Part shown: positions 1-34,813 of the stretch, in pieces
Layout of the letters: the number at the start of each line of letters is the position of its first letter
How positions within the stretch are numbered: position 1 is the first letter of the stretch
Origin: Candidatus Nanohalobium sp.
GTDB lineage: Archaea; Nanohalarchaeota; Nanosalinia; Nanosalinales; Nanosalinaceae
Assembly: GCA_042216335.1 (NCBI GenBank)
Contig: JBDGTY010000006.1
Location: 26,042 to 60,854, forward strand
Length of the DNA stretch: 34,813 nucleotides
Direction of reading: 5' to 3'
Program-made: the position numbers and the translations under genes
The notes under the pieces: generated by a model
Seen by the model: the letters and a program-made list of their open reading frames with translations, nothing else
Database searches by the model: none
Told to the model about the DNA's origin: nothing

Positions 1-1103
1 TCCTCAGGCCGGAGGGTCCTGGAAACAGGTTCCGTTCTCTCAGTCGAGTAGTTGACCATAATTTTGGAAAAGTTCCCCGAGACGTTGAATGTGTAGGCCA
101 TCGACGAGAAGCTCGGAACACGGAAATTTACGCTTTTCTTCACGCCTGCATCGATGGAAAGGTTGACGGTTCTGACCGTGTTACCTCTGTTCACGAAGTC
201 GATAGCCAGGTTGGAACTCGAGGTGTCGTAGCGGACGCCCTCAAGCTTCAGGTTGTACCTTCGGTACGGTGTTTCAATCTTCTTGATGCCATAAATGCCG
301 TCGAAACCGCTGATTCCTGTGAAGGCCCTGCCTGTCTTCACCGCTATCTCCAGGTCTTTATCCGCGATAACGTCGATCTCCTTGGCGTACAGCATGTTCT
401 CGGCGCCGGCTACTTTCAACCTCCTGACACCGGAGCTGTCGATGAAGTTAGCGAGCCTTCTACGGTTCATCCGGAACAGCACGGGCTTGTCCTCGATCAT
501 CCTGGGGTTGAAGTAGCTTCGAGGGGATAGAACGGCCCAGGACGTGTTCATCCTTTTCGCCAGTTCCAGGTTCCTTTCCTGCCACGTCCCGTTGATGTAT
601 TCAGTACTGGAGAACCGTTTTCCGGGGTCGAAGTCGAACTCGCCGTAGAAGACCTTGGGCTTCGAAGAGTTCTCGAGTATCTGTCGGGCTCTCTGGTCGT
701 AGAAAAGTATCCTGTACTCTTTCCTAGCGGCGTATGGAAGTACGGAGACCGCATCCGTACCGAACTTATCGTTGACAACGACGAATCCCTCATGGTCTGT
801 GTAGTTAAGTGAGTTAACGTTCAGGACCTGTTCGAAGTTGAGGCCCGTACGCCTCTCTAGATCAGCGAAAGTCGGCGATTCAGCAGTATAGAGAGTTTCA
901 GGATCTTCTATGGTGTTTGCGGCTATCTTGGCGTCCGGCGGTGTCGCCACTGTGAACGTATCCCGATCCTTCAGGTCTGCGTGGTTCTGTGCCTTCGCCA
1001 CGTCCATCCAGCTGTCGGAGTTTATCACCGAGGTTCCAAGTACGGAGAAGGTCAGGAGTATGAGAAGTGCCGGCAAAAGTGTCTTCCGCGTGGACTGAGT
1101 CAT
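1..1103 (-). CDS. Secreted/cell-surface hypothetical protein, 3' end truncated by window edge
   Basis: Absent from the ORF track (no stop inside the window). Manual translation from ATG at 1103 gives MTQSTRKTLLPALLILLTFSVLGTSVINSDSWMDVAK..., open to base 1 (~367 aa). Sec-type signal peptide, several N-x-S/T sequons, beta-rich distal part. Confidence 0.8.
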   Translation of the reverse strand, partial: MTQSTRKTLLPALLILLTFSVLGTSVINSDSWMDVAKAQNHADLKDRDTFTVATPPDAKIAANTIEDPETLYTAESPTFADLERRTGLNFEQVLNVNSLNYTDHEGFVVVNDKFGTDAVSVLPYAARKEYRILFYDQRARQILENSSKPKVFYGEFDFDPGKRFSSTEYINGTWQERNLELAKRMNTSWAVLSPRSYFNPRMIEDKPVLFRMNRRRLANFIDSSGVRRLKVAGAENMLYAKEIDVIADKDLEIAVKTGRAFTGISGFDGIYGIKKIETPYRRYNLKLEGVRYDTSSSNLAIDFVNRGNTVRTVNLSIDAGVKKSVNFRVPSFSSMAYTFNVSGNFSKIMVNYSTERTEPVSRTLRPE

Positions 1104-1115
1104 GTATCCTGTTTG

Positions 1116-1130
1116 TTAAAACTTATTTAA
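1116..1130. promoter_or_regulatory. Putative shared TATA element of a 54-bp divergent intergenic region
   Basis: TTAAAACTTATTTAA between divergent ATGs at 1103 (-) and 1158 (+). Confidence 0.5.
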
Positions 1131-1157
1131 GTAGGAAAAGCCTTACTTCACGTGTAC

Positions 1158-1649
1158 ATGCAACCGGAAGTTCTGGCAGCGGCAGGCCTCGGAGTATCGG
1201 GCTTCACTCTAATCATAACTTTGACGCTTTTCCACCTCGCAAGGAAGAGGATGGTGGAACTTGAGTCCGATCTGGCCGAGCTCTCCCGGAGGCAGAAGGA
1301 ACTACTGGAAGTAGAGGAGGCGGTCATGGAGAGGCATCCAAGCTACGAGGATTTCGAGAAAACCGTTTCCAACCTTTCAGAAAGGCTTTTCCAGCTTGTC
1401 AGGGAGAAGTACGAGCTCGGAGAGATAACGACCTACGAGGAGATGATTCAGGTCCTGCAGGAGATGGACTCGGAGGACGAAGTCGTGGACGACCTGATCA
1501 ACTTCTTCGAGTACCTTGAGAAGATCGAGTACTCGGAAGAGGAACTGGACGAGGCTGACAGGGCAATGATCCGGCAGGCAGCCTTCAGGTTATTGAGGAA
1601 GGCCGGTTCTAGCCTAGAAGGTTTAGAAGGCCGTAGAGTATCAGGATGA
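1158..1649 (+). CDS. Membrane-anchored acidic helical/coiled-coil protein
   Basis: N-terminal hydrophobic helix (VLAAAGLGVSGFTLIITLTLFHLA) followed by RKR, a heptad-like segment and an acidic helical domain. ATG 1158 preferred over GTG 1152. Confidence 0.8.
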   Translation: MQPEVLAAAGLGVSGFTLIITLTLFHLARKRMVELESDLAELSRRQKELLEVEEAVMERHPSYEDFEKTVSNLSERLFQLVREKYELGEITTYEEMIQVLQEMDSEDEVVDDLINFFEYLEKIEYSEEELDEADRAMIRQAAFRLLRKAGSSLEGLEGRRVSG

Positions 1650-1833
1650 CTTCTCCAGCAACAAGGAAAATCGTCAGGAAATCATAATTAGGTATACCAA
1701 GCTTTCCTTCAATCAGGCTTACTTCCCTCTCCACTTTTTCCTCCAGATTATTCAGGCTTGATTTTTTCTCCTCTTTTTCCTCGGGTTCGAAGCTGAAAAA
1801 CTCTTCTTCGTCTTCTTCTGGCATACTCTTCAC
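1609..1833 (-). CDS. Small acidic tail-anchored membrane protein
   Basis: Acidic N-terminus (EEDEEEFF) and C-terminal hydrophobic helix (FLTIFLVAGEVILILYGLLNLLG). Abuts the stop of the upstream gene. Start is GTG 1833 or ATG 1824. Confidence 0.7.
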   Translation of the reverse strand: MKSMPEEDEEEFFSFEPEEKEEKKSSLNNLEEKVEREVSLIEGKLGIPNYDFLTIFLVAGEVILILYGLLNLLG

Positions 1834-1834
1834 C

Positions 1835-4153
1835 TTATATGAATCTGTCTCTGGTCTTTTTTCCTCTGGTTTTGAGCCTCCAGATTAGTGCCGCTGTCCA
1901 TACCAGCAGCAGGAGCAGGTAGACGGAGACTGATAGTATGTTGTTCGACGGTTTCTCGAGTTCGATCCTCATCGGGGCGAAGCCTAGGACATCTCCGTTG
2001 CTGGTGAAGACGAGTGCGTCGTTGCAGACGTCCTGACTTTCCGAGGTTTTAAGCTGGACCTGAACGCTCTTAGCTGAATTTGCCGGTACTGCGTAGGTAC
2101 GGTTTCCGGTGACCGCGCAGTTGCTTCCTCCACGGAACCTGGCTTCTATACCCTGTATGGGACGGTTGGTCGGGTTCTCGACCTGGACTCCCACGTATCT
2201 CTGCGTGGATGTCTGAAGGCTGAGGAACGGAGGAGATTCAACAACGTTGATCCTCTCCCTGTCTATCAGTTCGGATACGTTGACGGTGAACTGCTCGGTG
2301 TCGACGGTCGAGTCACCGAATTCTGCCTCAATCACCTGCGTCATGTTGCCTTCAGATGCATCTTCGGGTATGGTGACGAGCACCATACCATGCCTTGTCT
2401 CGTTCGGCCTGATAACCTGGAAAGTCTTCGGAACAGACGCCCAGCCCGAGTCAAGGCCAACGGTCACGTTTTCCGCGGCGACAGTTCCCGTGTTGTTCGC
2501 CGTGAATTCCACTGAGATCGTGTCACCTTTCTTGGCATCATAGAGATGCCTGGCTAGCGACAGGTTGAGCTTCACGGGCTGAGGTGTCGGCTGGAAGCTT
2601 GGTCCTCCACCCCCTCCAGCAGCTCCACCGCCGGAGCCACCACCGCCTGTTCCGCCACCTCCAGCATCCCGGGAGCCCTGGCCTTCAGAAGGCGACTGGC
2701 CGCCTGAGTTCTCCTCCCCAGTCTGCTTCTTGCCGTAGAGGGTAAAGATGGAGAAGTTCTTTATCTTTCCTCGATGGAATGCATACCTTGGGTTGACGCT
2801 CAGGTTGACCGCCAGCTTCTTCAGGGCATATGAGTCACCCGTGCCGTCGTACTTGTACATCCTGTTCGGCACCAGATTGGACATGTTAAGGTCGGGATAG
2901 CCCAGTCCCAGGTTCCGGAAGCTTGAACTGTTTGAAAGTCCCGTGACCTTGATCCGTGCACCGACCGGCTGGATATCGCTGCTGATGCCCGCGGGCCGTG
3001 GAAGAGATCGTGTGTAGCCCTGGACAGAGACGGACTCCGCCTCACCATATATAGGAGTGCCGGCTATGGAAACATTTCTGAGCTCGGCCGTCGATCTATC
3101 AAGGGTAATCGCAACACCGGAATCCCTGAGAACGACATCATTTAGAGACAGATTCGAACCATGAGCCTCGATACCGTACGTGTTACCGGAGAGATTCGAA
3201 TCCATCATCTCAGCTTCCGCTTCATCCCGTACGCAGACCGCACTCTGAAAGTTATGCATACTGACATCCATCAGTGTAACGTTTTCAGCTGTCACGGTTA
3301 CACCGCATTCGGCTCCGTCGCCGGTGTGACGCGTGTTGTAGAAATCTATGTACGCTCCTGGATTGGTTATCCTGACGCAGTCGCCCGAATCTATCTCCCC
3401 CATCAGGACGGAGGTCGTGTTCCCGGGCGCCTCTCCACAGCCTCTCACTGCTTTACCCCTGGAGAACAGGTTGACTGAGTAAGAGAAGTTCGAGCCCCGA
3501 AGCTTCGGAAGAAGGGCCTGGAAGTTGCATCCCGATGAGTAGCACTTCTCGTAACCTTCGCTTCCTCTCTTCTTGCCGTCTATCGGCGATACGAAGACAG
3601 GGATGGCTTCGTCTCCTTTTCTGTACTTCAGGAGGTACATGGTCGTGGAGCCGGAAAGGTTGGCGTAGGAGGCGTTGTAGTATTTTCCGTTCAGTTTGAT
3701 CTTCTTTCCTGTCTCGAACGTCCTGGCCGGGTTGTCGAACTTCTGGGAGTAGTCCGGGTAGAAGCTCGGGAAAAGCTCTTTGGAGAAAAGCTGGTTCCTC
3801 TCCAGCAGAGTCCTGTTCGTCATATTGTGCAGGCTAGAGGGTTGAATCTCCGTGACGTTGCCGGGCGCGAAGGCGAGGTAGTATCCTCCTCCCTTGACTC
3901 CTTTAAGTTGGGTAGTTAAGACGTTGCCGGTCTGGTTGGCGTTCAGGCTGAGCTTTCCGACCCTGAAACCTGAGAGAGGTTCGCTTCCTCTATCCACGGT
4001 TCCTGATATACCCGTCCATCTGTCGGATATGACGCTTCGGGAGACATCTGTCTGCTTGATGACTCCTGCATAGAAGGTTACTGCCCCGACAGAGACTGAG
4101 AGTACCAGTAAAGCGGTTAGGATGATTACAGGTTTCGAAACTTCTCGGCCCAT
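1835..4153 (-). CDS. Multidomain surface glycoprotein: signal peptide, domain paralogous to the 4188-4853 protein, parallel beta-helix (NosD/CASH-like) region, Gly-rich linker, two Ig/CARDB-like domains, C-terminal TM anchor
   Basis: Start reassigned to MGREVSKPVIILTALLVLSVSVGA (ATG 4153, AT box 24 nt upstream). Beta-helix-type repeats (CVRIT, GVTVTAENVTL, GNTYGIEAHGSNLSL), GGGGTGGGGSGGGAAGGGGG linker, GDTISVEFTANNTG-type Ig strand, and TM (ILSVSVYLLLLLVWTAALIW) plus a basic tail. Confidence 0.85.
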   Translation of the reverse strand: MGREVSKPVIILTALLVLSVSVGAVTFYAGVIKQTDVSRSVISDRWTGISGTVDRGSEPLSGFRVGKLSLNANQTGNVLTTQLKGVKGGGYYLAFAPGNVTEIQPSSLHNMTNRTLLERNQLFSKELFPSFYPDYSQKFDNPARTFETGKKIKLNGKYYNASYANLSGSTTMYLLKYRKGDEAIPVFVSPIDGKKRGSEGYEKCYSSGCNFQALLPKLRGSNFSYSVNLFSRGKAVRGCGEAPGNTTSVLMGEIDSGDCVRITNPGAYIDFYNTRHTGDGAECGVTVTAENVTLMDVSMHNFQSAVCVRDEAEAEMMDSNLSGNTYGIEAHGSNLSLNDVVLRDSGVAITLDRSTAELRNVSIAGTPIYGEAESVSVQGYTRSLPRPAGISSDIQPVGARIKVTGLSNSSSFRNLGLGYPDLNMSNLVPNRMYKYDGTGDSYALKKLAVNLSVNPRYAFHRGKIKNFSIFTLYGKKQTGEENSGGQSPSEGQGSRDAGGGGTGGGGSGGGAAGGGGGPSFQPTPQPVKLNLSLARHLYDAKKGDTISVEFTANNTGTVAAENVTVGLDSGWASVPKTFQVIRPNETRHGMVLVTIPEDASEGNMTQVIEAEFGDSTVDTEQFTVNVSELIDRERINVVESPPFLSLQTSTQRYVGVQVENPTNRPIQGIEARFRGGSNCAVTGNRTYAVPANSAKSVQVQLKTSESQDVCNDALVFTSNGDVLGFAPMRIELEKPSNNILSVSVYLLLLLVWTAALIWRLKTRGKKTRDRFI

Positions 4154-4187
4154 ATACCTTTTTGGCACTTTCCCCGATTTAAATTCA

Positions 4188-4853
4188 TCACTCCAGCTCG
4201 AGGTACATGCTGTAGGACTTTCCACCGTCACCGTACTCACTTTCCGGCAGGATAAGCTGGTAATCCGCGGCAAAACCGTTGAACGCCACCCCATTCCTGA
4301 TAGGGCCTGCGAAGAAGCCGCCGTTACCGTCACTCAGGTATAGAGTTTCCCAAGCCGGATCACCGGTAGAGTTGTACGTGAACGAGGCAAGAGTGTCGTT
4401 GACCGCCCCGGGCTGAAAACCTGAGTCTATGCTGCCGTTCTTCGAAGTGAAGGTCTCAGAAACCTCCTCACTCCCGTTCTTCAGGAAAGGATACTGCTCC
4501 TGCATGTATGATATGTTGCCTGGGCTCCAGTCACCTGAGAAATCCAGAGGCTGGGAAGAAGCGTAGACATACCTCGCATCCAGCAATCCCCACGAGAAGA
4601 ACGGTGACTGAGTATCCTGGCCGACGATGTACTGGGCGGTCACGTTACCGAAGACCCCCGCCCAGGTATCCGAAGGAGCGCGGGGAGCCGATACATCCAT
4701 CTCCATGACGGTACCGGCTCCGATGCTGTCGTTCTCGGGAGGCGTGGCAGAAGTGAAGTTACCTGTGGTATATGTCTTGTTGATCGAGTCCTGTCCCAGC
4801 ACGGGAGAGGCCAGAAGAAAGATGAAGACCAGGAGGGAAACCTTCCGCCGCAT
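4188..4853 (-). CDS. Small secreted beta-rich protein of unknown function (candidate filament/structural subunit)
   Basis: Signal peptide MRRKVSLLVFIFLLASPVLG, no TM anchor, many N-x-S/T sequons. Motifs WAGVFGNVT, DYQLILPE and terminal YSMYLELE. Confidence 0.85.
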   Translation of the reverse strand: MRRKVSLLVFIFLLASPVLGQDSINKTYTTGNFTSATPPENDSIGAGTVMEMDVSAPRAPSDTWAGVFGNVTAQYIVGQDTQSPFFSWGLLDARYVYASSQPLDFSGDWSPGNISYMQEQYPFLKNGSEEVSETFTSKNGSIDSGFQPGAVNDTLASFTYNSTGDPAWETLYLSDGNGGFFAGPIRNGVAFNGFAADYQLILPESEYGDGGKSYSMYLELE

Positions 4854-4876
4854 AAAGACTAAATGATGCGGCCGGG

Positions 4877-4891
4877 TTAAAATAGGTTTCC
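4877..4891 (-). promoter_or_regulatory. Putative BRE-TATA promoter of the 4188-4853 gene
   Basis: Minus strand GGAAACCTATTTTAA ending 24 nt before the ATG. Confidence 0.6.
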
Positions 4892-4894
4892 AAG

Positions 4895-7765
4895 CTAGCT
4901 GACAGCCACGAGGATCTTGCCCTCACCGCTCTCCGGCTCCAGTGCCTTCCCGATGGCTGAAGACCGGCAATCCTGGTTGTGAGACATGATCTCTCTAAGA
5001 GGCTTATCTGAGTTCATCGGATCGATGACCTCACACTGCATACCAACGCCCGGAGTACCGGAAGGCACGATCCTGTCACCTCTCTCGATGTCTCCATTGA
5101 CGTCCGAAACCTTGACAGGAACTTTACCGGTGAGTGCGACAGGGTAGCCGTCTACATCGCTGTTCATGGTCTGGCCTGGATCAGTGGAGACTACTCCGAG
5201 AACCTTTCCATCAAACCGTTCATCCGACCTGACAACTCTGTTGTCCTGTGTAGAGGAAACTGTCACTATTTCACCTTTCTCAAGCTCCTGACTGCTCCTG
5301 TAGTTCTCGGCCAGGTCAGCACCGTTCGTGTAGATGTTGCCATAAACCTTGATGCTGTCGTTGACTGAGACGTTTCCTCGTGTGGAGTCAGTGATGTTGA
5401 AACCGTTCATATCCAGGACTCCACCGCTCTGATGAGGCCCGCTTTTCCCGATGTAGTTGTCGGCAAAGGTCACGGAATCCCTGACAGTTGAACTATCCCC
5501 ATTATTGATTTCCAGCACATCGTTCACGTTTGTGGAATTGATCGAAAGGTTCTGGAGTTCATTTGATGGGTCAGCATCTGCATCCGCGTTATTTGCTGAG
5601 ACATAGTTCTTAACCCATCCTAGGTCGGCCACGGCATCGTTATTGGAATCACTCGGAGTACCGTAGTTGTCGATAACTGTTCCATTGGCATTCGCTCCCT
5701 GGGCGAGAACCTCTGTCAGATTCTGGACCTCGTTCGAAGCCGAAGAATCAGCCGCGTCGTACTCACTGTTGGCCGAATCCCAGCTGACCCCGTTACCGGC
5801 AAGCCCGGAAAGCTCATTACCATCGACTAGGTCGGCGTTCAATCCTGAACCACTTCCCTCGTAGACGCTCAAGGTACCGGAACTGTAGTTCAACTGAGCG
5901 CCAGCAACCGAAGAAGCAAGGCTCAAGCTTACATCCGCATCCGTTCCTGGCAGAACATTGTTGGAAGTACCGGAGAGCCCGTTACCTGCCACGAGATCTG
6001 CCTGGATGGCGTTCACGTTGTCCTGAATAGTGATCGAATCCCTGACAGTCGAGCTGTCACCGCTGTTTATCTCGATTACATCATTTGTACTGCCCGAGTT
6101 CACAGTCAGGTTCTGCAGTTCATTCTCGGGGTCAGAGTCTGCATCAGCGTTGCTCGAACTGCTTACATAGTTCTTCACCCATCCGACATCAGCTACAACA
6201 TTATTCTGACTGTCACTTGGACTCCCGTAGTTCACGATAAGTTTGCCATTCGCGTTATTACCCTGACCAAGCACTTCCGTCAGGTTCTGTATCTCGTTGG
6301 ACTGGGATGCGTCCGCGTCAGCATTGTTGGAGGCCACGTAACCTTTCAGCTGGCTGTAGGTGACCGCTGCCTGTGACTGGGTCGAGTTCGACAGATTAAG
6401 AATCGCTGTACTGCCAGCGTCGTTGCTGACACTCAGTACATTCCCGAGTCCTTGATTGTCTGTATCAGCCTGGAAGTCATCCCTTACAGTAACTGTATTA
6501 CCGTTCTGGATGGTGATGGAGTCGTTCCTGCCATCTGTATTGTTGCTTACTGTCAGGGTCTGGTCATCGGAGCCTGCCTGGCTTATCTGATTATCGACGT
6601 ATGTCTTATTGACGGCGTCGCCACCACTGTTCGGAGCAGGGATTCCTGTAATCCTGAAACCACTCATATCAATATTTGTATTTGCAACAGCTCCCTCAGA
6701 AAGAACCTGTGCCAGCGTCTGGTTGTCGGTACCGTTTTCATCGGTAAAGGAGGTATCAGCCCCGTTCTCAATCGGGATAGTCACAATCTGACCGGAACGT
6801 GTCGTGGCCTGAAGGTTCTGGTCGTCTGTACCGTTTGGAACGTAGTAATCCTTGATGGCGGCGTCCTGACCATTCGTTATCTCAATCTGGTGAGAAACAC
6901 TGCTTGCCCCAGAAGGAGCTGAAGCATTCACTGAACTCAGATCCTGATTATCGGTATCCTGCTCGTAGGCATCATCCACAATCACATAATTACCTTCACT
7001 GATCGAGAGATTGTCATCTACACCTGAAATGTTCGCAGTAAATGAAAGAGTCTGGTTGTCGCTGCCACCTGACACAGAATCAACATAAGACTTGTTTACC
7101 GCGTCTCCCGGACTATTCGCGACCACGTTCTGAAGCTGGTGGCCGTTCAGGTTGATGCTCTGGTTCGCCAGAGCACCGTAAACGAGAACCTCGGAAAGAG
7201 TCTGATTATCGGTATCGGCCTCGAAGTTGTCATCCAGAGTAATCGAACTGTAAATCGTGCTGCTGTCCCCGCTATCCAAGTTGATCACGTCATCGATACT
7301 GGCAGAGTTAATAGTAATATTCTGTAACTCATTTGCGGAATCCGAGTCACCATCCGCATTGTTCTGGTCAATATAGTTTTGAACGTACCCTACATCAGCC
7401 ACAGCATCTGTGTTAGAATCCGAGACATTGCCGTAATTTTCGATAATAAGACCTCCAGCACTGTTTCCTCTACCCAACACAACCGAAAGATTAGCGCCCG
7501 TACGATCATCCACATAAGCCTTAGTGGCTGCTTCATGGGGAAGAGTAGGGCGGGAAAGATTGTAGATAGTATTTCCATGCAGGTTCAGATCCGTAGAGAC
7601 AGTCATATTGTCCAGAGTGGACTGTATCTCATAGCTTCCGGATATCACACCGTTCTGAAGAGTAATCGAGTCAGGGGTTAAGGTAAGTGACTGAGCGGTA
7701 ACCGGGACTGCCAGAAGCCCAATCACGCCCAGAAAAACTGCAAATCTAGAGAGACGAATTTTCAT
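4895..7765 (-). CDS. Secreted tail-fibre/trimeric-adhesin-like repeat protein with C-terminal peptidase G2-like intramolecular chaperone domain
   Basis: Signal peptide. Neck/stalk motifs AATKAYVD, DAVNKSYVD, DAVNKTYVD and fibre motif GSGSGLNADLVDG. Internal ~90-aa repeats. C-terminal GADLAENY...GVVSTDPG...PVALTGKVPVKV...GDRIVPS...IGKALE domain. Confidence 0.8.
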   Translation of the reverse strand: MKIRLSRFAVFLGVIGLLAVPVTAQSLTLTPDSITLQNGVISGSYEIQSTLDNMTVSTDLNLHGNTIYNLSRPTLPHEAATKAYVDDRTGANLSVVLGRGNSAGGLIIENYGNVSDSNTDAVADVGYVQNYIDQNNADGDSDSANELQNITINSASIDDVINLDSGDSSTIYSSITLDDNFEADTDNQTLSEVLVYGALANQSINLNGHQLQNVVANSPGDAVNKSYVDSVSGGSDNQTLSFTANISGVDDNLSISEGNYVIVDDAYEQDTDNQDLSSVNASAPSGASSVSHQIEITNGQDAAIKDYYVPNGTDDQNLQATTRSGQIVTIPIENGADTSFTDENGTDNQTLAQVLSEGAVANTNIDMSGFRITGIPAPNSGGDAVNKTYVDNQISQAGSDDQTLTVSNNTDGRNDSITIQNGNTVTVRDDFQADTDNQGLGNVLSVSNDAGSTAILNLSNSTQSQAAVTYSQLKGYVASNNADADASQSNEIQNLTEVLGQGNNANGKLIVNYGSPSDSQNNVVADVGWVKNYVSSSSNADADSDPENELQNLTVNSGSTNDVIEINSGDSSTVRDSITIQDNVNAIQADLVAGNGLSGTSNNVLPGTDADVSLSLASSVAGAQLNYSSGTLSVYEGSGSGLNADLVDGNELSGLAGNGVSWDSANSEYDAADSSASNEVQNLTEVLAQGANANGTVIDNYGTPSDSNNDAVADLGWVKNYVSANNADADADPSNELQNLSINSTNVNDVLEINNGDSSTVRDSVTFADNYIGKSGPHQSGGVLDMNGFNITDSTRGNVSVNDSIKVYGNIYTNGADLAENYRSSQELEKGEIVTVSSTQDNRVVRSDERFDGKVLGVVSTDPGQTMNSDVDGYPVALTGKVPVKVSDVNGDIERGDRIVPSGTPGVGMQCEVIDPMNSDKPLREIMSHNQDCRSSAIGKALEPESGEGKILVAVS
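5455..7490 (-). repeat. Degenerate protein-level repeats within the fibre gene
   Basis: Three copies of LxxVLxxGxxAxGxxIxNYGxxSDSxxxxVADxGxVxNY...NADxDxDxxNELQN...GDSST...DN, and two copies of DNQTLxxVLxxGAxANxxI...DAVNKxYVD...DxQTL...GN. Confidence 0.85.
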
Positions 7766-7788
7766 ACCTTAAAATTTGTAAGGGTCAA

Positions 7789-7802
7789 TTAAAATAGTTC
7801 CC
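7789..7802 (-). promoter_or_regulatory. Putative BRE-TATA promoter of the fibre gene
   Basis: Minus strand GGGAACTATTTTAA ending 24 nt before ATG 7765. Same 9-mer and spacing as the 4877 promoter. Confidence 0.6.
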
Positions 7803-8009
7803 ACCGAGACACGGCGGCAGACTACAGCACAACAAAGCCACAGAAAGTGCAGGAAGAAAGACTTGATTCTCAAAAATTCAATCATGAGGGCTGAAGATTC
7901 TGTAAACTTTCTGAAGGATTTTTATCTGCTCAAGGCGTCCCTTATGGTCGAATAATCGTTAATCTCAGAAGCCCAGTTATTTTTTATTGGGAGGCGGGAA
8001 AAGGGATGT

Positions 8010-10529
8010 ATGAAGAAACTGGCAGTGATCCTAGGAATCCTGCTCTGCGGGACGGCCGCGGCACAGGTCACAGTCAAACCCAACATAGAGTTTGTCCTGC
8101 CCGATACGAATACACGGGTAACGGTAGGCGAATCTTTCGGGGCGCAGAACGTCACGGTAAACAATGACTCGCTGCAGATGGGGCACAAAAACTTCTCCTT
8201 CACCCAGTACAGAAACGGAACGTACAAACCACTTACGATAAAAATCGCGAGCTATGACTTCACTTTCAGCAGCTACCCTAAGGTTTTGATGCAGTTCAGT
8301 GCCAAATCAGGCGCCAGCGGAGACAAGTTCGTATACGCCAACATCTCAAGTCTGCCTGACCTCCCATCTGCCTCAGGAACGGATACGGAACCGGTTTACA
8401 GGCTTTCATCCGGAAGTGATACCTCTCAGTCCTTAGAAGGCAACATAGCTATAAACGAGACTTTCTCCAGTGGGGCAGTTTTCACTCTGGAGGCCGGTGT
8501 TCCGGGAAGCTTCGACGAGAAACAGAACACCACTGACTCGAAGGGGCAGACATCAACCGGAGGTAGCTCCGGCGGGGGCGGGGGAAGCTACTCAGGGCCA
8601 ACTCAACAGCAGTTAAACAATATAAATGAGACATTGCAGGAGTTGAAGGAGCAGCTTGACAACGCTTCGGAGTACATCGATTTCAGCAGTAGCAGCATCA
8701 ACGCGGAGCTAAAGCCAGGCGAGTCAAAGAGAACCAGCATAACACTTGTCAACAACCTGAACCGATCCCAGACGTTCAATATCTCGACCACCAGCGATGT
8801 AAGGGAATACATCAAGGTCCAGGATTCCCTCACAGTAGCGCAGGGAGAGAGCAAGAAGCTCGATGTTAAGATCACTATCCCTTCGACCGAGTTGCCGAAG
8901 AGTGTTTCCGGCAGCCTGAAGTTCAGCAGTTCACTCGTCGACAAGGCCAGTATCCCTGTGAATATCGATGTCTTGCCTCCGGATCGCCAGACTCTGAGTC
9001 TCAGCCTGAACCCATTGTTCAACACTGTAGCCCCGGGCGAGACTCTCAGGTTCGAGGCCAAGCTGCAGAATGAGGGTTACACCGGCACGATCAACGTGAC
9101 CACGGATATAGAGCTGAAGGATCCCGAGACAGGGAACGTTATAGCCAGGAAAACCGTGACCGCCGAGGTAGGAGGCTCCAAGACTGACGTAGTGACGATA
9201 GAGGTGCCGGAGAACGCCACGAAACAGCAGTACACTCTGGAGGGAACATCAACGTATACAGGCATCAACGCCTCGGAACAGGCTACCTCTATAGCACCTG
9301 TCACGGTCGCGACACCGTTCTGGAAGAGGAAAGTCGCCGGAGTCACATACAGGAACGGCGCGATAGCCTCAATCATCCTGCTGATCCTGGGGATCGGAGG
9401 CTACTACGGATACAGATACAGACAGGCCATCATCGCGAAGAAGCGACGCTACGACGAAGACATAGACATGGAAACTATCCCAAGCGGCGGAGAAGACCAG
9501 GCCTACGTAGGTCAGATCGCGGAGAGAGGTAAGAGAACATTCGTGGAGATGGATGACCTGATGACACACGCGATGGTTGCCGGAGCCACAGGATCCGGTA
9601 AAACCGTTACAGGACAGGTCATGGCCGAGGAAGCACTCAAGGAAGGAAAGAACGTCATCGTCCTCGACCCTACAGCCCAGTGGACCGGATTCCTCCGGGA
9701 AAACACAGACGACAGCATGTTCAGCGAATACGATAAGTTTGACATGTCTAAGAGTGATGCACAGGCCTTCGACGGCAACATCCGGGCCGTAGAGCCAGGA
9801 GAATCCATCGACATCACTCCTTACCTGAACGAGGACAGCGATATTGACGGACAGATCATAATCTTCAGCCTCCACAAGCTCGACAGCAAAAATATCGACA
9901 AGTTCGTCAAAGAGACCATCCAGCAGGTGTTCGACGCCAACCTGCCGGAGCAGAACCATTTAGAGACCATGATAGTATACGACGAGGTTCACAGGCTGCT
10001 CGACGAGTTCGGAGGGAGTGGAAAAGGACTGAAACAGGTCGAGAGAGGTGCAAGAGAGTTCAGGAAGTGGGGTATCGGCATGTTGCTGCTTTCCCAGGTT
10101 ATCAGCGACTTCCCGCACGAGGTCAGGACCAACATCGGCACAACAGTCCAGATGCGTACAGAGGACGAGAACGACCTTGACAGGATGAAGGACAAGTTCG
10201 GCATGGACACAGTCAAATCCATCGCCAAGGCTGAGATCGGGTCAGGCATGCTTCAGAACCCGGAATATAATCACGGTCGGCCATACTTCGTCGACTTCAG
10301 ACCGCCGCTCCACAGCCCACACAGGCTCAGCGACTCCGAACTCGAGAAATACGAGCAGTACAACAAGATGATCGATCTGCTCGAACAGAAAGTCGATAAG
10401 ATGAAAAGCTCCGGCAAGGACACCTATGAACTGGAGAGCGAGATTCAGCTGGCGCGTAAAAACCTGAAGAAGGGAAGCTTCAACCTCGTAGAGACATACA
10501 TTGAGGAACTGAAGGAAGAACTTCAGTAG
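8010..10529 (+). CDS. Type I membrane protein with a large extracellular Ig-like region fused to a cytoplasmic FtsK/HerA-superfamily (DUF87-like) ATPase
   Basis: Signal peptide MKKLAVILGILLCGTAAA, Gly linker and two Ig-like domains. TM GAIASIILLILGIGGYYGY (~9357-9413) followed by RYRQAIIAKKRR. Walker A GATGSGKT (9582-9605), VIVLDP strand, Walker B MIVYDEVH, REFRKWG Arg-finger region and LLSQ motif. Confidence 0.9.
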   Translation: MKKLAVILGILLCGTAAAQVTVKPNIEFVLPDTNTRVTVGESFGAQNVTVNNDSLQMGHKNFSFTQYRNGTYKPLTIKIASYDFTFSSYPKVLMQFSAKSGASGDKFVYANISSLPDLPSASGTDTEPVYRLSSGSDTSQSLEGNIAINETFSSGAVFTLEAGVPGSFDEKQNTTDSKGQTSTGGSSGGGGGSYSGPTQQQLNNINETLQELKEQLDNASEYIDFSSSSINAELKPGESKRTSITLVNNLNRSQTFNISTTSDVREYIKVQDSLTVAQGESKKLDVKITIPSTELPKSVSGSLKFSSSLVDKASIPVNIDVLPPDRQTLSLSLNPLFNTVAPGETLRFEAKLQNEGYTGTINVTTDIELKDPETGNVIARKTVTAEVGGSKTDVVTIEVPENATKQQYTLEGTSTYTGINASEQATSIAPVTVATPFWKRKVAGVTYRNGAIASIILLILGIGGYYGYRYRQAIIAKKRRYDEDIDMETIPSGGEDQAYVGQIAERGKRTFVEMDDLMTHAMVAGATGSGKTVTGQVMAEEALKEGKNVIVLDPTAQWTGFLRENTDDSMFSEYDKFDMSKSDAQAFDGNIRAVEPGESIDITPYLNEDSDIDGQIIIFSLHKLDSKNIDKFVKETIQQVFDANLPEQNHLETMIVYDEVHRLLDEFGGSGKGLKQVERGAREFRKWGIGMLLLSQVISDFPHEVRTNIGTTVQMRTEDENDLDRMKDKFGMDTVKSIAKAEIGSGMLQNPEYNHGRPYFVDFRPPLHSPHRLSDSELEKYEQYNKMIDLLEQKVDKMKSSGKDTYELESEIQLARKNLKKGSFNLVETYIEELKEELQ

Positions 10530-10564
10530 GCTTTAACAACGAGCCTGACGTACAGGTGGATTAG

Positions 10565-11599
10565 ATGGGAATACTCAACCCCTTCGGCAGTGAGGAAGAG
10601 ACTGAAAGCGTTTCAGATGCAGTCTCACAGGCGCAGAACCAGGTAGACGAGGAACTGGACGAATCCAAAGAGGAATGGGAGGCACAGAGCCCCCAGCAGG
10701 GTCAGACAGGCGAAGAAACAGACATGATCGCCGAGGTACAGAAGCTGAAGGCGAAGCTGGAGGCACTAGACGAGAAACAGGAGACTATATCCGCGAGGAA
10801 CGACCGGTTGTCTGAAAACATCGGAAGCATGCGTGAGAACATGAAGGACGTCCAGCAGGATGTCCAAGAGGCTGTCGCTGCAGCGCAGAAATCCTCCGAC
10901 CTTGTGGAATCGCTTGAGCCTCAGGAAATCGAGCAGGAGCTCCAGCAGCGTACTTCGGAGCATGAGAAGATAGAGGCGCAGGTGGAGAACCAGCAGGAGA
11001 TGATCCAGGAGCTGCAGAACCAGATACAGGATCTGCGGCAGGACTTCGAGCAGATAGGTTCTATAGAGACAGTGAAGCAGTTCAGGGACGAGGCCGAGCA
11101 GAAGCTTGCGACCGTCCGGAAGCTTGAGGAACGGGCACAGAGCCAGGCGAACAAAGTGGAGGACATATTCCATGAACTCCAGCAGAAGTCCGCCCGGATA
11201 GAGAAACTGGAGGACCAGCAGGAGGAACTGAGGGAGGAGGTCTCGGAGAACGCACGGAACATCGACGACCTCGAAGTCAAGTTTCAGGGACTTCCAAACG
11301 AGGACGAGTTCAAGGAGTTACAGGACAGTTTCAAGGAGAAAGTCGAAGAGATCGACGCTGTTTTGCCGGCAATGGAGGAGGCCTTCGACGATATGGAAGT
11401 CAACGAGATGTCAAAGGAGAACCGGAAGATTGCCAGGAAGCTGAAGGAGATAGAGGACAAGATAGAGGAAGTCGACCAGCAGGTCATGGAACAGGAAAGA
11501 GATGACGAAGAGGTAGACGAGCTAAGGAAAGCGGTTAAGAAGAACACGGAGCTTCTTGTGGATATAGTCGAGAGGCTGGACGGACACCGCATCCTGTAG
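10565..11599 (+). CDS. Long acidic coiled-coil protein
   Basis: ~290 aa of heptad-like E/Q/K-rich sequence with no TM or signal peptide, and a short hydrophobic N-terminus MGILNPF. Confidence 0.85.
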   Translation: MGILNPFGSEEETESVSDAVSQAQNQVDEELDESKEEWEAQSPQQGQTGEETDMIAEVQKLKAKLEALDEKQETISARNDRLSENIGSMRENMKDVQQDVQEAVAAAQKSSDLVESLEPQEIEQELQQRTSEHEKIEAQVENQQEMIQELQNQIQDLRQDFEQIGSIETVKQFRDEAEQKLATVRKLEERAQSQANKVEDIFHELQQKSARIEKLEDQQEELREEVSENARNIDDLEVKFQGLPNEDEFKELQDSFKEKVEEIDAVLPAMEEAFDDMEVNEMSKENRKIARKLKEIEDKIEEVDQQVMEQERDDEEVDELRKAVKKNTELLVDIVERLDGHRIL

Positions 11600-11617
11600 A
11601 AAGGAAGACTGATGCAG

Positions 11618-11625
11618 TATAAAAA
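11618..11625 (+). promoter_or_regulatory. Putative TATA box of aRF1
   Basis: TATAAAAA ending about 25 nt before ATG 11650. Confidence 0.6.
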
Positions 11626-11649
11626 GAGTTCATATCCAAACCTTCTAAC

Positions 11650-12906
11650 ATGACAGAACAAAACCCGGAGGATTCCGGAAGTTCGGGAGAGATGAGCAAG
11701 TACCAGTTGAAGAAACTGGTCAACGAACTGGAAGACATCAGAGGAAGGAACACGGAACTGGTCTCGCTGTATATACCAGCCGGATACGACATGTCGAAGA
11801 TTTCCGAATTCATAACTTCAGAACAGTCCGAAGCAGAAAATATCAAGTCGAAGCACACTAGGAACAACGTTCAGGACGCTCTCGGGAAGATCGGCAGGAA
11901 AGTTAAGGAGGAACAGGAGACACCGGAGAACGGCGTCGCATTCTTCGCAGGAAACGTCTCAGACACAGAAGGAAGACCCGACATCAAGATATGGGAGGTC
12001 GTACCGCCCCAACCCATCGAGTCACGGCACTACCGATGCGACAAGGAGTTTGTTCTAGAACCCTTGAAGCAGATGATCGTGGACGACCGAGTCTATGGTT
12101 TAATCGTCTGCGACAAGAATGACGCCGCTATCGGATATCTGCAGGGCAGCAGCATCAAAACAGCATACACACTGGAGTCAAACGTGCCTGGAAAGACCAA
12201 AGCGGGAGGTCAGAGCGCTCAGCGCTTCTCACGTCTACGTGAAGAGATGCTGAAGACTTTTCTAAGCGATATAGCTGAGAAGTCGAAGAACGCGTTCATG
12301 AAGAAGGCGCGGGAGGATAAACTGCTCGGTATCCTCGTCGGAGGCCCGGGATTCGTGAAGGACAAGCTTCTGGACGACGATTACCTGCATCAGGAACTCC
12401 AGGACAAGGTCATCACGCGGAAGTCTCTGGACGTAGCCGGCGAGGCAGGTCTTTCACGTCTCGTGGATAAGGCCGAGGAGGAGATAGAGGACTCAAAGGT
12501 CGTAAAGGAGAAGAACCTTGTCAACGAGTTCTTCGACAACCTGCAGAAAGAGAACGGGAAGTCCGAATACGGTGTAGAGCAGGTCGAGGAAGCCCTGAAG
12601 ATGGGTGCCGTGGAGACCGTACTGATCTCGGAGGACGTCAACCTCTACAGGGCGAGGTACAAGTGCCCGAACGGCCACGAAAAGGAGTTCTTCGAGGACA
12701 AAGCAGATATCGACGATTCAGTTGACTGCGACGAGTGCCACGAGGAGATGGATCTGGAAGACATCGGAGACATCGTGGATGTCTTCGGTGAAAAGGCGGA
12801 GGAGATGAGCTCCAGCCTTGAGATTATATCAACTGATCACGAAGAGGGTCAGAGACTGATGAACCTTGGAGGAGTAGCCGCGATCATGCGTTACAGGATC
12901 CGGTAA
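11650..12906 (+). CDS. prf1: Peptide chain release factor aRF1
   Basis: NIKS motif, YRCD motif, GGQSAQRF catalytic loop, GRNTELVSLYIP N-terminus, Zn-ribbon-like insertion (CPNGH...CDEC) and GGVAAIMRY C-terminus. Confidence 0.98.
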   Translation: MTEQNPEDSGSSGEMSKYQLKKLVNELEDIRGRNTELVSLYIPAGYDMSKISEFITSEQSEAENIKSKHTRNNVQDALGKIGRKVKEEQETPENGVAFFAGNVSDTEGRPDIKIWEVVPPQPIESRHYRCDKEFVLEPLKQMIVDDRVYGLIVCDKNDAAIGYLQGSSIKTAYTLESNVPGKTKAGGQSAQRFSRLREEMLKTFLSDIAEKSKNAFMKKAREDKLLGILVGGPGFVKDKLLDDDYLHQELQDKVITRKSLDVAGEAGLSRLVDKAEEEIEDSKVVKEKNLVNEFFDNLQKENGKSEYGVEQVEEALKMGAVETVLISEDVNLYRARYKCPNGHEKEFFEDKADIDDSVDCDECHEEMDLEDIGDIVDVFGEKAEEMSSSLEIISTDHEEGQRLMNLGGVAAIMRYRIR

Positions 12907-12933
12907 TTTAAACCTGGAGCCGAATTTTTCCCT

Positions 12934-13497
12934 ATGACAGACGCATTAAGCAGGATTGATTTTCCAGACAACAGATACACTGTAAAGCAGAAAGCAGTGA
13001 GAAACGCGTACAAGATATACGACTCGGCCGGCGAAGAGGTCTTGAAGACTAAGCAGAAGATGTTCAAGATGAAGGAGGAGTTCCCGTTCACCGACCCGGA
13101 GGGGAACGCAGTCTTCAATGTCAAGGCCGAGAACGTGATGGATATCGCCGGAGACTACGCCATCACCGATGCAGGAACAGGAGAGAAGGTTGCGGTGCTG
13201 AAGAAGGATTTTACGTTCCTCGTGCACTCCTGGAGGATCCACGACGCAGATGACAACCAGGTCGCACTTATCCAGAGCCGTGGAAAGCTTATAGGACTTC
13301 TCAGAGCGTTCTCCAATATTGCCAACATGCTACCGCACAAGTACACAATCGAGGACGCGGAAGGAGAGCAGATCGGAACGATACAGGGCAAGTTCAGCCT
13401 CCGAGACAGGTACGAGATAGAGCTGGAGGAAGGAGTAGAGAACAAGGAGATGATCCTCGCAGCCGCCATCACCATCGACGCTCTCGAAGGGAACTAG
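12934..13497 (+). CDS. LURP-one-related/scramblase (tubby C-terminal-like) family protein
   Basis: Repeated Y/WxIxDxxGxxV strands, KQKMFKMKEEF, and C-terminal ILAAAITIDA helix. Confidence 0.8.
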   Translation: MTDALSRIDFPDNRYTVKQKAVRNAYKIYDSAGEEVLKTKQKMFKMKEEFPFTDPEGNAVFNVKAENVMDIAGDYAITDAGTGEKVAVLKKDFTFLVHSWRIHDADDNQVALIQSRGKLIGLLRAFSNIANMLPHKYTIEDAEGEQIGTIQGKFSLRDRYEIELEEGVENKEMILAAAITIDALEGN

Positions 13498-13499
13498 AT

Positions 13500-14081
13500 A
13501 TGGAGATCAGGAAACTGACAGAGGAAGCCGAGGACTTCACGGGAAACGTCTGGCTGATGGACGGAGAGGAAAAAATCTTAGTCGATGCCGGGACGGGTGA
13601 CTCATGGCAGCAGATAATGAAACTGGAGGAACTGGACAAGGTAGTTATCACACATTCTCACTACGACCATGTCGACAACCTCCCGAAGATAGTGGACCGG
13701 TTCGACTGCCAGGTTTTCGCATTCAAACCTGAGAACCTTCCGGTATCTGCCAGTAGGATCGAAGACGGAGATGAACTGGAGCTCTCAGGTGTAAAATTTG
13801 AAGTCCTCCACACACCCGGCCACAGGGACGATTCTGTCTGCCTCTACAGCCCGGATATGAAGATACTTTTCACGGGAGACCTGGTCTTCCCGGAAGGAGG
13901 CTTCGGCAGGACGGATCTGGACGAGGGAGACAGGGATAAGCTTATCGAATCGATAGAGAATGTTTCCGAACTTGACGTAGATGAGTTCTATCCTGGCCAC
14001 GAGGACGCAGTGGAGAGAGACGCAGACAGATGTATAGAGAAGTCGCTGGAAGAGGCGAAACGTCGTGAGCCGAAGTATTAG
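13500..14081 (+). CDS. MBL-fold metallo-hydrolase (glyoxalase II-like)
   Basis: LVDAG, THSHYDH (HxHxDH), HTPGH, FTGD, GRTDL and YPGH motifs. Confidence 0.93.
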   Translation: MEIRKLTEEAEDFTGNVWLMDGEEKILVDAGTGDSWQQIMKLEELDKVVITHSHYDHVDNLPKIVDRFDCQVFAFKPENLPVSASRIEDGDELELSGVKFEVLHTPGHRDDSVCLYSPDMKILFTGDLVFPEGGFGRTDLDEGDRDKLIESIENVSELDVDEFYPGHEDAVERDADRCIEKSLEEAKRREPKY

Positions 14082-14737
14082 AGAACTTCGAACAGGATCC
14101 ACCGGTAGAGATCTTTCGCCTTTCTGTATGCTATAAATCCTCCGGCCAGTGCAGCTGCGATGACCAGTACTGCTGTTGATAATGTGTCGATCTGTTTTGC
14201 GAGGGCAATGAAGTCGTCGCGGACGTACCAGCCGATGAATGCCAGAACAAAGTTTCTGGGCACCATGCCAATGAAGCTCCAGACGCCGTACTGTTTCCAG
14301 TCCATGCGAAAAAGCCCTGCGGACCCCGAGATGAGTGAGAGCGGGACGATCGGCAGGGCGCGGAACAATGCGACGTAGTACTTCTCGTTTCCGCCTGCGA
14401 ACTTTTCCTCGAGTTTCTCGGCCTCCTCCCAGGAGATGTCGAGGTACTTTCCCCATCTTCCCAGCACCGGTTTTCCACCGAAGTAGGCGATACCGTAGAC
14501 GAAGTAGGAGGAAAGCACCGAGGCTATCGATGCCGGCAAAACTATCACAAACAGTATCTTGATAAGGGCGGGAAGGAGTGCATCGGTCTGTACCAGTATC
14601 GCTCCGGCCGCCATCGGGATAATCGGCGAAGGTATCGGGACCGCCACCTCCTCTATAACCATCCCGACCACAACCGCCAGCACCTCGTACTGCCGGATCA
14701 GTTCGATTATCGGCTGAATCGGGATGTCAAGAACCAT
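14078..14737 (-). CDS. DedA family (VTT domain) membrane protein
   Basis: EEVAVPIPSPIIPMAAG, YGIAYFGG, FRALPIVP and AGLFRM motifs, with multiple TM helices. Confidence 0.9.
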   Translation of the reverse strand: MVLDIPIQPIIELIRQYEVLAVVVGMVIEEVAVPIPSPIIPMAAGAILVQTDALLPALIKILFVIVLPASIASVLSSYFVYGIAYFGGKPVLGRWGKYLDISWEEAEKLEEKFAGGNEKYYVALFRALPIVPLSLISGSAGLFRMDWKQYGVWSFIGMVPRNFVLAFIGWYVRDDFIALAKQIDTLSTAVLVIAAALAGGFIAYRKAKDLYRWILFEVL

Positions 14738-14760
14738 GTGAAAATTAACTAGAGGATTTG

Positions 14761-16212
14761 TTATAAACTCTTCCAGAGCTTTGCGAAATAATCGATCACT
14801 GAGCTGATGAAGCCCTGATTAAACAGTTTCTCGTTCCTGTAATAATCATCATTCTGCTGGGTATGGTTCTTGAAGTCCAGTTCCCTGACATCTATCTTCT
14901 CCGAGCTTATCTCCTCAGGAAGATTTTTCACCGAGTAAACCGGATAATCGTAGCTGTTGACTTTGTCAAGGCAGTTCTCAAACTTCTGCCTCGAGGAGTA
15001 CTTGCACGGGGTTAAATCAAGGAACCCGGAGTAATATTTCCATTTCTCGACATTGGAATCAAGTCTTCTGCCTCCAATCTTCCTGTAGAGATTCTTGATC
15101 GAGTTATTCCTCATAACGTAATTCCTTATAATCAGCTCGGAGTAGGCATAGCCAAACTCCCTGTTCTGATCACTCTGCGGCCGCCAGGACTTCATGAAGC
15201 TCATGTTCTGGCGGTAGTAGTTCCAGAGCTTTTCTTTGCTGCCTTTAGATGGAAGCCTGGAATAGCTTCTGTCCGCCTCCACTCTGTCGTATCTGACCGA
15301 ATCTCCGAAAAGCTTTCTCTGCGGTCTCTCAGGTGTAGTGGCTTTCCTGACCTGTGACTGGACGTAACCCGCCAGACCTTCGTCCAGGTAGCTGCTGGAG
15401 GTTCGGTCGAATCCCAGCTTTCCGTCGTTGAAGGCGTGGACCGTTTCCTCGGCGAGGACCGCAGGGAAGTTATCAGCATTTTCCCTAATTCTGATTATTC
15501 CGGCGCTGTACTCTCCTTCACTCCATTCGGCCGCCTGTTCCTCGTAGGTCTGGTTCGGAAGGACAGCGACAGGAATCGAAGAATAGCTCTGACGCAGACC
15601 AGTGGTTGCGACGGCTACGCGGTACGCCAGGGAAGCATTGCCGGGCTCCGAGCCGAAAAACGTGTAGTCTGCCTGCTTCTCCCCTGTGCCGAAGTTCACC
15701 TTGATGCTGGCCGCCCCCTCACCCTTGAACCTGATCGTTTCGTTGGTGTATCCGACCTTTAGTCCGCGGGAGGGATCAGCGGAGAGAAAGTCTTCGACCC
15801 TTATCTTCCCGGATGTCGTGGTATCGGAGAAGCTCGGTAGAGAGATGGTACGGGTGTAGAGGCCGTCAGCTATCTCCTTTGCTTCCCTGTCTATCCTCAT
15901 CCTGATCTTTATGGTTTCCGAGGTCCTGCGTTCTCCCTGGTTCGTCTCGATAGTCACAGTATTTCCGCTCCTCTGGTAGTCCTCTATCCCTCCGATCGAG
16001 TCGCTTATGCCGAGTATCTCGGCGTTCTCCGGCACCGTCCACTCAAGTTTCCAGGAGTTGACCGGGCAGTTATTCCTGTCCTCATCGCACTCCAGGACCG
16101 CTGTAGTATTTATTCTCACATTCTTTCTGTCTGCCTCAACCTGGTAGCTGACCTGTGCAGCAGCCGAAAAAACCGTTAAGAGCAACAGTATCGAGAGAAT
16201 CGCCTTCTTCAT
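14761..16212 (-). CDS. Secreted gluzincin/peptidase MA-like protein with a degenerate zinc motif
   Basis: Signal peptide. LAEETVHAF at the HExxH position followed by YLDEGLAGY, and a later GYAYSELII helix. Confidence 0.7.
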   Translation of the reverse strand: MKKAILSILLLLTVFSAAAQVSYQVEADRKNVRINTTAVLECDEDRNNCPVNSWKLEWTVPENAEILGISDSIGGIEDYQRSGNTVTIETNQGERRTSETIKIRMRIDREAKEIADGLYTRTISLPSFSDTTTSGKIRVEDFLSADPSRGLKVGYTNETIRFKGEGAASIKVNFGTGEKQADYTFFGSEPGNASLAYRVAVATTGLRQSYSSIPVAVLPNQTYEEQAAEWSEGEYSAGIIRIRENADNFPAVLAEETVHAFNDGKLGFDRTSSSYLDEGLAGYVQSQVRKATTPERPQRKLFGDSVRYDRVEADRSYSRLPSKGSKEKLWNYYRQNMSFMKSWRPQSDQNREFGYAYSELIIRNYVMRNNSIKNLYRKIGGRRLDSNVEKWKYYSGFLDLTPCKYSSRQKFENCLDKVNSYDYPVYSVKNLPEEISSEKIDVRELDFKNHTQQNDDYYRNEKLFNQGFISSVIDYFAKLWKSL

Positions 16213-16264
16213 GCAGTGTTAAAGGCCGGGGCAGGAATAAAAATCTGGGAGTTAACCTAGAGTT

Positions 16265-18271
16265 ATGGCGATACTCCCTGACTCCGAACTGAAGAAACTC
16301 GTCAACCAGAAAGACGCAGTCTACGTCGACGACGGCCCGGAAATCGATGAAGATCTCCAGATCGGCCCTTCAAGCATGGATCTCAGGATGGGATACGAGT
16401 TCGGAGTCCTCAACACCCGGAAGATCGAAAAAGTCGACACAAAAAACATGGAAAAGTACTCGGACTACATGAAAAATGAGAAACACTCCGCAGAAGAAGG
16501 AGTAGTCGTCCATCCCGGAGAATTCATCCTCGGATCTACACTTGAAACAGTAAACGTGCCCAGCAATCTCGTCGCCCGCGTAGAAGGACGCAGCAGCTAC
16601 GGAAGGCTTGGCATAATAGTCCACGCTTCTCTACCTTATGATGAGCAGATTCTTCACTGGAACGAAGAAAACGGCTATAGATTCCTTGAGATAGGGAAGA
16701 TAGTTGAGGAAGAAGTGGAAGGTTATGCTGTTTCATTTAATCCTGAAACCAAGGAAGTAAGTAAGCATCAGATAACTGATTTTATAGAAAATCCTCCAAA
16801 AGATATCTACCGAGTTGAGACAGAGAAAGGTCGTGAAGTACGTATAACGGAGGATCACAACCTATTCACCCTAAGTGGAGAGGGTGATATCGAGAAAGTG
16901 AAGACCCAAAACGTCGAAGGAGAGAGAATCGCAGTCCCGCGTAAGATTGAGACCGGAAACAAAGTTCCAGAAGTAGATTTAGTTGAACTTTTCAGAGAGA
17001 AAGGCCTTGAAGAGGATGTGATGGTTTCCTCCCAAGGTATAGTCCAGAAAGCCAGTGTCGAAAACAAAGAGATGGAAAGATACTATGCTGAAGAGGATAC
17101 GGCACCTCTAAAATCTGTAGACAAAATTAGCGGAGAAGCACAACTGTCTTTCAAGCAGAGCACGGCACAGTTCAATCAGAAACTTAAACTAACACCTGCA
17201 TTCGCCTATACAGCCGGGTTCTTCCTAGCAGAAGGAGCACAGAGAAGAAAGCAACTTAACTTTGCAAACAAGAACACGAAATTCCTGGAAAAAGTCAAGG
17301 ATTATTTCAGGCAGTTCGATGTCGGTTTCTACGAGAAGGAAGATGAAAACAACTGTACATACCTGACCGTCAGTTCGGCCTTTTTCTCCAAAGTCTTCGA
17401 GGCACTGGACCTAGCCGACAAGCGAATCGGAGATAAGCTCCTAGATATGCCAGAAGAATGTCTGGAACAGCTCTACCAGGGTCTGATCGATGGAGATGCA
17501 GCAATCCGAGGAGATAGAGTGGAATACTATACCTCCAGCAAGGATTTAGCCAGCGACATATCCTATCTATGCTCAATGCTTGGCAAGGTCTGCAGTATAA
17601 CTTACCGGGAAAGAGAAGACGGTAGAGACGAGTACCGACTTGAGATAAGAGAAAAACCTCATAAACTGCTACAAGGCATCCCAGTACCTTCAAAGCTCTT
17701 AAGACACGTCCGAAGCGAAATAGGGCTCTCCATGAAAGAGGTGGCATCCGAACTAGGCTACAGCTCCAAGAGCAGCATCTCAAACCTTGAAAACAAGGAA
17801 TATGAGACAGTCAGGAGAAAAAATCTTCAAAAAATCTCCCAGTACTACTACAAAAGAGCAGAGGACAAAGAGGCTAAACAAAAGGCAGAGAAACTGAGAC
17901 AGATAGCCAATTCAGATCTCCTATTCGACCAAGTAGAAAGGGTGGAAAAGATAGCAGAGAAACAGCCAAACTACGACCTCGAAGTCCAGCCAAATGGACA
18001 GAAAATCGAGAACTTTCTCGGAGGGCATGGAGGCATCTTCCTGAGCAACACAGCAGGCTACATAGACCCCGGATTTGAGGGCGACATCACTCTGGAGATA
18101 CAGAACCTTGGAAACGCACCAGTAAAGCTCTATCCCGAGGATCGTGTCTGCCAGATAGTCTTTGAGACCATGACAGAGGAGGCAGAGAGCCCGTACGGCG
18201 AGAAAAAAGACACAAAATACATGGGGCAGACAGGAGCGACCGGATCGCGGCTTGAAGAAGAGAAGCGGTAG
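16265..18271 (+). CDS. dcd: dCTP deaminase containing an intein
   Basis: QIGPSSMDLR, PGEFILGST, EGRSSYGRLGIIVHA|TAGYIDPGFEGDITLEI, RVCQIVF and KYMGQ. Spliced product 194 aa. Confidence 0.96.
   Translation: MAILPDSELKKLVNQKDAVYVDDGPEIDEDLQIGPSSMDLRMGYEFGVLNTRKIEKVDTKNMEKYSDYMKNEKHSAEEGVVVHPGEFILGSTLETVNVPSNLVARVEGRSSYGRLGIIVHASLPYDEQILHWNEENGYRFLEIGKIVEEEVEGYAVSFNPETKEVSKHQITDFIENPPKDIYRVETEKGREVRITEDHNLFTLSGEGDIEKVKTQNVEGERIAVPRKIETGNKVPEVDLVELFREKGLEEDVMVSSQGIVQKASVENKEMERYYAEEDTAPLKSVDKISGEAQLSFKQSTAQFNQKLKLTPAFAYTAGFFLAEGAQRRKQLNFANKNTKFLEKVKDYFRQFDVGFYEKEDENNCTYLTVSSAFFSKVFEALDLADKRIGDKLLDMPEECLEQLYQGLIDGDAAIRGDRVEYYTSSKDLASDISYLCSMLGKVCSITYREREDGRDEYRLEIREKPHKLLQGIPVPSKLLRHVRSEIGLSMKEVASELGYSSKSSISNLENKEYETVRRKNLQKISQYYYKRAEDKEAKQKAEKLRQIANSDLLFDQVERVEKIAEKQPNYDLEVQPNGQKIENFLGGHGGIFLSNTAGYIDPGFEGDITLEIQNLGNAPVKLYPEDRVCQIVFETMTEEAESPYGEKKDTKYMGQTGATGSRLEEEKR
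16628..18049 (+). mobile_element. Intein (474 aa) with LAGLIDADG homing endonuclease and XRE-type HTH
   Basis: Starts SLPYDE, block B ITEDHNLF, endonuclease motifs AGFFLAEG and QGLIDGD, HTH GLSMKEVASELGYSSKSSISNLE, block F NYDLEV, ends FLSN|T. Visibly more A/T-rich than the exteins. Confidence 0.93.
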
Positions 18272-18313
18272 GAGAATTTCACAAACTTATATCTTGCATT
18301 TCTATCCTGAAGT

Positions 18314-18547
18314 ATGCCTGAGTTGTTCGGAGTAGTGTTTGATGAGGTCGAGGAGGATTCCAGGGCCGAAGTATACAGAAAAGAAGGCTACGGAGGAGAC
18401 AAGGCTCTAAGAAGTCTTGACAGATTCGGAAGCTGGAACTGGAAATCAACGAACAGAGGTTTTGTCGGCGACGTAAAACTCAGCTCGGAGAAATACGTGG
18501 CGGAGATAGAAGAAAACCAAACAACCCTCTACAAGGAACCGATTTAA
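18314..18547 (+). CDS. Small hypothetical protein
   Basis: 77-aa ORF filling the dcd-TatD gap. AT box (CTTATAT) about 23 nt upstream, stop 3 nt before the TatD ATG. Confidence 0.6.
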   Translation: MPELFGVVFDEVEEDSRAEVYRKEGYGGDKALRSLDRFGSWNWKSTNRGFVGDVKLSSEKYVAEIEENQTTLYKEPI

Positions 18548-18550
18548 GCC

Positions 18551-19291
18551 ATGAACCCTGTAGACTGTCACTGCCACCTCGACTTCGAGAAATTCGACGA
18601 GGACAGAGACAAAGTCGTCGAGAGAGCCAGGGAAGAACTCGAATTTGTCGTAACTGTGGGCTGTACCCCGGAGAGAAACCGGAAGACACTGGAGATAGCA
18701 GGAAAATATCCGGAATTTGTGATCCCCAACCTCGGGCTTCATCCGACATATACCGACGAGTTCGAGAACCTGGACGAGGTCAAGAATCAGATCAGGGAGA
18801 ATGATCCTCCCGCAATCGGTGAGATCGGACTGGACCATCACCATGTAACAGACGAAGTTTTGAGGGAGGAGCAGAGGAAGGTTTTCCGGGAACTTCTGGA
18901 GCTTGCCAAAGAGCTGGGAAAGCCTGTGAACGTGCACAGTCGTGAGGCGGAGCAGGAGGTCATCGATATACTGAAGGAGTACGAGCTGCCTGGAGCGCTG
19001 ATCCACTGTTTCAACGGGACTCCGGAACAGGCACTGGAAGCAGCGGAGAACGGAGTTACTATCGGTGTGACGACCCAGGTGCTGTACTCTTCACGAGTCC
19101 AGGATATCGTTGGGAAGCTGGATGTTGATGATGTAGTGCTGGAGACGGATTCGCCTTTCCTGTACCAGGGAGAACGTAACGAGCCTGTGAACGTTGTTGA
19201 GTCAGCGGAGAAGATCGCAGAGCTGAAGGATACGCCAGTTGAGAAAGTGGTTGAGGCGACGACGGAGAATGCCAGAGAGATTTTCCGGTAG
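18551..19291 (+). CDS. tatD: TatD family nuclease
   Basis: DCHCH, GLHP, IGEIGLD, VHSR, IHCF and LETDSP motifs. Confidence 0.96.
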   Translation: MNPVDCHCHLDFEKFDEDRDKVVERAREELEFVVTVGCTPERNRKTLEIAGKYPEFVIPNLGLHPTYTDEFENLDEVKNQIRENDPPAIGEIGLDHHHVTDEVLREEQRKVFRELLELAKELGKPVNVHSREAEQEVIDILKEYELPGALIHCFNGTPEQALEAAENGVTIGVTTQVLYSSRVQDIVGKLDVDDVVLETDSPFLYQGERNEPVNVVESAEKIAELKDTPVEKVVEATTENAREIFR

Positions 19292-19336
19292 TGCTTAAAG
19301 TGTGAGGTTATAACTTTTTGACAGGGTTACTTGATC

Positions 19337-19801
19337 ATGGTTTTGCAGAGATTTAAAGACAAAGTTAACGGAGAGCCCAACGTTGCAGTGTACGTCGACG
19401 GCCCAAATGTTGTCCGGAAGGAGTTCGATCTGGATCTCGACGAGTTAAGAGAAAAGGTCGGAGAGTTCGGCAACATAAAGGTCGGGAAAGTCTTCCTCAA
19501 CCAGTATGCTTCGGACAAGTTGATTGAAGCTATCGTTTCACAGGGTTTTGAAGCAGCACTCGGCCTTGGAGGAGAGAAAGCCAAGGAGAGCGATGTAGAT
19601 GTCTACATGGCAGTCAATGCGATGGAGTCAGTTTTCAGCGATGATATAGATGTTGTTGTACTGGTTACAAGAGATACTGACTTCCTGCCAGTTATCCAGA
19701 AAGCCAAGGAGTACGGCAAGGAGACCGTTATCATGGGAATGGATCCTGGCTTCTCGACAGCACTGAAAAACGCAGCAGATCAGGTCGTTACACTGGAATA
19801 G
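19337..19801 (+). CDS. NYN (PIN-like) domain protein, archaeal TIGR00288-like
   Basis: YVDGPN, LNQYASDKLIEA, DVDV and LVTRDTDFLP motifs. ATG 19337 preferred over TTG 19331. Confidence 0.9.
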   Translation: MVLQRFKDKVNGEPNVAVYVDGPNVVRKEFDLDLDELREKVGEFGNIKVGKVFLNQYASDKLIEAIVSQGFEAALGLGGEKAKESDVDVYMAVNAMESVFSDDIDVVVLVTRDTDFLPVIQKAKEYGKETVIMGMDPGFSTALKNAADQVVTLE

Positions 19802-19804
19802 GCT

Positions 19805-20128
19805 ATGGGTCCCGTAAAATTTTACGATCCAATGGGCCTGGCGGATCTAGCGTCAGGCCTGCTGCTTTTATTCACCGCATCACCTATACCAGCAGGTATA
19901 GCCGAGATACATGCAATCTTCCTGATAGTTAAGGGCCTGGGCACCATGATACGCGCCCTGCCTCTGCCAACGCCCTTCTACTACCTGGGCGGGCCGGCAG
20001 ACCTGATATCCGCGTCTATACTGCTCGTAGGACAGCCACCACTGTTCGCAGAATACAAGAGTATACTCGCAGGAATACTGATGCTGAAAGGCCTGTGGTC
20101 CTCTTTCAGCCTGATGAAGTACCTCTAG
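19805..20128 (+). CDS. Small integral membrane protein
   Basis: Hydrophobic 107 aa with an internal duplication (GxADLxS...KGL twice). Confidence 0.8.
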   Translation: MGPVKFYDPMGLADLASGLLLLFTASPIPAGIAEIHAIFLIVKGLGTMIRALPLPTPFYYLGGPADLISASILLVGQPPLFAEYKSILAGILMLKGLWSSFSLMKYL

Positions 20129-20802
20129 ACCCCATTCAGGCTCTGGTTGATCCTCTTCAATAAGTCGATTATCTGTTCGTTCTGTGCCTTGATCTCCTCG
20201 AACTCCGAGCGCTGATCCGAGACCGACTGCGAATCAGGAGTCATCCCGGCGTTCTGCATCTTCTTCCGGGTGTTGTTGCTGAGCTGTGGAGAGGAGTTTC
20301 CCGGCTCGGGTCTGCCGCTCTGAGGGTTCGGACTTCGCTGACTGCCCTGACTGCCTCTCTGACCGGACTGACCTCTGTTCCCTGTATTTCTGCCCTGGCC
20401 TCCTCTTCCATTCGGATTGCCGTGATTAGTGTTTGGCGAACTTCCCCCCTGAGGGTTTCCCTGCGGATTGTTTCCCCCAGGCGGATGACCACTGTTCTGA
20501 TTGCTGTGGCCTGGCGGAGTATTGCCGTTCCCGGTTTGGCCTCCCGGATTCCGTCGATTGTTTCCAGAGGGATTATTCATAGATTTTCCGGAGTTACGGG
20601 AACCTCCAGAGTTCCCGATTGAACCTGTGGAATCGTTGCCATGAGAGTTTCCAGGACTGCCACCCAGAGAATCTCCTGAGCCGCCAAGCGAACCATCGGA
20701 GTCTCCGAAAGAGTCGTCAAGTCCGCCGTCAAGGCCGGAGTCCATGGAGTCGTTTCCTCCACCTCCTCCCATCCGGGATTTGAGGTCGTCGATTACGCTC
20801 AC
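20125..20802 (-). CDS. Gly/Ser/Asn/Gln-rich low-complexity protein with short terminal helices
   Basis: GTG start with an AT box about 23 nt upstream. ~170 disordered residues and C-terminal helix EFEEIKAQNEQIIDLLKRINQSL. Confidence 0.75.
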   Translation of the reverse strand: MSVIDDLKSRMGGGGGNDSMDSGLDGGLDDSFGDSDGSLGGSGDSLGGSPGNSHGNDSTGSIGNSGGSRNSGKSMNNPSGNNRRNPGGQTGNGNTPPGHSNQNSGHPPGGNNPQGNPQGGSSPNTNHGNPNGRGGQGRNTGNRGQSGQRGSQGSQRSPNPQSGRPEPGNSSPQLSNNTRKKMQNAGMTPDSQSVSDQRSEFEEIKAQNEQIIDLLKRINQSLNGV

Positions 20803-20885
20803 GGAAACTGTTTGCCGATGCCCGGTTTAATGTTTTTTCCATACTCAAGTGAAATAAAAAGTCCGGAAGGGATAGAACAGGGGGA

Positions 20886-23102
20886 CTAGAGCCGGCCGTT
20901 CATCTTCCTGTAGCCGACCTCCGCAAGGAAGACGATCAAAGCAGCGAGTAATAAGAAGGGTGCGAGCGAAACCTGCTGCCTGACCGTTCGGTCGATCTCC
21001 TCTACCTCCTCATTTATCTCACCGGCGTTTGAGAAGTCGAAAATGCTTCCTCCTGTTTTCTGGGCGATCTTCGAGAGCTTGTCCTGGTTCAGGCCGATCT
21101 TTCTGATCTCCGGATGGTAGTTGTAGGCGTACGTCTCGTTCCTCCAGGAATGTATCCCGAGACCGGGTTTTTCCAGTTCACCAATGTATAGGTCGCGTGA
21201 CTGCCGGGTCAATCCCTTTAACTGGTAGGAGGCACTTACTTCGGGCTTCTCTGGCCTCGATGCATCGGATACGTCCAGCCATCTGTCCTTCTTCCTCTGC
21301 GGGTTGCCGACCGTCCAGGAGACCGTTCTTGAGATCAGGCCAGGATCGGTCTTGACTGTTCTGTCGAGGTTCTTGCCGCCTGCGGAGAACGCTGCTACCC
21401 TGCCGAGTCCGTATCTCCAGGTGGAGAGGAATTCCTTGCCGTTCGAGCCGGAGACCAGTGTATTCGCCGATCTCTTCGTCTTCACAGGTTTGAAGCCTGT
21501 TGTCGCCCCGTCAAGCTCCAGTCCCTCGGTGATGAAGTGGTTCGGGTTCACCACTGCGATAGGTGTGTACTGTGATTCTCCACCGCCCGAGCCGAAACGG
21601 AATTTCAGCCTACCGGCCTCCTTGTTCTCGAGGTAGTAGCCACCAGTGGTTTTGGCGATGTCCTTGAGTAGAGGCTTGTTCGGATCCTCTCCCATGCCGA
21701 CGGTTATCAGCTTGGCCTCCATCGCATTGGCCTCGGTACGTGTCTTGAATGCGATGTTCTGCCTGTTGTACACTCCTATCCTACCGTCGCTCAGCATCAC
21801 GACCGTGTCGTTCTTCTCTGCCAGCGAGGCTGCACCTCTGATACCCAGATCGTGGAATGATGGTCCAGAAGGCGAGATCTTTGAGATCTTCCTCTTTATC
21901 TCCTTTCTGCTGTATGCAAGGGATTTGGGTTCGGATACAAGGTATGATTCACGGTTGTAGGCGACTACACCGACCTCGTTACTCTTTTTGAGAGTATCGA
22001 CCAGAGAGTAGGCGATCCTGAGAGACTCCTTGCTTACTTTGCCCTGCTCACCGACCTTGAAGCATACGTCAGTGTTCTTGGATTGGCAGCTTCCTGTGCT
22101 GGCGGAGATATCGATCAGTATTATGACTCGGGCGCCTGCTTCCTCATCTTCTTTTTGATCTTTCTGCACGGGAAGATAAGACGGAATCCGCTCCATTGAG
22201 CCGGTGTACATCAGGCCGTTTCCGTCGGCTATGTAGTTCCTGAGCCTCTGACTGTCCAATGGTTTCTTCATGATTACTGTGTAGTAGTCTTCAAGGTTTT
22301 CCGGCAGGTTCTGCCTGTTGTCGACCTCGTAGAACTTCTTCAGGTTCTGTTCAAGTATTCCGGTCTTGCCGATGGCGAGTATCTCCGGTTTCTCCCTGAC
22401 CTCAACTGTTTTGTAGTACCTGTTGTTCCTCGTAAAGATGTCGTTCGATGTGATCGCGGCCTGGATCGTGTGCTGTCCTTTCAACTGGAACTTCCGGTTG
22501 AAGCTGTAGGAATCATTGATTTTGCCGGTGTATATGACTTCTCCGTCGAGCGTGATGTTGACGGGGACCGGTTTCTCCCTTGTCGAGCTTATCTTGACCT
22601 GGAATGTGTTCTGCGCTCCCAGGACTGTTGTGAAGGGACCTTCTATCCTGACCGCTGCTTCAACCCGGGTTTCTGGCCTGTAGATGGATACAGTGGCGTT
22701 CTTCCTCTTCGCTGTTTTCACGAGTTCTGAAGTCTGTTCTTCGGTCTGTCCGTCGGTGACGAGGAGGTTGTAGCTTCCCTGTTCGATGGTTGAGGCTGCC
22801 TGTGAGAAGATCCTGGAGTTGTTGCCCTGTATGAATACTGTTCTGGTTCCGTCGACAGGTACGTTTTTCTCCAGGACCCTGGCGGATGTGGTATTGTCGA
22901 TGAGGATATTGATCTTCTGCTCCGTCGTGGCCTGTTTCACCTGTGTTATGGCCGGGCCTGCTGCGGCTGCGACCAGAAGTACTATCACAAGTGTTCTGGT
23001 TCCTGCCACCTTCCTGGTGTAGTTTTCGCCTCGCGGGATGAGTTTCAGGGCTAGAAGCGCTAGTGGAAGAAGCACCAGGAATTCCGGGTTCTGCAGCATC
23101 AT
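20886..23102 (-). CDS. Membrane-anchored VWA domain protein (with Ig-like and GATase-like segments)
   Basis: Two N-terminal TM helices, MIDAS ILIDISAS...MLSDG, degenerate first VWA (ILIDNTTS...LVTDG), WRYGLGRVAAF and C-terminal TM. Confidence 0.88.
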   Translation of the reverse strand: MMLQNPEFLVLLPLALLALKLIPRGENYTRKVAGTRTLVIVLLVAAAAGPAITQVKQATTEQKINILIDNTTSARVLEKNVPVDGTRTVFIQGNNSRIFSQAASTIEQGSYNLLVTDGQTEEQTSELVKTAKRKNATVSIYRPETRVEAAVRIEGPFTTVLGAQNTFQVKISSTREKPVPVNITLDGEVIYTGKINDSYSFNRKFQLKGQHTIQAAITSNDIFTRNNRYYKTVEVREKPEILAIGKTGILEQNLKKFYEVDNRQNLPENLEDYYTVIMKKPLDSQRLRNYIADGNGLMYTGSMERIPSYLPVQKDQKEDEEAGARVIILIDISASTGSCQSKNTDVCFKVGEQGKVSKESLRIAYSLVDTLKKSNEVGVVAYNRESYLVSEPKSLAYSRKEIKRKISKISPSGPSFHDLGIRGAASLAEKNDTVVMLSDGRIGVYNRQNIAFKTRTEANAMEAKLITVGMGEDPNKPLLKDIAKTTGGYYLENKEAGRLKFRFGSGGGESQYTPIAVVNPNHFITEGLELDGATTGFKPVKTKRSANTLVSGSNGKEFLSTWRYGLGRVAAFSAGGKNLDRTVKTDPGLISRTVSWTVGNPQRKKDRWLDVSDASRPEKPEVSASYQLKGLTRQSRDLYIGELEKPGLGIHSWRNETYAYNYHPEIRKIGLNQDKLSKIAQKTGGSIFDFSNAGEINEEVEEIDRTVRQQVSLAPFLLLAALIVFLAEVGYRKMNGRL

Positions 23103-24763
23103 CTGAGTTCACCTCTGCGGGAAAGATACGTCATCTCCAGTGCTCCGATCAATGCGAGCAGTGCCGCGATGTACTTCCGGGCCGGATCCCTACCAGGGCT
23201 GTCTCCTACATCCGTCCTTGAAGTGGCAGTGTTGATATTTGGTGAGGACTCCTCCGGGTTGAGGAGATTGGCCGCATACGTCGGCTTGCCCCTGTAAAAA
23301 CCTGTCCCGGGGACAGTGGTGTAGCCCCTGATCTTCCGGCCGCGATAGGTGACGGAGTTCCCGAAGGTGTGCTGCGTGCCTGTCTCCAGGTTAAGCTCGC
23401 TTCCGGTCTTCAGGTCTGTCATCCTTCCGATCACCTGTTTCCAGAAGATTGGGTAGTTAAGCTTCTGACCGAAGCTTCCATCATCGACGTTGTAGAGCAG
23501 TACATCCTCATCCTGAGACAGCACCAGTGCCTCCTCAGGCTCCGCCAGGGATGTACCGGTGACGTCGTAGCCAGTTACAGATGAGTTGAAGCTGGTCGCC
23601 ATCCCTGCCGAAACCCTGACCTGTGTAGTGTAACTCCCAGAAGCATTTTCCACAGGCGCGAACTCGGGCAAGTCTTCTCTGTTCTCAAGTATAATTTTAG
23701 CGCCAGCCTTCAATTTCTGCCTCAGCTTGGTTTTTCTTTCCTCTGTCAGCTCGAACTCCTCTCCTATGAAGTAGACGTCAGCCTCACTGATGCTTTCATG
23801 ATGAGTGTAGGAGGTCGAGTTGATGAGTTCGATAGCCGTCCTGAAGTACCTGCTTTCCTCTCCGAGGTACGCGACCTTTATGTTCCTGTTCTCCGGCATC
23901 GAGACGTACAGCTTGTTATCCAGTGAGAACTCATCCATCGGAAGGGAGAGCTCCTTGGCGCCACCCGAGAGATCTATTGAAACTGTCTCCGATGAGAGAG
24001 GTGGAATGACCACTTTCCTGTTCTCCCCCGGCTTCTGCAGTTCGATGGTCCGATTCCGGTCGATGAAGTTCCGGATTGTGACCTCGGCCCTCCCGTTCTC
24101 TACCCTCAGATCAGTGAACCCGTGACTGTTCCTGTGGTCGATATCCATGACTTTGACCGTCCTGTCAGCCGCAAGCTCGTTAAGCACAGAATCCAGGTCT
24201 CCGCCACCCGTATGATCCATGTCAGATGCGATCACAACTTTTCCTCCGAAGTTCGAGGCCAGCTGGAGGGCTGAGACAAGGTCTGTGCTCGAGGCCGAGT
24301 TCTCGTGGCCCTGTATGAAGCTGCGCGCCCTCTCCGTCGAGGCATCCCGCAACTCGATCTCAGGGCTTCCTGATACAGTGATAATCGTGTTCCTGTTGCC
24401 GAGGTGCTTCAACGCAAAGTTTTCGACCTGCTGTCGGTTGTCATGCATGCTCGCAGAGGTATCAAGGAGGATAACGGTTTTCCCATCCGATTCAAGGCCG
24501 GAAACCAACGGATTGGCGATCGCCAAGGCCGCTAGAGAGATAAACAGTATGTGTAGCAACAGAAGACGGTTTCTCTTGAGCGCCTGGAGAGCGTTCTGTA
24601 TCTTTCCCTTTTTCTGATCCTCGGAGAAGAACGCCATCGACGGCATGACCTCTTCCTCAGGCTTCGGCTTCACCAGGTAGGAGATCAACAAAGGGATTAT
24701 CCCGAGAAGGGCGAGGAGGCCTGCTGGGTTGACGAAGTTCCGGGTTATCGCTTCAATCATCAC
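23099..24763 (-). CDS. BatA N-terminal + VWA domain membrane protein
   Basis: FVNPAGLLALLGIIPLLISYLVKPKP...MPS BatA signature, ALAIANP, MIDAS ILLDTSASM, IASD, ANLLNPEES and C-terminal TM. Confidence 0.9.
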   Translation of the reverse strand: MMIEAITRNFVNPAGLLALLGIIPLLISYLVKPKPEEEVMPSMAFFSEDQKKGKIQNALQALKRNRLLLLHILFISLAALAIANPLVSGLESDGKTVILLDTSASMHDNRQQVENFALKHLGNRNTIITVSGSPEIELRDASTERARSFIQGHENSASSTDLVSALQLASNFGGKVVIASDMDHTGGGDLDSVLNELAADRTVKVMDIDHRNSHGFTDLRVENGRAEVTIRNFIDRNRTIELQKPGENRKVVIPPLSSETVSIDLSGGAKELSLPMDEFSLDNKLYVSMPENRNIKVAYLGEESRYFRTAIELINSTSYTHHESISEADVYFIGEEFELTEERKTKLRQKLKAGAKIILENREDLPEFAPVENASGSYTTQVRVSAGMATSFNSSVTGYDVTGTSLAEPEEALVLSQDEDVLLYNVDDGSFGQKLNYPIFWKQVIGRMTDLKTGSELNLETGTQHTFGNSVTYRGRKIRGYTTVPGTGFYRGKPTYAANLLNPEESSPNINTATSRTDVGDSPGRDPARKYIAALLALIGALEMTYLSRRGELR

Positions 24764-24790
24764 TAGTCAATAGTTGTGGCCCAGCGGTTT

Positions 24791-27490
24791 TTAGTTTGAT
24801 TCTTTCTCGTCGATTCTCTCCAGCACCTGTTCATGCAGATTCTGAAGCCTTTCCTTCTTATCTTCCATCTTGATCACATCCGTCGAACCCTGCAACAACA
24901 GGTTATGGCTGAAAGGAGACGGGATAGAGGTCTCCTGCATCTCCCAGGTAATCTCTTCCTCCTCTATGCCCTCGATAACATCCTTTGCATGCCGGATATC
25001 CATCGCGTCCTCCATTATCTCCCGGTACGTCTCCTTAACCATGGGAAAGTCCTCATCGTACTCGTTCCTGATTGCCGAGAGAAGGAAGTGACCTTTCATC
25101 TGCTGCTGGCCCACCGTCTTCGAATCACCAGCATAATTCCTGAGTATCATCAAACTTCTGCCAGCGACGTGGCGGAAACGCCTCTTCATCAACTCAGTCT
25201 TCCGGATAGCATCTTTCAACTCCTCCTCAGGATTACACTCGGCAAGCTGCTCCATCAACCTGTCAAGGTCGACCGGACGGCGCGGAGTGATCAGGATGAA
25301 GCCGTTGTCGTCTATAACCATGCCGATATTCGAACCGTACTTCTGCTGGAGCATGTGCGCCATGATACGGGCCAGAGCATCGTGCACCCGGCGGCCGTAG
25401 ATGGTCTGGAAGATCAGGTTCTGCCTGTTATCCTCATCGATGTACTTCTCCACCACTATATCTTCGTGTGTCGAGACATCGCCGGAGAAACGGTACTGCT
25501 CGGCGATGTAGCCGTAGATGGCCTCGGCAGTCTTCTCATCCAGGTAGTAGTTGTGCATTATCCACTGGAGGATGTCATCGTCTCCGGCACCCATCTCCAT
25601 CTGCTTCTTCACCTGCTTCCGGAACTCACCGATCCTCGTACCGAGATCGTAGCTGAGAGGCAGTCTCTCCGAGTACCAGGAGGGAACGGTAGGAGAAGCG
25701 TTCGGCTTAGGGTCGACGAAGACCTTCATGCCCTTGGCATAGCTGAAACGGTAGGTCTTCCCGCCTAAAGTGAATATATCGCCCTTCGTCAGTCTATCGA
25801 GAAACTCCTCGTCCAGCTGCCCTACATACTCTCCGCCTTGCCGGGTCTTGACATCGTAGCCTGTCTCGTCCGGTATGGTGCCGATGTTGGTCATGTAGAT
25901 AACGCGCGTCATCTTACCGGAGCGGCCGAAACGGTTGTCTTCGTGGTCGATCCAGATCTTCCTGTACACGTTCTGATCCTCTAACTCCTCGTACTCGCCT
26001 CCCAGGTACTTCAGAACGTTGTCAAAGTCCTCTCTGGAGAGGTTGAGATAGTTGTAGCTTTTTCTTATCGTGTTGTAGGCGTGTTCGATATTCCAGCGCT
26101 TGTTGCACGCCATGCCAACGATGTGCTGGGCGAGGACGTCGAGAGAGTTCCTCGGTATCTGTATCCTGTCAAGCTCGTCTTCCTTGGCGCACTTCGTCAG
26201 AACCGAGCACTCCATCGCGTCGTCCCTGTCCGTTACTATCATCTTGCCCCTGGCCTTTTCTCCGATCTGGTGGCCGGACCTGCCGATACGCTGGATGCCA
26301 CGCGCCACGCCCTTAGGACTTCCAAGCTGTATTACGAGGTCTACTGCCCCGATATCCACCCCTAGCTCGAGAGAAGTAGATGTAACGCCGACACGCATCT
26401 CCCCTTTCTTCAGATTTTCCTCGACCTCCAGACGTTTCTCCCGGGACATGCTGGAGTGGTGGGCGCCGATATTGTCCTCGTAGAAGTCAGGGAACATTTC
26501 CTGAAGATTGTTGACGATCCGCTCGGTCGCGCTCCGAGTATTCGTGAATATGATGGTCGACTCGTGCTCCTCCACGAGGTTGTGGATCTGGTCGTACATC
26601 GCCTCCTGGACCTCCTCAGCGGGCGTATGGATCAGATCACTGACTGGAGAGATAGTCTCCAGATCGATCTCCTTCGACGCTGCGACGTCAACTATGGTGC
26701 AGCCACGGGTCTCGTAATCCTCCGTCTCCTCTTCCTCAGCCGCAGTTATCTCCCCGTACTCACCCTCCTCTATCTCCGTATCTTCATCGACCTCATAACC
26801 CACGAGGTACTTTGCAATCTCGTCTATCGGTGCCTGCGTAGCCGAAAGGCCTATCCTGGTCGGAGAAGTGTTTGCCATCTCCTCCAGACGCTCATAGCCG
26901 AGGGATAGGTGTACACCCCTCTTGTTTTCGCTCAGGCTGTGAATCTCGTCCGTGATTACATACTCCACGTTCTTCAGCGACTGCCCGAACTTCGGAGAAT
27001 TCAAAATAATCCCAAGAGACTCGGGTGTCGTGATCAGTATATGTGGAGGATTTTCACGCATATTGGCTTTTTCTGCATCAGTCGTATCGCCTGTCCTGAC
27101 CGCACTCCTGACTTCAGGAACTTCGAAGCCCATCTCCTCGGCCTTCTCCTTGATGCCTTCCAGAGGATCCTTCAGGTTCCTCTCGATATCGTTGTTGAGA
27201 GCCCTGAGCGGCGAGACATAAAGTATATTTACTTCGTCTTCCAATTCGCCTTCTCTGCCTTTCTTGAAAAGCTCGTTTAAACCGGCTAAGAAAGCGCTTA
27301 ATGTTTTGCCGGACCCTGTCGGAGCACAGATCAGGGAGTTCTCGTGGTTGTGGATAAGTTCGAAGGAGTATCTCTGCGGCGGACTCAGCGACGGGAACTG
27401 TTCTTTGAACCATTCCTTGACGTAAGGTTCGAAGTCGTCCGGCAGTGTTTCCGAGGCCTGTTCCTCGTCCGCAAATTTTATCTCACTCAT
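24791..27490 (-). CDS. lhr: Lhr-family ATP-dependent SF2 helicase
   Basis: APTGSGKT, SPLRALNNDI, TTPESL, DEIH, SAT, AHHSS, SLELGVDIG, QRIGRSGH and IGTIPD motifs. Confidence 0.96.
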   Translation of the reverse strand: MSEIKFADEEQASETLPDDFEPYVKEWFKEQFPSLSPPQRYSFELIHNHENSLICAPTGSGKTLSAFLAGLNELFKKGREGELEDEVNILYVSPLRALNNDIERNLKDPLEGIKEKAEEMGFEVPEVRSAVRTGDTTDAEKANMRENPPHILITTPESLGIILNSPKFGQSLKNVEYVITDEIHSLSENKRGVHLSLGYERLEEMANTSPTRIGLSATQAPIDEIAKYLVGYEVDEDTEIEEGEYGEITAAEEEETEDYETRGCTIVDVAASKEIDLETISPVSDLIHTPAEEVQEAMYDQIHNLVEEHESTIIFTNTRSATERIVNNLQEMFPDFYEDNIGAHHSSMSREKRLEVEENLKKGEMRVGVTSTSLELGVDIGAVDLVIQLGSPKGVARGIQRIGRSGHQIGEKARGKMIVTDRDDAMECSVLTKCAKEDELDRIQIPRNSLDVLAQHIVGMACNKRWNIEHAYNTIRKSYNYLNLSREDFDNVLKYLGGEYEELEDQNVYRKIWIDHEDNRFGRSGKMTRVIYMTNIGTIPDETGYDVKTRQGGEYVGQLDEEFLDRLTKGDIFTLGGKTYRFSYAKGMKVFVDPKPNASPTVPSWYSERLPLSYDLGTRIGEFRKQVKKQMEMGAGDDDILQWIMHNYYLDEKTAEAIYGYIAEQYRFSGDVSTHEDIVVEKYIDEDNRQNLIFQTIYGRRVHDALARIMAHMLQQKYGSNIGMVIDDNGFILITPRRPVDLDRLMEQLAECNPEEELKDAIRKTELMKRRFRHVAGRSLMILRNYAGDSKTVGQQQMKGHFLLSAIRNEYDEDFPMVKETYREIMEDAMDIRHAKDVIEGIEEEEITWEMQETSIPSPFSHNLLLQGSTDVIKMEDKKERLQNLHEQVLERIDEKESN

Positions 27491-27527
27491 AGTTCAGTGA
27501 GGAGAAACCAGTTTTAAGACGGTGCGG

Positions 27528-28352
27528 CTAACCGTCGAGTAACAGTGAAAGTTTGCCGAATATACCTGTCAGGACGCCTATAAGCGGTTGAAGCGTGTAA
27601 AATATGCCGGCGACAAGCGGAACGACCAGGATAAAGTTCAGCTGTTTCAGGTGCGACGTGACAGCCTGTTCTATCCTGCCTGAAACATCTACCTTTCTGT
27701 TCTCCAGTCGGGACTTCGCTCTCCGGTATACCTGAGCTGTAACGTTTTCCTCCGCAGTGGCGAACGATTTCTGGAGTTCTACCGTCGGCTGGACCTCACT
27801 GAAGACCTTCTGCCTGGTAAGTATGACCGCGGACCTGGCTGTACTGTTTATCAGTCGGTACTGGGCTTTTTTCTGGTTTTCCACCAGGTTCATGTCTTTC
27901 AGAGTCTCCCCGGAGAAGTTTCCGATCGCTGCGCCGGCGTCCTGTGCCAGGCTGTCCTGGAAACCTGGGTTGAAGCTTCCGTAGAAGAATATCCCGGTTC
28001 CGACCACCAATCCCAGAACCAGCAGAGGCAGAGTGGTCGATCCGTAGAAATCCTTGAACTGTGTGCCGTGGGAGAAGACCGAGACGAGTATATTGCCGAT
28101 GCTGTAGAACAGTGCGATCAGTGCCGTGAAACCTCCTGTGATGACGAATATCAGTGCGGACAGGGACATCAGCGATGAACGACTGAAGCCCTCGTGTGAG
28201 ATATAGGCCGTGTAACCATAAAGCACCGGGATGAAAACCAGACCTGCCAGAGTCACAGGATTCGAGAGATTGATGAAGTAGGCCAGTGTCACCCCGATAA
28301 GCGCCAGAGAAAGTTGGACTCCGTACTCGATATACTCGGTTTCAAGCTCCAT
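27528..28352 (-). CDS. Multi-pass membrane protein of unknown function
   Basis: About five N-terminal TM helices, a soluble helical loop and a C-terminal hydrophobic segment. Confidence 0.8.
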   Translation of the reverse strand: MELETEYIEYGVQLSLALIGVTLAYFINLSNPVTLAGLVFIPVLYGYTAYISHEGFSRSSLMSLSALIFVITGGFTALIALFYSIGNILVSVFSHGTQFKDFYGSTTLPLLVLGLVVGTGIFFYGSFNPGFQDSLAQDAGAAIGNFSGETLKDMNLVENQKKAQYRLINSTARSAVILTRQKVFSEVQPTVELQKSFATAEENVTAQVYRRAKSRLENRKVDVSGRIEQAVTSHLKQLNFILVVPLVAGIFYTLQPLIGVLTGIFGKLSLLLDG

Positions 28353-28377
28353 ATATTAAAGTTCGAATCTCTACTGT

Positions 28378-29304
28378 TTAAATTCCCAGCATCTCCGAGA
28401 CCAGTGCCTCGGCATGGCCCTCATCCTCGGCCTCGACGATGACTCGGCCGGAATCGAAGAAAGTAACCTCACATCCCTCATATCTGTACCTGACCAGAAA
28501 ATCGTTCCCTGACAGCCTCTCACCCGGCAGATCTTCGACCTGTTCACGGGAAAAATCCCTCTCCAGCTGGAACTTGCCCGTTCCACAAACCTTCACAACC
28601 TCCCGACTTTCGGAAAGATGCGGAAACTTCTCACCCTCACATACCTCACAGCCCGAGCTCTCCACATCAAGCTCCCTGCCGCTGTGCACTATCTCCAGTT
28701 TCTCCCCGACATCTTTCCCCGTCAGAATCTTCACCGCCTTCAGAGAGCTCGAGACAGCGGCCTTCTGCGCCACCTCCCGCATTATACCATCGGTCGCACA
28801 GGTAGCAACGCTCTCGGGCTGCTGAACCATACAGCTAAAGCATTTCTGGACAAAAAGCATCGAGTAGGCGCGCTCCGCGATCGCCGCAGTATAGATCCAC
28901 GGAACACCTTCCTTCTTGCTGTAGTCATTGATAAGCTGACGAGTCTCCAGGTTGTCGGTGCCGTCAAGCACGATATCAGCATCGGATAACCGGTCAAGAT
29001 TGTCTGCTGAAAGGCTTTCCACGTATGATTCGACATCTGTAAACTCCCCGAGTTTTTCCTCCGCTGCCTTTGCCTTCGGCAGCGATTTTCTGCACTGTTC
29101 AGGAGTGTAGAGACTTGAGGAGTAGCAGTCTTTCACCTCAAGATAGTCCCTGTCAATCAGTATCAGATTTACTCCGTGCCGGGCCAGGTTCTCTGCGATG
29201 GCCGATCCTGTGGCTCCTAGACCGACGACTGCGGCTGTAGAGTTCTCCAGTTTTTCCTGATCTTTTTCCGAGTGGTTTTGAAGCGCGGTGAACCGGGAGT
29301 ACAT
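28378..29304 (-). CDS. ThiF/MoeB/HesA (E1-like, UbaA-type) adenylyltransferase family protein
   Basis: VGLGATG, LIDRD, LDGTDNLETR, CFSC and CEVC zinc pairs, and TCATDG at the catalytic Cys position. Confidence 0.9.
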   Translation of the reverse strand: MYSRFTALQNHSEKDQEKLENSTAAVVGLGATGSAIAENLARHGVNLILIDRDYLEVKDCYSSSLYTPEQCRKSLPKAKAAEEKLGEFTDVESYVESLSADNLDRLSDADIVLDGTDNLETRQLINDYSKKEGVPWIYTAAIAERAYSMLFVQKCFSCMVQQPESVATCATDGIMREVAQKAAVSSSLKAVKILTGKDVGEKLEIVHSGRELDVESSGCEVCEGEKFPHLSESREVVKVCGTGKFQLERDFSREQVEDLPGERLSGNDFLVRYRYEGCEVTFFDSGRVIVEAEDEGHAEALVSEMLGI

Positions 29305-29359
29305 CTGACTGATTTTTGCCCGGAAGATGATTTAAGGCTCGCGGAGCCAAGAGAATATT

Positions 29360-30196
29360 ATGAATCTTGCATCTCTCAGCATCCCGTTCCAGGAGACGTT
29401 CACAAACCTTGGACTGAACGTGACCCCCATCACTCTCGGCATAGCCGCGGGTATATTTGTAATCGGCTGGCTCGCCAACAAGATCTCCAACAGGATGATA
29501 GAAAGAGAGGTCAAGCGGCGTGGAGGCGACAAACACGCAGCAGTCTCCGCCAAGAAAGTCTCAGCCTACTTGATCTACCCGATAACCCTGATAGTTGTTC
29601 TCGGGACGCTGGGAGTGCCGATAGGCTCCTTCGGCACAGCTGTCGGCCTCATAGGACTCGGACTGTCCTTCGCGTTGAAGGATATGATAGCTAACTTCAT
29701 CTCCGGCATCCTGATCCTTATAGGGCGGCCTTTCAAGGTCGGAGACCAGATCAAGGTCGCAGGAGAGGAGGGAACTGTCGAGGACATCAAGATCCGGGCC
29801 ACAGACATCAAGACCTACGACGGCCGTCAGGTAATCGTGCCGAACAGCCAGCTGTACAACGGAGTAGTCATCAACAACACAGCCTACGACGAGAGAAGGT
29901 TTGAGGTCATAGTCGGTGTCGGCTACGAAGACGATATCGATACAGCCGTTGAACTGGCCGAGGAAAGCCTTGAAGAGGCCGACATGGTCGAAAGCCAGCC
30001 TGAGCCCCAGGTACTGGTCGACGAGCTCGGAGGAAGCAGCGTCAACCTGAAGCTTCGTGGATGGACTAAGCCAAGCAAGGCCAACATGGTGAAAGCGGCA
30101 TCACAGGTAACTCAGGGCGTCAAGGAGAAGTACGACGAGAACGACATCGACATCCCCTACCCGATAAGAACCGTCTACATGAACGAAGAGGAGTAA
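29360..30196 (+). CDS. mscS: Small-conductance mechanosensitive channel
   Basis: GLSFALKDMIANFISG, RPFKVGDQI, TYDGRQVIVPNS, GVGYEDD and IDIPYP motifs. Confidence 0.95.
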   Translation: MNLASLSIPFQETFTNLGLNVTPITLGIAAGIFVIGWLANKISNRMIEREVKRRGGDKHAAVSAKKVSAYLIYPITLIVVLGTLGVPIGSFGTAVGLIGLGLSFALKDMIANFISGILILIGRPFKVGDQIKVAGEEGTVEDIKIRATDIKTYDGRQVIVPNSQLYNGVVINNTAYDERRFEVIVGVGYEDDIDTAVELAEESLEEADMVESQPEPQVLVDELGGSSVNLKLRGWTKPSKANMVKAASQVTQGVKEKYDENDIDIPYPIRTVYMNEEE

Positions 30197-30270
30197 AATC
30201 CTCTAATTTCCTTATTTTTCTGAGCTCTCCAGAGATTAGGATTTTTCAAATCTTAATCCCATAAAGAATT

Positions 30271-30390
30271 ATGGCTCAGAAGTTCGAGAACATCGCAGGA
30301 GAAGGCATCGATACTAGTTTTGGGGAACTGAAAGAGGAGAGGAAAAGAAGAGAAGCAGCACTTCACGGAGAGGTAGATTTGGAAAGATAA
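30271..30390 (+). CDS. Putative 39-aa microprotein
   Basis: MAQKFENIAGEGIDTSFGELKEERKRREAALHGEVDLER*. Fills the mscS-cutA gap with an AT-rich element upstream. Not in the ORF track. Confidence 0.45.
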   Translation: MAQKFENIAGEGIDTSFGELKEERKRREAALHGEVDLER

Positions 30391-30398
30391 GACTAAGC

Positions 30399-30704
30399 CT
30401 AACCCTCAGTTTCCTCACTAACCCATCTCTCAAAATCTTCGTTGGCTTCTGCTTCAAAAGCTGCTATACATGGAGTATCATATGGGTGAAGTTTGAGAAC
30501 TCTTTCTCTTAACTCTTCTACTTTATCTTCTGAGGTCTTAAACAGGGCACGATACTCTGAATCTTTCTGTATTTCATCGTTCCACCAGTAGATTGAATTC
30601 ATCGAGTCAAAGTTTACTCCGGCAGCCAGCCTCTCACTGACTATTTTCTCGGATATCTCCCGGCAGGTTTTCTCATCGGGAAAGGTGACATAGACAAGTT
30701 TCAT
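30399..30704 (-). CDS. cutA: Divalent cation tolerance protein CutA
   Basis: LVYVTFP, ERLAAGVN, SIYWW and LHPYDTPCI motifs. Confidence 0.95.
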   Translation of the reverse strand: MKLVYVTFPDEKTCREISEKIVSERLAAGVNFDSMNSIYWWNDEIQKDSEYRALFKTSEDKVEELRERVLKLHPYDTPCIAAFEAEANEDFERWVSEETEG

Positions 30705-30792
30705 GAAAAAGTTTGGTGAAGCGATCGGTTTAATACTGTCTTACCGGTTGGTCACCGCTTTTTTCTTAAGACTGCATCACTGAGTTCTAGGT

Positions 30793-31107
30793 ATGCCAGT
30801 CGATATAGATTCCGGGAAGATGGAAGAAGTTCAAAACTCTGATGAATACTGGGTAGTTGATTTCTGGGCCGAATGGTGCGGACCATGCAAGAAGTTAGCG
30901 CCTGTCTACGAGGAAGTCTCCGAGGAAGTTGAGGACGTGAACTTCGGAAAGGTTGACATGGAGGAGAACCAGGAACTCGGCACAGAGCTAGGTGTAAGGG
31001 CGCTGCCGACACTCGTGATCCTGAAAGACGGCGAGGAAGTGGCGAGGACTTCTGGAGCTATGCCGAAGCAGAAGCTGAAGAACTGGGTTGAAGAGAACAC
31101 AGCCTAG
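30793..31107 (+). CDS. trxA: Thioredoxin
   Basis: VDFWAEWCGPCK active site and GVRALPT. Confidence 0.97.
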   Translation: MPVDIDSGKMEEVQNSDEYWVVDFWAEWCGPCKKLAPVYEEVSEEVEDVNFGKVDMEENQELGTELGVRALPTLVILKDGEEVARTSGAMPKQKLKNWVEENTA

Positions 31108-31601
31108 ATAAACTCAGACCAGTCCACGTTTCCATAATCATTTTCTCTTTCATCAAGTTTCTCTTTGATCTCTTCTACAGTTTCCTCAACCGACTTCTCC
31201 GTCGTATCTATTTCTATAACAGTTTCCTGGTTTTTGACGGCCTCTGTGAGTATGATATCTATTTTTTCGGATTCTACGTTTTCCCTGACCTTGGAATCGG
31301 GATACGGCCGGCTTGAAAGTCTTTCCTTCAGTATGTCCGGACGGCACCTCAAAACTATACAGACATCTGCCGGAAGGTGGTGGGCCAGATGACCTTCAAC
31401 GACAGTATCGTCGGAGAAGATTTCGCCCTCGAGTTCTTCCAGCATCTCGCCTATCCTGACTTCTCTTTCACCATCAACTTCCCTGCCTATATCTTTTTCC
31501 TCAAGAAACTTCGTTAGGTCTACTACTTCAAAACCTTCTTCTAATTTCTCTGAGACTGTTGTTTTGCCTGTTCCCGGCGTTCCTGTGAGGGCGATTACCA
31601 T
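31104..31601 (-). CDS. Adenylate kinase, AK6/hCINAP (Fap7) family
   Basis: TGTPGTGKT, VEGHLAH, VLRCRPDILKERLSSRPY and KVRENVESE motifs. Confidence 0.93.
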   Translation of the reverse strand: MVIALTGTPGTGKTTVSEKLEEGFEVVDLTKFLEEKDIGREVDGEREVRIGEMLEELEGEIFSDDTVVEGHLAHHLPADVCIVLRCRPDILKERLSSRPYPDSKVRENVESEKIDIILTEAVKNQETVIEIDTTEKSVEETVEEIKEKLDERENDYGNVDWSEFI

Positions 31602-31653
31602 GACTGAACTTTTAATCGGAGGGCATAAAAGCTTGAAACCAGCCTACCTAACT

Positions 31654-34600
31654 ATGATTGATGTCTGGACTGAGAAGCATAGACCGGATAAACTAAGCGA
31701 AGTAGTTGGACAGGAAAACATAGTAGACAGACTGGAAGCGTTTGTAGAAAACGATGAAGTACCACACATGCTATTTGCTGGGCCTGCTGGTACCGGAAAG
31801 TGTTTATCGGGCGACACCCCTGTTATGGTGTCTAACGGAGAGTTAAAACCTATTAAGGAATTGGTTGATGAAAGGTCTGATTCTGAAGGATTCAAAGATG
31901 TTGACGATTTAAGTATTATGTCTGTGGATGATTCTGGAGATATTGTTTCTGCTGATGTTTCTAAAGTATTTAAGGAAGATGCAAAGGAATTAGTTGATGT
32001 AAGCGCTGTCAACGGTTTTAACCACAGTGTTACGCCCGAACACCCTGTTATGGTCCTCAGAAATGGGTTGCCTCGATGGGTTAAGGCAGGAAATATCAGA
32101 AAAGATGACTTGATAGCTGTTCCCGAAGAACTAAACATGGAGGGAAAGAATCGGCGCTTTGTAGATGAATTGGATGGCGATAGGTTCAGAGCCAAGCTCC
32201 CAGAAGATTTTGATGTACCTACATCTGAAATGTTCGTAGGAAATAAGAAGAGGATAGTTAAAGCAGTAGAGGATGGAGCAGAAAGTAGAGAGGAGATAAG
32301 CCAAAAAGCCTCAATAAACAGAAGCAAGCTAGCTAGTTATCTCAGTGACATGGAATGTCTTAAGGAGAGAGAATCCGGGTTTGAGTTGAAAGCTGAAAAT
32401 GAGGAAAATTATGCATCATTAAGTTACTGTAGAGCAAAAGGAATTAATTCGGAAAAATTTATGTCTTTGAAATATGTTAACAGGTTTAGCCGAGAGTCTA
32501 GAAGTATTAATCCTGTTACTGAAGTTTCACCAGAATTAGTTGAGATAGCAAGTTATCTACTGGCCGAAGGAAGCTTTTCTGGCAGCAGAGTAAGATTCTA
32601 TAACAATAATGAGAAACTGCTTGAGAGATTTAGCAATCTATCGAAACAAGTATTTGGCTTAGAACCTGTTCGCAAGATGGATAAAGGAGTCCCTTACCTG
32701 ACTTTCAGAGAAGGCGGTACTGTGGGGGAAATTCTGTCGCAGGCCTTTAATTTTCCATTCAAAGAAAAGAAGAAAAGCCACAAAATTGAGATAAGCAACT
32801 ATATTACAGCATCAACTGTAGAGTGCATAAGGAGATTTTTGAGAAGTTACAGCGATTCCGAAGCATATGTAAGCAGTCAGGGCGTAGAGATAACTACTGC
32901 TTCTGAAAAAACAGCTTCAAGCATCACTTATATGCTGAAGAGACTTGGAATACATTCAAGGATTATAAAAAAGAATAAATCTGCCTCTAACGGAAAAGAC
33001 ATAAAAAGAGAATACCAAACCATCCTAATTTCAGGATCTAGAAATCTGAACAAGTTCAAGGACGAAGTCGGCTTCTTGATTGAGGAAAAACAAAAAGAGC
33101 TGAAAAAGCGTTGTGAAAGAGAAGATATTCCCAACCACGATATCATCGACAACAATCCTGACGTTTACAGAGAGATACTGGAGAAATTAGGGCTAAGACA
33201 AGACGAAGTATTTGAAGGAAAAACATGGATGCTAGAGAAGCAGACTGGCTCTGTAGGCCGTATAAGAGCTCAAGAGCAGATGAGTAAAGTGGTTGAGAGC
33301 AGTAGAGATAAAATTTCAGAACTTATGGCCCTAAAAACCCAGCTGGAAGGATTCCAGAAACACCTAGAAACCTATCAGAAATTCGACGAAGAATATGGAG
33401 AAATCAAGAATGAAATAAGAGATTTAGAGACTAGAAACAGAGTTCAGGAAGAGACAGGTATAAGAAACGATAGAACGCTTGAATACAGTAAAGGAAAAAG
33501 AGTTGCTGACTCAGGAAGAATAAAAACTATTCTAAAAGCCAGTAAATCTGAAAAGACAAATACAATCGAAGCTCTTGAAAGACTGCCAGAGCTACAGGCA
33601 ACAATACGTAAAACGATTCAAGAATCACGACTAAGTTATAGTGAAATAGGAAGAAAGCTTGGTGAAAGCTCAAGTAACATCCAAAACATTCTTGAAGGAG
33701 ACATAAACCCTCCTACAGTAAAGAAGATTCCACAAATCCACAAAATAGTCATCAAGGACCTGAAAAAAGTGCTGGAAGATGAAGAGCTGATCCAAGACCT
33801 TGAAAAACTAAGCTTCATGAGCAAAGCAGATTTAAGATGGACTAGAGTAAAATCAGTAGAAGAAAGCAAGAACCAAAAGGTTTACGATCTTACGGTACCA
33901 GAAACGAAGAACTTTGTTGCCGGTAACGCACCAACAATAGCACACAACACCACATCAGCGATCGCATTAGCCAAGGATCTCTACGGCGACTCCTGGAAGG
34001 ACAACTTCATGGAGACCAACGCCTCGGACGAGAGAGGGATTGATGTCGTAAGGGAGAAGATCAAGAACTTCGCCCGGACCAAGTCGATGGGCGCAGACTA
34101 CAAGATAATATTCCTTGACGAAGCCGACGCACTTACGAGCGACGCCCAGCAGGCCCTGAGGAGGACTATGGAGCAGTTCTCCGAAAACTGCAGATTCATC
34201 CTTTCCTGCAACTACTCCTCGAAAATCATAGATCCAATCCAGTCCAGGTGCGCCGTCTTCAGATTCAACCGGCTGGACGAGAACGATGTCAAAAGCTATA
34301 TCGAGAGGCTTGGAAAGGAAGAGGACTTCAAAATCTCCGAGGACGCCGTCGAGGCAGTTATGCGTGTTGCTGAAGGCGATCTCAGGCGCGTGACAAATAT
34401 CCTTCAAACTGCCTCGATAAACAACGACGAGATAGAAGAGGAGGACATCTACGGTATCGCAGCTTCTCTTCGGCCGGATGAAATCCGAGAAATCCTGAAC
34501 GACTCACTTAACGGGAACTTCATGGATGCCCGAGACACGCTGGCCGACCTAATGATTGACAGAGGTCTGGATGGGCAGGATGTCATCGATTCAGTGCACA

Positions 34601-34752
34601 GGGAGATCTTCGACCTTGATATTTCCGAGGAGGCGAAGCTTGAGATAATCGAAAACCTTGGAGAGTTCGAGTTCAGGATCAGCGAGGGCGGAAGCGCCGA
34701 CATCCAGATCGAGGCCTTCCTCGCCCAGATGGCAGACCTTGAGAACAACTGA
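31654..34752 (+). CDS. rfcS: Replication factor C small subunit containing an intein
   Basis: Start MIDVWTEKHRP (ATG 31654), GPAGTGK|TT, NASDERGID, FLDEAD, AQQALRRTME, IQSRC and GDLR. Spliced product 316 aa. Confidence 0.97.
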   Translation: MIDVWTEKHRPDKLSEVVGQENIVDRLEAFVENDEVPHMLFAGPAGTGKCLSGDTPVMVSNGELKPIKELVDERSDSEGFKDVDDLSIMSVDDSGDIVSADVSKVFKEDAKELVDVSAVNGFNHSVTPEHPVMVLRNGLPRWVKAGNIRKDDLIAVPEELNMEGKNRRFVDELDGDRFRAKLPEDFDVPTSEMFVGNKKRIVKAVEDGAESREEISQKASINRSKLASYLSDMECLKERESGFELKAENEENYASLSYCRAKGINSEKFMSLKYVNRFSRESRSINPVTEVSPELVEIASYLLAEGSFSGSRVRFYNNNEKLLERFSNLSKQVFGLEPVRKMDKGVPYLTFREGGTVGEILSQAFNFPFKEKKKSHKIEISNYITASTVECIRRFLRSYSDSEAYVSSQGVEITTASEKTASSITYMLKRLGIHSRIIKKNKSASNGKDIKREYQTILISGSRNLNKFKDEVGFLIEEKQKELKKRCEREDIPNHDIIDNNPDVYREILEKLGLRQDEVFEGKTWMLEKQTGSVGRIRAQEQMSKVVESSRDKISELMALKTQLEGFQKHLETYQKFDEEYGEIKNEIRDLETRNRVQEETGIRNDRTLEYSKGKRVADSGRIKTILKASKSEKTNTIEALERLPELQATIRKTIQESRLSYSEIGRKLGESSSNIQNILEGDINPPTVKKIPQIHKIVIKDLKKVLEDEELIQDLEKLSFMSKADLRWTRVKSVEESKNQKVYDLTVPETKNFVAGNAPTIAHNTTSAIALAKDLYGDSWKDNFMETNASDERGIDVVREKIKNFARTKSMGADYKIIFLDEADALTSDAQQALRRTMEQFSENCRFILSCNYSSKIIDPIQSRCAVFRFNRLDENDVKSYIERLGKEEDFKISEDAVEAVMRVAEGDLRRVTNILQTASINNDEIEEEDIYGIAASLRPDEIREILNDSLNGNFMDARDTLADLMIDRGLDGQDVIDSVHREIFDLDISEEAKLEIIENLGEFEFRISEGGSADIQIEAFLAQMADLENN
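31801..33948 (+). mobile_element. Large intein (716 aa) in the RFC Walker A motif, with LAGLIDADG endonuclease and extra HTH/helical insertions
   Basis: Starts CLSGDT, block B VTPEHP, endonuclease motifs ASYLLAEGS and RSYSDSEA, block F VYDLTV, ends AHN|T. Strongly A/T-rich relative to the 3' extein. Confidence 0.95.
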
Positions 34753-34758
34753 ATAATT

Positions 34759-34813
34759 ATGTGGGTGCAGAAGTATAGGCCGGAGACGCTGGACGAGTAC
34801 CGTGGTGCTTCCA
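34759..34813 (+). CDS. rfcL: Replication factor C large subunit, 5' fragment
   Basis: MWVQKYRPETLDEYRGAS (RFC box II W.EKYRP-like) 6 nt after the rfcS stop, matching the usual rfcS-rfcL order. Confidence 0.8.
   Translation, partial: MWVQKYRPETLDEYRGAS

Follow-up and report, generated by a model that had tools for sequence, protein, structure and literature searches.

The window analysed here is a 34,813-nucleotide stretch of contig JBDGTY010000006.1 from Candidatus Nanohalobium sp. (assembly GCA_042216335.1), whose genome is 1.02 Mb in length and 96% complete. The eight genes under study, g1 to g8, lie at its left end (Table 1) and form the right-hand end of a hypervariable island of cell-surface genes that extends from an aminoacyl-tRNA synthetase gene to the aRF1 gene. 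An earlier note, made from the sequence of this DNA alone, had described a non-housekeeping surface locus of a DPANN archaeon with eight consecutive open reading frames, seven of them secreted or membrane-bound, and this description was confirmed. The row stops at a bona fide aRF1 gene with eRF1_1, eRF1_2 and eRF1_3 domains (E 3e-16 to 3e-36), and a hydrophobic segment of at least 19 residues was found in all of the genes except g8. The left border is the window edge and not the end of the cluster, and related surface genes run on for ~15 kb upstream. Logan contigs from run X1 bridged g4-g5-g6, g6-g7-g8 and g8-aRF1, and their depth was even (61-74).

Table 1. Features of the locus, with positions counted from the first nucleotide of the window.
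Feature	Position	Strand	Description
g1	3..1103	-	secreted or anchored protein, cut by the window edge; 367 aa visible
g2	1152..1649	+	165-aa protein; single membrane span at the N-terminus, acidic helical tail
g3	1609..1833	-	74-aa tail-anchored protein; start abuts the g4 stop
g4	1835..4153	-	772-aa protein anchored at both ends; reading frame open up to 4333
g5	4188..4853	-	221-aa secreted protein; type of the DPANN-wide g5-like domain family
g6	4895..7765	-	956-aa repetitive, fibre-like secreted protein
g6 C-terminal domain	4895-5430		conserved domain of ~170 aa
g7	8010..10529	+	short (839 aa) SPEARE-type membrane ATPase
g8	10565..11599	+	344-aa acidic cytoplasmic coiled-coil protein

The island is variable among relatives. 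In G068 and G001 the aRF1 gene directly adjoins g5, without g6-g8, and in the complete genome of a member of the same genus (G003) the synthetase gene directly adjoins aRF1. The difference could reflect an insertion of g6-g8 in the present genome (G000) or their loss from G001 and G068. A mobile element comprising g6-g8 was considered and dropped, as neither a tRNA gene nor flanking direct or inverted repeats were found around these genes, the only repeats being inside g6.

The product of g7 could be divided, in order, into a signal-like N-terminus, a unique N-terminal domain, a Gly/Ser linker, an Ig-like stalk, one predicted span at about residues 442-468, a HerA/FtsK-type domain with the P-loop at 522-531, and a helical C-terminal end. 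The ectodomain of ~440 aa gave only Ig-like matches in Pfam. Scores exceeded the Pfam cut-offs for HerA_C (44.2 bits against 22), DUF87 (33.2 against 23.2), T4SS-DNA_transf (27.9 against 20.1) and also TrwB_AAD_bind, and the matches among PDB profiles were the HerA-like protein YjgR (1.6e-6), HerA and DotL. A membrane-spanning motor of the FtsK/HerA type with an ectodomain of its own, as had been proposed, is therefore well founded. All 79 invariant columns of an alignment of 14 copies of the ATPase (A4) were kept in g7, including the Walker A motif GxxGxGK and the DE of Walker B. Matches at E<=1e-30 were present in 25 of 61 related genomes, with 33-59% identity between g7 and the copies in relatives. 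It was the C-terminal end of the relatives' frames, up to 9433 codons long, that corresponded to g7 (from residues ~136-258 to 838), and 265 proteins of 1470-4195 aa also matched at E<=1e-10. In a tree that took in g7 and 13 of the 25 copies, g7 grouped with copies from other genera and not with that of its own genus (support 100/99 and 100/100).

This motor is not undescribed, as had been supposed. SPEARE proteins, the giant membrane-anchored ATPase proteins of Nanohaloarchaeota, share with g7 a membrane-proximal stalk, a single span, a cytoplasmic P-loop domain and a helical C-terminal end, in an outside-to-inside topology that is predicted for g7, and their intracellular C-terminal P-loop region has been reported as the most conserved part of the family (Hamm 2019, PMC6642349). 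In the genome of Nanohaloarchaea archaeon SG9, g7 matched three open frames of 3488, 677 and 8592 codons, the best of them over g7 residues 136-839 at E 2.9e-175 and 41% identity. Because its C-terminal module matches frames whose sizes parallel those reported for the SPEARE proteins of SG9 (3,315, 655 and 8,553 aa; Hamm 2019, PMC6642349), g7 is, judged by sequence, a short representative of the published SPEARE / HerA-DUF87 family. The ectodomain of typical members runs to thousands of residues and includes laminin-G among its adhesion domains, compared with only ~440 aa in g7, but great length is typical rather than obligatory, because the family as published includes short forms of 655 and 717 aa (Hamm 2019, PMC6642349). 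Other differences are that g7 has no laminin-G, protease-like or toxin-like region, that its N-domain is unique, that no second ATPase gene adjoins it, and that it is the sole copy in its genome. A type IV secretion-like role in host contact has already been proposed in the literature for this family of DPANN surface ATPases, and in one account the SPEARE domain was read as VirB4/TraG-like and a secretion 'straw' was proposed (Reva 2023, PMC10266531).

Like the translocation ATPases of the FtsK/HerA superfamily (HerA, VirB4, VirD4/TraG/DotL and CedB-type), g7 possesses Walker A and B motifs and Pfam domains that score above their cut-offs. It reached none of the curated NCBIfam equivalogs (CedD, 43.4 bits against 600; TraC, 28 against 567; HerA, 21-26 against 800-970), and the models of T4SS-class ATPases, TraC, TraD, VirB4 and TrbC, gave 19-28 bits against cut-offs of 366-800. 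To our knowledge, a large N-terminal ectodomain followed by a single span is not the architecture of those translocation ATPases. Other T4SS genes (including those for a channel) and Ced, pilus or archaellum genes were not found among the 38 window and upstream proteins scanned with Pfam. The type IV pilus and archaellum ATPase family, T2SSE, was absent from g1-g8; the two T2SSE-type genes of the genome lie elsewhere, one 30 kb off on this contig and the other on a different one. With equivalog scores so far below the cut-offs and these components not found, the locus matches no pilus, archaellum, T4SS or Ced gene set, in agreement with the earlier note.

The second gene of the ATPase pair, g8, had been taken for a long cytoplasmic coiled coil, and so it appears to be: Asp and Glu make up 28% of its residues, it has no hydrophobic segment, and it matched only coiled-coil families in Pfam and NCBIfam. 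In PHROGs it matched tape-measure coils, taken as compositional, and g7 matched a terminase-like P-loop, whereas none of g1 to g6 gave a match there. Of 20 nanohaloarchaeal loci, 18 have a g8 homologue next to the ATPase gene, downstream of it in 17 and upstream in one. In a set of 80 loci from several DPANN phyla, a profile HMM of the g8 core found a match in 53 (83-285 bits), in every case on the strand of the ATPase gene and in 34 of the 53 no more than 300 nt from it; as a control for specificity, the next best coiled coil of the present genome scored 18.5 bits. The aRF1 gene lay 2 kb from the ATPase and coiled-coil pair in two of the 80 DPANN loci. Conserved motifs were seen in the alignment of the g8 family (A5). 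On the strength of these comparisons g8 is a conserved coiled-coil partner of the ATPase across DPANN phyla. Coiled-coil proteins that are likewise DPANN-wide and encoded beside a membrane-associated ATPase system have been presented in a preprint (Hamm 2023, 10.1101/2023.02.24.529834), although those described there belong to type IV pilus-like loci with CpaF and TadC, whereas g8 accompanies a HerA-type ATPase.

On the opposite strand, g5 has a signal-like N-terminus and belongs to a domain family for which no Pfam model exists, the named matches being all 'hypothetical' and without a Pfam domain. Of 70 genomes of the phylum, 12 have members of it, and cluster representatives in the database numbered 1636 at E<=1e-3, 1247 at <=1e-10 and 589 at <=1e-30. 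A comparison of the family with PDB profiles gave nothing usable (best match Hcp1, E 0.28). DUF7096 was tried as the identity of the family and rejected, since it matched three of 28 members and was not detected in the present genome at E<=0.01; a literature search found no paper mentioning this lead.

The larger protein encoded next to it, g4, has an N-terminal g5-like domain, NEW3/CARDB-type domains (Pfam NPCBM_assoc/NEW3, 28.1 bits against a cut-off of 24.4) and a C-terminal span, with hydrophobic segments at both ends. Judging from alignment A3, translation most likely starts at the ATG at 4153, the GTG at 4333 being less likely. A beta-helix suggested by eye in the g4 sequence was supported by none of the tools used and was dropped. 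The paralogy of g5 and g4 was not visible to BLASTP (E 0.016), and emerged when the alignment of the g4 N-domain (A3) was compared by hhalign with that of the g5 family (A2), at a probability of 96.85% and E 2e-10 over 165 columns. The proposal of a small secreted subunit together with an anchored protein carrying its paralogue is thus upheld. A homologue of g4 followed that of g5 in seven of 10 g5-family loci, in one case as a stub of 101 aa.

A further paralogue of g5, p228, is encoded upstream on the same contig (E 5e-11), and the four g5-like-domain proteins of the genome all lie in this one island, where the head is found on its own (g5, p228), in an anchored protein (g4) or C-terminally in the upstream protein CARDB472. 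Of 39 complete ATPase frames from other DPANN phyla, 20 carry the g5-like domain themselves, as an N-terminal head. The N-domain of g7 was also considered as a diverged head of this kind, an idea that was dropped when the family HMM gave no match to g7 at E<=0.01.

Of the remaining genes on the left, g2 and g3 have one span each, at residues 7-25 and 52-70 (C-terminal), respectively, and the description of them as two small membrane proteins holds. No curated family scored above its cut-off for g2, homologues of which occupy the same position in four of 10 g5-family loci (G027, G073, G068, G064; E 2e-6 to 1e-35). Conservation of g3 is positional and not detected by BLAST: in five loci (G027, G004, G024, G068, G073) the g4 homologue ends right beside, or overlapping with, a reading frame of 75-116 aa that has this C-terminal span too. 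The protein g1 has an N-terminal hydrophobic segment at residues 9-27, the end of its gene is unreadable in the genome copy, and no family was found for it in Pfam, PHROG, NCBIfam or PADLOC. In an Atlas model, residues 19-250 look similar to CW_binding_2 repeat proteins (TM 0.52-0.60), which may serve as a lead only; the Pfam model, by which three tandem CWB2 repeats should be recognised in such proteins, gave no match to g1 at E<=0.1. Homologues of g1 occur in seven of the 10 g5-family loci, and g1 is itself a distant paralogue of an upstream 573-aa protein (p573), the family of which was found in 11 of 70 genomes.

The genes g5-g4-g3-g2-g1 are part of a larger accessory cluster, which extends beyond the window edge and includes p573, p228, VWA, DUF58, MoxR and CARDB genes. 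Three consecutive same-strand reading frames in the upstream part matched AAA_3 (MoxR; 5.1e-58, 195 bits), DUF58 (2.2e-33, 115.7 bits) and VWA_2 (5.8e-16). The whole order, of fibres, CARDB472, MoxR, DUF58, VWA, p228, p573, g1, g2, g4 and g5, is kept in G073 and G068. MoxR, DUF58 and a membrane VWA protein in this order, which is also kept in G056, are as found in 'Bat'-type operons, but here, unlike in the known operons, they are followed by the g5-like, p573/g1 and g4 surface genes. The role of Bat-type operons is itself unsettled. A literature search found no paper tying a MoxR-DUF58-VWA cluster to nanohaloarchaea or DPANN.

A rival reading is that the locus is simply a collection of unrelated functions that happen to share one variable island. 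The genes g1-g5, p573 and the MoxR-VWA set would then serve the building and maintenance of the cell's own envelope or S-layer, and g7-g8 would be a DNA or protein translocase (for uptake or conjugation-like transfer) or a HerA-type defence ATPase. The Bat-operon-type genes, the possible CW_binding_2-like fold of g1 and the C-terminal anchors, which on direct reading are typical of archaeal envelope proteins, would all suit such an arrangement. So would the best NCBIfam match of g7, the DNA-translocating ATPase CedD, and the PADLOC results, in which the P-loop region of g7 matched mad8 (3.7e-16) and several HerA models, and g8 matched the SMC-like coils of LmuB and JetC. However, the CedD and defence matches involve the P-loop region only and fall far below their cut-offs, the Ced equivalog level included. 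Anti-phage HerA systems pair a soluble HerA with an effector such as Sir2 or DUF4297, whereas g7 is membrane-anchored with an ectodomain, and a PADLOC scan of 11 proteins showed neither a partner family nor any further component of a defence system. The patchy distribution of the cluster (g5 and p573 families, as counted above) is ill-suited to an essential envelope role, and the fusions with an extracellular head argue for a surface role of the ATPase. A mere assemblage of unrelated functions is accordingly considered quite improbable.

The fibre-like protein g6 contains internal DNA repeats (D1-D3), and as a whole it matched no family in Pfam, PHROGs or NCBIfam and gave nothing usable in a PDB profile search. 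It had been described as a fibre with a chaperone domain. The conserved C-terminal domain is real, lying 0-11 codons from the stop in all 14 aligned copies, and 578 longer proteins matched it at E<=1e-3, in nanohaloarchaea and CPR bacteria; a paralogue in the same genome forms the C-terminal end of an 802-aa YadA-head protein. The chaperone identity did not hold to the same degree. One of the 14 members scored 23.7 bits against Peptidase_G2 and one database relative 24.7, with the cut-off at 25, which none of the 14 reached; the GADxAE motif of one family member aligned to positions 30-101 of that profile. In its repetitive fibre and in a domain at the very C-terminus, g6 is like the trimeric fibre adhesins and phage tail fibres with a Peptidase_G2 or S74 chaperone, and it differs from them in the sub-threshold score of the domain and in having no relative among PDB profiles (best E 0.89). 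The possibility that g6 or g4 is a piece of a split giant SPEARE ectodomain was examined by tblastn and rejected, no similarity to the giant frames being found (20 loci, the frames covered in part).

The earlier note had joined all eight genes into one machine. Comparison of gene order instead splits them into three units, g7+g8, g5-g4-g3-g2-g1, and g6. None of the 20 SPEARE-type nanohaloarchaeal loci contained a homologue of g1-g6, none of the 10 g5-family loci contained g7 or g8, and the idea of one conserved machine is not supported. In other genomes the accessory cluster lies away from any such ATPase, or none was found. In all seven genomes that have both, the g6 C-domain genes lie over 100 kb off or on a different contig, and g6 was not linked to g7-g8 or to the g5 unit in any other locus examined. 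The neighbourhood comparison thus gave a divided answer, with g7 and g8 co-localised, in nanohaloarchaea and in the wider DPANN set, and g1-g6 apart from them in other nanohaloarchaea. Of the 12 g5-positive genomes, eight carry a g7-type ATPase somewhere, and therefore phylogenetic profile does not separate the two; the four without a detectable one are 77-89% complete.

What remains of the functional link comes from other DPANN phyla, where it is partly rescued by the head fusions and by p573-, CARDB472- or g5-type genes flanking the ATPase in five of 80 loci. These are also the main points in favour of one integrated machine that is merely encoded in split form, with a g7 ring and g8 as motor and base, g4/g5 as head, g6 as adhesin, g1-g3 as accessory envelope parts and MoxR-DUF58-VWA as assembly chaperones. 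The g5-like head, fused in Woesearchaeota and Nanoarchaeota, takes the place of the unique N-domain of g7, and these head-fused proteins have a stalk homologous to g7 residues 219-440. Stand-alone g5-, g4-, p573- or CARDB472-like genes adjoin the ATPase gene in L153, L158, L164, L166, L187 and L193, and to this may be added the gathering of all g5-like-domain proteins in one island and the adjacency of the genes in the present genome, in an order backed by the bridging contigs. Within the phylum, however, this adjacency is found here only (loci were read in 11 of the 12 g5-positive genomes, and the 10 others were without g7/g8), the cluster is present in the four genomes where no such ATPase was found, and g6 is linked to neither unit elsewhere. 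Moreover, Pfam lists show SPEARE ectodomains to be patchworks of numerous adhesion domains, so that one common domain type is a weak sign of contact. A single split machine is for these reasons regarded as unlikely, although the fusions and neighbourhoods in other phyla could mean a physical partnership that is encoded apart in nanohaloarchaea.

The explanation considered probable is that the three units make up one surface toolkit and not an obligate single machine, and that in nanohaloarchaea they are encoded apart and gained or lost independently. The only energy-coupled unit of this toolkit would be g7+g8, with g7 as a minimal member of the SPEARE / HerA-DUF87 family. Its cytoplasmic P-loop domain presumably forms a ring, as in the superfamily, the short Ig-like stalk would face outward, and g8 would be the cytoplasmic partner. 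By analogy with published hypotheses on SPEARE, the pair may act at the contact site with a haloarchaeal host, where it could move macromolecules across the symbiont membrane or perform mechanical work on the ectodomain. The genes g5, g4, g3, g2 and g1 would be the distal half of the accessory cluster, the other half of which lies upstream (p573, p228, VWA, DUF58, MoxR AAA+ and CARDB472), and this cluster would encode envelope or adhesin proteins with the DPANN-specific g5-like head, CARDB/NEW3 domains and a CW_binding_2-like fold. The third unit, g6, would be a stand-alone trimeric-fibre-like adhesin with a C-terminal domain common to many DPANN and CPR fibres.

A bolder, and in our view unlikely, extension of the toolkit is that g7-g8 represents the conserved core of a host-contact device that is DPANN-wide, anchored by its ATPase and distinct from a T4SS, and whose g5-like head is exchangeable. 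The head would be fused to the motor in Woesearchaeota and Nanoarchaeota, anchored in g4 or secreted in g5 and p228, and the device would here be split and assembled at the surface with the help of MoxR-DUF58-VWA, with g6-type fibres as added adhesins. In the SPEARE papers, as far as they were searched, no mention was found of a separate downstream coiled-coil gene, of a g5-like head in the mid-size forms or of a link to p573/CARDB472, though their supplements may be relevant here.

The means by which DPANN archaea stay attached to their hosts and exploit them are still an open question, and SPEARE-type proteins, with their putative role, are leading candidates. The locus offers a stripped-down version of such a system, in which the ectodomain is short, the gene is present once and a second ATPase is lacking, and of a size that is tractable for biochemistry and structure. 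It also provides three handles that were not found in the literature as far as it was searched: a coiled-coil partner gene that is conserved between DPANN phyla, a large unannotated g5-like head family (1,247 or more cluster representatives at E<=1e-10) with ATPase fusions in many lineages, and a surface cluster linked to MoxR-VWA. Together these would define which parts are core and which are interchangeable, as is needed for testing models of secretion, uptake or adhesion.

The eight open reading frames (g1 to g8) running from base 1 of the window up to the aRF1 gene belong to a 1.02-Mb genome (74 contigs, 96% complete; G000), in whose relatives the giant genes typical of Nanohaloarchaeota are present. 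Proteins of the window are acidic, and near g1-g8 lie aRF1 and the genes for RFC and dCTP deaminase, the latter two intein-bearing. Both inteins carry a LAGLIDADG domain, and that of dCTP deaminase an additional HTH domain. The pair formed by aRF1 and the LURP-one-related gene after it is kept in G013 and the congeners G001 and G003. The earlier note's observation of the locus was largely right: seven secreted or membrane genes were claimed, and a hydrophobic segment was found in seven of the eight, g8 being without any. Above the Pfam cut-off, g7 matched HerA_C, DUF87, T4SS-DNA_transf and TrwB_AAD_bind, and g4 matched NEW3; a scan of g1, g3, g5 and g6 gave no match.

Features of the window and of the same contig upstream of it
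Feature	Position	Strand	Description
TatC	upstream of window
Two fibres	upstream of window		YadA-head repeats; 802 and 1,141 aa
CARDB472	upstream of window		CARDB protein, 472 aa
MoxR	upstream of window
DUF58	upstream of window
VWA	upstream of window		membrane protein
p228	upstream of window		g5 paralogue, 228 aa
p573	upstream of window		573-aa protein
g1	3-1103	-	ORF
g2	1152-1649	+	ORF
g3	1609-1833	-	ORF
g4	1835-4333	-	ORF; start likely 4153
g5	4188-4853	-	ORF
g6	4895-7765	-	ORF
g7	8010-10529	+	ORF
g8	10565-11599	+	ORF
aRF1	11650-12906
LURP-one-related	12934-13497	+	scramblase-like, 187 aa
dCTP deaminase	16265-18271	+	intein-bearing
VWA pair	20886-24763	-	554-aa BatA_N + VWA + DUF7408 protein; 738-aa VWA_3 protein
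RFC small subunit	31564-34752	+	intein-bearing

The motor is not undescribed, as had been proposed, but a member of the large, published SPEARE family. In relatives, open frames of 1,276 to 9,433 codons end in a C-terminal region matched by g7 from residue ~136-258 to 838, and g7 is also similar to neighbouring frames of 620-680 codons. Hamm et al. 2019 (PMC6642349) describe SPEARE proteins as having an extended ectodomain, a membrane span close to the C-terminus and, inside the cell, a conserved region interpreted as a type III restriction domain; strain SG9 has versions of 8,553, 4,057, 3,315 and 655 aa. The g7-matched frames of relatives share this architecture, and three open frames of the named SG9 genome record are matched by g7 (8,592, 3,488 and 677 codons; best E 2.9e-175). 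In Reva et al. 2023 (PMC10266531) the same domain is reinterpreted as VirB4/TraG-like, a coiled-coil end and a second downstream ATPase gene are noted, and a secretion 'straw' is proposed. Of 61 related genomes, 25 have a g7-type match at E<=1e-30 and 33 have one at E<=1e-5. Relatives at E<=1e-10 comprised 265 proteins of 1,470-4,195 aa, named at source as HerA- or DUF87-domain proteins, from Nanosalina, Woese-, Micr-, Aenigmat-, Pace- and Nanoarchaeota and Hadarchaeales, and 531 relatives were confirmed in a genome collection. Because none of the curated NCBIfam equivalogs CedD, TraC, TraD, VirB4 and HerA was approached, the assignment of g7 stops at the FtsK/HerA superfamily and the SPEARE family. 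The claimed mismatch to known gene sets was borne out, as tests for membership of a Ced, T4SS or pilus set came out negative, and so did that for a defence system.

The coiled coil g8 has a consistent place beside this ATPase. Of 20 nanohaloarchaeal loci that were fetched, 18 have its homologue immediately next to the last ATPase gene (17 downstream, one upstream), the remaining two being one locus without a homologue and one where the contig ended. Across the 80 best ATPase loci, which cover many DPANN phyla, a core HMM (g8 residues 55-275, alignment A5) found a match in 53, at 83-285 bits, with the match on the ATPase strand every time and at most 300 nt away in 34; among the 27 loci without a match, downstream sequence extends for 3 kb or more in 13 and for less in 14. 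In its own genome g8 scored 258 bits versus 18.5 for the next best coiled coil, and it is more than a composition match. Longer homologues showed extra coil only, apart from a C2H2 finger in one of the eight scanned. No mention of a g8-type gene was found in the available parts of the published SPEARE and DPANN coiled-coil literature. Hamm 2023 (10.1101/2023.02.24.529834) places DPANN coiled-coil proteins in type IV pilus-like loci, and the T2SSE genes of G000 lie away from g7-g8.

The g8 homologues of loci L037, L038, L039 and L041 belong to the clade with G001, G013, G009 and G002, and carry CxxC/C2H2-type zinc-finger motifs at both termini (A5 by eye), which g8 lacks; the L037 copy, the only one of the four scanned, matched Pfam zf-C2H2 at 8.6e-8. 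One 4.5-kb contig of sequencing run X1 differs from the window at 19 single letters, densely at 10268-10298 and 10590-10738 (g7 end, g8 start), which is strain-level variation at the g7/g8 junction.

The genes to the left of g6 belong to a larger cluster that is accessory. The order fibres, CARDB472, MoxR, DUF58, VWA, p228, p573, g1, g2, g4, g5 is the same in G073 and mirrored in G068, with parts in G064 and G056. Among ten g5-family loci, a g4 homologue comes next after g5 in seven, a g1-type gene occurs in seven and g2 in four; a tail-anchored g3-like ORF adjoins the g4 homologue in five loci. Of 70 genomes of the phylum, 12 carry the g5 family and 11 carry the p573 family. A g7-type ATPase occurs in eight of the 12 g5-positive genomes and was not found in the other four (77-89% complete); it adjoins the cluster in G000 alone among the 11 with loci read. 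Neither g7 nor g8 was found in any of the ten g5-family loci, nor g1-g6 in any of 20 SPEARE-type loci, so that synteny within the phylum gives no support to the single machine that had been claimed. The VWA pair within the window lies 10 kb from g1-g8, and there are thus two Bat-like sets on one contig.

Since g5 directly adjoins aRF1 in G068 and G001, and in the complete congener G003 a synthetase gene does so and the island is absent, the g6-g7-g8 segment that separates g5 from aRF1 is an indel. The simplest reading is an insertion, because g7 clusters in the tree with copies from other genera, apart from that of G001, contigs from an independent assembler span the three junctions with uniform depth (their run is possibly the source sample), and neither a tRNA gene nor a flanking repeat was found at the borders. 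At L128 and L185, one a Nanohalarchaeota and one a Nanoarchaeota record, an ATPase-coiled-coil pair is followed, ~2 kb downstream and after two intervening genes, by aRF1. The arrangement may be coincidental, or it may reflect an ancient linkage, in which case the g6-g8 indel would have the opposite direction.

Conservation in the fibre g6 is limited to its last ~170 residues, a domain always found at the extreme C-terminus. Of 61 genomes, 19 have it, on fibres 209-1,549 codons long, and it lies near the ATPase in none of the seven genomes having both. At E<=1e-3 its family includes 578 longer proteins, some from CPR bacteria; YadA_head was present on 11 of the 120 listed. The resemblance to the Peptidase_G2 chaperone fell slightly below cut-off, and a putative chaperone domain is plausible.

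That g4 carries a paralogue of g5, the least obvious of the earlier suggestions, was missed by BLASTP (E 0.016) and confirmed when the two family profiles were compared with each other (96.85%, E 2e-10, 165 columns). Cluster representatives of the g5-like domain, a large family without annotation, number 1,636 at E<=1e-3, 1,247 at <=1e-10 and 589 at <=1e-30; named matches were all 'hypothetical' and without a Pfam domain, and Atlas look-alikes came from Woesearchaeota and Nanobdellota. Representatives are mostly stand-alone (214-282 aa), but some sit at the C-terminus of proteins as long as 5,626 aa. Further copies lie inside frames of 3,078 and 3,105 codons (G004:C1:845253-845834, G024:C15:54431-55006) that have no ATPase match and are not SPEARE-type; together with the C-terminal copies, these show other giant surface proteins to be capped by the domain as well. 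Tandem arrays occur in two Woesearchaeota genomes, and all four such proteins of G000 (g5, p228, CARDB472, g4) lie within this one island.

The domain was not found in g7 or in the 20 nanohaloarchaeal SPEARE-type loci. Among 39 ATPase frames open inside the 80 DPANN loci, 20 (1,154-1,708 aa) carry it at residues ~42-260, followed by a stalk homologous to g7 219-440, the span and the ATPase; 16 are short g7-like forms (456-843 aa). At loci L153, L158, L164, L166, L187 and L193 the ATPase is flanked by stand-alone g5-like, g4-like, p573-like or CARDB472-like genes. In two of these, both of Woesearchaeota (L187 324-2669, L164 2657-5185), an extra frame, 782-843 codons long, overlaps the short ATPase gene at its start; without an ATPase-profile match at E<=1e-20, it might be a divergent second ATPase of the kind noted in Reva 2023.

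Such fusions are evidence, of the Rosetta-stone type, that head and motor operate in a shared context. They are no proof of a complex, because many different adhesion domains are combined in the mosaic ectodomains of SPEARE proteins and clustering is common among surface genes. Coming from outside the nanohaloarchaea, they keep alive, as an unlikely reading, the idea of g1-g8 as one machine. For the ATPase-coiled-coil unit, by analogy with the superfamily and the published SPEARE hypotheses, we infer a ring ATPase that would sit in the membrane, be braced by its coiled-coil partner and act at host contact.

Follow-up and report, generated by a model that had tools for sequence, protein, structure and literature searches.

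A small secreted protein of Candidatus Nanohalobium and the N-terminal domain of its membrane-anchored neighbour as probable members of one unnamed DPANN domain family

In the window of Candidatus Nanohalobium sp. DNA analysed here (34,813 nucleotides of contig JBDGTY010000006.1), two adjacent genes on the minus strand encode a secreted protein of 221 aa (P0001; 4188-4853) and a protein of 772 aa (P0002; 1835-4153) with a predicted C-terminal membrane anchor. P0001 and residues ~25-232 of P0002 (3458..4081, minus strand) are almost certainly remote homologues, the latter being a divergent paralogue of the P0001 domain, and the two genes very probably belong to a conserved cell-surface cassette. 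The explanation proposed below, in which old paralogues in a conserved cassette give a surface attachment structure through the docking of like domains, is, taken as a whole, evenly poised between right and wrong. Little is known of how DPANN archaea grip their hosts, and annotation is lacking for the majority of the surface proteins specific to their lineages (PMC8204110). Here, two “hypothetical proteins” are assigned to a defined domain family that recurs in three forms and is constantly accompanied by a CWB2-like partner, and hence offer a concrete, testable candidate for a DPANN attachment structure.

Both open reading frames lie where the preliminary description had placed them. P0001 is made up of a Sec-type signal (residues 1 to ~21), a variable linker and a conserved domain (~44-221) that stops exactly at the C-terminus (...SYSMYLELE); the protein is acidic (25 D+E versus 10 K+R), has no cysteine, and contains nine N-x-S/T sequons, a density that suggests a glycosylated surface protein. 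P0002 starts with a hydrophobic segment (residues 6-23), either a signal or a signal-anchor, and after its N-terminal domain comes a stretch (~246-476) comprising a short-strand region, beta-helix-like by weak matches only, and an Ig-like region. There follow a Gly/Ser-rich linker (478-525; pLDDT <50), Ig-like domains with NPCBM_assoc among them (529-733), a transmembrane helix predicted to be the membrane anchor (residues 742-762; 1868..1930, minus strand), and a closing basic tail; the whole chain has 23 sequons and eight cysteines. Since all nine P0002-family proteins begin at a Met equivalent to the ATG at 4153, this ATG is the P0002 start, and the longer GTG open reading frame extending to 4333 is wrong.

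An A/T-rich, TATA-like box, TATTTTAA (4877..4884, minus strand), lies ~27 nt upstream of the P0001 ATG and is a possible promoter of P0001 itself, which would give a leaderless transcript. A similar box, AATTTAAAT (4177..4185, minus strand), is located in the 34-nt spacer between the two genes, ~28 nt upstream of the P0002 ATG, and might be a separate promoter for P0002. Directly downstream of P0002 is a gene for an acidic protein of 74 aa with a C-terminal TM segment (1609..1833, minus strand), convergent with a gene for a protein of 165 aa that has a TM segment at its N-terminus as well as a coiled coil (1152..1649, plus strand); matched by position, the place of the former is taken by an ORF of 75-116 aa in six other loci, and that of the latter by an ORF of 158-187 aa in four (G054, G061, G068, and G069). 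A further gene, which runs off the start of the window (3..1103, minus strand), encodes a secreted paralogue of the CWB2-like membrane-protein family discussed below.

The resemblance between P0001 and the start of P0002 was originally proposed on the basis of six motif pairs, all of which are present in the sequences and collinear; hhalign pairs five of them in the same way and shifts the sixth, TLYL/TMYL, by two residues. When P0001 and P0002 are compared alone, the similarity is not significant: the best BLASTP match has an E-value of 0.49 and differs from the collinear alignment, and Smith-Waterman comparison gives z 1.9 with gap costs of 11/1 (51 of 1000 shuffles score as high) and z 1.1 with gap costs of 8/1 (145 of 1000). 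The profile-profile alignment, which the preliminary description had named as a check, is significant, with hhalign P-values from 5.5e-5 to 2.1e-7 over 162-165 columns. An alignment of 12 P0001 relatives against nine P0002 relatives gives E 1.2e-5 over 183 columns with the signal peptides included and 4.3e-4 with these removed, while the 74-row family profile matches P0002 residues 28-245 with P 5.5e-5 over 162 columns or, with -M 50, a score of 50.0 (P 2.1e-7, 165 columns). That score was reached by none of 249 column-shuffled controls, which average 12.9 and do not exceed 21.2; reversing the alignment gives 13.3. As negative controls, the rest of P0002 gives P 0.7 and 0.85, and two neighbouring surface-protein families give P 0.23 to 0.63. 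The hhalign probability of the P0001/P0002 match is 34-81%, varying with trimming.

Seven genomes of the family have a P0002 orthologue, and in each of them the P0001-family HMM matches its N-domain, with E-values of 1.6e-8 to 4.1e-4 that were computed against small ORF sets; in a whole-genome scan, the same HMM matches P0002 at E 0.007. P0002 orthologues from sister genera act as a bridge, matching both the P0001 and the P0002 families. The AF2 models of the two proteins, which were built from separate alignments, agree in the order of their 12 secondary-structure elements; the DSSP state is equal at 116 of 162 aligned positions, as against 32-61% in 12 shifted registers. Confidence in the model of the P0002 N-domain is modest, pLDDT falling below 50 in places. 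A resemblance that arose by chance or by convergence, without a common origin of these two beta-rich secreted proteins, would be consistent with the non-significant pairwise comparison, with the dependence of the hhalign probability on trimming, and with the modest P0002 model, but it is very improbable, indeed close to refuted, given the column shuffles, the five unrelated profile controls (P 0.23-0.85), the bridging proteins, the shared order of secondary-structure elements, and the existence in other phyla of N-terminally placed domains whose matches to the family HMM reach 6e-24.

The P0001 domain belongs to a large, unnamed, extracellular, beta-rich domain family of 157 clusters, defined here by alignment A3 (related loci were sought with alignment A1), for which no Pfam, NCBIfam or PDB match was found; P0001 itself matches the family HMM at 2.4e-66 over HMM positions 1-224 in a whole-genome scan. 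The family signatures are W-x-G-x-x-G (first strand), T-F (following the second helix), D-Y-Q-x-I-L-P, and Y-x-E-L (last strand, at the C-terminus). These motifs are invariant or nearly so in alignments A1 and A3, and P0001 has all of them. The P0002 N-domain has W-x-G-x-x-G, T-F, N-F-Q-x-L-L-P, and Y-S-V, and departs from the family features in a single respect, which is that the domain does not form the end of the protein. The earlier suggestion of an uncharacterised secreted family of DPANN archaea proved correct, and W-x-G-x-x-G and a terminal Y-x-x-Y-x-E-L are signatures of this family. Matching loci are labelled Micrarchaeota and Woesearchaeota, and the Atlas clusters of the family Microcaldota, Woesearchaeota, and Nanobdellota. 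The family is patchily spread through at least three DPANN phyla, being present in 12 of 70, 22 of 81, and 28 of 81 genomes (17-35% of the genomes sampled in three phyla), and this patchy distribution indicates that it is accessory. A search of the ESM Atlas with P0002 residues 28-245 gave no usable feature match, with structure rows at TM <= 0.35. No paper describing the family was found, which is weak evidence of its absence from the literature, since an unnamed family cannot be searched for by name; it may be listed under a family number among the DPANN protein families of PMC8204110.

The domain occurs in three forms. It may be free, with one to ~8 copies in tandem; it may stand N-terminally in surface proteins of medium size, part of which are anchored in the membrane; or it may lie at the very C-terminus of giants that lack an anchor, beside which arrays of up to ~8 free paralogues can be found. 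In 155 of 158 instances the domain ends no more than 3 aa from the C-terminus of the protein, so that P0002, in which the chain runs on past the last strand, is atypical. Among the 150 representatives listed there are seven true fused forms, in every one of which the domain is the extreme C-terminal part, and this holds also for all 11 large ORFs sampled in other phyla. The giants, which occur in some genomes, range from 941 to 4,878 aa; in the four that were checked, the signal peptide is accompanied by no further TM segment.

The cassette comprises at least one free subunit, a type-I membrane protein that is CWB2-like, and a surface protein carrying the domain N-terminally (here P0002); in some genomes there are giants as well. 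In eight of the eight loci from the archaeon's own family with a free gene of this type (G000, G061, G069, G068, G054, G004, G024, and G001, the partner being a stub in the last), that gene lies immediately 5' of the N-domain gene and is read from the same strand. Six loci from two other phyla were chosen for having a mid-size ORF close to the hit; in five of these, the free copy or copies are followed by a protein of 491-585 aa with a signal and a C-terminal TM segment and then by the N-domain protein. In the sixth, L034, the free and N-domain genes are adjacent and divergent. The N-domain proteins of these loci have 463-537 aa, and the domain occupies residues ~20-215 (HMM E 8e-11 to 6e-24). 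Hydropathy gives a C-terminal TM segment in just two of the six N-domain proteins of the other phyla, and the split N-domain protein of G004 that was checked (538 aa) has an N-terminal TM segment only. The preliminary description had read the pairing of a free and an anchored copy as that of a polymer and its nucleator: the layout does recur across phyla, but the polymer itself received no direct support. A free protein can evidently persist alone, since G001 retains an intact free gene beside an anchored gene reduced to a stub of 101 aa.

In the tree, the anchored-type domains form one long-branched clade (100/100), the subtree of which is congruent with that of the adjacent free genes, and the C-terminal domains of the giants form a sister group (96/86) to the free genes of the same genus. 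Because the branching of the anchored clade mirrors that of the adjacent free genes, the free/anchored pair is old. The small protein had been described as duplicated in its neighbour, which is right insofar as P0001 and the P0002 N-domain are paralogues, but the branching of the anchored clade argues against a recent local event.

The most likely mechanism is one in which like domains would bind one another head to tail, a docking to which we give an even chance. The anchored copy in P0002, where only the N-terminal end of the domain is free, would hold free subunits, in which both ends are free, and the giants, where only the C-terminal end is free, would cap the other end; the episymbiotic archaeon would thereby display on its surface a glycosylated structure for attachment, in the form of either a short cap or a long fibre. 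Since the anchorless giants need a means of attachment and the domain is their sole conserved terminal module, it may well be this domain that attaches them, and like-with-like docking, if true, would explain how giant anchorless surface proteins stay on cells. That the structure is a true filament is unlikely. It is more doubtful still that DPANN archaea of several phyla build a new type of surface fibre or tether, a host-gripping organelle in which subunits of a new fold would be chained head to tail, with a giant adhesin at the far end, the N-domain protein at the cell end, and the CWB2-like protein as an assembly or holding factor. The predicted complex of mature P0001 with P0002 residues 25-245 gave run scores of 0.37, 0.01, and 0.00 (median 0.01; mark 0.32), which speak neither for binding nor against it. 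In the AF2 monomer of P0001, residues 41-60 are placed with pLDDT 75-85, so this model does not call for a partner strand.

Another explanation, unlikely but with several observations in its favour, is that the domains are independent ligand-binding heads, for a glycan or a host surface for example, which work alone and do not bind each other; they would be free, displayed on a stalk by P0002 or carried at the far end of the giants, and the adjacency of the genes would reflect co-regulation only. The conserved aromatics W64 and W88, together with Y97, W168, Y198, and Y217 in the close set, would suit a binding site, the P0002 domain is the part farthest from the C-terminal anchor with a flexible Gly/Ser linker in between, and the patchy, multi-copy distribution fits fast-evolving host-range factors. 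Moreover, a role in host attachment has been proposed for DPANN surface proteins containing lectin-like and pectin-lyase-like parts (bioRxiv 10.1101/2023.10.27.564410). However, no lectin or CBM fold was matched (best Z 3.3 in VIA-align against 48,161 chains), and binding heads would leave unexplained the exact C-terminal ending of the domain in 155 of 158 instances, its C-terminal position on anchorless giants, and the free copy directly upstream of the anchored copy in eight of eight loci.

Of the neighbours that the free genes have in the three phyla, the most widely conserved is the CWB2-like type-I membrane protein. A profile of 13 such signal-plus-TM neighbours, which include four of the five such proteins from the other-phyla loci, matches the CWB2 repeats of Clostridioides difficile Cwp6 (PDB 5j72) at E 6.6e-15 over positions 115-275, and three of the 13 members match Pfam CW_binding_2 (best 8.3e-7); this match belongs to the neighbour family and says nothing of P0001 or P0002. 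The possibility that the CWB2-like families carry a P0001-type domain was rejected (hhalign P 0.23-0.63). In C. difficile, CWB2 tethers surface proteins non-covalently, whereas here the CWB2-like part sits on an archaeal type-I membrane protein. The wide conservation of this neighbour and its match to Cwp6, along with the nine sequons in the 221 aa of P0001, would also be consistent with a surface coat, analogous to the CWB2-anchored S-layer proteins of Clostridioides, in which the free subunits would form a glycosylated coat or lattice kept on the cell by the CWB2-like membrane protein through binding of their glycans, P0002 being another member of the lattice. Such a coat is improbable: these archaea are not known to have a secondary cell-wall polymer that could be the CWB2 ligand, a presence in 17-35% of sampled genomes would be odd for a basic envelope layer, and a coat does not account for the polarity, N- versus C-terminal, seen among the fused forms.

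Likeness to pilin, TasA, cannula, or tail-tube folds, a line of comparison raised at the outset, was not detected by Foldseek, VIA-align, or a search of BFVD. With the P0001 model, Foldseek against the PDB gave no match at E <= 0.001, pilin chains appearing only above E 1; VIA-align against 48,161 chains gave a best Z of 3.3, and of the 57 chains at Z >= 2 the top 50 include no TasA-like, AbpA, or thread chain; and Foldseek against BFVD gave a best E of 0.048 and nothing convincing. The whole P0002 model gave only tandem Ig-like matches, which came from its C-terminal half. At the sequence level, the family profile (A3) retrieved from the PDB one unrelated row (E 0.37), and PDB sequence searches with A2 and with the 956-aa neighbour gave nothing, the A2 rows being Gly/Ser-linker matches. 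The predicted fold of the domain is without a detected neighbour among solved structures, which does not exclude a jelly-roll fold of the TasA, CanA, or AbpA type.

The filaments of the TasA superfamily (CanA cannulae, AbpA bundling pili, and Sulfolobus threads) resemble P0001 in having Sec-secreted, beta-rich archaeal subunits of ~200 aa, with frequent neighbouring paralogues and, in principle, no chaperone; they differ in being known mainly from Thermoproteota and other non-DPANN lineages and, by the published description (Nat Commun 2025, PMC12518558) as far as consulted, in being without anchored or giant fused forms. A further difference is that P0001 has no Pfam match at E <= 1 and that Peptidase_M73 (PF12389) is found at E <= 0.01 in none of the 74 family members.

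The Pam pili of Candidatus Mycosynbacter amalyticus (CPR bacteria) are comparable in that the organism is an ultra-small episymbiont, an operon encodes paralogous secreted subunits, and a trans-envelope machine is absent, as here; in Pam pili, a membrane-tethered protein is proposed to end the filament by inserting its N-terminus into the last subunit and so to tether it to the membrane (bioRxiv 2026, PMC13278184). The C-terminal tandem Ig-like part of P0002 gives fold matches that include RbmA, the fold named for the Pam terminator PamR, although such folds are very common. The differences are that the Pam organism is bacterial whereas ours is archaeal, that no sequence or fold relation was detected between the Ig-like Pam pilins and P0001, that no PapD-like chaperone, periplasmic or membrane-anchored, was recognised among the neighbours scanned here, that the constant partner here is a CWB2-like protein, and that the assembly considered here is hypothetical.

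In the chaperone-usher pilus, the tip adhesin FimH consists of a lectin domain and a C-terminal pilin domain, and a terminator subunit is located at the base. The cassette resembles this system in deploying one domain in three classes, namely a large C-terminal carrier (tip-like), free subunits (middle), and a special cell-proximal copy, but it has another fold and is without a recognised chaperone or usher and without an outer membrane; Pfam and NCBIfam scans of the neighbours revealed neither a chaperone nor an usher, a sortase, or a dedicated peptidase.

Finally, this genome has a second free paralogue; neither the stretch of sequence covered around it nor those covered at the loci of G042, G064, and G029 contain an N-domain gene. 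The second free paralogue adjoins MoxR-DUF58-VWA genes in G000, G061, G069, and G042.

The small secreted protein P0001 (window 4188-4853, minus strand, 221 aa) and the N-terminal domain (N-domain, residues ~25-232) of its membrane-anchored neighbour P0002 (1835-4153, minus strand, 772 aa) are almost certainly homologous, which confirms what the preliminary description had proposed from six pairs of short motifs. All six pairs are present and collinear, and hhalign pairs five of them in the same way, the exception being TLYL/TMYL, which is shifted by two residues. Compared directly, the two proteins show no significant likeness: BLASTP gives a best E-value of 0.49, for a different and non-collinear stretch, and Smith-Waterman comparison with 1000 shuffles gives z values of 1.9 and 1.1. 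The likeness becomes significant once relatives are included. P0001 has 11 close relatives in a set of 5.8 billion proteins and 157 cluster representatives in an exhaustive search (E <= 1e-3), and P0002 has eight relatives of the same architecture. Comparison of the two family profiles gives E 1.2e-5 with the signal peptides kept and 4.3e-4 with them removed; a 74-row P0001-family profile matches the P0002 N-domain at P 5.5e-5 over 162 columns, and with -M 50 the profile-profile score is 50.0 (P 2.1e-7, 165 columns). This score was reached by none of 249 column-shuffled controls (mean 12.9, maximum 21.2); a reversed alignment scored 13.3, and P was 0.23-0.85 in control comparisons with the rest of P0002 and with two families of neighbouring surface proteins.

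Over the whole genome, the P0001-family HMM matches P0001, then a second free paralogue (a secreted protein consisting of the domain alone) 7 kb off and, third, the W-x-G-x-x-G region of P0002 (E 0.007). The N-domain is less diverged in sister genera than in P0002. In searches of small ORF sets, proteins of 538 aa (G004) and 535 aa (G024) have E-values of 4e-34 and 4e-36 with the HMM of the P0002 N-domain and of 1.6e-8 and 4e-8 with that of the P0001 family; the N-domains of G054, G061, G069 and G068 match the latter at 5e-6 to 6e-5. The G004 N-domain, used as a single-sequence query against ~170 proteins, all from these two families, retrieves the P0002 family first (2e-30 to 2e-22), followed by dozens of free members (from 8e-8). 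AF2 models built on separate alignments (P0001, pLDDT 86 and pTM 0.78; P0002, pLDDT 68 overall, with the N-domain mostly at 50-86 and some stretches below 50) agree in the order of their elements (four strands, then two helices, then six strands), and the DSSP state is equal at 116 of the 162 positions aligned by hhalign, as against 32-61% for twelve shifted registers.

No match to a named family was detected for the domain family. No Pfam or NCBIfam model matched P0001, no relevant Pfam family was found for 74 members, and the family profile had no match among PDB sequences. The folds suggested for comparison (pilin, TasA, cannula and tail tube) were not recovered by Foldseek, which returned nothing at E <= 0.001 from PDB and BFVD, and VIA-align over 48,161 chains gave a best Z of only 3.3. 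Look-alikes in the ESM Atlas are clusters of hypothetical archaeal proteins only (Microcaldota, Woesearchaeota, Nanobdellota), beyond which the next structures lie at TM <= 0.32. A full-text literature search found no description of the family, although text queries are poorly suited to a family that has no name. Named MAG records with a member gene are from Micrarchaeota and Woesearchaeota. At E <= 1e-5, the HMM finds the family in 12/70 genomes of its own phylum, in 22/81 of the phylum of the Micrarchaeota locus and in 28/81 of that of the Woesearchaeota locus; it is therefore widespread yet accessory. Where it occurs, its genes frequently stand in tandem, with as many as about eight copies. 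One match, in the Micrarchaeota genome with locus L007 (G072:C6:5349-6020), has a single in-frame TGA, which may reflect an error in sequencing, a disrupted gene or recoding.

Both the secreted family and the free-plus-anchored layout of the preliminary description hold up, and the domain occurs in three forms. Free proteins are ~200-280 aa long. Of 158 domain instances aligned to the end of the model, all but three stop within three residues of the protein C-terminus (155/158). Four giants of ~3,100 aa, which lack any TM segment apart from the signal peptide and contain DUF2341 and Ig-like domains, carry the domain at their extreme C-terminus. So do three smaller fusions, in one of which a beta-helix precedes it; in two other phyla, 11/11 sampled ORFs of 941-4,878 aa end 0-16 aa past it. 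The third form, to which P0002 and its orthologues belong, has the domain at the N-terminus, immediately behind the signal or TM segment. In G004, G024 and G054 this form is split, a 518-538-aa protein having an N-terminal hydrophobic segment and the N-domain, and the beta-helix, Ig and TM part being a separate gene two places on. At six loci of the other two phyla, chosen for a mid-size ORF beside a free copy in the hit tables and hence not random, N-terminal-form proteins of 463-537 aa match the P0001-family HMM at 8e-11 to 6e-24; hydropathy indicates a C-terminal TM segment in only two of them. The N-terminal form also takes in three further ORFs (1,187-1,361 aa), in which the chain continues for more than 300 residues past the domain.

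The source genome (1.02 Mb, 96% complete, 74 contigs) is represented here by a stretch with archaeal gene content (aRF1, RFC, dCTP deaminase, Lhr), and a salt-lake metagenome is the sole sequencing run containing it. Genome size, acidic proteins and habitat suggest that the organism is a DPANN archaeon of nanohaloarchaeon-like type. Inteins with a LAGLIDADG endonuclease interrupt the dCTP deaminase (16265-18271, plus strand; also with an HTH domain) and a replication factor C subunit (31564-34752, plus strand). P0001 has a Sec-type signal peptide, nine N-x-S/T sequons and no cysteine; P0002 is hydrophobic at its N-terminus, ends in a TM helix followed by a basic tail, and contains 23 sequons and eight cysteines. 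A 34-nt gap separates their genes, and 9/9 P0002-family members start at the Met that corresponds to the 4153 ATG. Since each gene has its own A/T-rich TATA-like box ~27-28 nt 5' of the ATG, separate promoters are possible.

In all eight own-family loci that hold a P0001-type free gene, this gene immediately precedes the N-domain gene, in the same orientation. One of the eight N-domain genes, in G001 of the same genus, is a stub of 101 aa (L004 8686-8991, profile positions 1-81 only); its upstream free gene is intact and 58% identical to P0001, and a protein resembling the C-terminal part of P0002 lies on another contig. In five of the eight (G000, which is this genome, G054, G061, G068 and G069), a small acidic ORF and an opposite-strand ORF of 158-187 aa follow the N-domain or anchor gene; G004 and G024 have the small ORF only, the comparison covering these seven loci. 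The companion TM segment, and the TM segment plus coiled coil of the longer ORF, were determined in the window, where these convergent membrane-protein genes (1609-1833, minus strand; 1152-1649, plus strand) share 41 nt where their 3' ends meet; the ORFs of the other four loci are alike by size and position.

Phylogeny shows the pair to be old and co-inherited. In an unrooted tree of 37 chosen sequences, with many family members and one partial copy left out, 11/11 anchored-type domains form one long-branched clade (100/100), whose branching order (G069 with G068; G004 with G024; G000 near G061) is repeated among the adjacent free genes; the pair is thus no recent local duplication. The domains that end the giants group as sister to the G004 and G024 free genes (96/86). 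Because the tree is unrooted, it does not give which form came first.

With its homologous domains, secreted and anchored topologies, three polar forms, conserved gene order and CWB2-like partner, the cassette is a surface-protein set built on a subunit-and-anchor paralogue pair. The anchorless giants keep the domain at the very C-terminus and the anchored proteins at the very N-terminus, with the free form between, and the simplest reading is that it serves for association and that its two ends differ. Free subunits could dock onto the anchored copy and onto one another, giants could dock through whichever end they keep free, and the product could be a short cap or a fibre. Against docking, the P0001 monomer model puts residues 41-60 confidently in cis, the G001 free gene persists without a partner, and the second free paralogue has no anchored partner in the stretch fetched. 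Independent binding heads are a less likely alternative, which does not account for the polar placement.

Chaperone-usher pili have tip, subunit and terminator classes, which the three domain forms resemble in logic. A similar logic is seen in the Pam pili of CPR bacteria, for which a terminator tethered to the membrane has been proposed (PMC13278184). No homology to either system was found, nor was any chaperone-like gene recognised among the neighbours scanned. The nearest ideas are Pam pili and the archaeal donor-strand filaments (cannulae, AbpA and threads; PMC12518558), and sequence tests failed to assign the P0001 family to either. Should a fibre be demonstrated, the fold of its subunit and its set of components would place it in a new class.

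Across all three phyla, free copies are most regularly accompanied by the CWB2-like family (signal peptide, CWB2 repeats, Ig-like (CARDB) domains, C-terminal TM segment), whose repeats match C. difficile Cwp6 (PDB 5j72, E 6.6e-15). In G000, G054, G061 and G069, two such proteins and then the second free paralogue come next in order; G042, G064 and G029 have free copies and a CWB2-like gene with no N-domain gene within the stretch fetched. A coat of glycoproteins that the CWB2-like protein holds in place would agree with this constancy; beside the polar forms of the domain, it is unlikely. Chance resemblance of P0001 and the N-domain, as the bare pairwise scores would allow, is made highly improbable by the profile controls.

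The second free paralogue adjoins VWA, DUF58 and MoxR genes in G000, G061 and G069, the G054 contig ending there. Just upstream of the window, a cluster for a MoxR ATPase, DUF58 and a VWA/BatB-like membrane protein (L020 6001-9742) immediately precedes it; a MoxR-DUF58-VWA set also lies next to a free paralogue in G061, G069 and G042, and a second BatA/VWA pair lies within the window at 20886-24763 (minus strand). A 956-aa secreted protein (4895-7765, minus strand) with long internal repeats (recurring motifs NLTEVL.QGN.A.G and DAVNK.YVD) ahead of a distinct C-terminal domain had no match in Pfam, NCBIfam or PDB sequences; a relative of 1,141 aa, encoded upstream of the window (L020 804-4229), has YadA_head repeats (8.4e-14) and a PQQ_2 beta-propeller. 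Adjoining the surface cassette, an 839-aa protein (8010-10529, plus strand) has a signal peptide, Ig-like domains, a TM segment at ~442-468 and then a cytoplasmic HerA/FtsK/VirB4-type ATPase, with a weak match, far below cut-off, to the DNA-import ATPase CedD (1.9e-11); it may be a surface-linked translocation ATPase.

Follow-up and report, generated by a model that had tools for sequence, protein, structure and literature searches.

The closest described relatives of the protein studied here are the SPEARE proteins, leading candidates in the open question of host attachment by DPANN symbionts and of their exchange of material with the host. According to the available text of Hamm 2019 (PMC6642349), they are mostly extracytoplasmic, with one transmembrane (TM) helix close to the C-terminal end and an intracellular C-terminal part that is conserved. 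That paper reported relatives in Woese-, Aenigm- and Micrarchaeota and in Altiarchaeales, as well as short versions of 655 and 717 aa, and proposed that DNA uptake is coupled to breakdown of the DNA by a type III restriction-enzyme domain inside the cell. La Cono 2023 (PMC10266531), in the portions accessible, disputed the protease, laminin-G and toxin-like domains, re-annotated the cytoplasmic part as an ATPase of secretion type bearing a coiled-coil tail, and proposed a T4SS-like 'straw', in which the surface protein is the conduit for injecting effectors into the host. Its subjects, SVXNc_0300 and BNXNv_0298 (9409 and 8880 aa), carry about 75 Ig domains and an ATPase called VirB4/TraG-like, and are followed by a short paralogue. 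As far as their available text goes, the two papers assign conflicting identities to the cytoplasmic domain. The size of SPEARE-type proteins, up to about 9400 aa, hampers their study.

N-terminal TM helices anchor VirD4, FtsK and EssC in the membrane. The FtsK-HerA superfamily is reportedly the subject of a 2004 paper by Iyer et al. Within it, the motors most pertinent here are archaeal HerA (e.g., Sulfolobus HerA, PDB 4d2i), canonically encoded in an operon with nurA, mre11 and rad50, and the membrane-anchored HerA-clade ATPases CedB and CedD. The accessible part of PMC11868833 states that CedD is genetically needed for DNA import in Sulfolobales, and that Ced proteins, which carry a VirB4-NTD-like domain in the cytoplasm, work with CedA/CedE channels.

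Here we describe an 839-aa protein encoded within a window of 34,813 nucleotides (the whole stretch of DNA that was analysed) from Candidatus Nanohalobium sp. That it is a short member of the SPEARE/giant-surface-protein family of DPANN archaea we hold with high confidence, a judgement that covers family and architecture. The best overall explanation, a SPEARE-type anchored HerA-clade motor acting with a coiled-coil partner at contact sites, folds in the proposed mechanism and seems to us evenly poised. The joining of an ATPase through a TM helix to an ectodomain, whose novelty an earlier sequence-only reading had implied, is already in print: going by the available text, it was published as SPEARE (PMC6642349) and re-annotated in PMC10266531. 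New here are the assignment of the motor as HerA-like and a single coiled-coil partner conserved across DPANN phyla; the results speak against the two published labels, that of a restriction enzyme and that of a classical T4SS.

Gene Integrity

The reading frame (8010..10529, forward strand) is stop-free. A T-rich box upstream (Table 1) is possibly a promoter for a short-leader or leaderless transcript, judging from its TATA-like sequence.

Table 1. Features of the ATPase gene and its downstream neighbour (window positions; residue numbers refer to the 839-aa protein).
Feature	Position	Strand	Basis or remark
T-rich TATA-like box TTTTTTATT	7980..7988	+	22-30 nt 5' of ATG; read from sequence
Signal-peptide-like N-terminus, residues 1-18 (MKK, hydrophobic core, AAA before Q19)	8010..8063	+	Hydrophobic segment 1-24
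Variable N-terminal beta-rich ectodomain, residues about 23-167, sequon-rich	8076..8510	+	Strands predicted, pLDDT 30-65
Gly/Ser-rich linker (168-198), then single predicted helix (199-216)	8511..8657	+	pLDDT <50 for 170-198
Ig-like domain 1, residues 223-321, conserved core	8676..8972	+	Model pLDDT about 80-89
Ig-like domain 2, residues 328-433, conserved core	8991..9308	+	Model pLDDT about 74-90
Single TM helix, residues 449-469 (modelled helix 447-479)	9354..9416	+	Hydrophobicity and model
Basic juxtamembrane stretch (KKRRY) and linker to ATPase	9417..9497	+	Conserved KK(R/K)RY, P491, G501, A504, E505
HerA-clade P-loop ATPase domain, residues 497-765	9498..10304	+	Pfam HerA_C and DUF87 above cut-offs; model
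Conserved three-helix C-terminal tail, residues 775-838	10332..10523	+	Helices in both models
Partner gene, acidic cytoplasmic coiled-coil protein, 344 aa	10565..11599	+	35 nt downstream of ATPase gene, same strand

The sequence-only reading had itself raised two doubts: that the fusion might be unique to this assembly, a chimera or frameshift joining an exported protein to an unrelated ATPase, and that the N-terminal region might not be exported. A 4473-nt contig from an independently built second assembly, which may share the sample, spans 7700-10804 with zero indels. The full-length architecture recurs in an 856-aa homologue on a 106-kb contig (P0003; 59% identity, 100% coverage), and of 88 testable homologues, 86 show a TM-like segment that precedes Walker A by 71-98 residues. 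No support for an assembly artefact was found, and we consider its probability practically negligible. The ectodomain-TM-ATPase fusion is therefore conserved and both doubts fall away. The frame is a genuine gene: it encodes a membrane-anchored ATPase that this salt-lake nano-archaeon exposes at its surface.

Topology and Ectodomain

Kyte-Doolittle analysis (19-residue window, threshold >1.4) gave two hydrophobic segments only, at residues 1-24 and 442-469. The former resembles a signal peptide, as had been proposed, because of its KK n-region, hydrophobic core and AAA before Q19; an N-terminal hydrophobic stretch is also found in 31 of the 49 M-start homologues with long ectodomains. The latter is the single TM helix, likewise expected. 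All 14 N-X-S/T sequons fall within residues 47-420 and none within 472-839. Shuffled ectodomains (n = 2000) contained 6.4 ± 2.2 sequons, a fraction of 0.0015 of them reaching 14, which bears out the sequons already picked out by eye. The suggested positive-inside tail is present as a bias, albeit a modest one (6 K/R in the 14 residues after the helix vs 4 in the 12 before). On these features the protein is a type I membrane protein, with a predicted Sec-type signal peptide, a glycosylation-rich ectodomain, one TM anchor and the ATPase in the cytoplasm.

The ectodomain consists of a variable tip and a conserved linker-Ig-Ig stem. The tip, a third beta-rich domain (residues 26-165) missing from the earlier list and poorly modelled, is common only to P0003 (37% identity); it matched no family in Pfam, no usable feature in the Atlas, and only structures with TM scores <0.5. 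The Gly linker was confirmed (GGSSGGGGGS, about residues 184-193), with a Gly-rich stretch at the equivalent alignment position in homologues. The short coiled coil claimed next to it is reduced to one predicted helix of low confidence. All relatives align from about residue 200-230 onward. Both proposed Ig-like domains emerged from the model as beta-sandwiches (pLDDT about 80-90), with conservation of 0.42 and 0.46, respectively; domain 1 gave weak Pfam matches to Ig_VWA7 and FixG_C and Foldseek matches to tandem Ig/ASH-type domains.

Of all segments, the TM helix has the lowest conservation (majority fraction 0.30), and it contains 3% polar or charged residues, which makes it an anchor rather than a conserved pore. 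The continuous pore envisaged in the sequence-only reading is weakened by these properties, and by the lack of a conserved channel partner nearby.

The Cytoplasmic ATPase Is Nearest to HerA

The ATPase motifs comprise Walker A (GATGSGKT, 525-532), Walker B (MIVYDE, 654-659), REFRKWG (682-688) and SQ (695-696). Residues K531, D658, E659, R682, E683, R685, K686, S695 and Q696 are invariant in 26 of 26 full-length homologues and across 66 cytoplasmic domains of the family, consistent with the apparently intact ATPase (Walker A, Walker B, Arg-finger region, SQ) seen at the outset.

Running the HMM search that had been suggested upheld the assignment to HerA/FtsK-type ATPases. Pfam DUF87 and HerA_C match all 66 family members. 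The best PDB profile match was HerA (4d2i, E 4.7e-14) and the eight top ones were all HerA-type (4.7e-14 to 4e-9), compared with 6e-5 for DotL, 1.2e-4 for FtsK, 0.022 for VirB4 and 0.025 for TrwB. The model of the cytoplasmic domain reached a pLDDT of 92.5, and Foldseek ranks 1-27 were HerA-type chains. By VIA, the Z score to HerA 4d2i was 25.8 (rmsd 2.8 over 255 residues), followed by the DndH C-domain (23.9), VirB4 4ag5 (22.7), TrwB (19.5), TcpA (17.4), FtsK (17.4) and EccC (17.3). Since VirB4 and the DndH C-domain are nearly as close as HerA, the fold alone leaves the substrate unfixed. The ATPase is nearest to HerA by profile and fold and less like VirB4/TraG, and it is not a restriction enzyme.

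With archaeal HerA, the domain shares the RecA-like core fold, Walker A, Walker B, the Arg-finger and the sensor motifs. However, it is membrane-anchored, with an ectodomain, and a TM helix takes the place of the HAS barrel: only about 25 residues part the TM helix (447-479) from the first core strand (497), leaving no room for such a barrel, and no HAS-barrel family matched the protein in Pfam. Canonical HerA models of NCBIfam score 21-26 bits here, against cut-offs of 800-970. CedD is the best NCBIfam match for 66 of 66 family members, with about 43-47 bits (43.4 for the 839-aa protein) vs a cut-off of 600. Unlike CedB and CedD, the protein has an ectodomain, no sequence between TM helix and ATPase that could form a VirB4-NTD-like domain, and no conserved channel neighbour.

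VirB4, the VirD4 group (TrwB, TcpA, DotL) and FtsK/EssC-EccC have the same superfamily fold, but their profile similarity is weak (E 6e-5 to 0.03), they have two to five TM helices vs one here, and none has a comparably large exported N-terminal region. The 839-aa protein has no match to PF03135 (the CagE_TrbE_VirB N-terminal domain of VirB4), and Pfam detected neither the all-alpha domain of VirD4-type proteins nor the FtsK gamma domain. P-loop_TraG matches one of the 66 family members. The Pfam matches to T4SS-DNA_transf and TrwB_AAD_bind cover the Walker A region only (475-571), and FtsK_SpoIIIE reaches 19.4 bits (cut-off 24) on the P-loop only. No nuclease family matched anywhere in the 839 aa (Pfam and NCBIfam profiles). 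In PADLOC, HerA-type defence models and mad8 matched the ATPase core only, with no defence partner nearby.

As for the C-terminal helical hairpin of the sequence-only reading, a helical tail is predicted, with three helices in place of a hairpin (775-800, 806-821 and 824-838 in both models). G822, F824 and Y830 are invariant, and the tail (conservation 0.57) lies outside the coverage of the fold matches.

A Short Member of the SPEARE Family

Residues about 165-838 align with the C-termini of nanohaloarchaeal open frames of 1447-4085 codons at 55-59% identity, and with frames of up to 9433 codons at 34-44%. The cytoplasmic domain alone is 71-73% identical to that of proteins of 1447-4058 aa, and in a tree the protein groups with the nanohaloarchaeal giants (SH-aLRT 96). 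There were 89 homologues among 8000 scored candidates, at least 560 relatives in species-representative genomes, and, in a set of 1.84 billion representatives, 433 clusters at E <= 1e-30. The conserved family core comprises linker, Ig, Ig, TM, ATPase and helical tail. The predicted topology is that of SPEARE proteins, with the bulk outside, one TM helix toward the C-terminus and a cytoplasmic C-terminal part, spaced alike in 86 of 88 homologues.

Residues 1-446 have no Pfam match to the serine protease, laminin-G/adhesion or toxin-like regions of the original SPEARE definition, and the protein is therefore classed as a short member on the strength of the conserved module. Such ectodomain regions are variable across the SPEARE family. 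Compared with the proteins of Hamm 2019, ours is only 839 aa long and bears a tip domain common to a single relative, and the published 'restriction endonuclease' label misfits its cytoplasmic domain. With SVXNc_0300 and BNXNv_0298, as presented in the available text of PMC10266531, it has in common a signal peptide, an Ig-like ectodomain, a TM helix, a cytoplasmic secretion-type ATPase and a helical or coiled-coil C-terminal tip; here, however, there is one short gene with no adjacent paralogue, and the ATPase is nearer to HerA. In literature searches on SPEARE and giant DPANN Ig-like ATPase proteins, only Hamm 2019 and La Cono 2023 were relevant; those on DPANN HerA transmembrane ATPases and on Nanohaloarchaeota DUF87 returned nothing relevant.

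Many near-complete nanohaloarchaeal genomes have no member of the family, among them one of the same genus that is a single contig and 99% complete (G047), so the family is not essential for the symbiotic lifestyle.

A Conserved Downstream Coiled-Coil Gene

All 15 nanohaloarchaeal loci have a homologue of the partner gene downstream of the ATPase gene, and among 80 DPANN loci, 60 have one directly downstream (59 on the same strand, 46 within 100 nt). Twelve of the 20 loci where it is missing continue for 1200 nt or more downstream. Among 70 genomes, 26 have both genes, one has an ATPase fragment only, four have weaker coiled-coil matches only and 39 have neither. When all ORFs of at least 100 aa in the 80 loci were clustered, conservation was confined to two genes, that of the ATPase (80 loci) and that of the coiled-coil protein (60 loci), the next clusters being antisense shadow ORFs. 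The two genes are a conserved unit across DPANN phyla. No description of the downstream gene was found in the available text of Hamm 2019 and La Cono 2023, on which their supplements may also bear.

The same survey of 80 loci found no conserved VirB3/6/8-type, relaxase or other T4SS neighbour and no conserved polytopic membrane protein; a channel, if any, is therefore encoded elsewhere, or is non-existent. The neighbours in this window are the coiled-coil gene, aRF1 and secreted proteins, with none of the NurA, Mre11 and Rad50 genes of the canonical HerA operon among them. The upstream secreted proteins (956, 832 and 221 aa) matched none of the ectodomains of the 80 loci, hence there is no sign of detached pieces of a giant ectodomain. 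Elsewhere, the genome encodes a separate, bona fide VirB4 (contig C31; CagE_TrbE_VirB and P-loop_TraG domains) adjoining a PrgI-family gene, and a separate DUF87-domain gene, split by an intein, in which no ectodomain module was detected.

In the conserved core of the partner, G87 and P119 are invariant. Searches of Pfam and the PDB returned generic coiled-coil matches only, and no PspA, Vipp1 or ESCRT-III chain was among the 60 best PDB profile matches. PspA_IM30 (PF04012) gave E 0.39 and 9.2 bits, a score that other coiled-coil genes of the genome exceed, and Snf7 (PF03357) did not match. A structure search of the Atlas pointed to a PspA/IM30 cluster (TM score 0.43/0.60), which is a structural lead. 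Partners often begin with MG[LIV][LF], a short N-terminal motif that is hydrophobic, then basic (17 of 56 partners vs 13 of 337 control ORFs, the controls including the partners). N-termini of this sort typify proteins that bind membranes peripherally, such as PspA/Vipp1. A partner HMM matched none of 90 homologues in their C-terminal extensions at E <= 1, and nothing therefore points to a fused form. Complex prediction with ATPase residues 472-839 and partner residues 50-344 gave no answer in two runs (score 0.00) and is evidence neither way.

Proposed Role and Alternatives

On sequence grounds, the most likely role would be that of a translocation or remodelling motor at contact sites. By homology with other FtsK-HerA ATPases, the ATPase would form a hexameric ring directly under the membrane, with six Ig stems and six tips projecting outward from the cell. 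In relatives, the tips are thousands of residues long and contain adhesin-like repeats. The ectodomain would bind the host cell, and at the contact site the ring would hydrolyse ATP to move a polymer, either host DNA inward or protein outward, across the membrane by a passage for which the single, poorly conserved TM helix would not suffice. The coiled-coil partner might act as a scaffold or adaptor on the helical tail. We offer this mechanism tentatively, thinking it somewhat more apt to be wrong than right. The contact-dependent translocase of the sequence-only reading appears reasonable still, while its other suggestion, a filament-assembly motor, found no specific support.

A motor of the same kind could instead serve the membrane: the ring, acting on its coiled-coil partner, would assemble, disassemble or pull a membrane-associated helical scaffold, and in this way the membrane beneath the adhesin would be held, clustered or remodelled where the host is contacted, with no pumping of DNA or effectors. 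The partner being the sole conserved neighbour is in line with this, as are the enriched N-terminal motif, the PspA/IM30 cluster in the structure search, a TM helix that is a plain anchor, and a conserved helical-bundle tail unaccounted for by the fold matches. The profile evidence goes the other way, with PspA_IM30 insignificant on the partner, Snf7 silent and the best PDB matches generic; moreover, to our knowledge, characterised HerA-clade motors act on nucleic acids. We rate this alternative as unlikely.

The T4SS-like straw of La Cono 2023 draws on the fold likeness to VirB4, TrwB and TcpA, and on Pfam matches to TrwB_AAD_bind in 64 and AAA_10 in 60 of the 66 members. Yet the HerA profile is closer than those of DotL, VirB4 and TrwB by about nine or more orders of magnitude, P-loop_TraG matches just one member, and PF03135 is absent from the 839-aa protein and, at E <= 0.1, also from the short paralogues that adjoin the two largest frames. 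Conserved neighbours of VirB3/6/8 type are lacking in the 80 loci, and the genome has its own VirB4 beside a PrgI-family gene. The 839-aa member is also devoid of a long stalk, and tandem Ig domains would have no lumen. A straw is thus quite improbable. As to the restriction-domain proposal of Hamm 2019, Pfam ResIII does match residues 516-666 (E 1e-8) and 62 of 66 members, but ResIII represents the P-loop helicase/ATPase portion of Res subunits, its match sits on the Walker A-Walker B core, HerA_C and DUF87 outscore it, the fold is HerA-like and no nuclease family matched; La Cono 2023, in its available text, concluded likewise. This proposal is very hard to sustain, and DNA import without a built-in nuclease falls under our best explanation, the anchored HerA-clade motor with its partner.

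A bolder version of that explanation, which we regard as speculative and probably incorrect, takes the two-gene unit as the minimal core of a DPANN-specific contact machine, neither T4SS nor Ced. A hexameric HerA-type motor would be hard-wired through the membrane to a host-binding surface structure and would work with a membrane-associated coiled-coil scaffold, moving DNA or protein, or remodelling membrane, at the symbiont-host junction. Were this true, the 839-aa form would be the smallest natural version of the machine and the most tractable for biochemistry and structure. In any event, the protein is a compact, complete member of the family with a cytoplasmic domain modelled at high confidence, and that domain, with or without the partner and with or without DNA, provides concrete, testable constructs.

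Architecture of the protein

The ATPase gene is an uninterrupted ORF encoding 839 aa, and a hydrophobicity scan detected hydrophobic segments only at residues 1-24 and 442-469. The former resembles a Sec signal peptide, in which MKK is followed by a hydrophobic core and then by AAA ahead of Q19. All 14 N-X-S/T sequons fall within residues 47-420, with none in 472-839; shuffled ectodomains contained 6.4 ± 2.2, and a fraction of 0.0015 of 2000 shuffles reached 14. The ectodomain is probably exported and glycosylated.

A full-length AlphaFold2 model (26 aligned sequences as input) had a mean pLDDT of 75.6. Together with the ORF, the scan and the motifs, it bears out, with small corrections, the domain layout proposed in an earlier, sequence-only reading, whose domain interpretation was largely right. 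The two Ig-like domains claimed for the ectodomain are present, but a third, tip domain had been missed; the C-terminal tail is helical as described, but it is a three-helix unit rather than a hairpin; and the positive-inside bias following the TM helix exists but is modest. The ATPase motifs are all intact, as claimed, and the catalytic residues of the cytoplasmic ATPase are invariant in 66 sequences.

Features of the ATPase (residues) and location of genes (nucleotides, strand in brackets)
Feature	Position	Source or location
Beta-rich tip, poorly modelled	residues 26-165	AlphaFold2 model
Gly/Ser linker, disordered	residues 170-198	AlphaFold2 model
Single helix	residues 199-216	AlphaFold2 model
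Two Ig-like sandwiches, confident	residues 223-321 and 328-433	AlphaFold2 model
Long TM helix	residues 447-479	AlphaFold2 model
Alpha/beta ATPase	residues 497-765	AlphaFold2 model
Three C-terminal helices	residues 775-838	AlphaFold2 model
Walker A GATGSGKT	residues 525-532	sequence
Walker B MIVYDE	residues 654-659	sequence
REFRKWG block	residues 682-688	sequence
SQ	residues 695-696	sequence
ATPase gene	8010-10529 (+)	window
Coiled-coil partner gene	10565-11599 (+)	window
Divergent ORF, 956 aa	4895-7765 (-)	window
Divergent ORF, 221 aa	4188-4853 (-)	window
Divergent ORF, 832 aa	1835-4333 (-)	window
dCTP deaminase gene	16265-18271 (+)	window
BatA- and VWA-domain genes	20886-24763 (-)	window
RFC subunit gene	31564-34752 (+)	window
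DUF87 gene	4955-8368 (-)	source genome, contig C28, locus L025
Four-gene run with VirB4	681-5384	source genome, contig C31, locus L026
Short paralogue	9992-11860	locus L038
Short paralogue	9992-11875	locus L039

The sequence-only reading had named beforehand two ways in which it could fail, namely that the fusion was an artefact or chimera, or that the N-terminal region was not exported. Neither holds, because a second contig, a full-length homologue and the spacing between TM helix and Walker A all agree, and the fusion is genuine. A separately assembled 4473-nt contig from a public salt-lake run, whose sample may be the same, spans 7700-10804 without indels. The 856-aa homologue P0003, encoded on a contig of 106 kb, shares the architecture over its full length (59% identity). 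A TM-like segment lies 71-98 residues (median 77) before Walker A in 86 of 88 homologues, these being the ones with enough N-terminal sequence among 89 from a word-indexed search.

Relative to the window, the second assembly carries 19 substitutions, every one of them within 10268-10738, where the ATPase gene ends and the partner gene begins with its acidic part, and it splits the partner gene over many short contigs at 10775-11560. This suggests strain-level variation in this stretch.

A short member of the SPEARE family

The fusion of an ATPase through a TM helix to an ectodomain is thus confirmed, but the architecture had been published before. Hamm et al. (2019, PMC6642349) describe SPEARE proteins as mostly extracytoplasmic, with a TM segment close to the C-terminus and an intracellular portion that is conserved; they have relatives in several DPANN phyla, and short forms of 655 and 717 aa are known. 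The 839-aa protein is a short member of this family. The present analysis adds a cleaner, HerA-clade classification, delimits the conserved core, and contributes a compact natural member and a coiled-coil partner that occurs across DPANN archaea.

Matches were found in 35 of 70 phylum genomes at E ≤ 1e-5 (27 strong, E < 1e-40). In these relatives the aligned part always runs from about residue 140-240 to 838, and in most it is the C-terminal end of open frames of 1276 up to 9433 codons. Scanning species-representative genomes by pattern and tblastn gave at least 560 relatives, from which 80 loci were kept. Their bins carry Nanohalo-, Micr-, Woese-, Pace-, Alti-, Aenigmat- and Nanoarchaeota labels, and in every locus the alignment starts at about residue 130-310 and extends to the end; the closest loci among the matches listed are labelled Nanohaloarchaea or Nanohalarchaeota. 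With a cytoplasmic-domain profile, 433 clusters were recovered at E ≤ 1e-30 among 1.84 billion representatives, member lengths in the top 150 ranging from 429 to 6253 aa.

Since relatives across phyla all align over the same C-terminal part, the conserved core comprises the Gly-rich linker, two Ig domains, TM helix, basic KKRRY stretch, ATPase and helical tail, and only the tip varies. The majority-residue fraction is 0.70 in the ATPase, 0.57 in the tail, 0.42-0.46 in the Ig domains and 0.30 in the TM helix, a single plain anchor in which only 3% of residues are polar or charged.

The closest relative is P0003, the other short form, with identities of 80% (cytoplasmic domain), 50% (Ig stem) and 37% (tip), followed by giants of 1447-4058 aa (71-73% in the cytoplasmic domain). 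A quick ML tree from the cytoplasmic domains of 66 members groups the protein with nanohaloarchaeal giants (SH-aLRT 96). The family is patchily distributed: a single-contig genome of the same genus, 99% complete, lacks it, for example. It is therefore an accessory device rather than a core requirement.

In six genomes (G050, G052, G040, G041, G023 and G042), a short paralogue (623-677 aa) that has an Ig, Ig, TM and ATPase module of its own comes directly after a giant, which has 7869-9433 codons where the frame is complete; the coiled-coil gene is next where the downstream region was examined. With such pairs, giant and short subunits could mix within a ring.

Relationship to HerA

The HerA/FtsK-type identity assigned from sequence was upheld by profile search, HerA_C and DUF87 passing the Pfam cut-offs. 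Among 66 members, Pfam matches were DUF87 (66), HerA_C (66), TrwB_AAD_bind (64), AAA_10 (60), FtsK_SpoIIIE (45) and P-loop_TraG (1). When a 66-domain profile was run against PDB sequences, the first eight matches were HerA-type, from 4d2i (4.7e-14) to 8ziq (4e-9), followed by DotL (6e-5), FtsK (1.2e-4), VirB4 (0.022) and TrwB (0.025). For the cytoplasmic-domain model (pLDDT 92.5, pTM 0.91), Foldseek ranks 1-27 were HerA-type chains, and an all-against-representatives structural search gave Z scores of 25.8 for HerA 4d2i (rmsd 2.8 over 255 residues), 23.9 for the DndH C-domain, 22.7 for VirB4, 19.5 for TrwB, 17.4 for FtsK and 17.3 for EccC. No curated NCBIfam model was reached, the best being CedD (about 43-47 bits vs a cut-off of 600).

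The small source genome (1.02 Mb, 96% complete) also has a separate 1137-aa gene for DUF87, the HerA central domain, as well as a run of four genes whose stops and starts overlap; this run ends in a true VirB4 of 766 aa (P-loop_TraG, CagE_TrbE_VirB and AAA_10 domains) and is a separate T4SS/Ced-like cluster. Because profile and fold are nearest to HerA, no NCBIfam model is reached, and the genome has these separate genes, the family is its own branch of the FtsK-HerA superfamily, nearest HerA. HerA has a HAS barrel where the SPEARE-type ATPase has its TM helix.

The short paralogues beside the two largest frames (L038 and L039) match DUF87, HerA_C and, weakly at the N-terminus, an Ig-like domain, but not CagE_TrbE_VirB (PF03135) at E ≤ 0.1, which the available text of La Cono et al. 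(2023, PMC10266531) states for comparable genes. A VirB4 identity through these paralogues was thus not reproduced, although they are possibly not the genes of that paper.

A conserved coiled-coil partner

The acidic, cytoplasmic coiled-coil protein of 344 aa is encoded 35 nt after the ATPase stop codon. All 15 nanohaloarchaeal loci examined, window included, have a homologue downstream, either adjacent or almost adjacent. Across the 80 DPANN loci, an HMM built from these homologues matched a downstream ORF in 60 (E 1e-23 to 1e-131), 59 of them on the same strand and 46 within 100 nt; a broader HMM added none, and 8 of the other 20 loci have < 1200 nt of downstream sequence. Clustering of ORFs (≥ 100 aa) from the 80 loci left ATPase and partner as the sole conserved genes, the next clusters being antisense shadows of the ATPase gene. 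In the 70 genomes of the phylum, both genes are matched strongly in 26, only an ATPase fragment in 1, only weaker coiled-coil-like hits in 4 and neither gene in 39, which is a pattern and not a statistic, kin being not independent.

The conserved core of the partner family spans about 230 residues, with G87 and P119 invariant, and many members start with a short hydrophobic-then-basic motif. Searches of Pfam and PDB gave no relative beyond generic coiled-coil noise, and 27 of the 30 nearest Atlas clusters are unnamed DPANN families. C2H2 zinc fingers are unusual for archaeal proteins; by Pfam, four of 15 members, all nanohaloarchaeal (L031-L034, in G049, G066, G065 and G040), carry such motifs at both ends. 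In the available main text of the SPEARE and giant-protein publications, supplements aside, we found no description of the partner gene.

Three Altiarchaeota-labelled loci (L053, L062, L105) form a clade of about 1450-aa members with a C-terminal extension of about 200 aa. In place of the partner, L053 and L105 have ORFs of about 283 aa and about 800 aa downstream, possibly a sign that it was replaced in this clade; L062 ends at a contig edge and is uninformative.

Possible function

Judging from the superfamily, the ATPase would form a hexameric ring under the membrane, with six stems and six tips outside. The tip or stalk might bind the host cell, the ring might move DNA or protein across the symbiont membrane, and the coiled-coil partner could serve as adaptor or scaffold. 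We prefer this contact-site translocation motor, albeit tentatively; membrane passage is its weak point, because the TM helix is not conserved and no channel gene accompanies the two genes.

The missing channel gene would be accounted for if what the ring acted on were the coiled-coil partner, serving as a scaffold or anchor associated with the membrane; this main rival is rather unlikely in our estimation, and the link to PspA/ESCRT-III finds no sequence support in the partner. La Cono et al. (2023, PMC10266531) gave the intracellular domain a new annotation, that of a VirB4/TraG-like ATPase with a coiled coil after it, and proposed a T4SS-like injection 'straw' for the giant proteins. VirB4 is indeed among the structural neighbours, behind HerA in both profile and fold, and we regard the 'straw' as improbable. 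The restriction-enzyme reading (Hamm et al., 2019) shares its origin with the 'RE' of the SPEARE name, a ResIII match, which in our protein sits on the Walker A to Walker B core; the Pfam search matched no nuclease family in the protein, and this reading seems highly improbable.

Neighbouring genes

The gene neighbours are aRF1, an intein-split dCTP deaminase, an intein-split RFC subunit, Lhr and TatD, and the ATPase gene therefore sits on an archaeal chromosome. Three intein-bearing genes were seen in the source genome: those for dCTP deaminase and the RFC subunit, each with a LAGLIDADG homing endonuclease intein, and the DUF87 gene, whose intein has LAGLIDADG and HTH domains and which adjoins TruD and glycosyltransferase genes. 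Upstream of VirB4, the four-gene run comprises two ORFs to which no family is assigned and a gene for a 284-aa member of the PrgI family.

Three ORFs are divergent from the ATPase gene, and their products match no ectodomain of its relatives. The 956-aa protein has a signal-peptide-like start and repeated acidic N-A-D-A-D...NELQN(L/I)T blocks; like the 221-aa protein, it matched no Pfam family. The 832-aa protein carries an NPCBM_assoc (Ig-like) domain. Elsewhere in the window, BatA-domain (738 aa) and VWA-domain (554 aa) proteins adjoin in a membrane/surface cluster unrelated to the ATPase gene.
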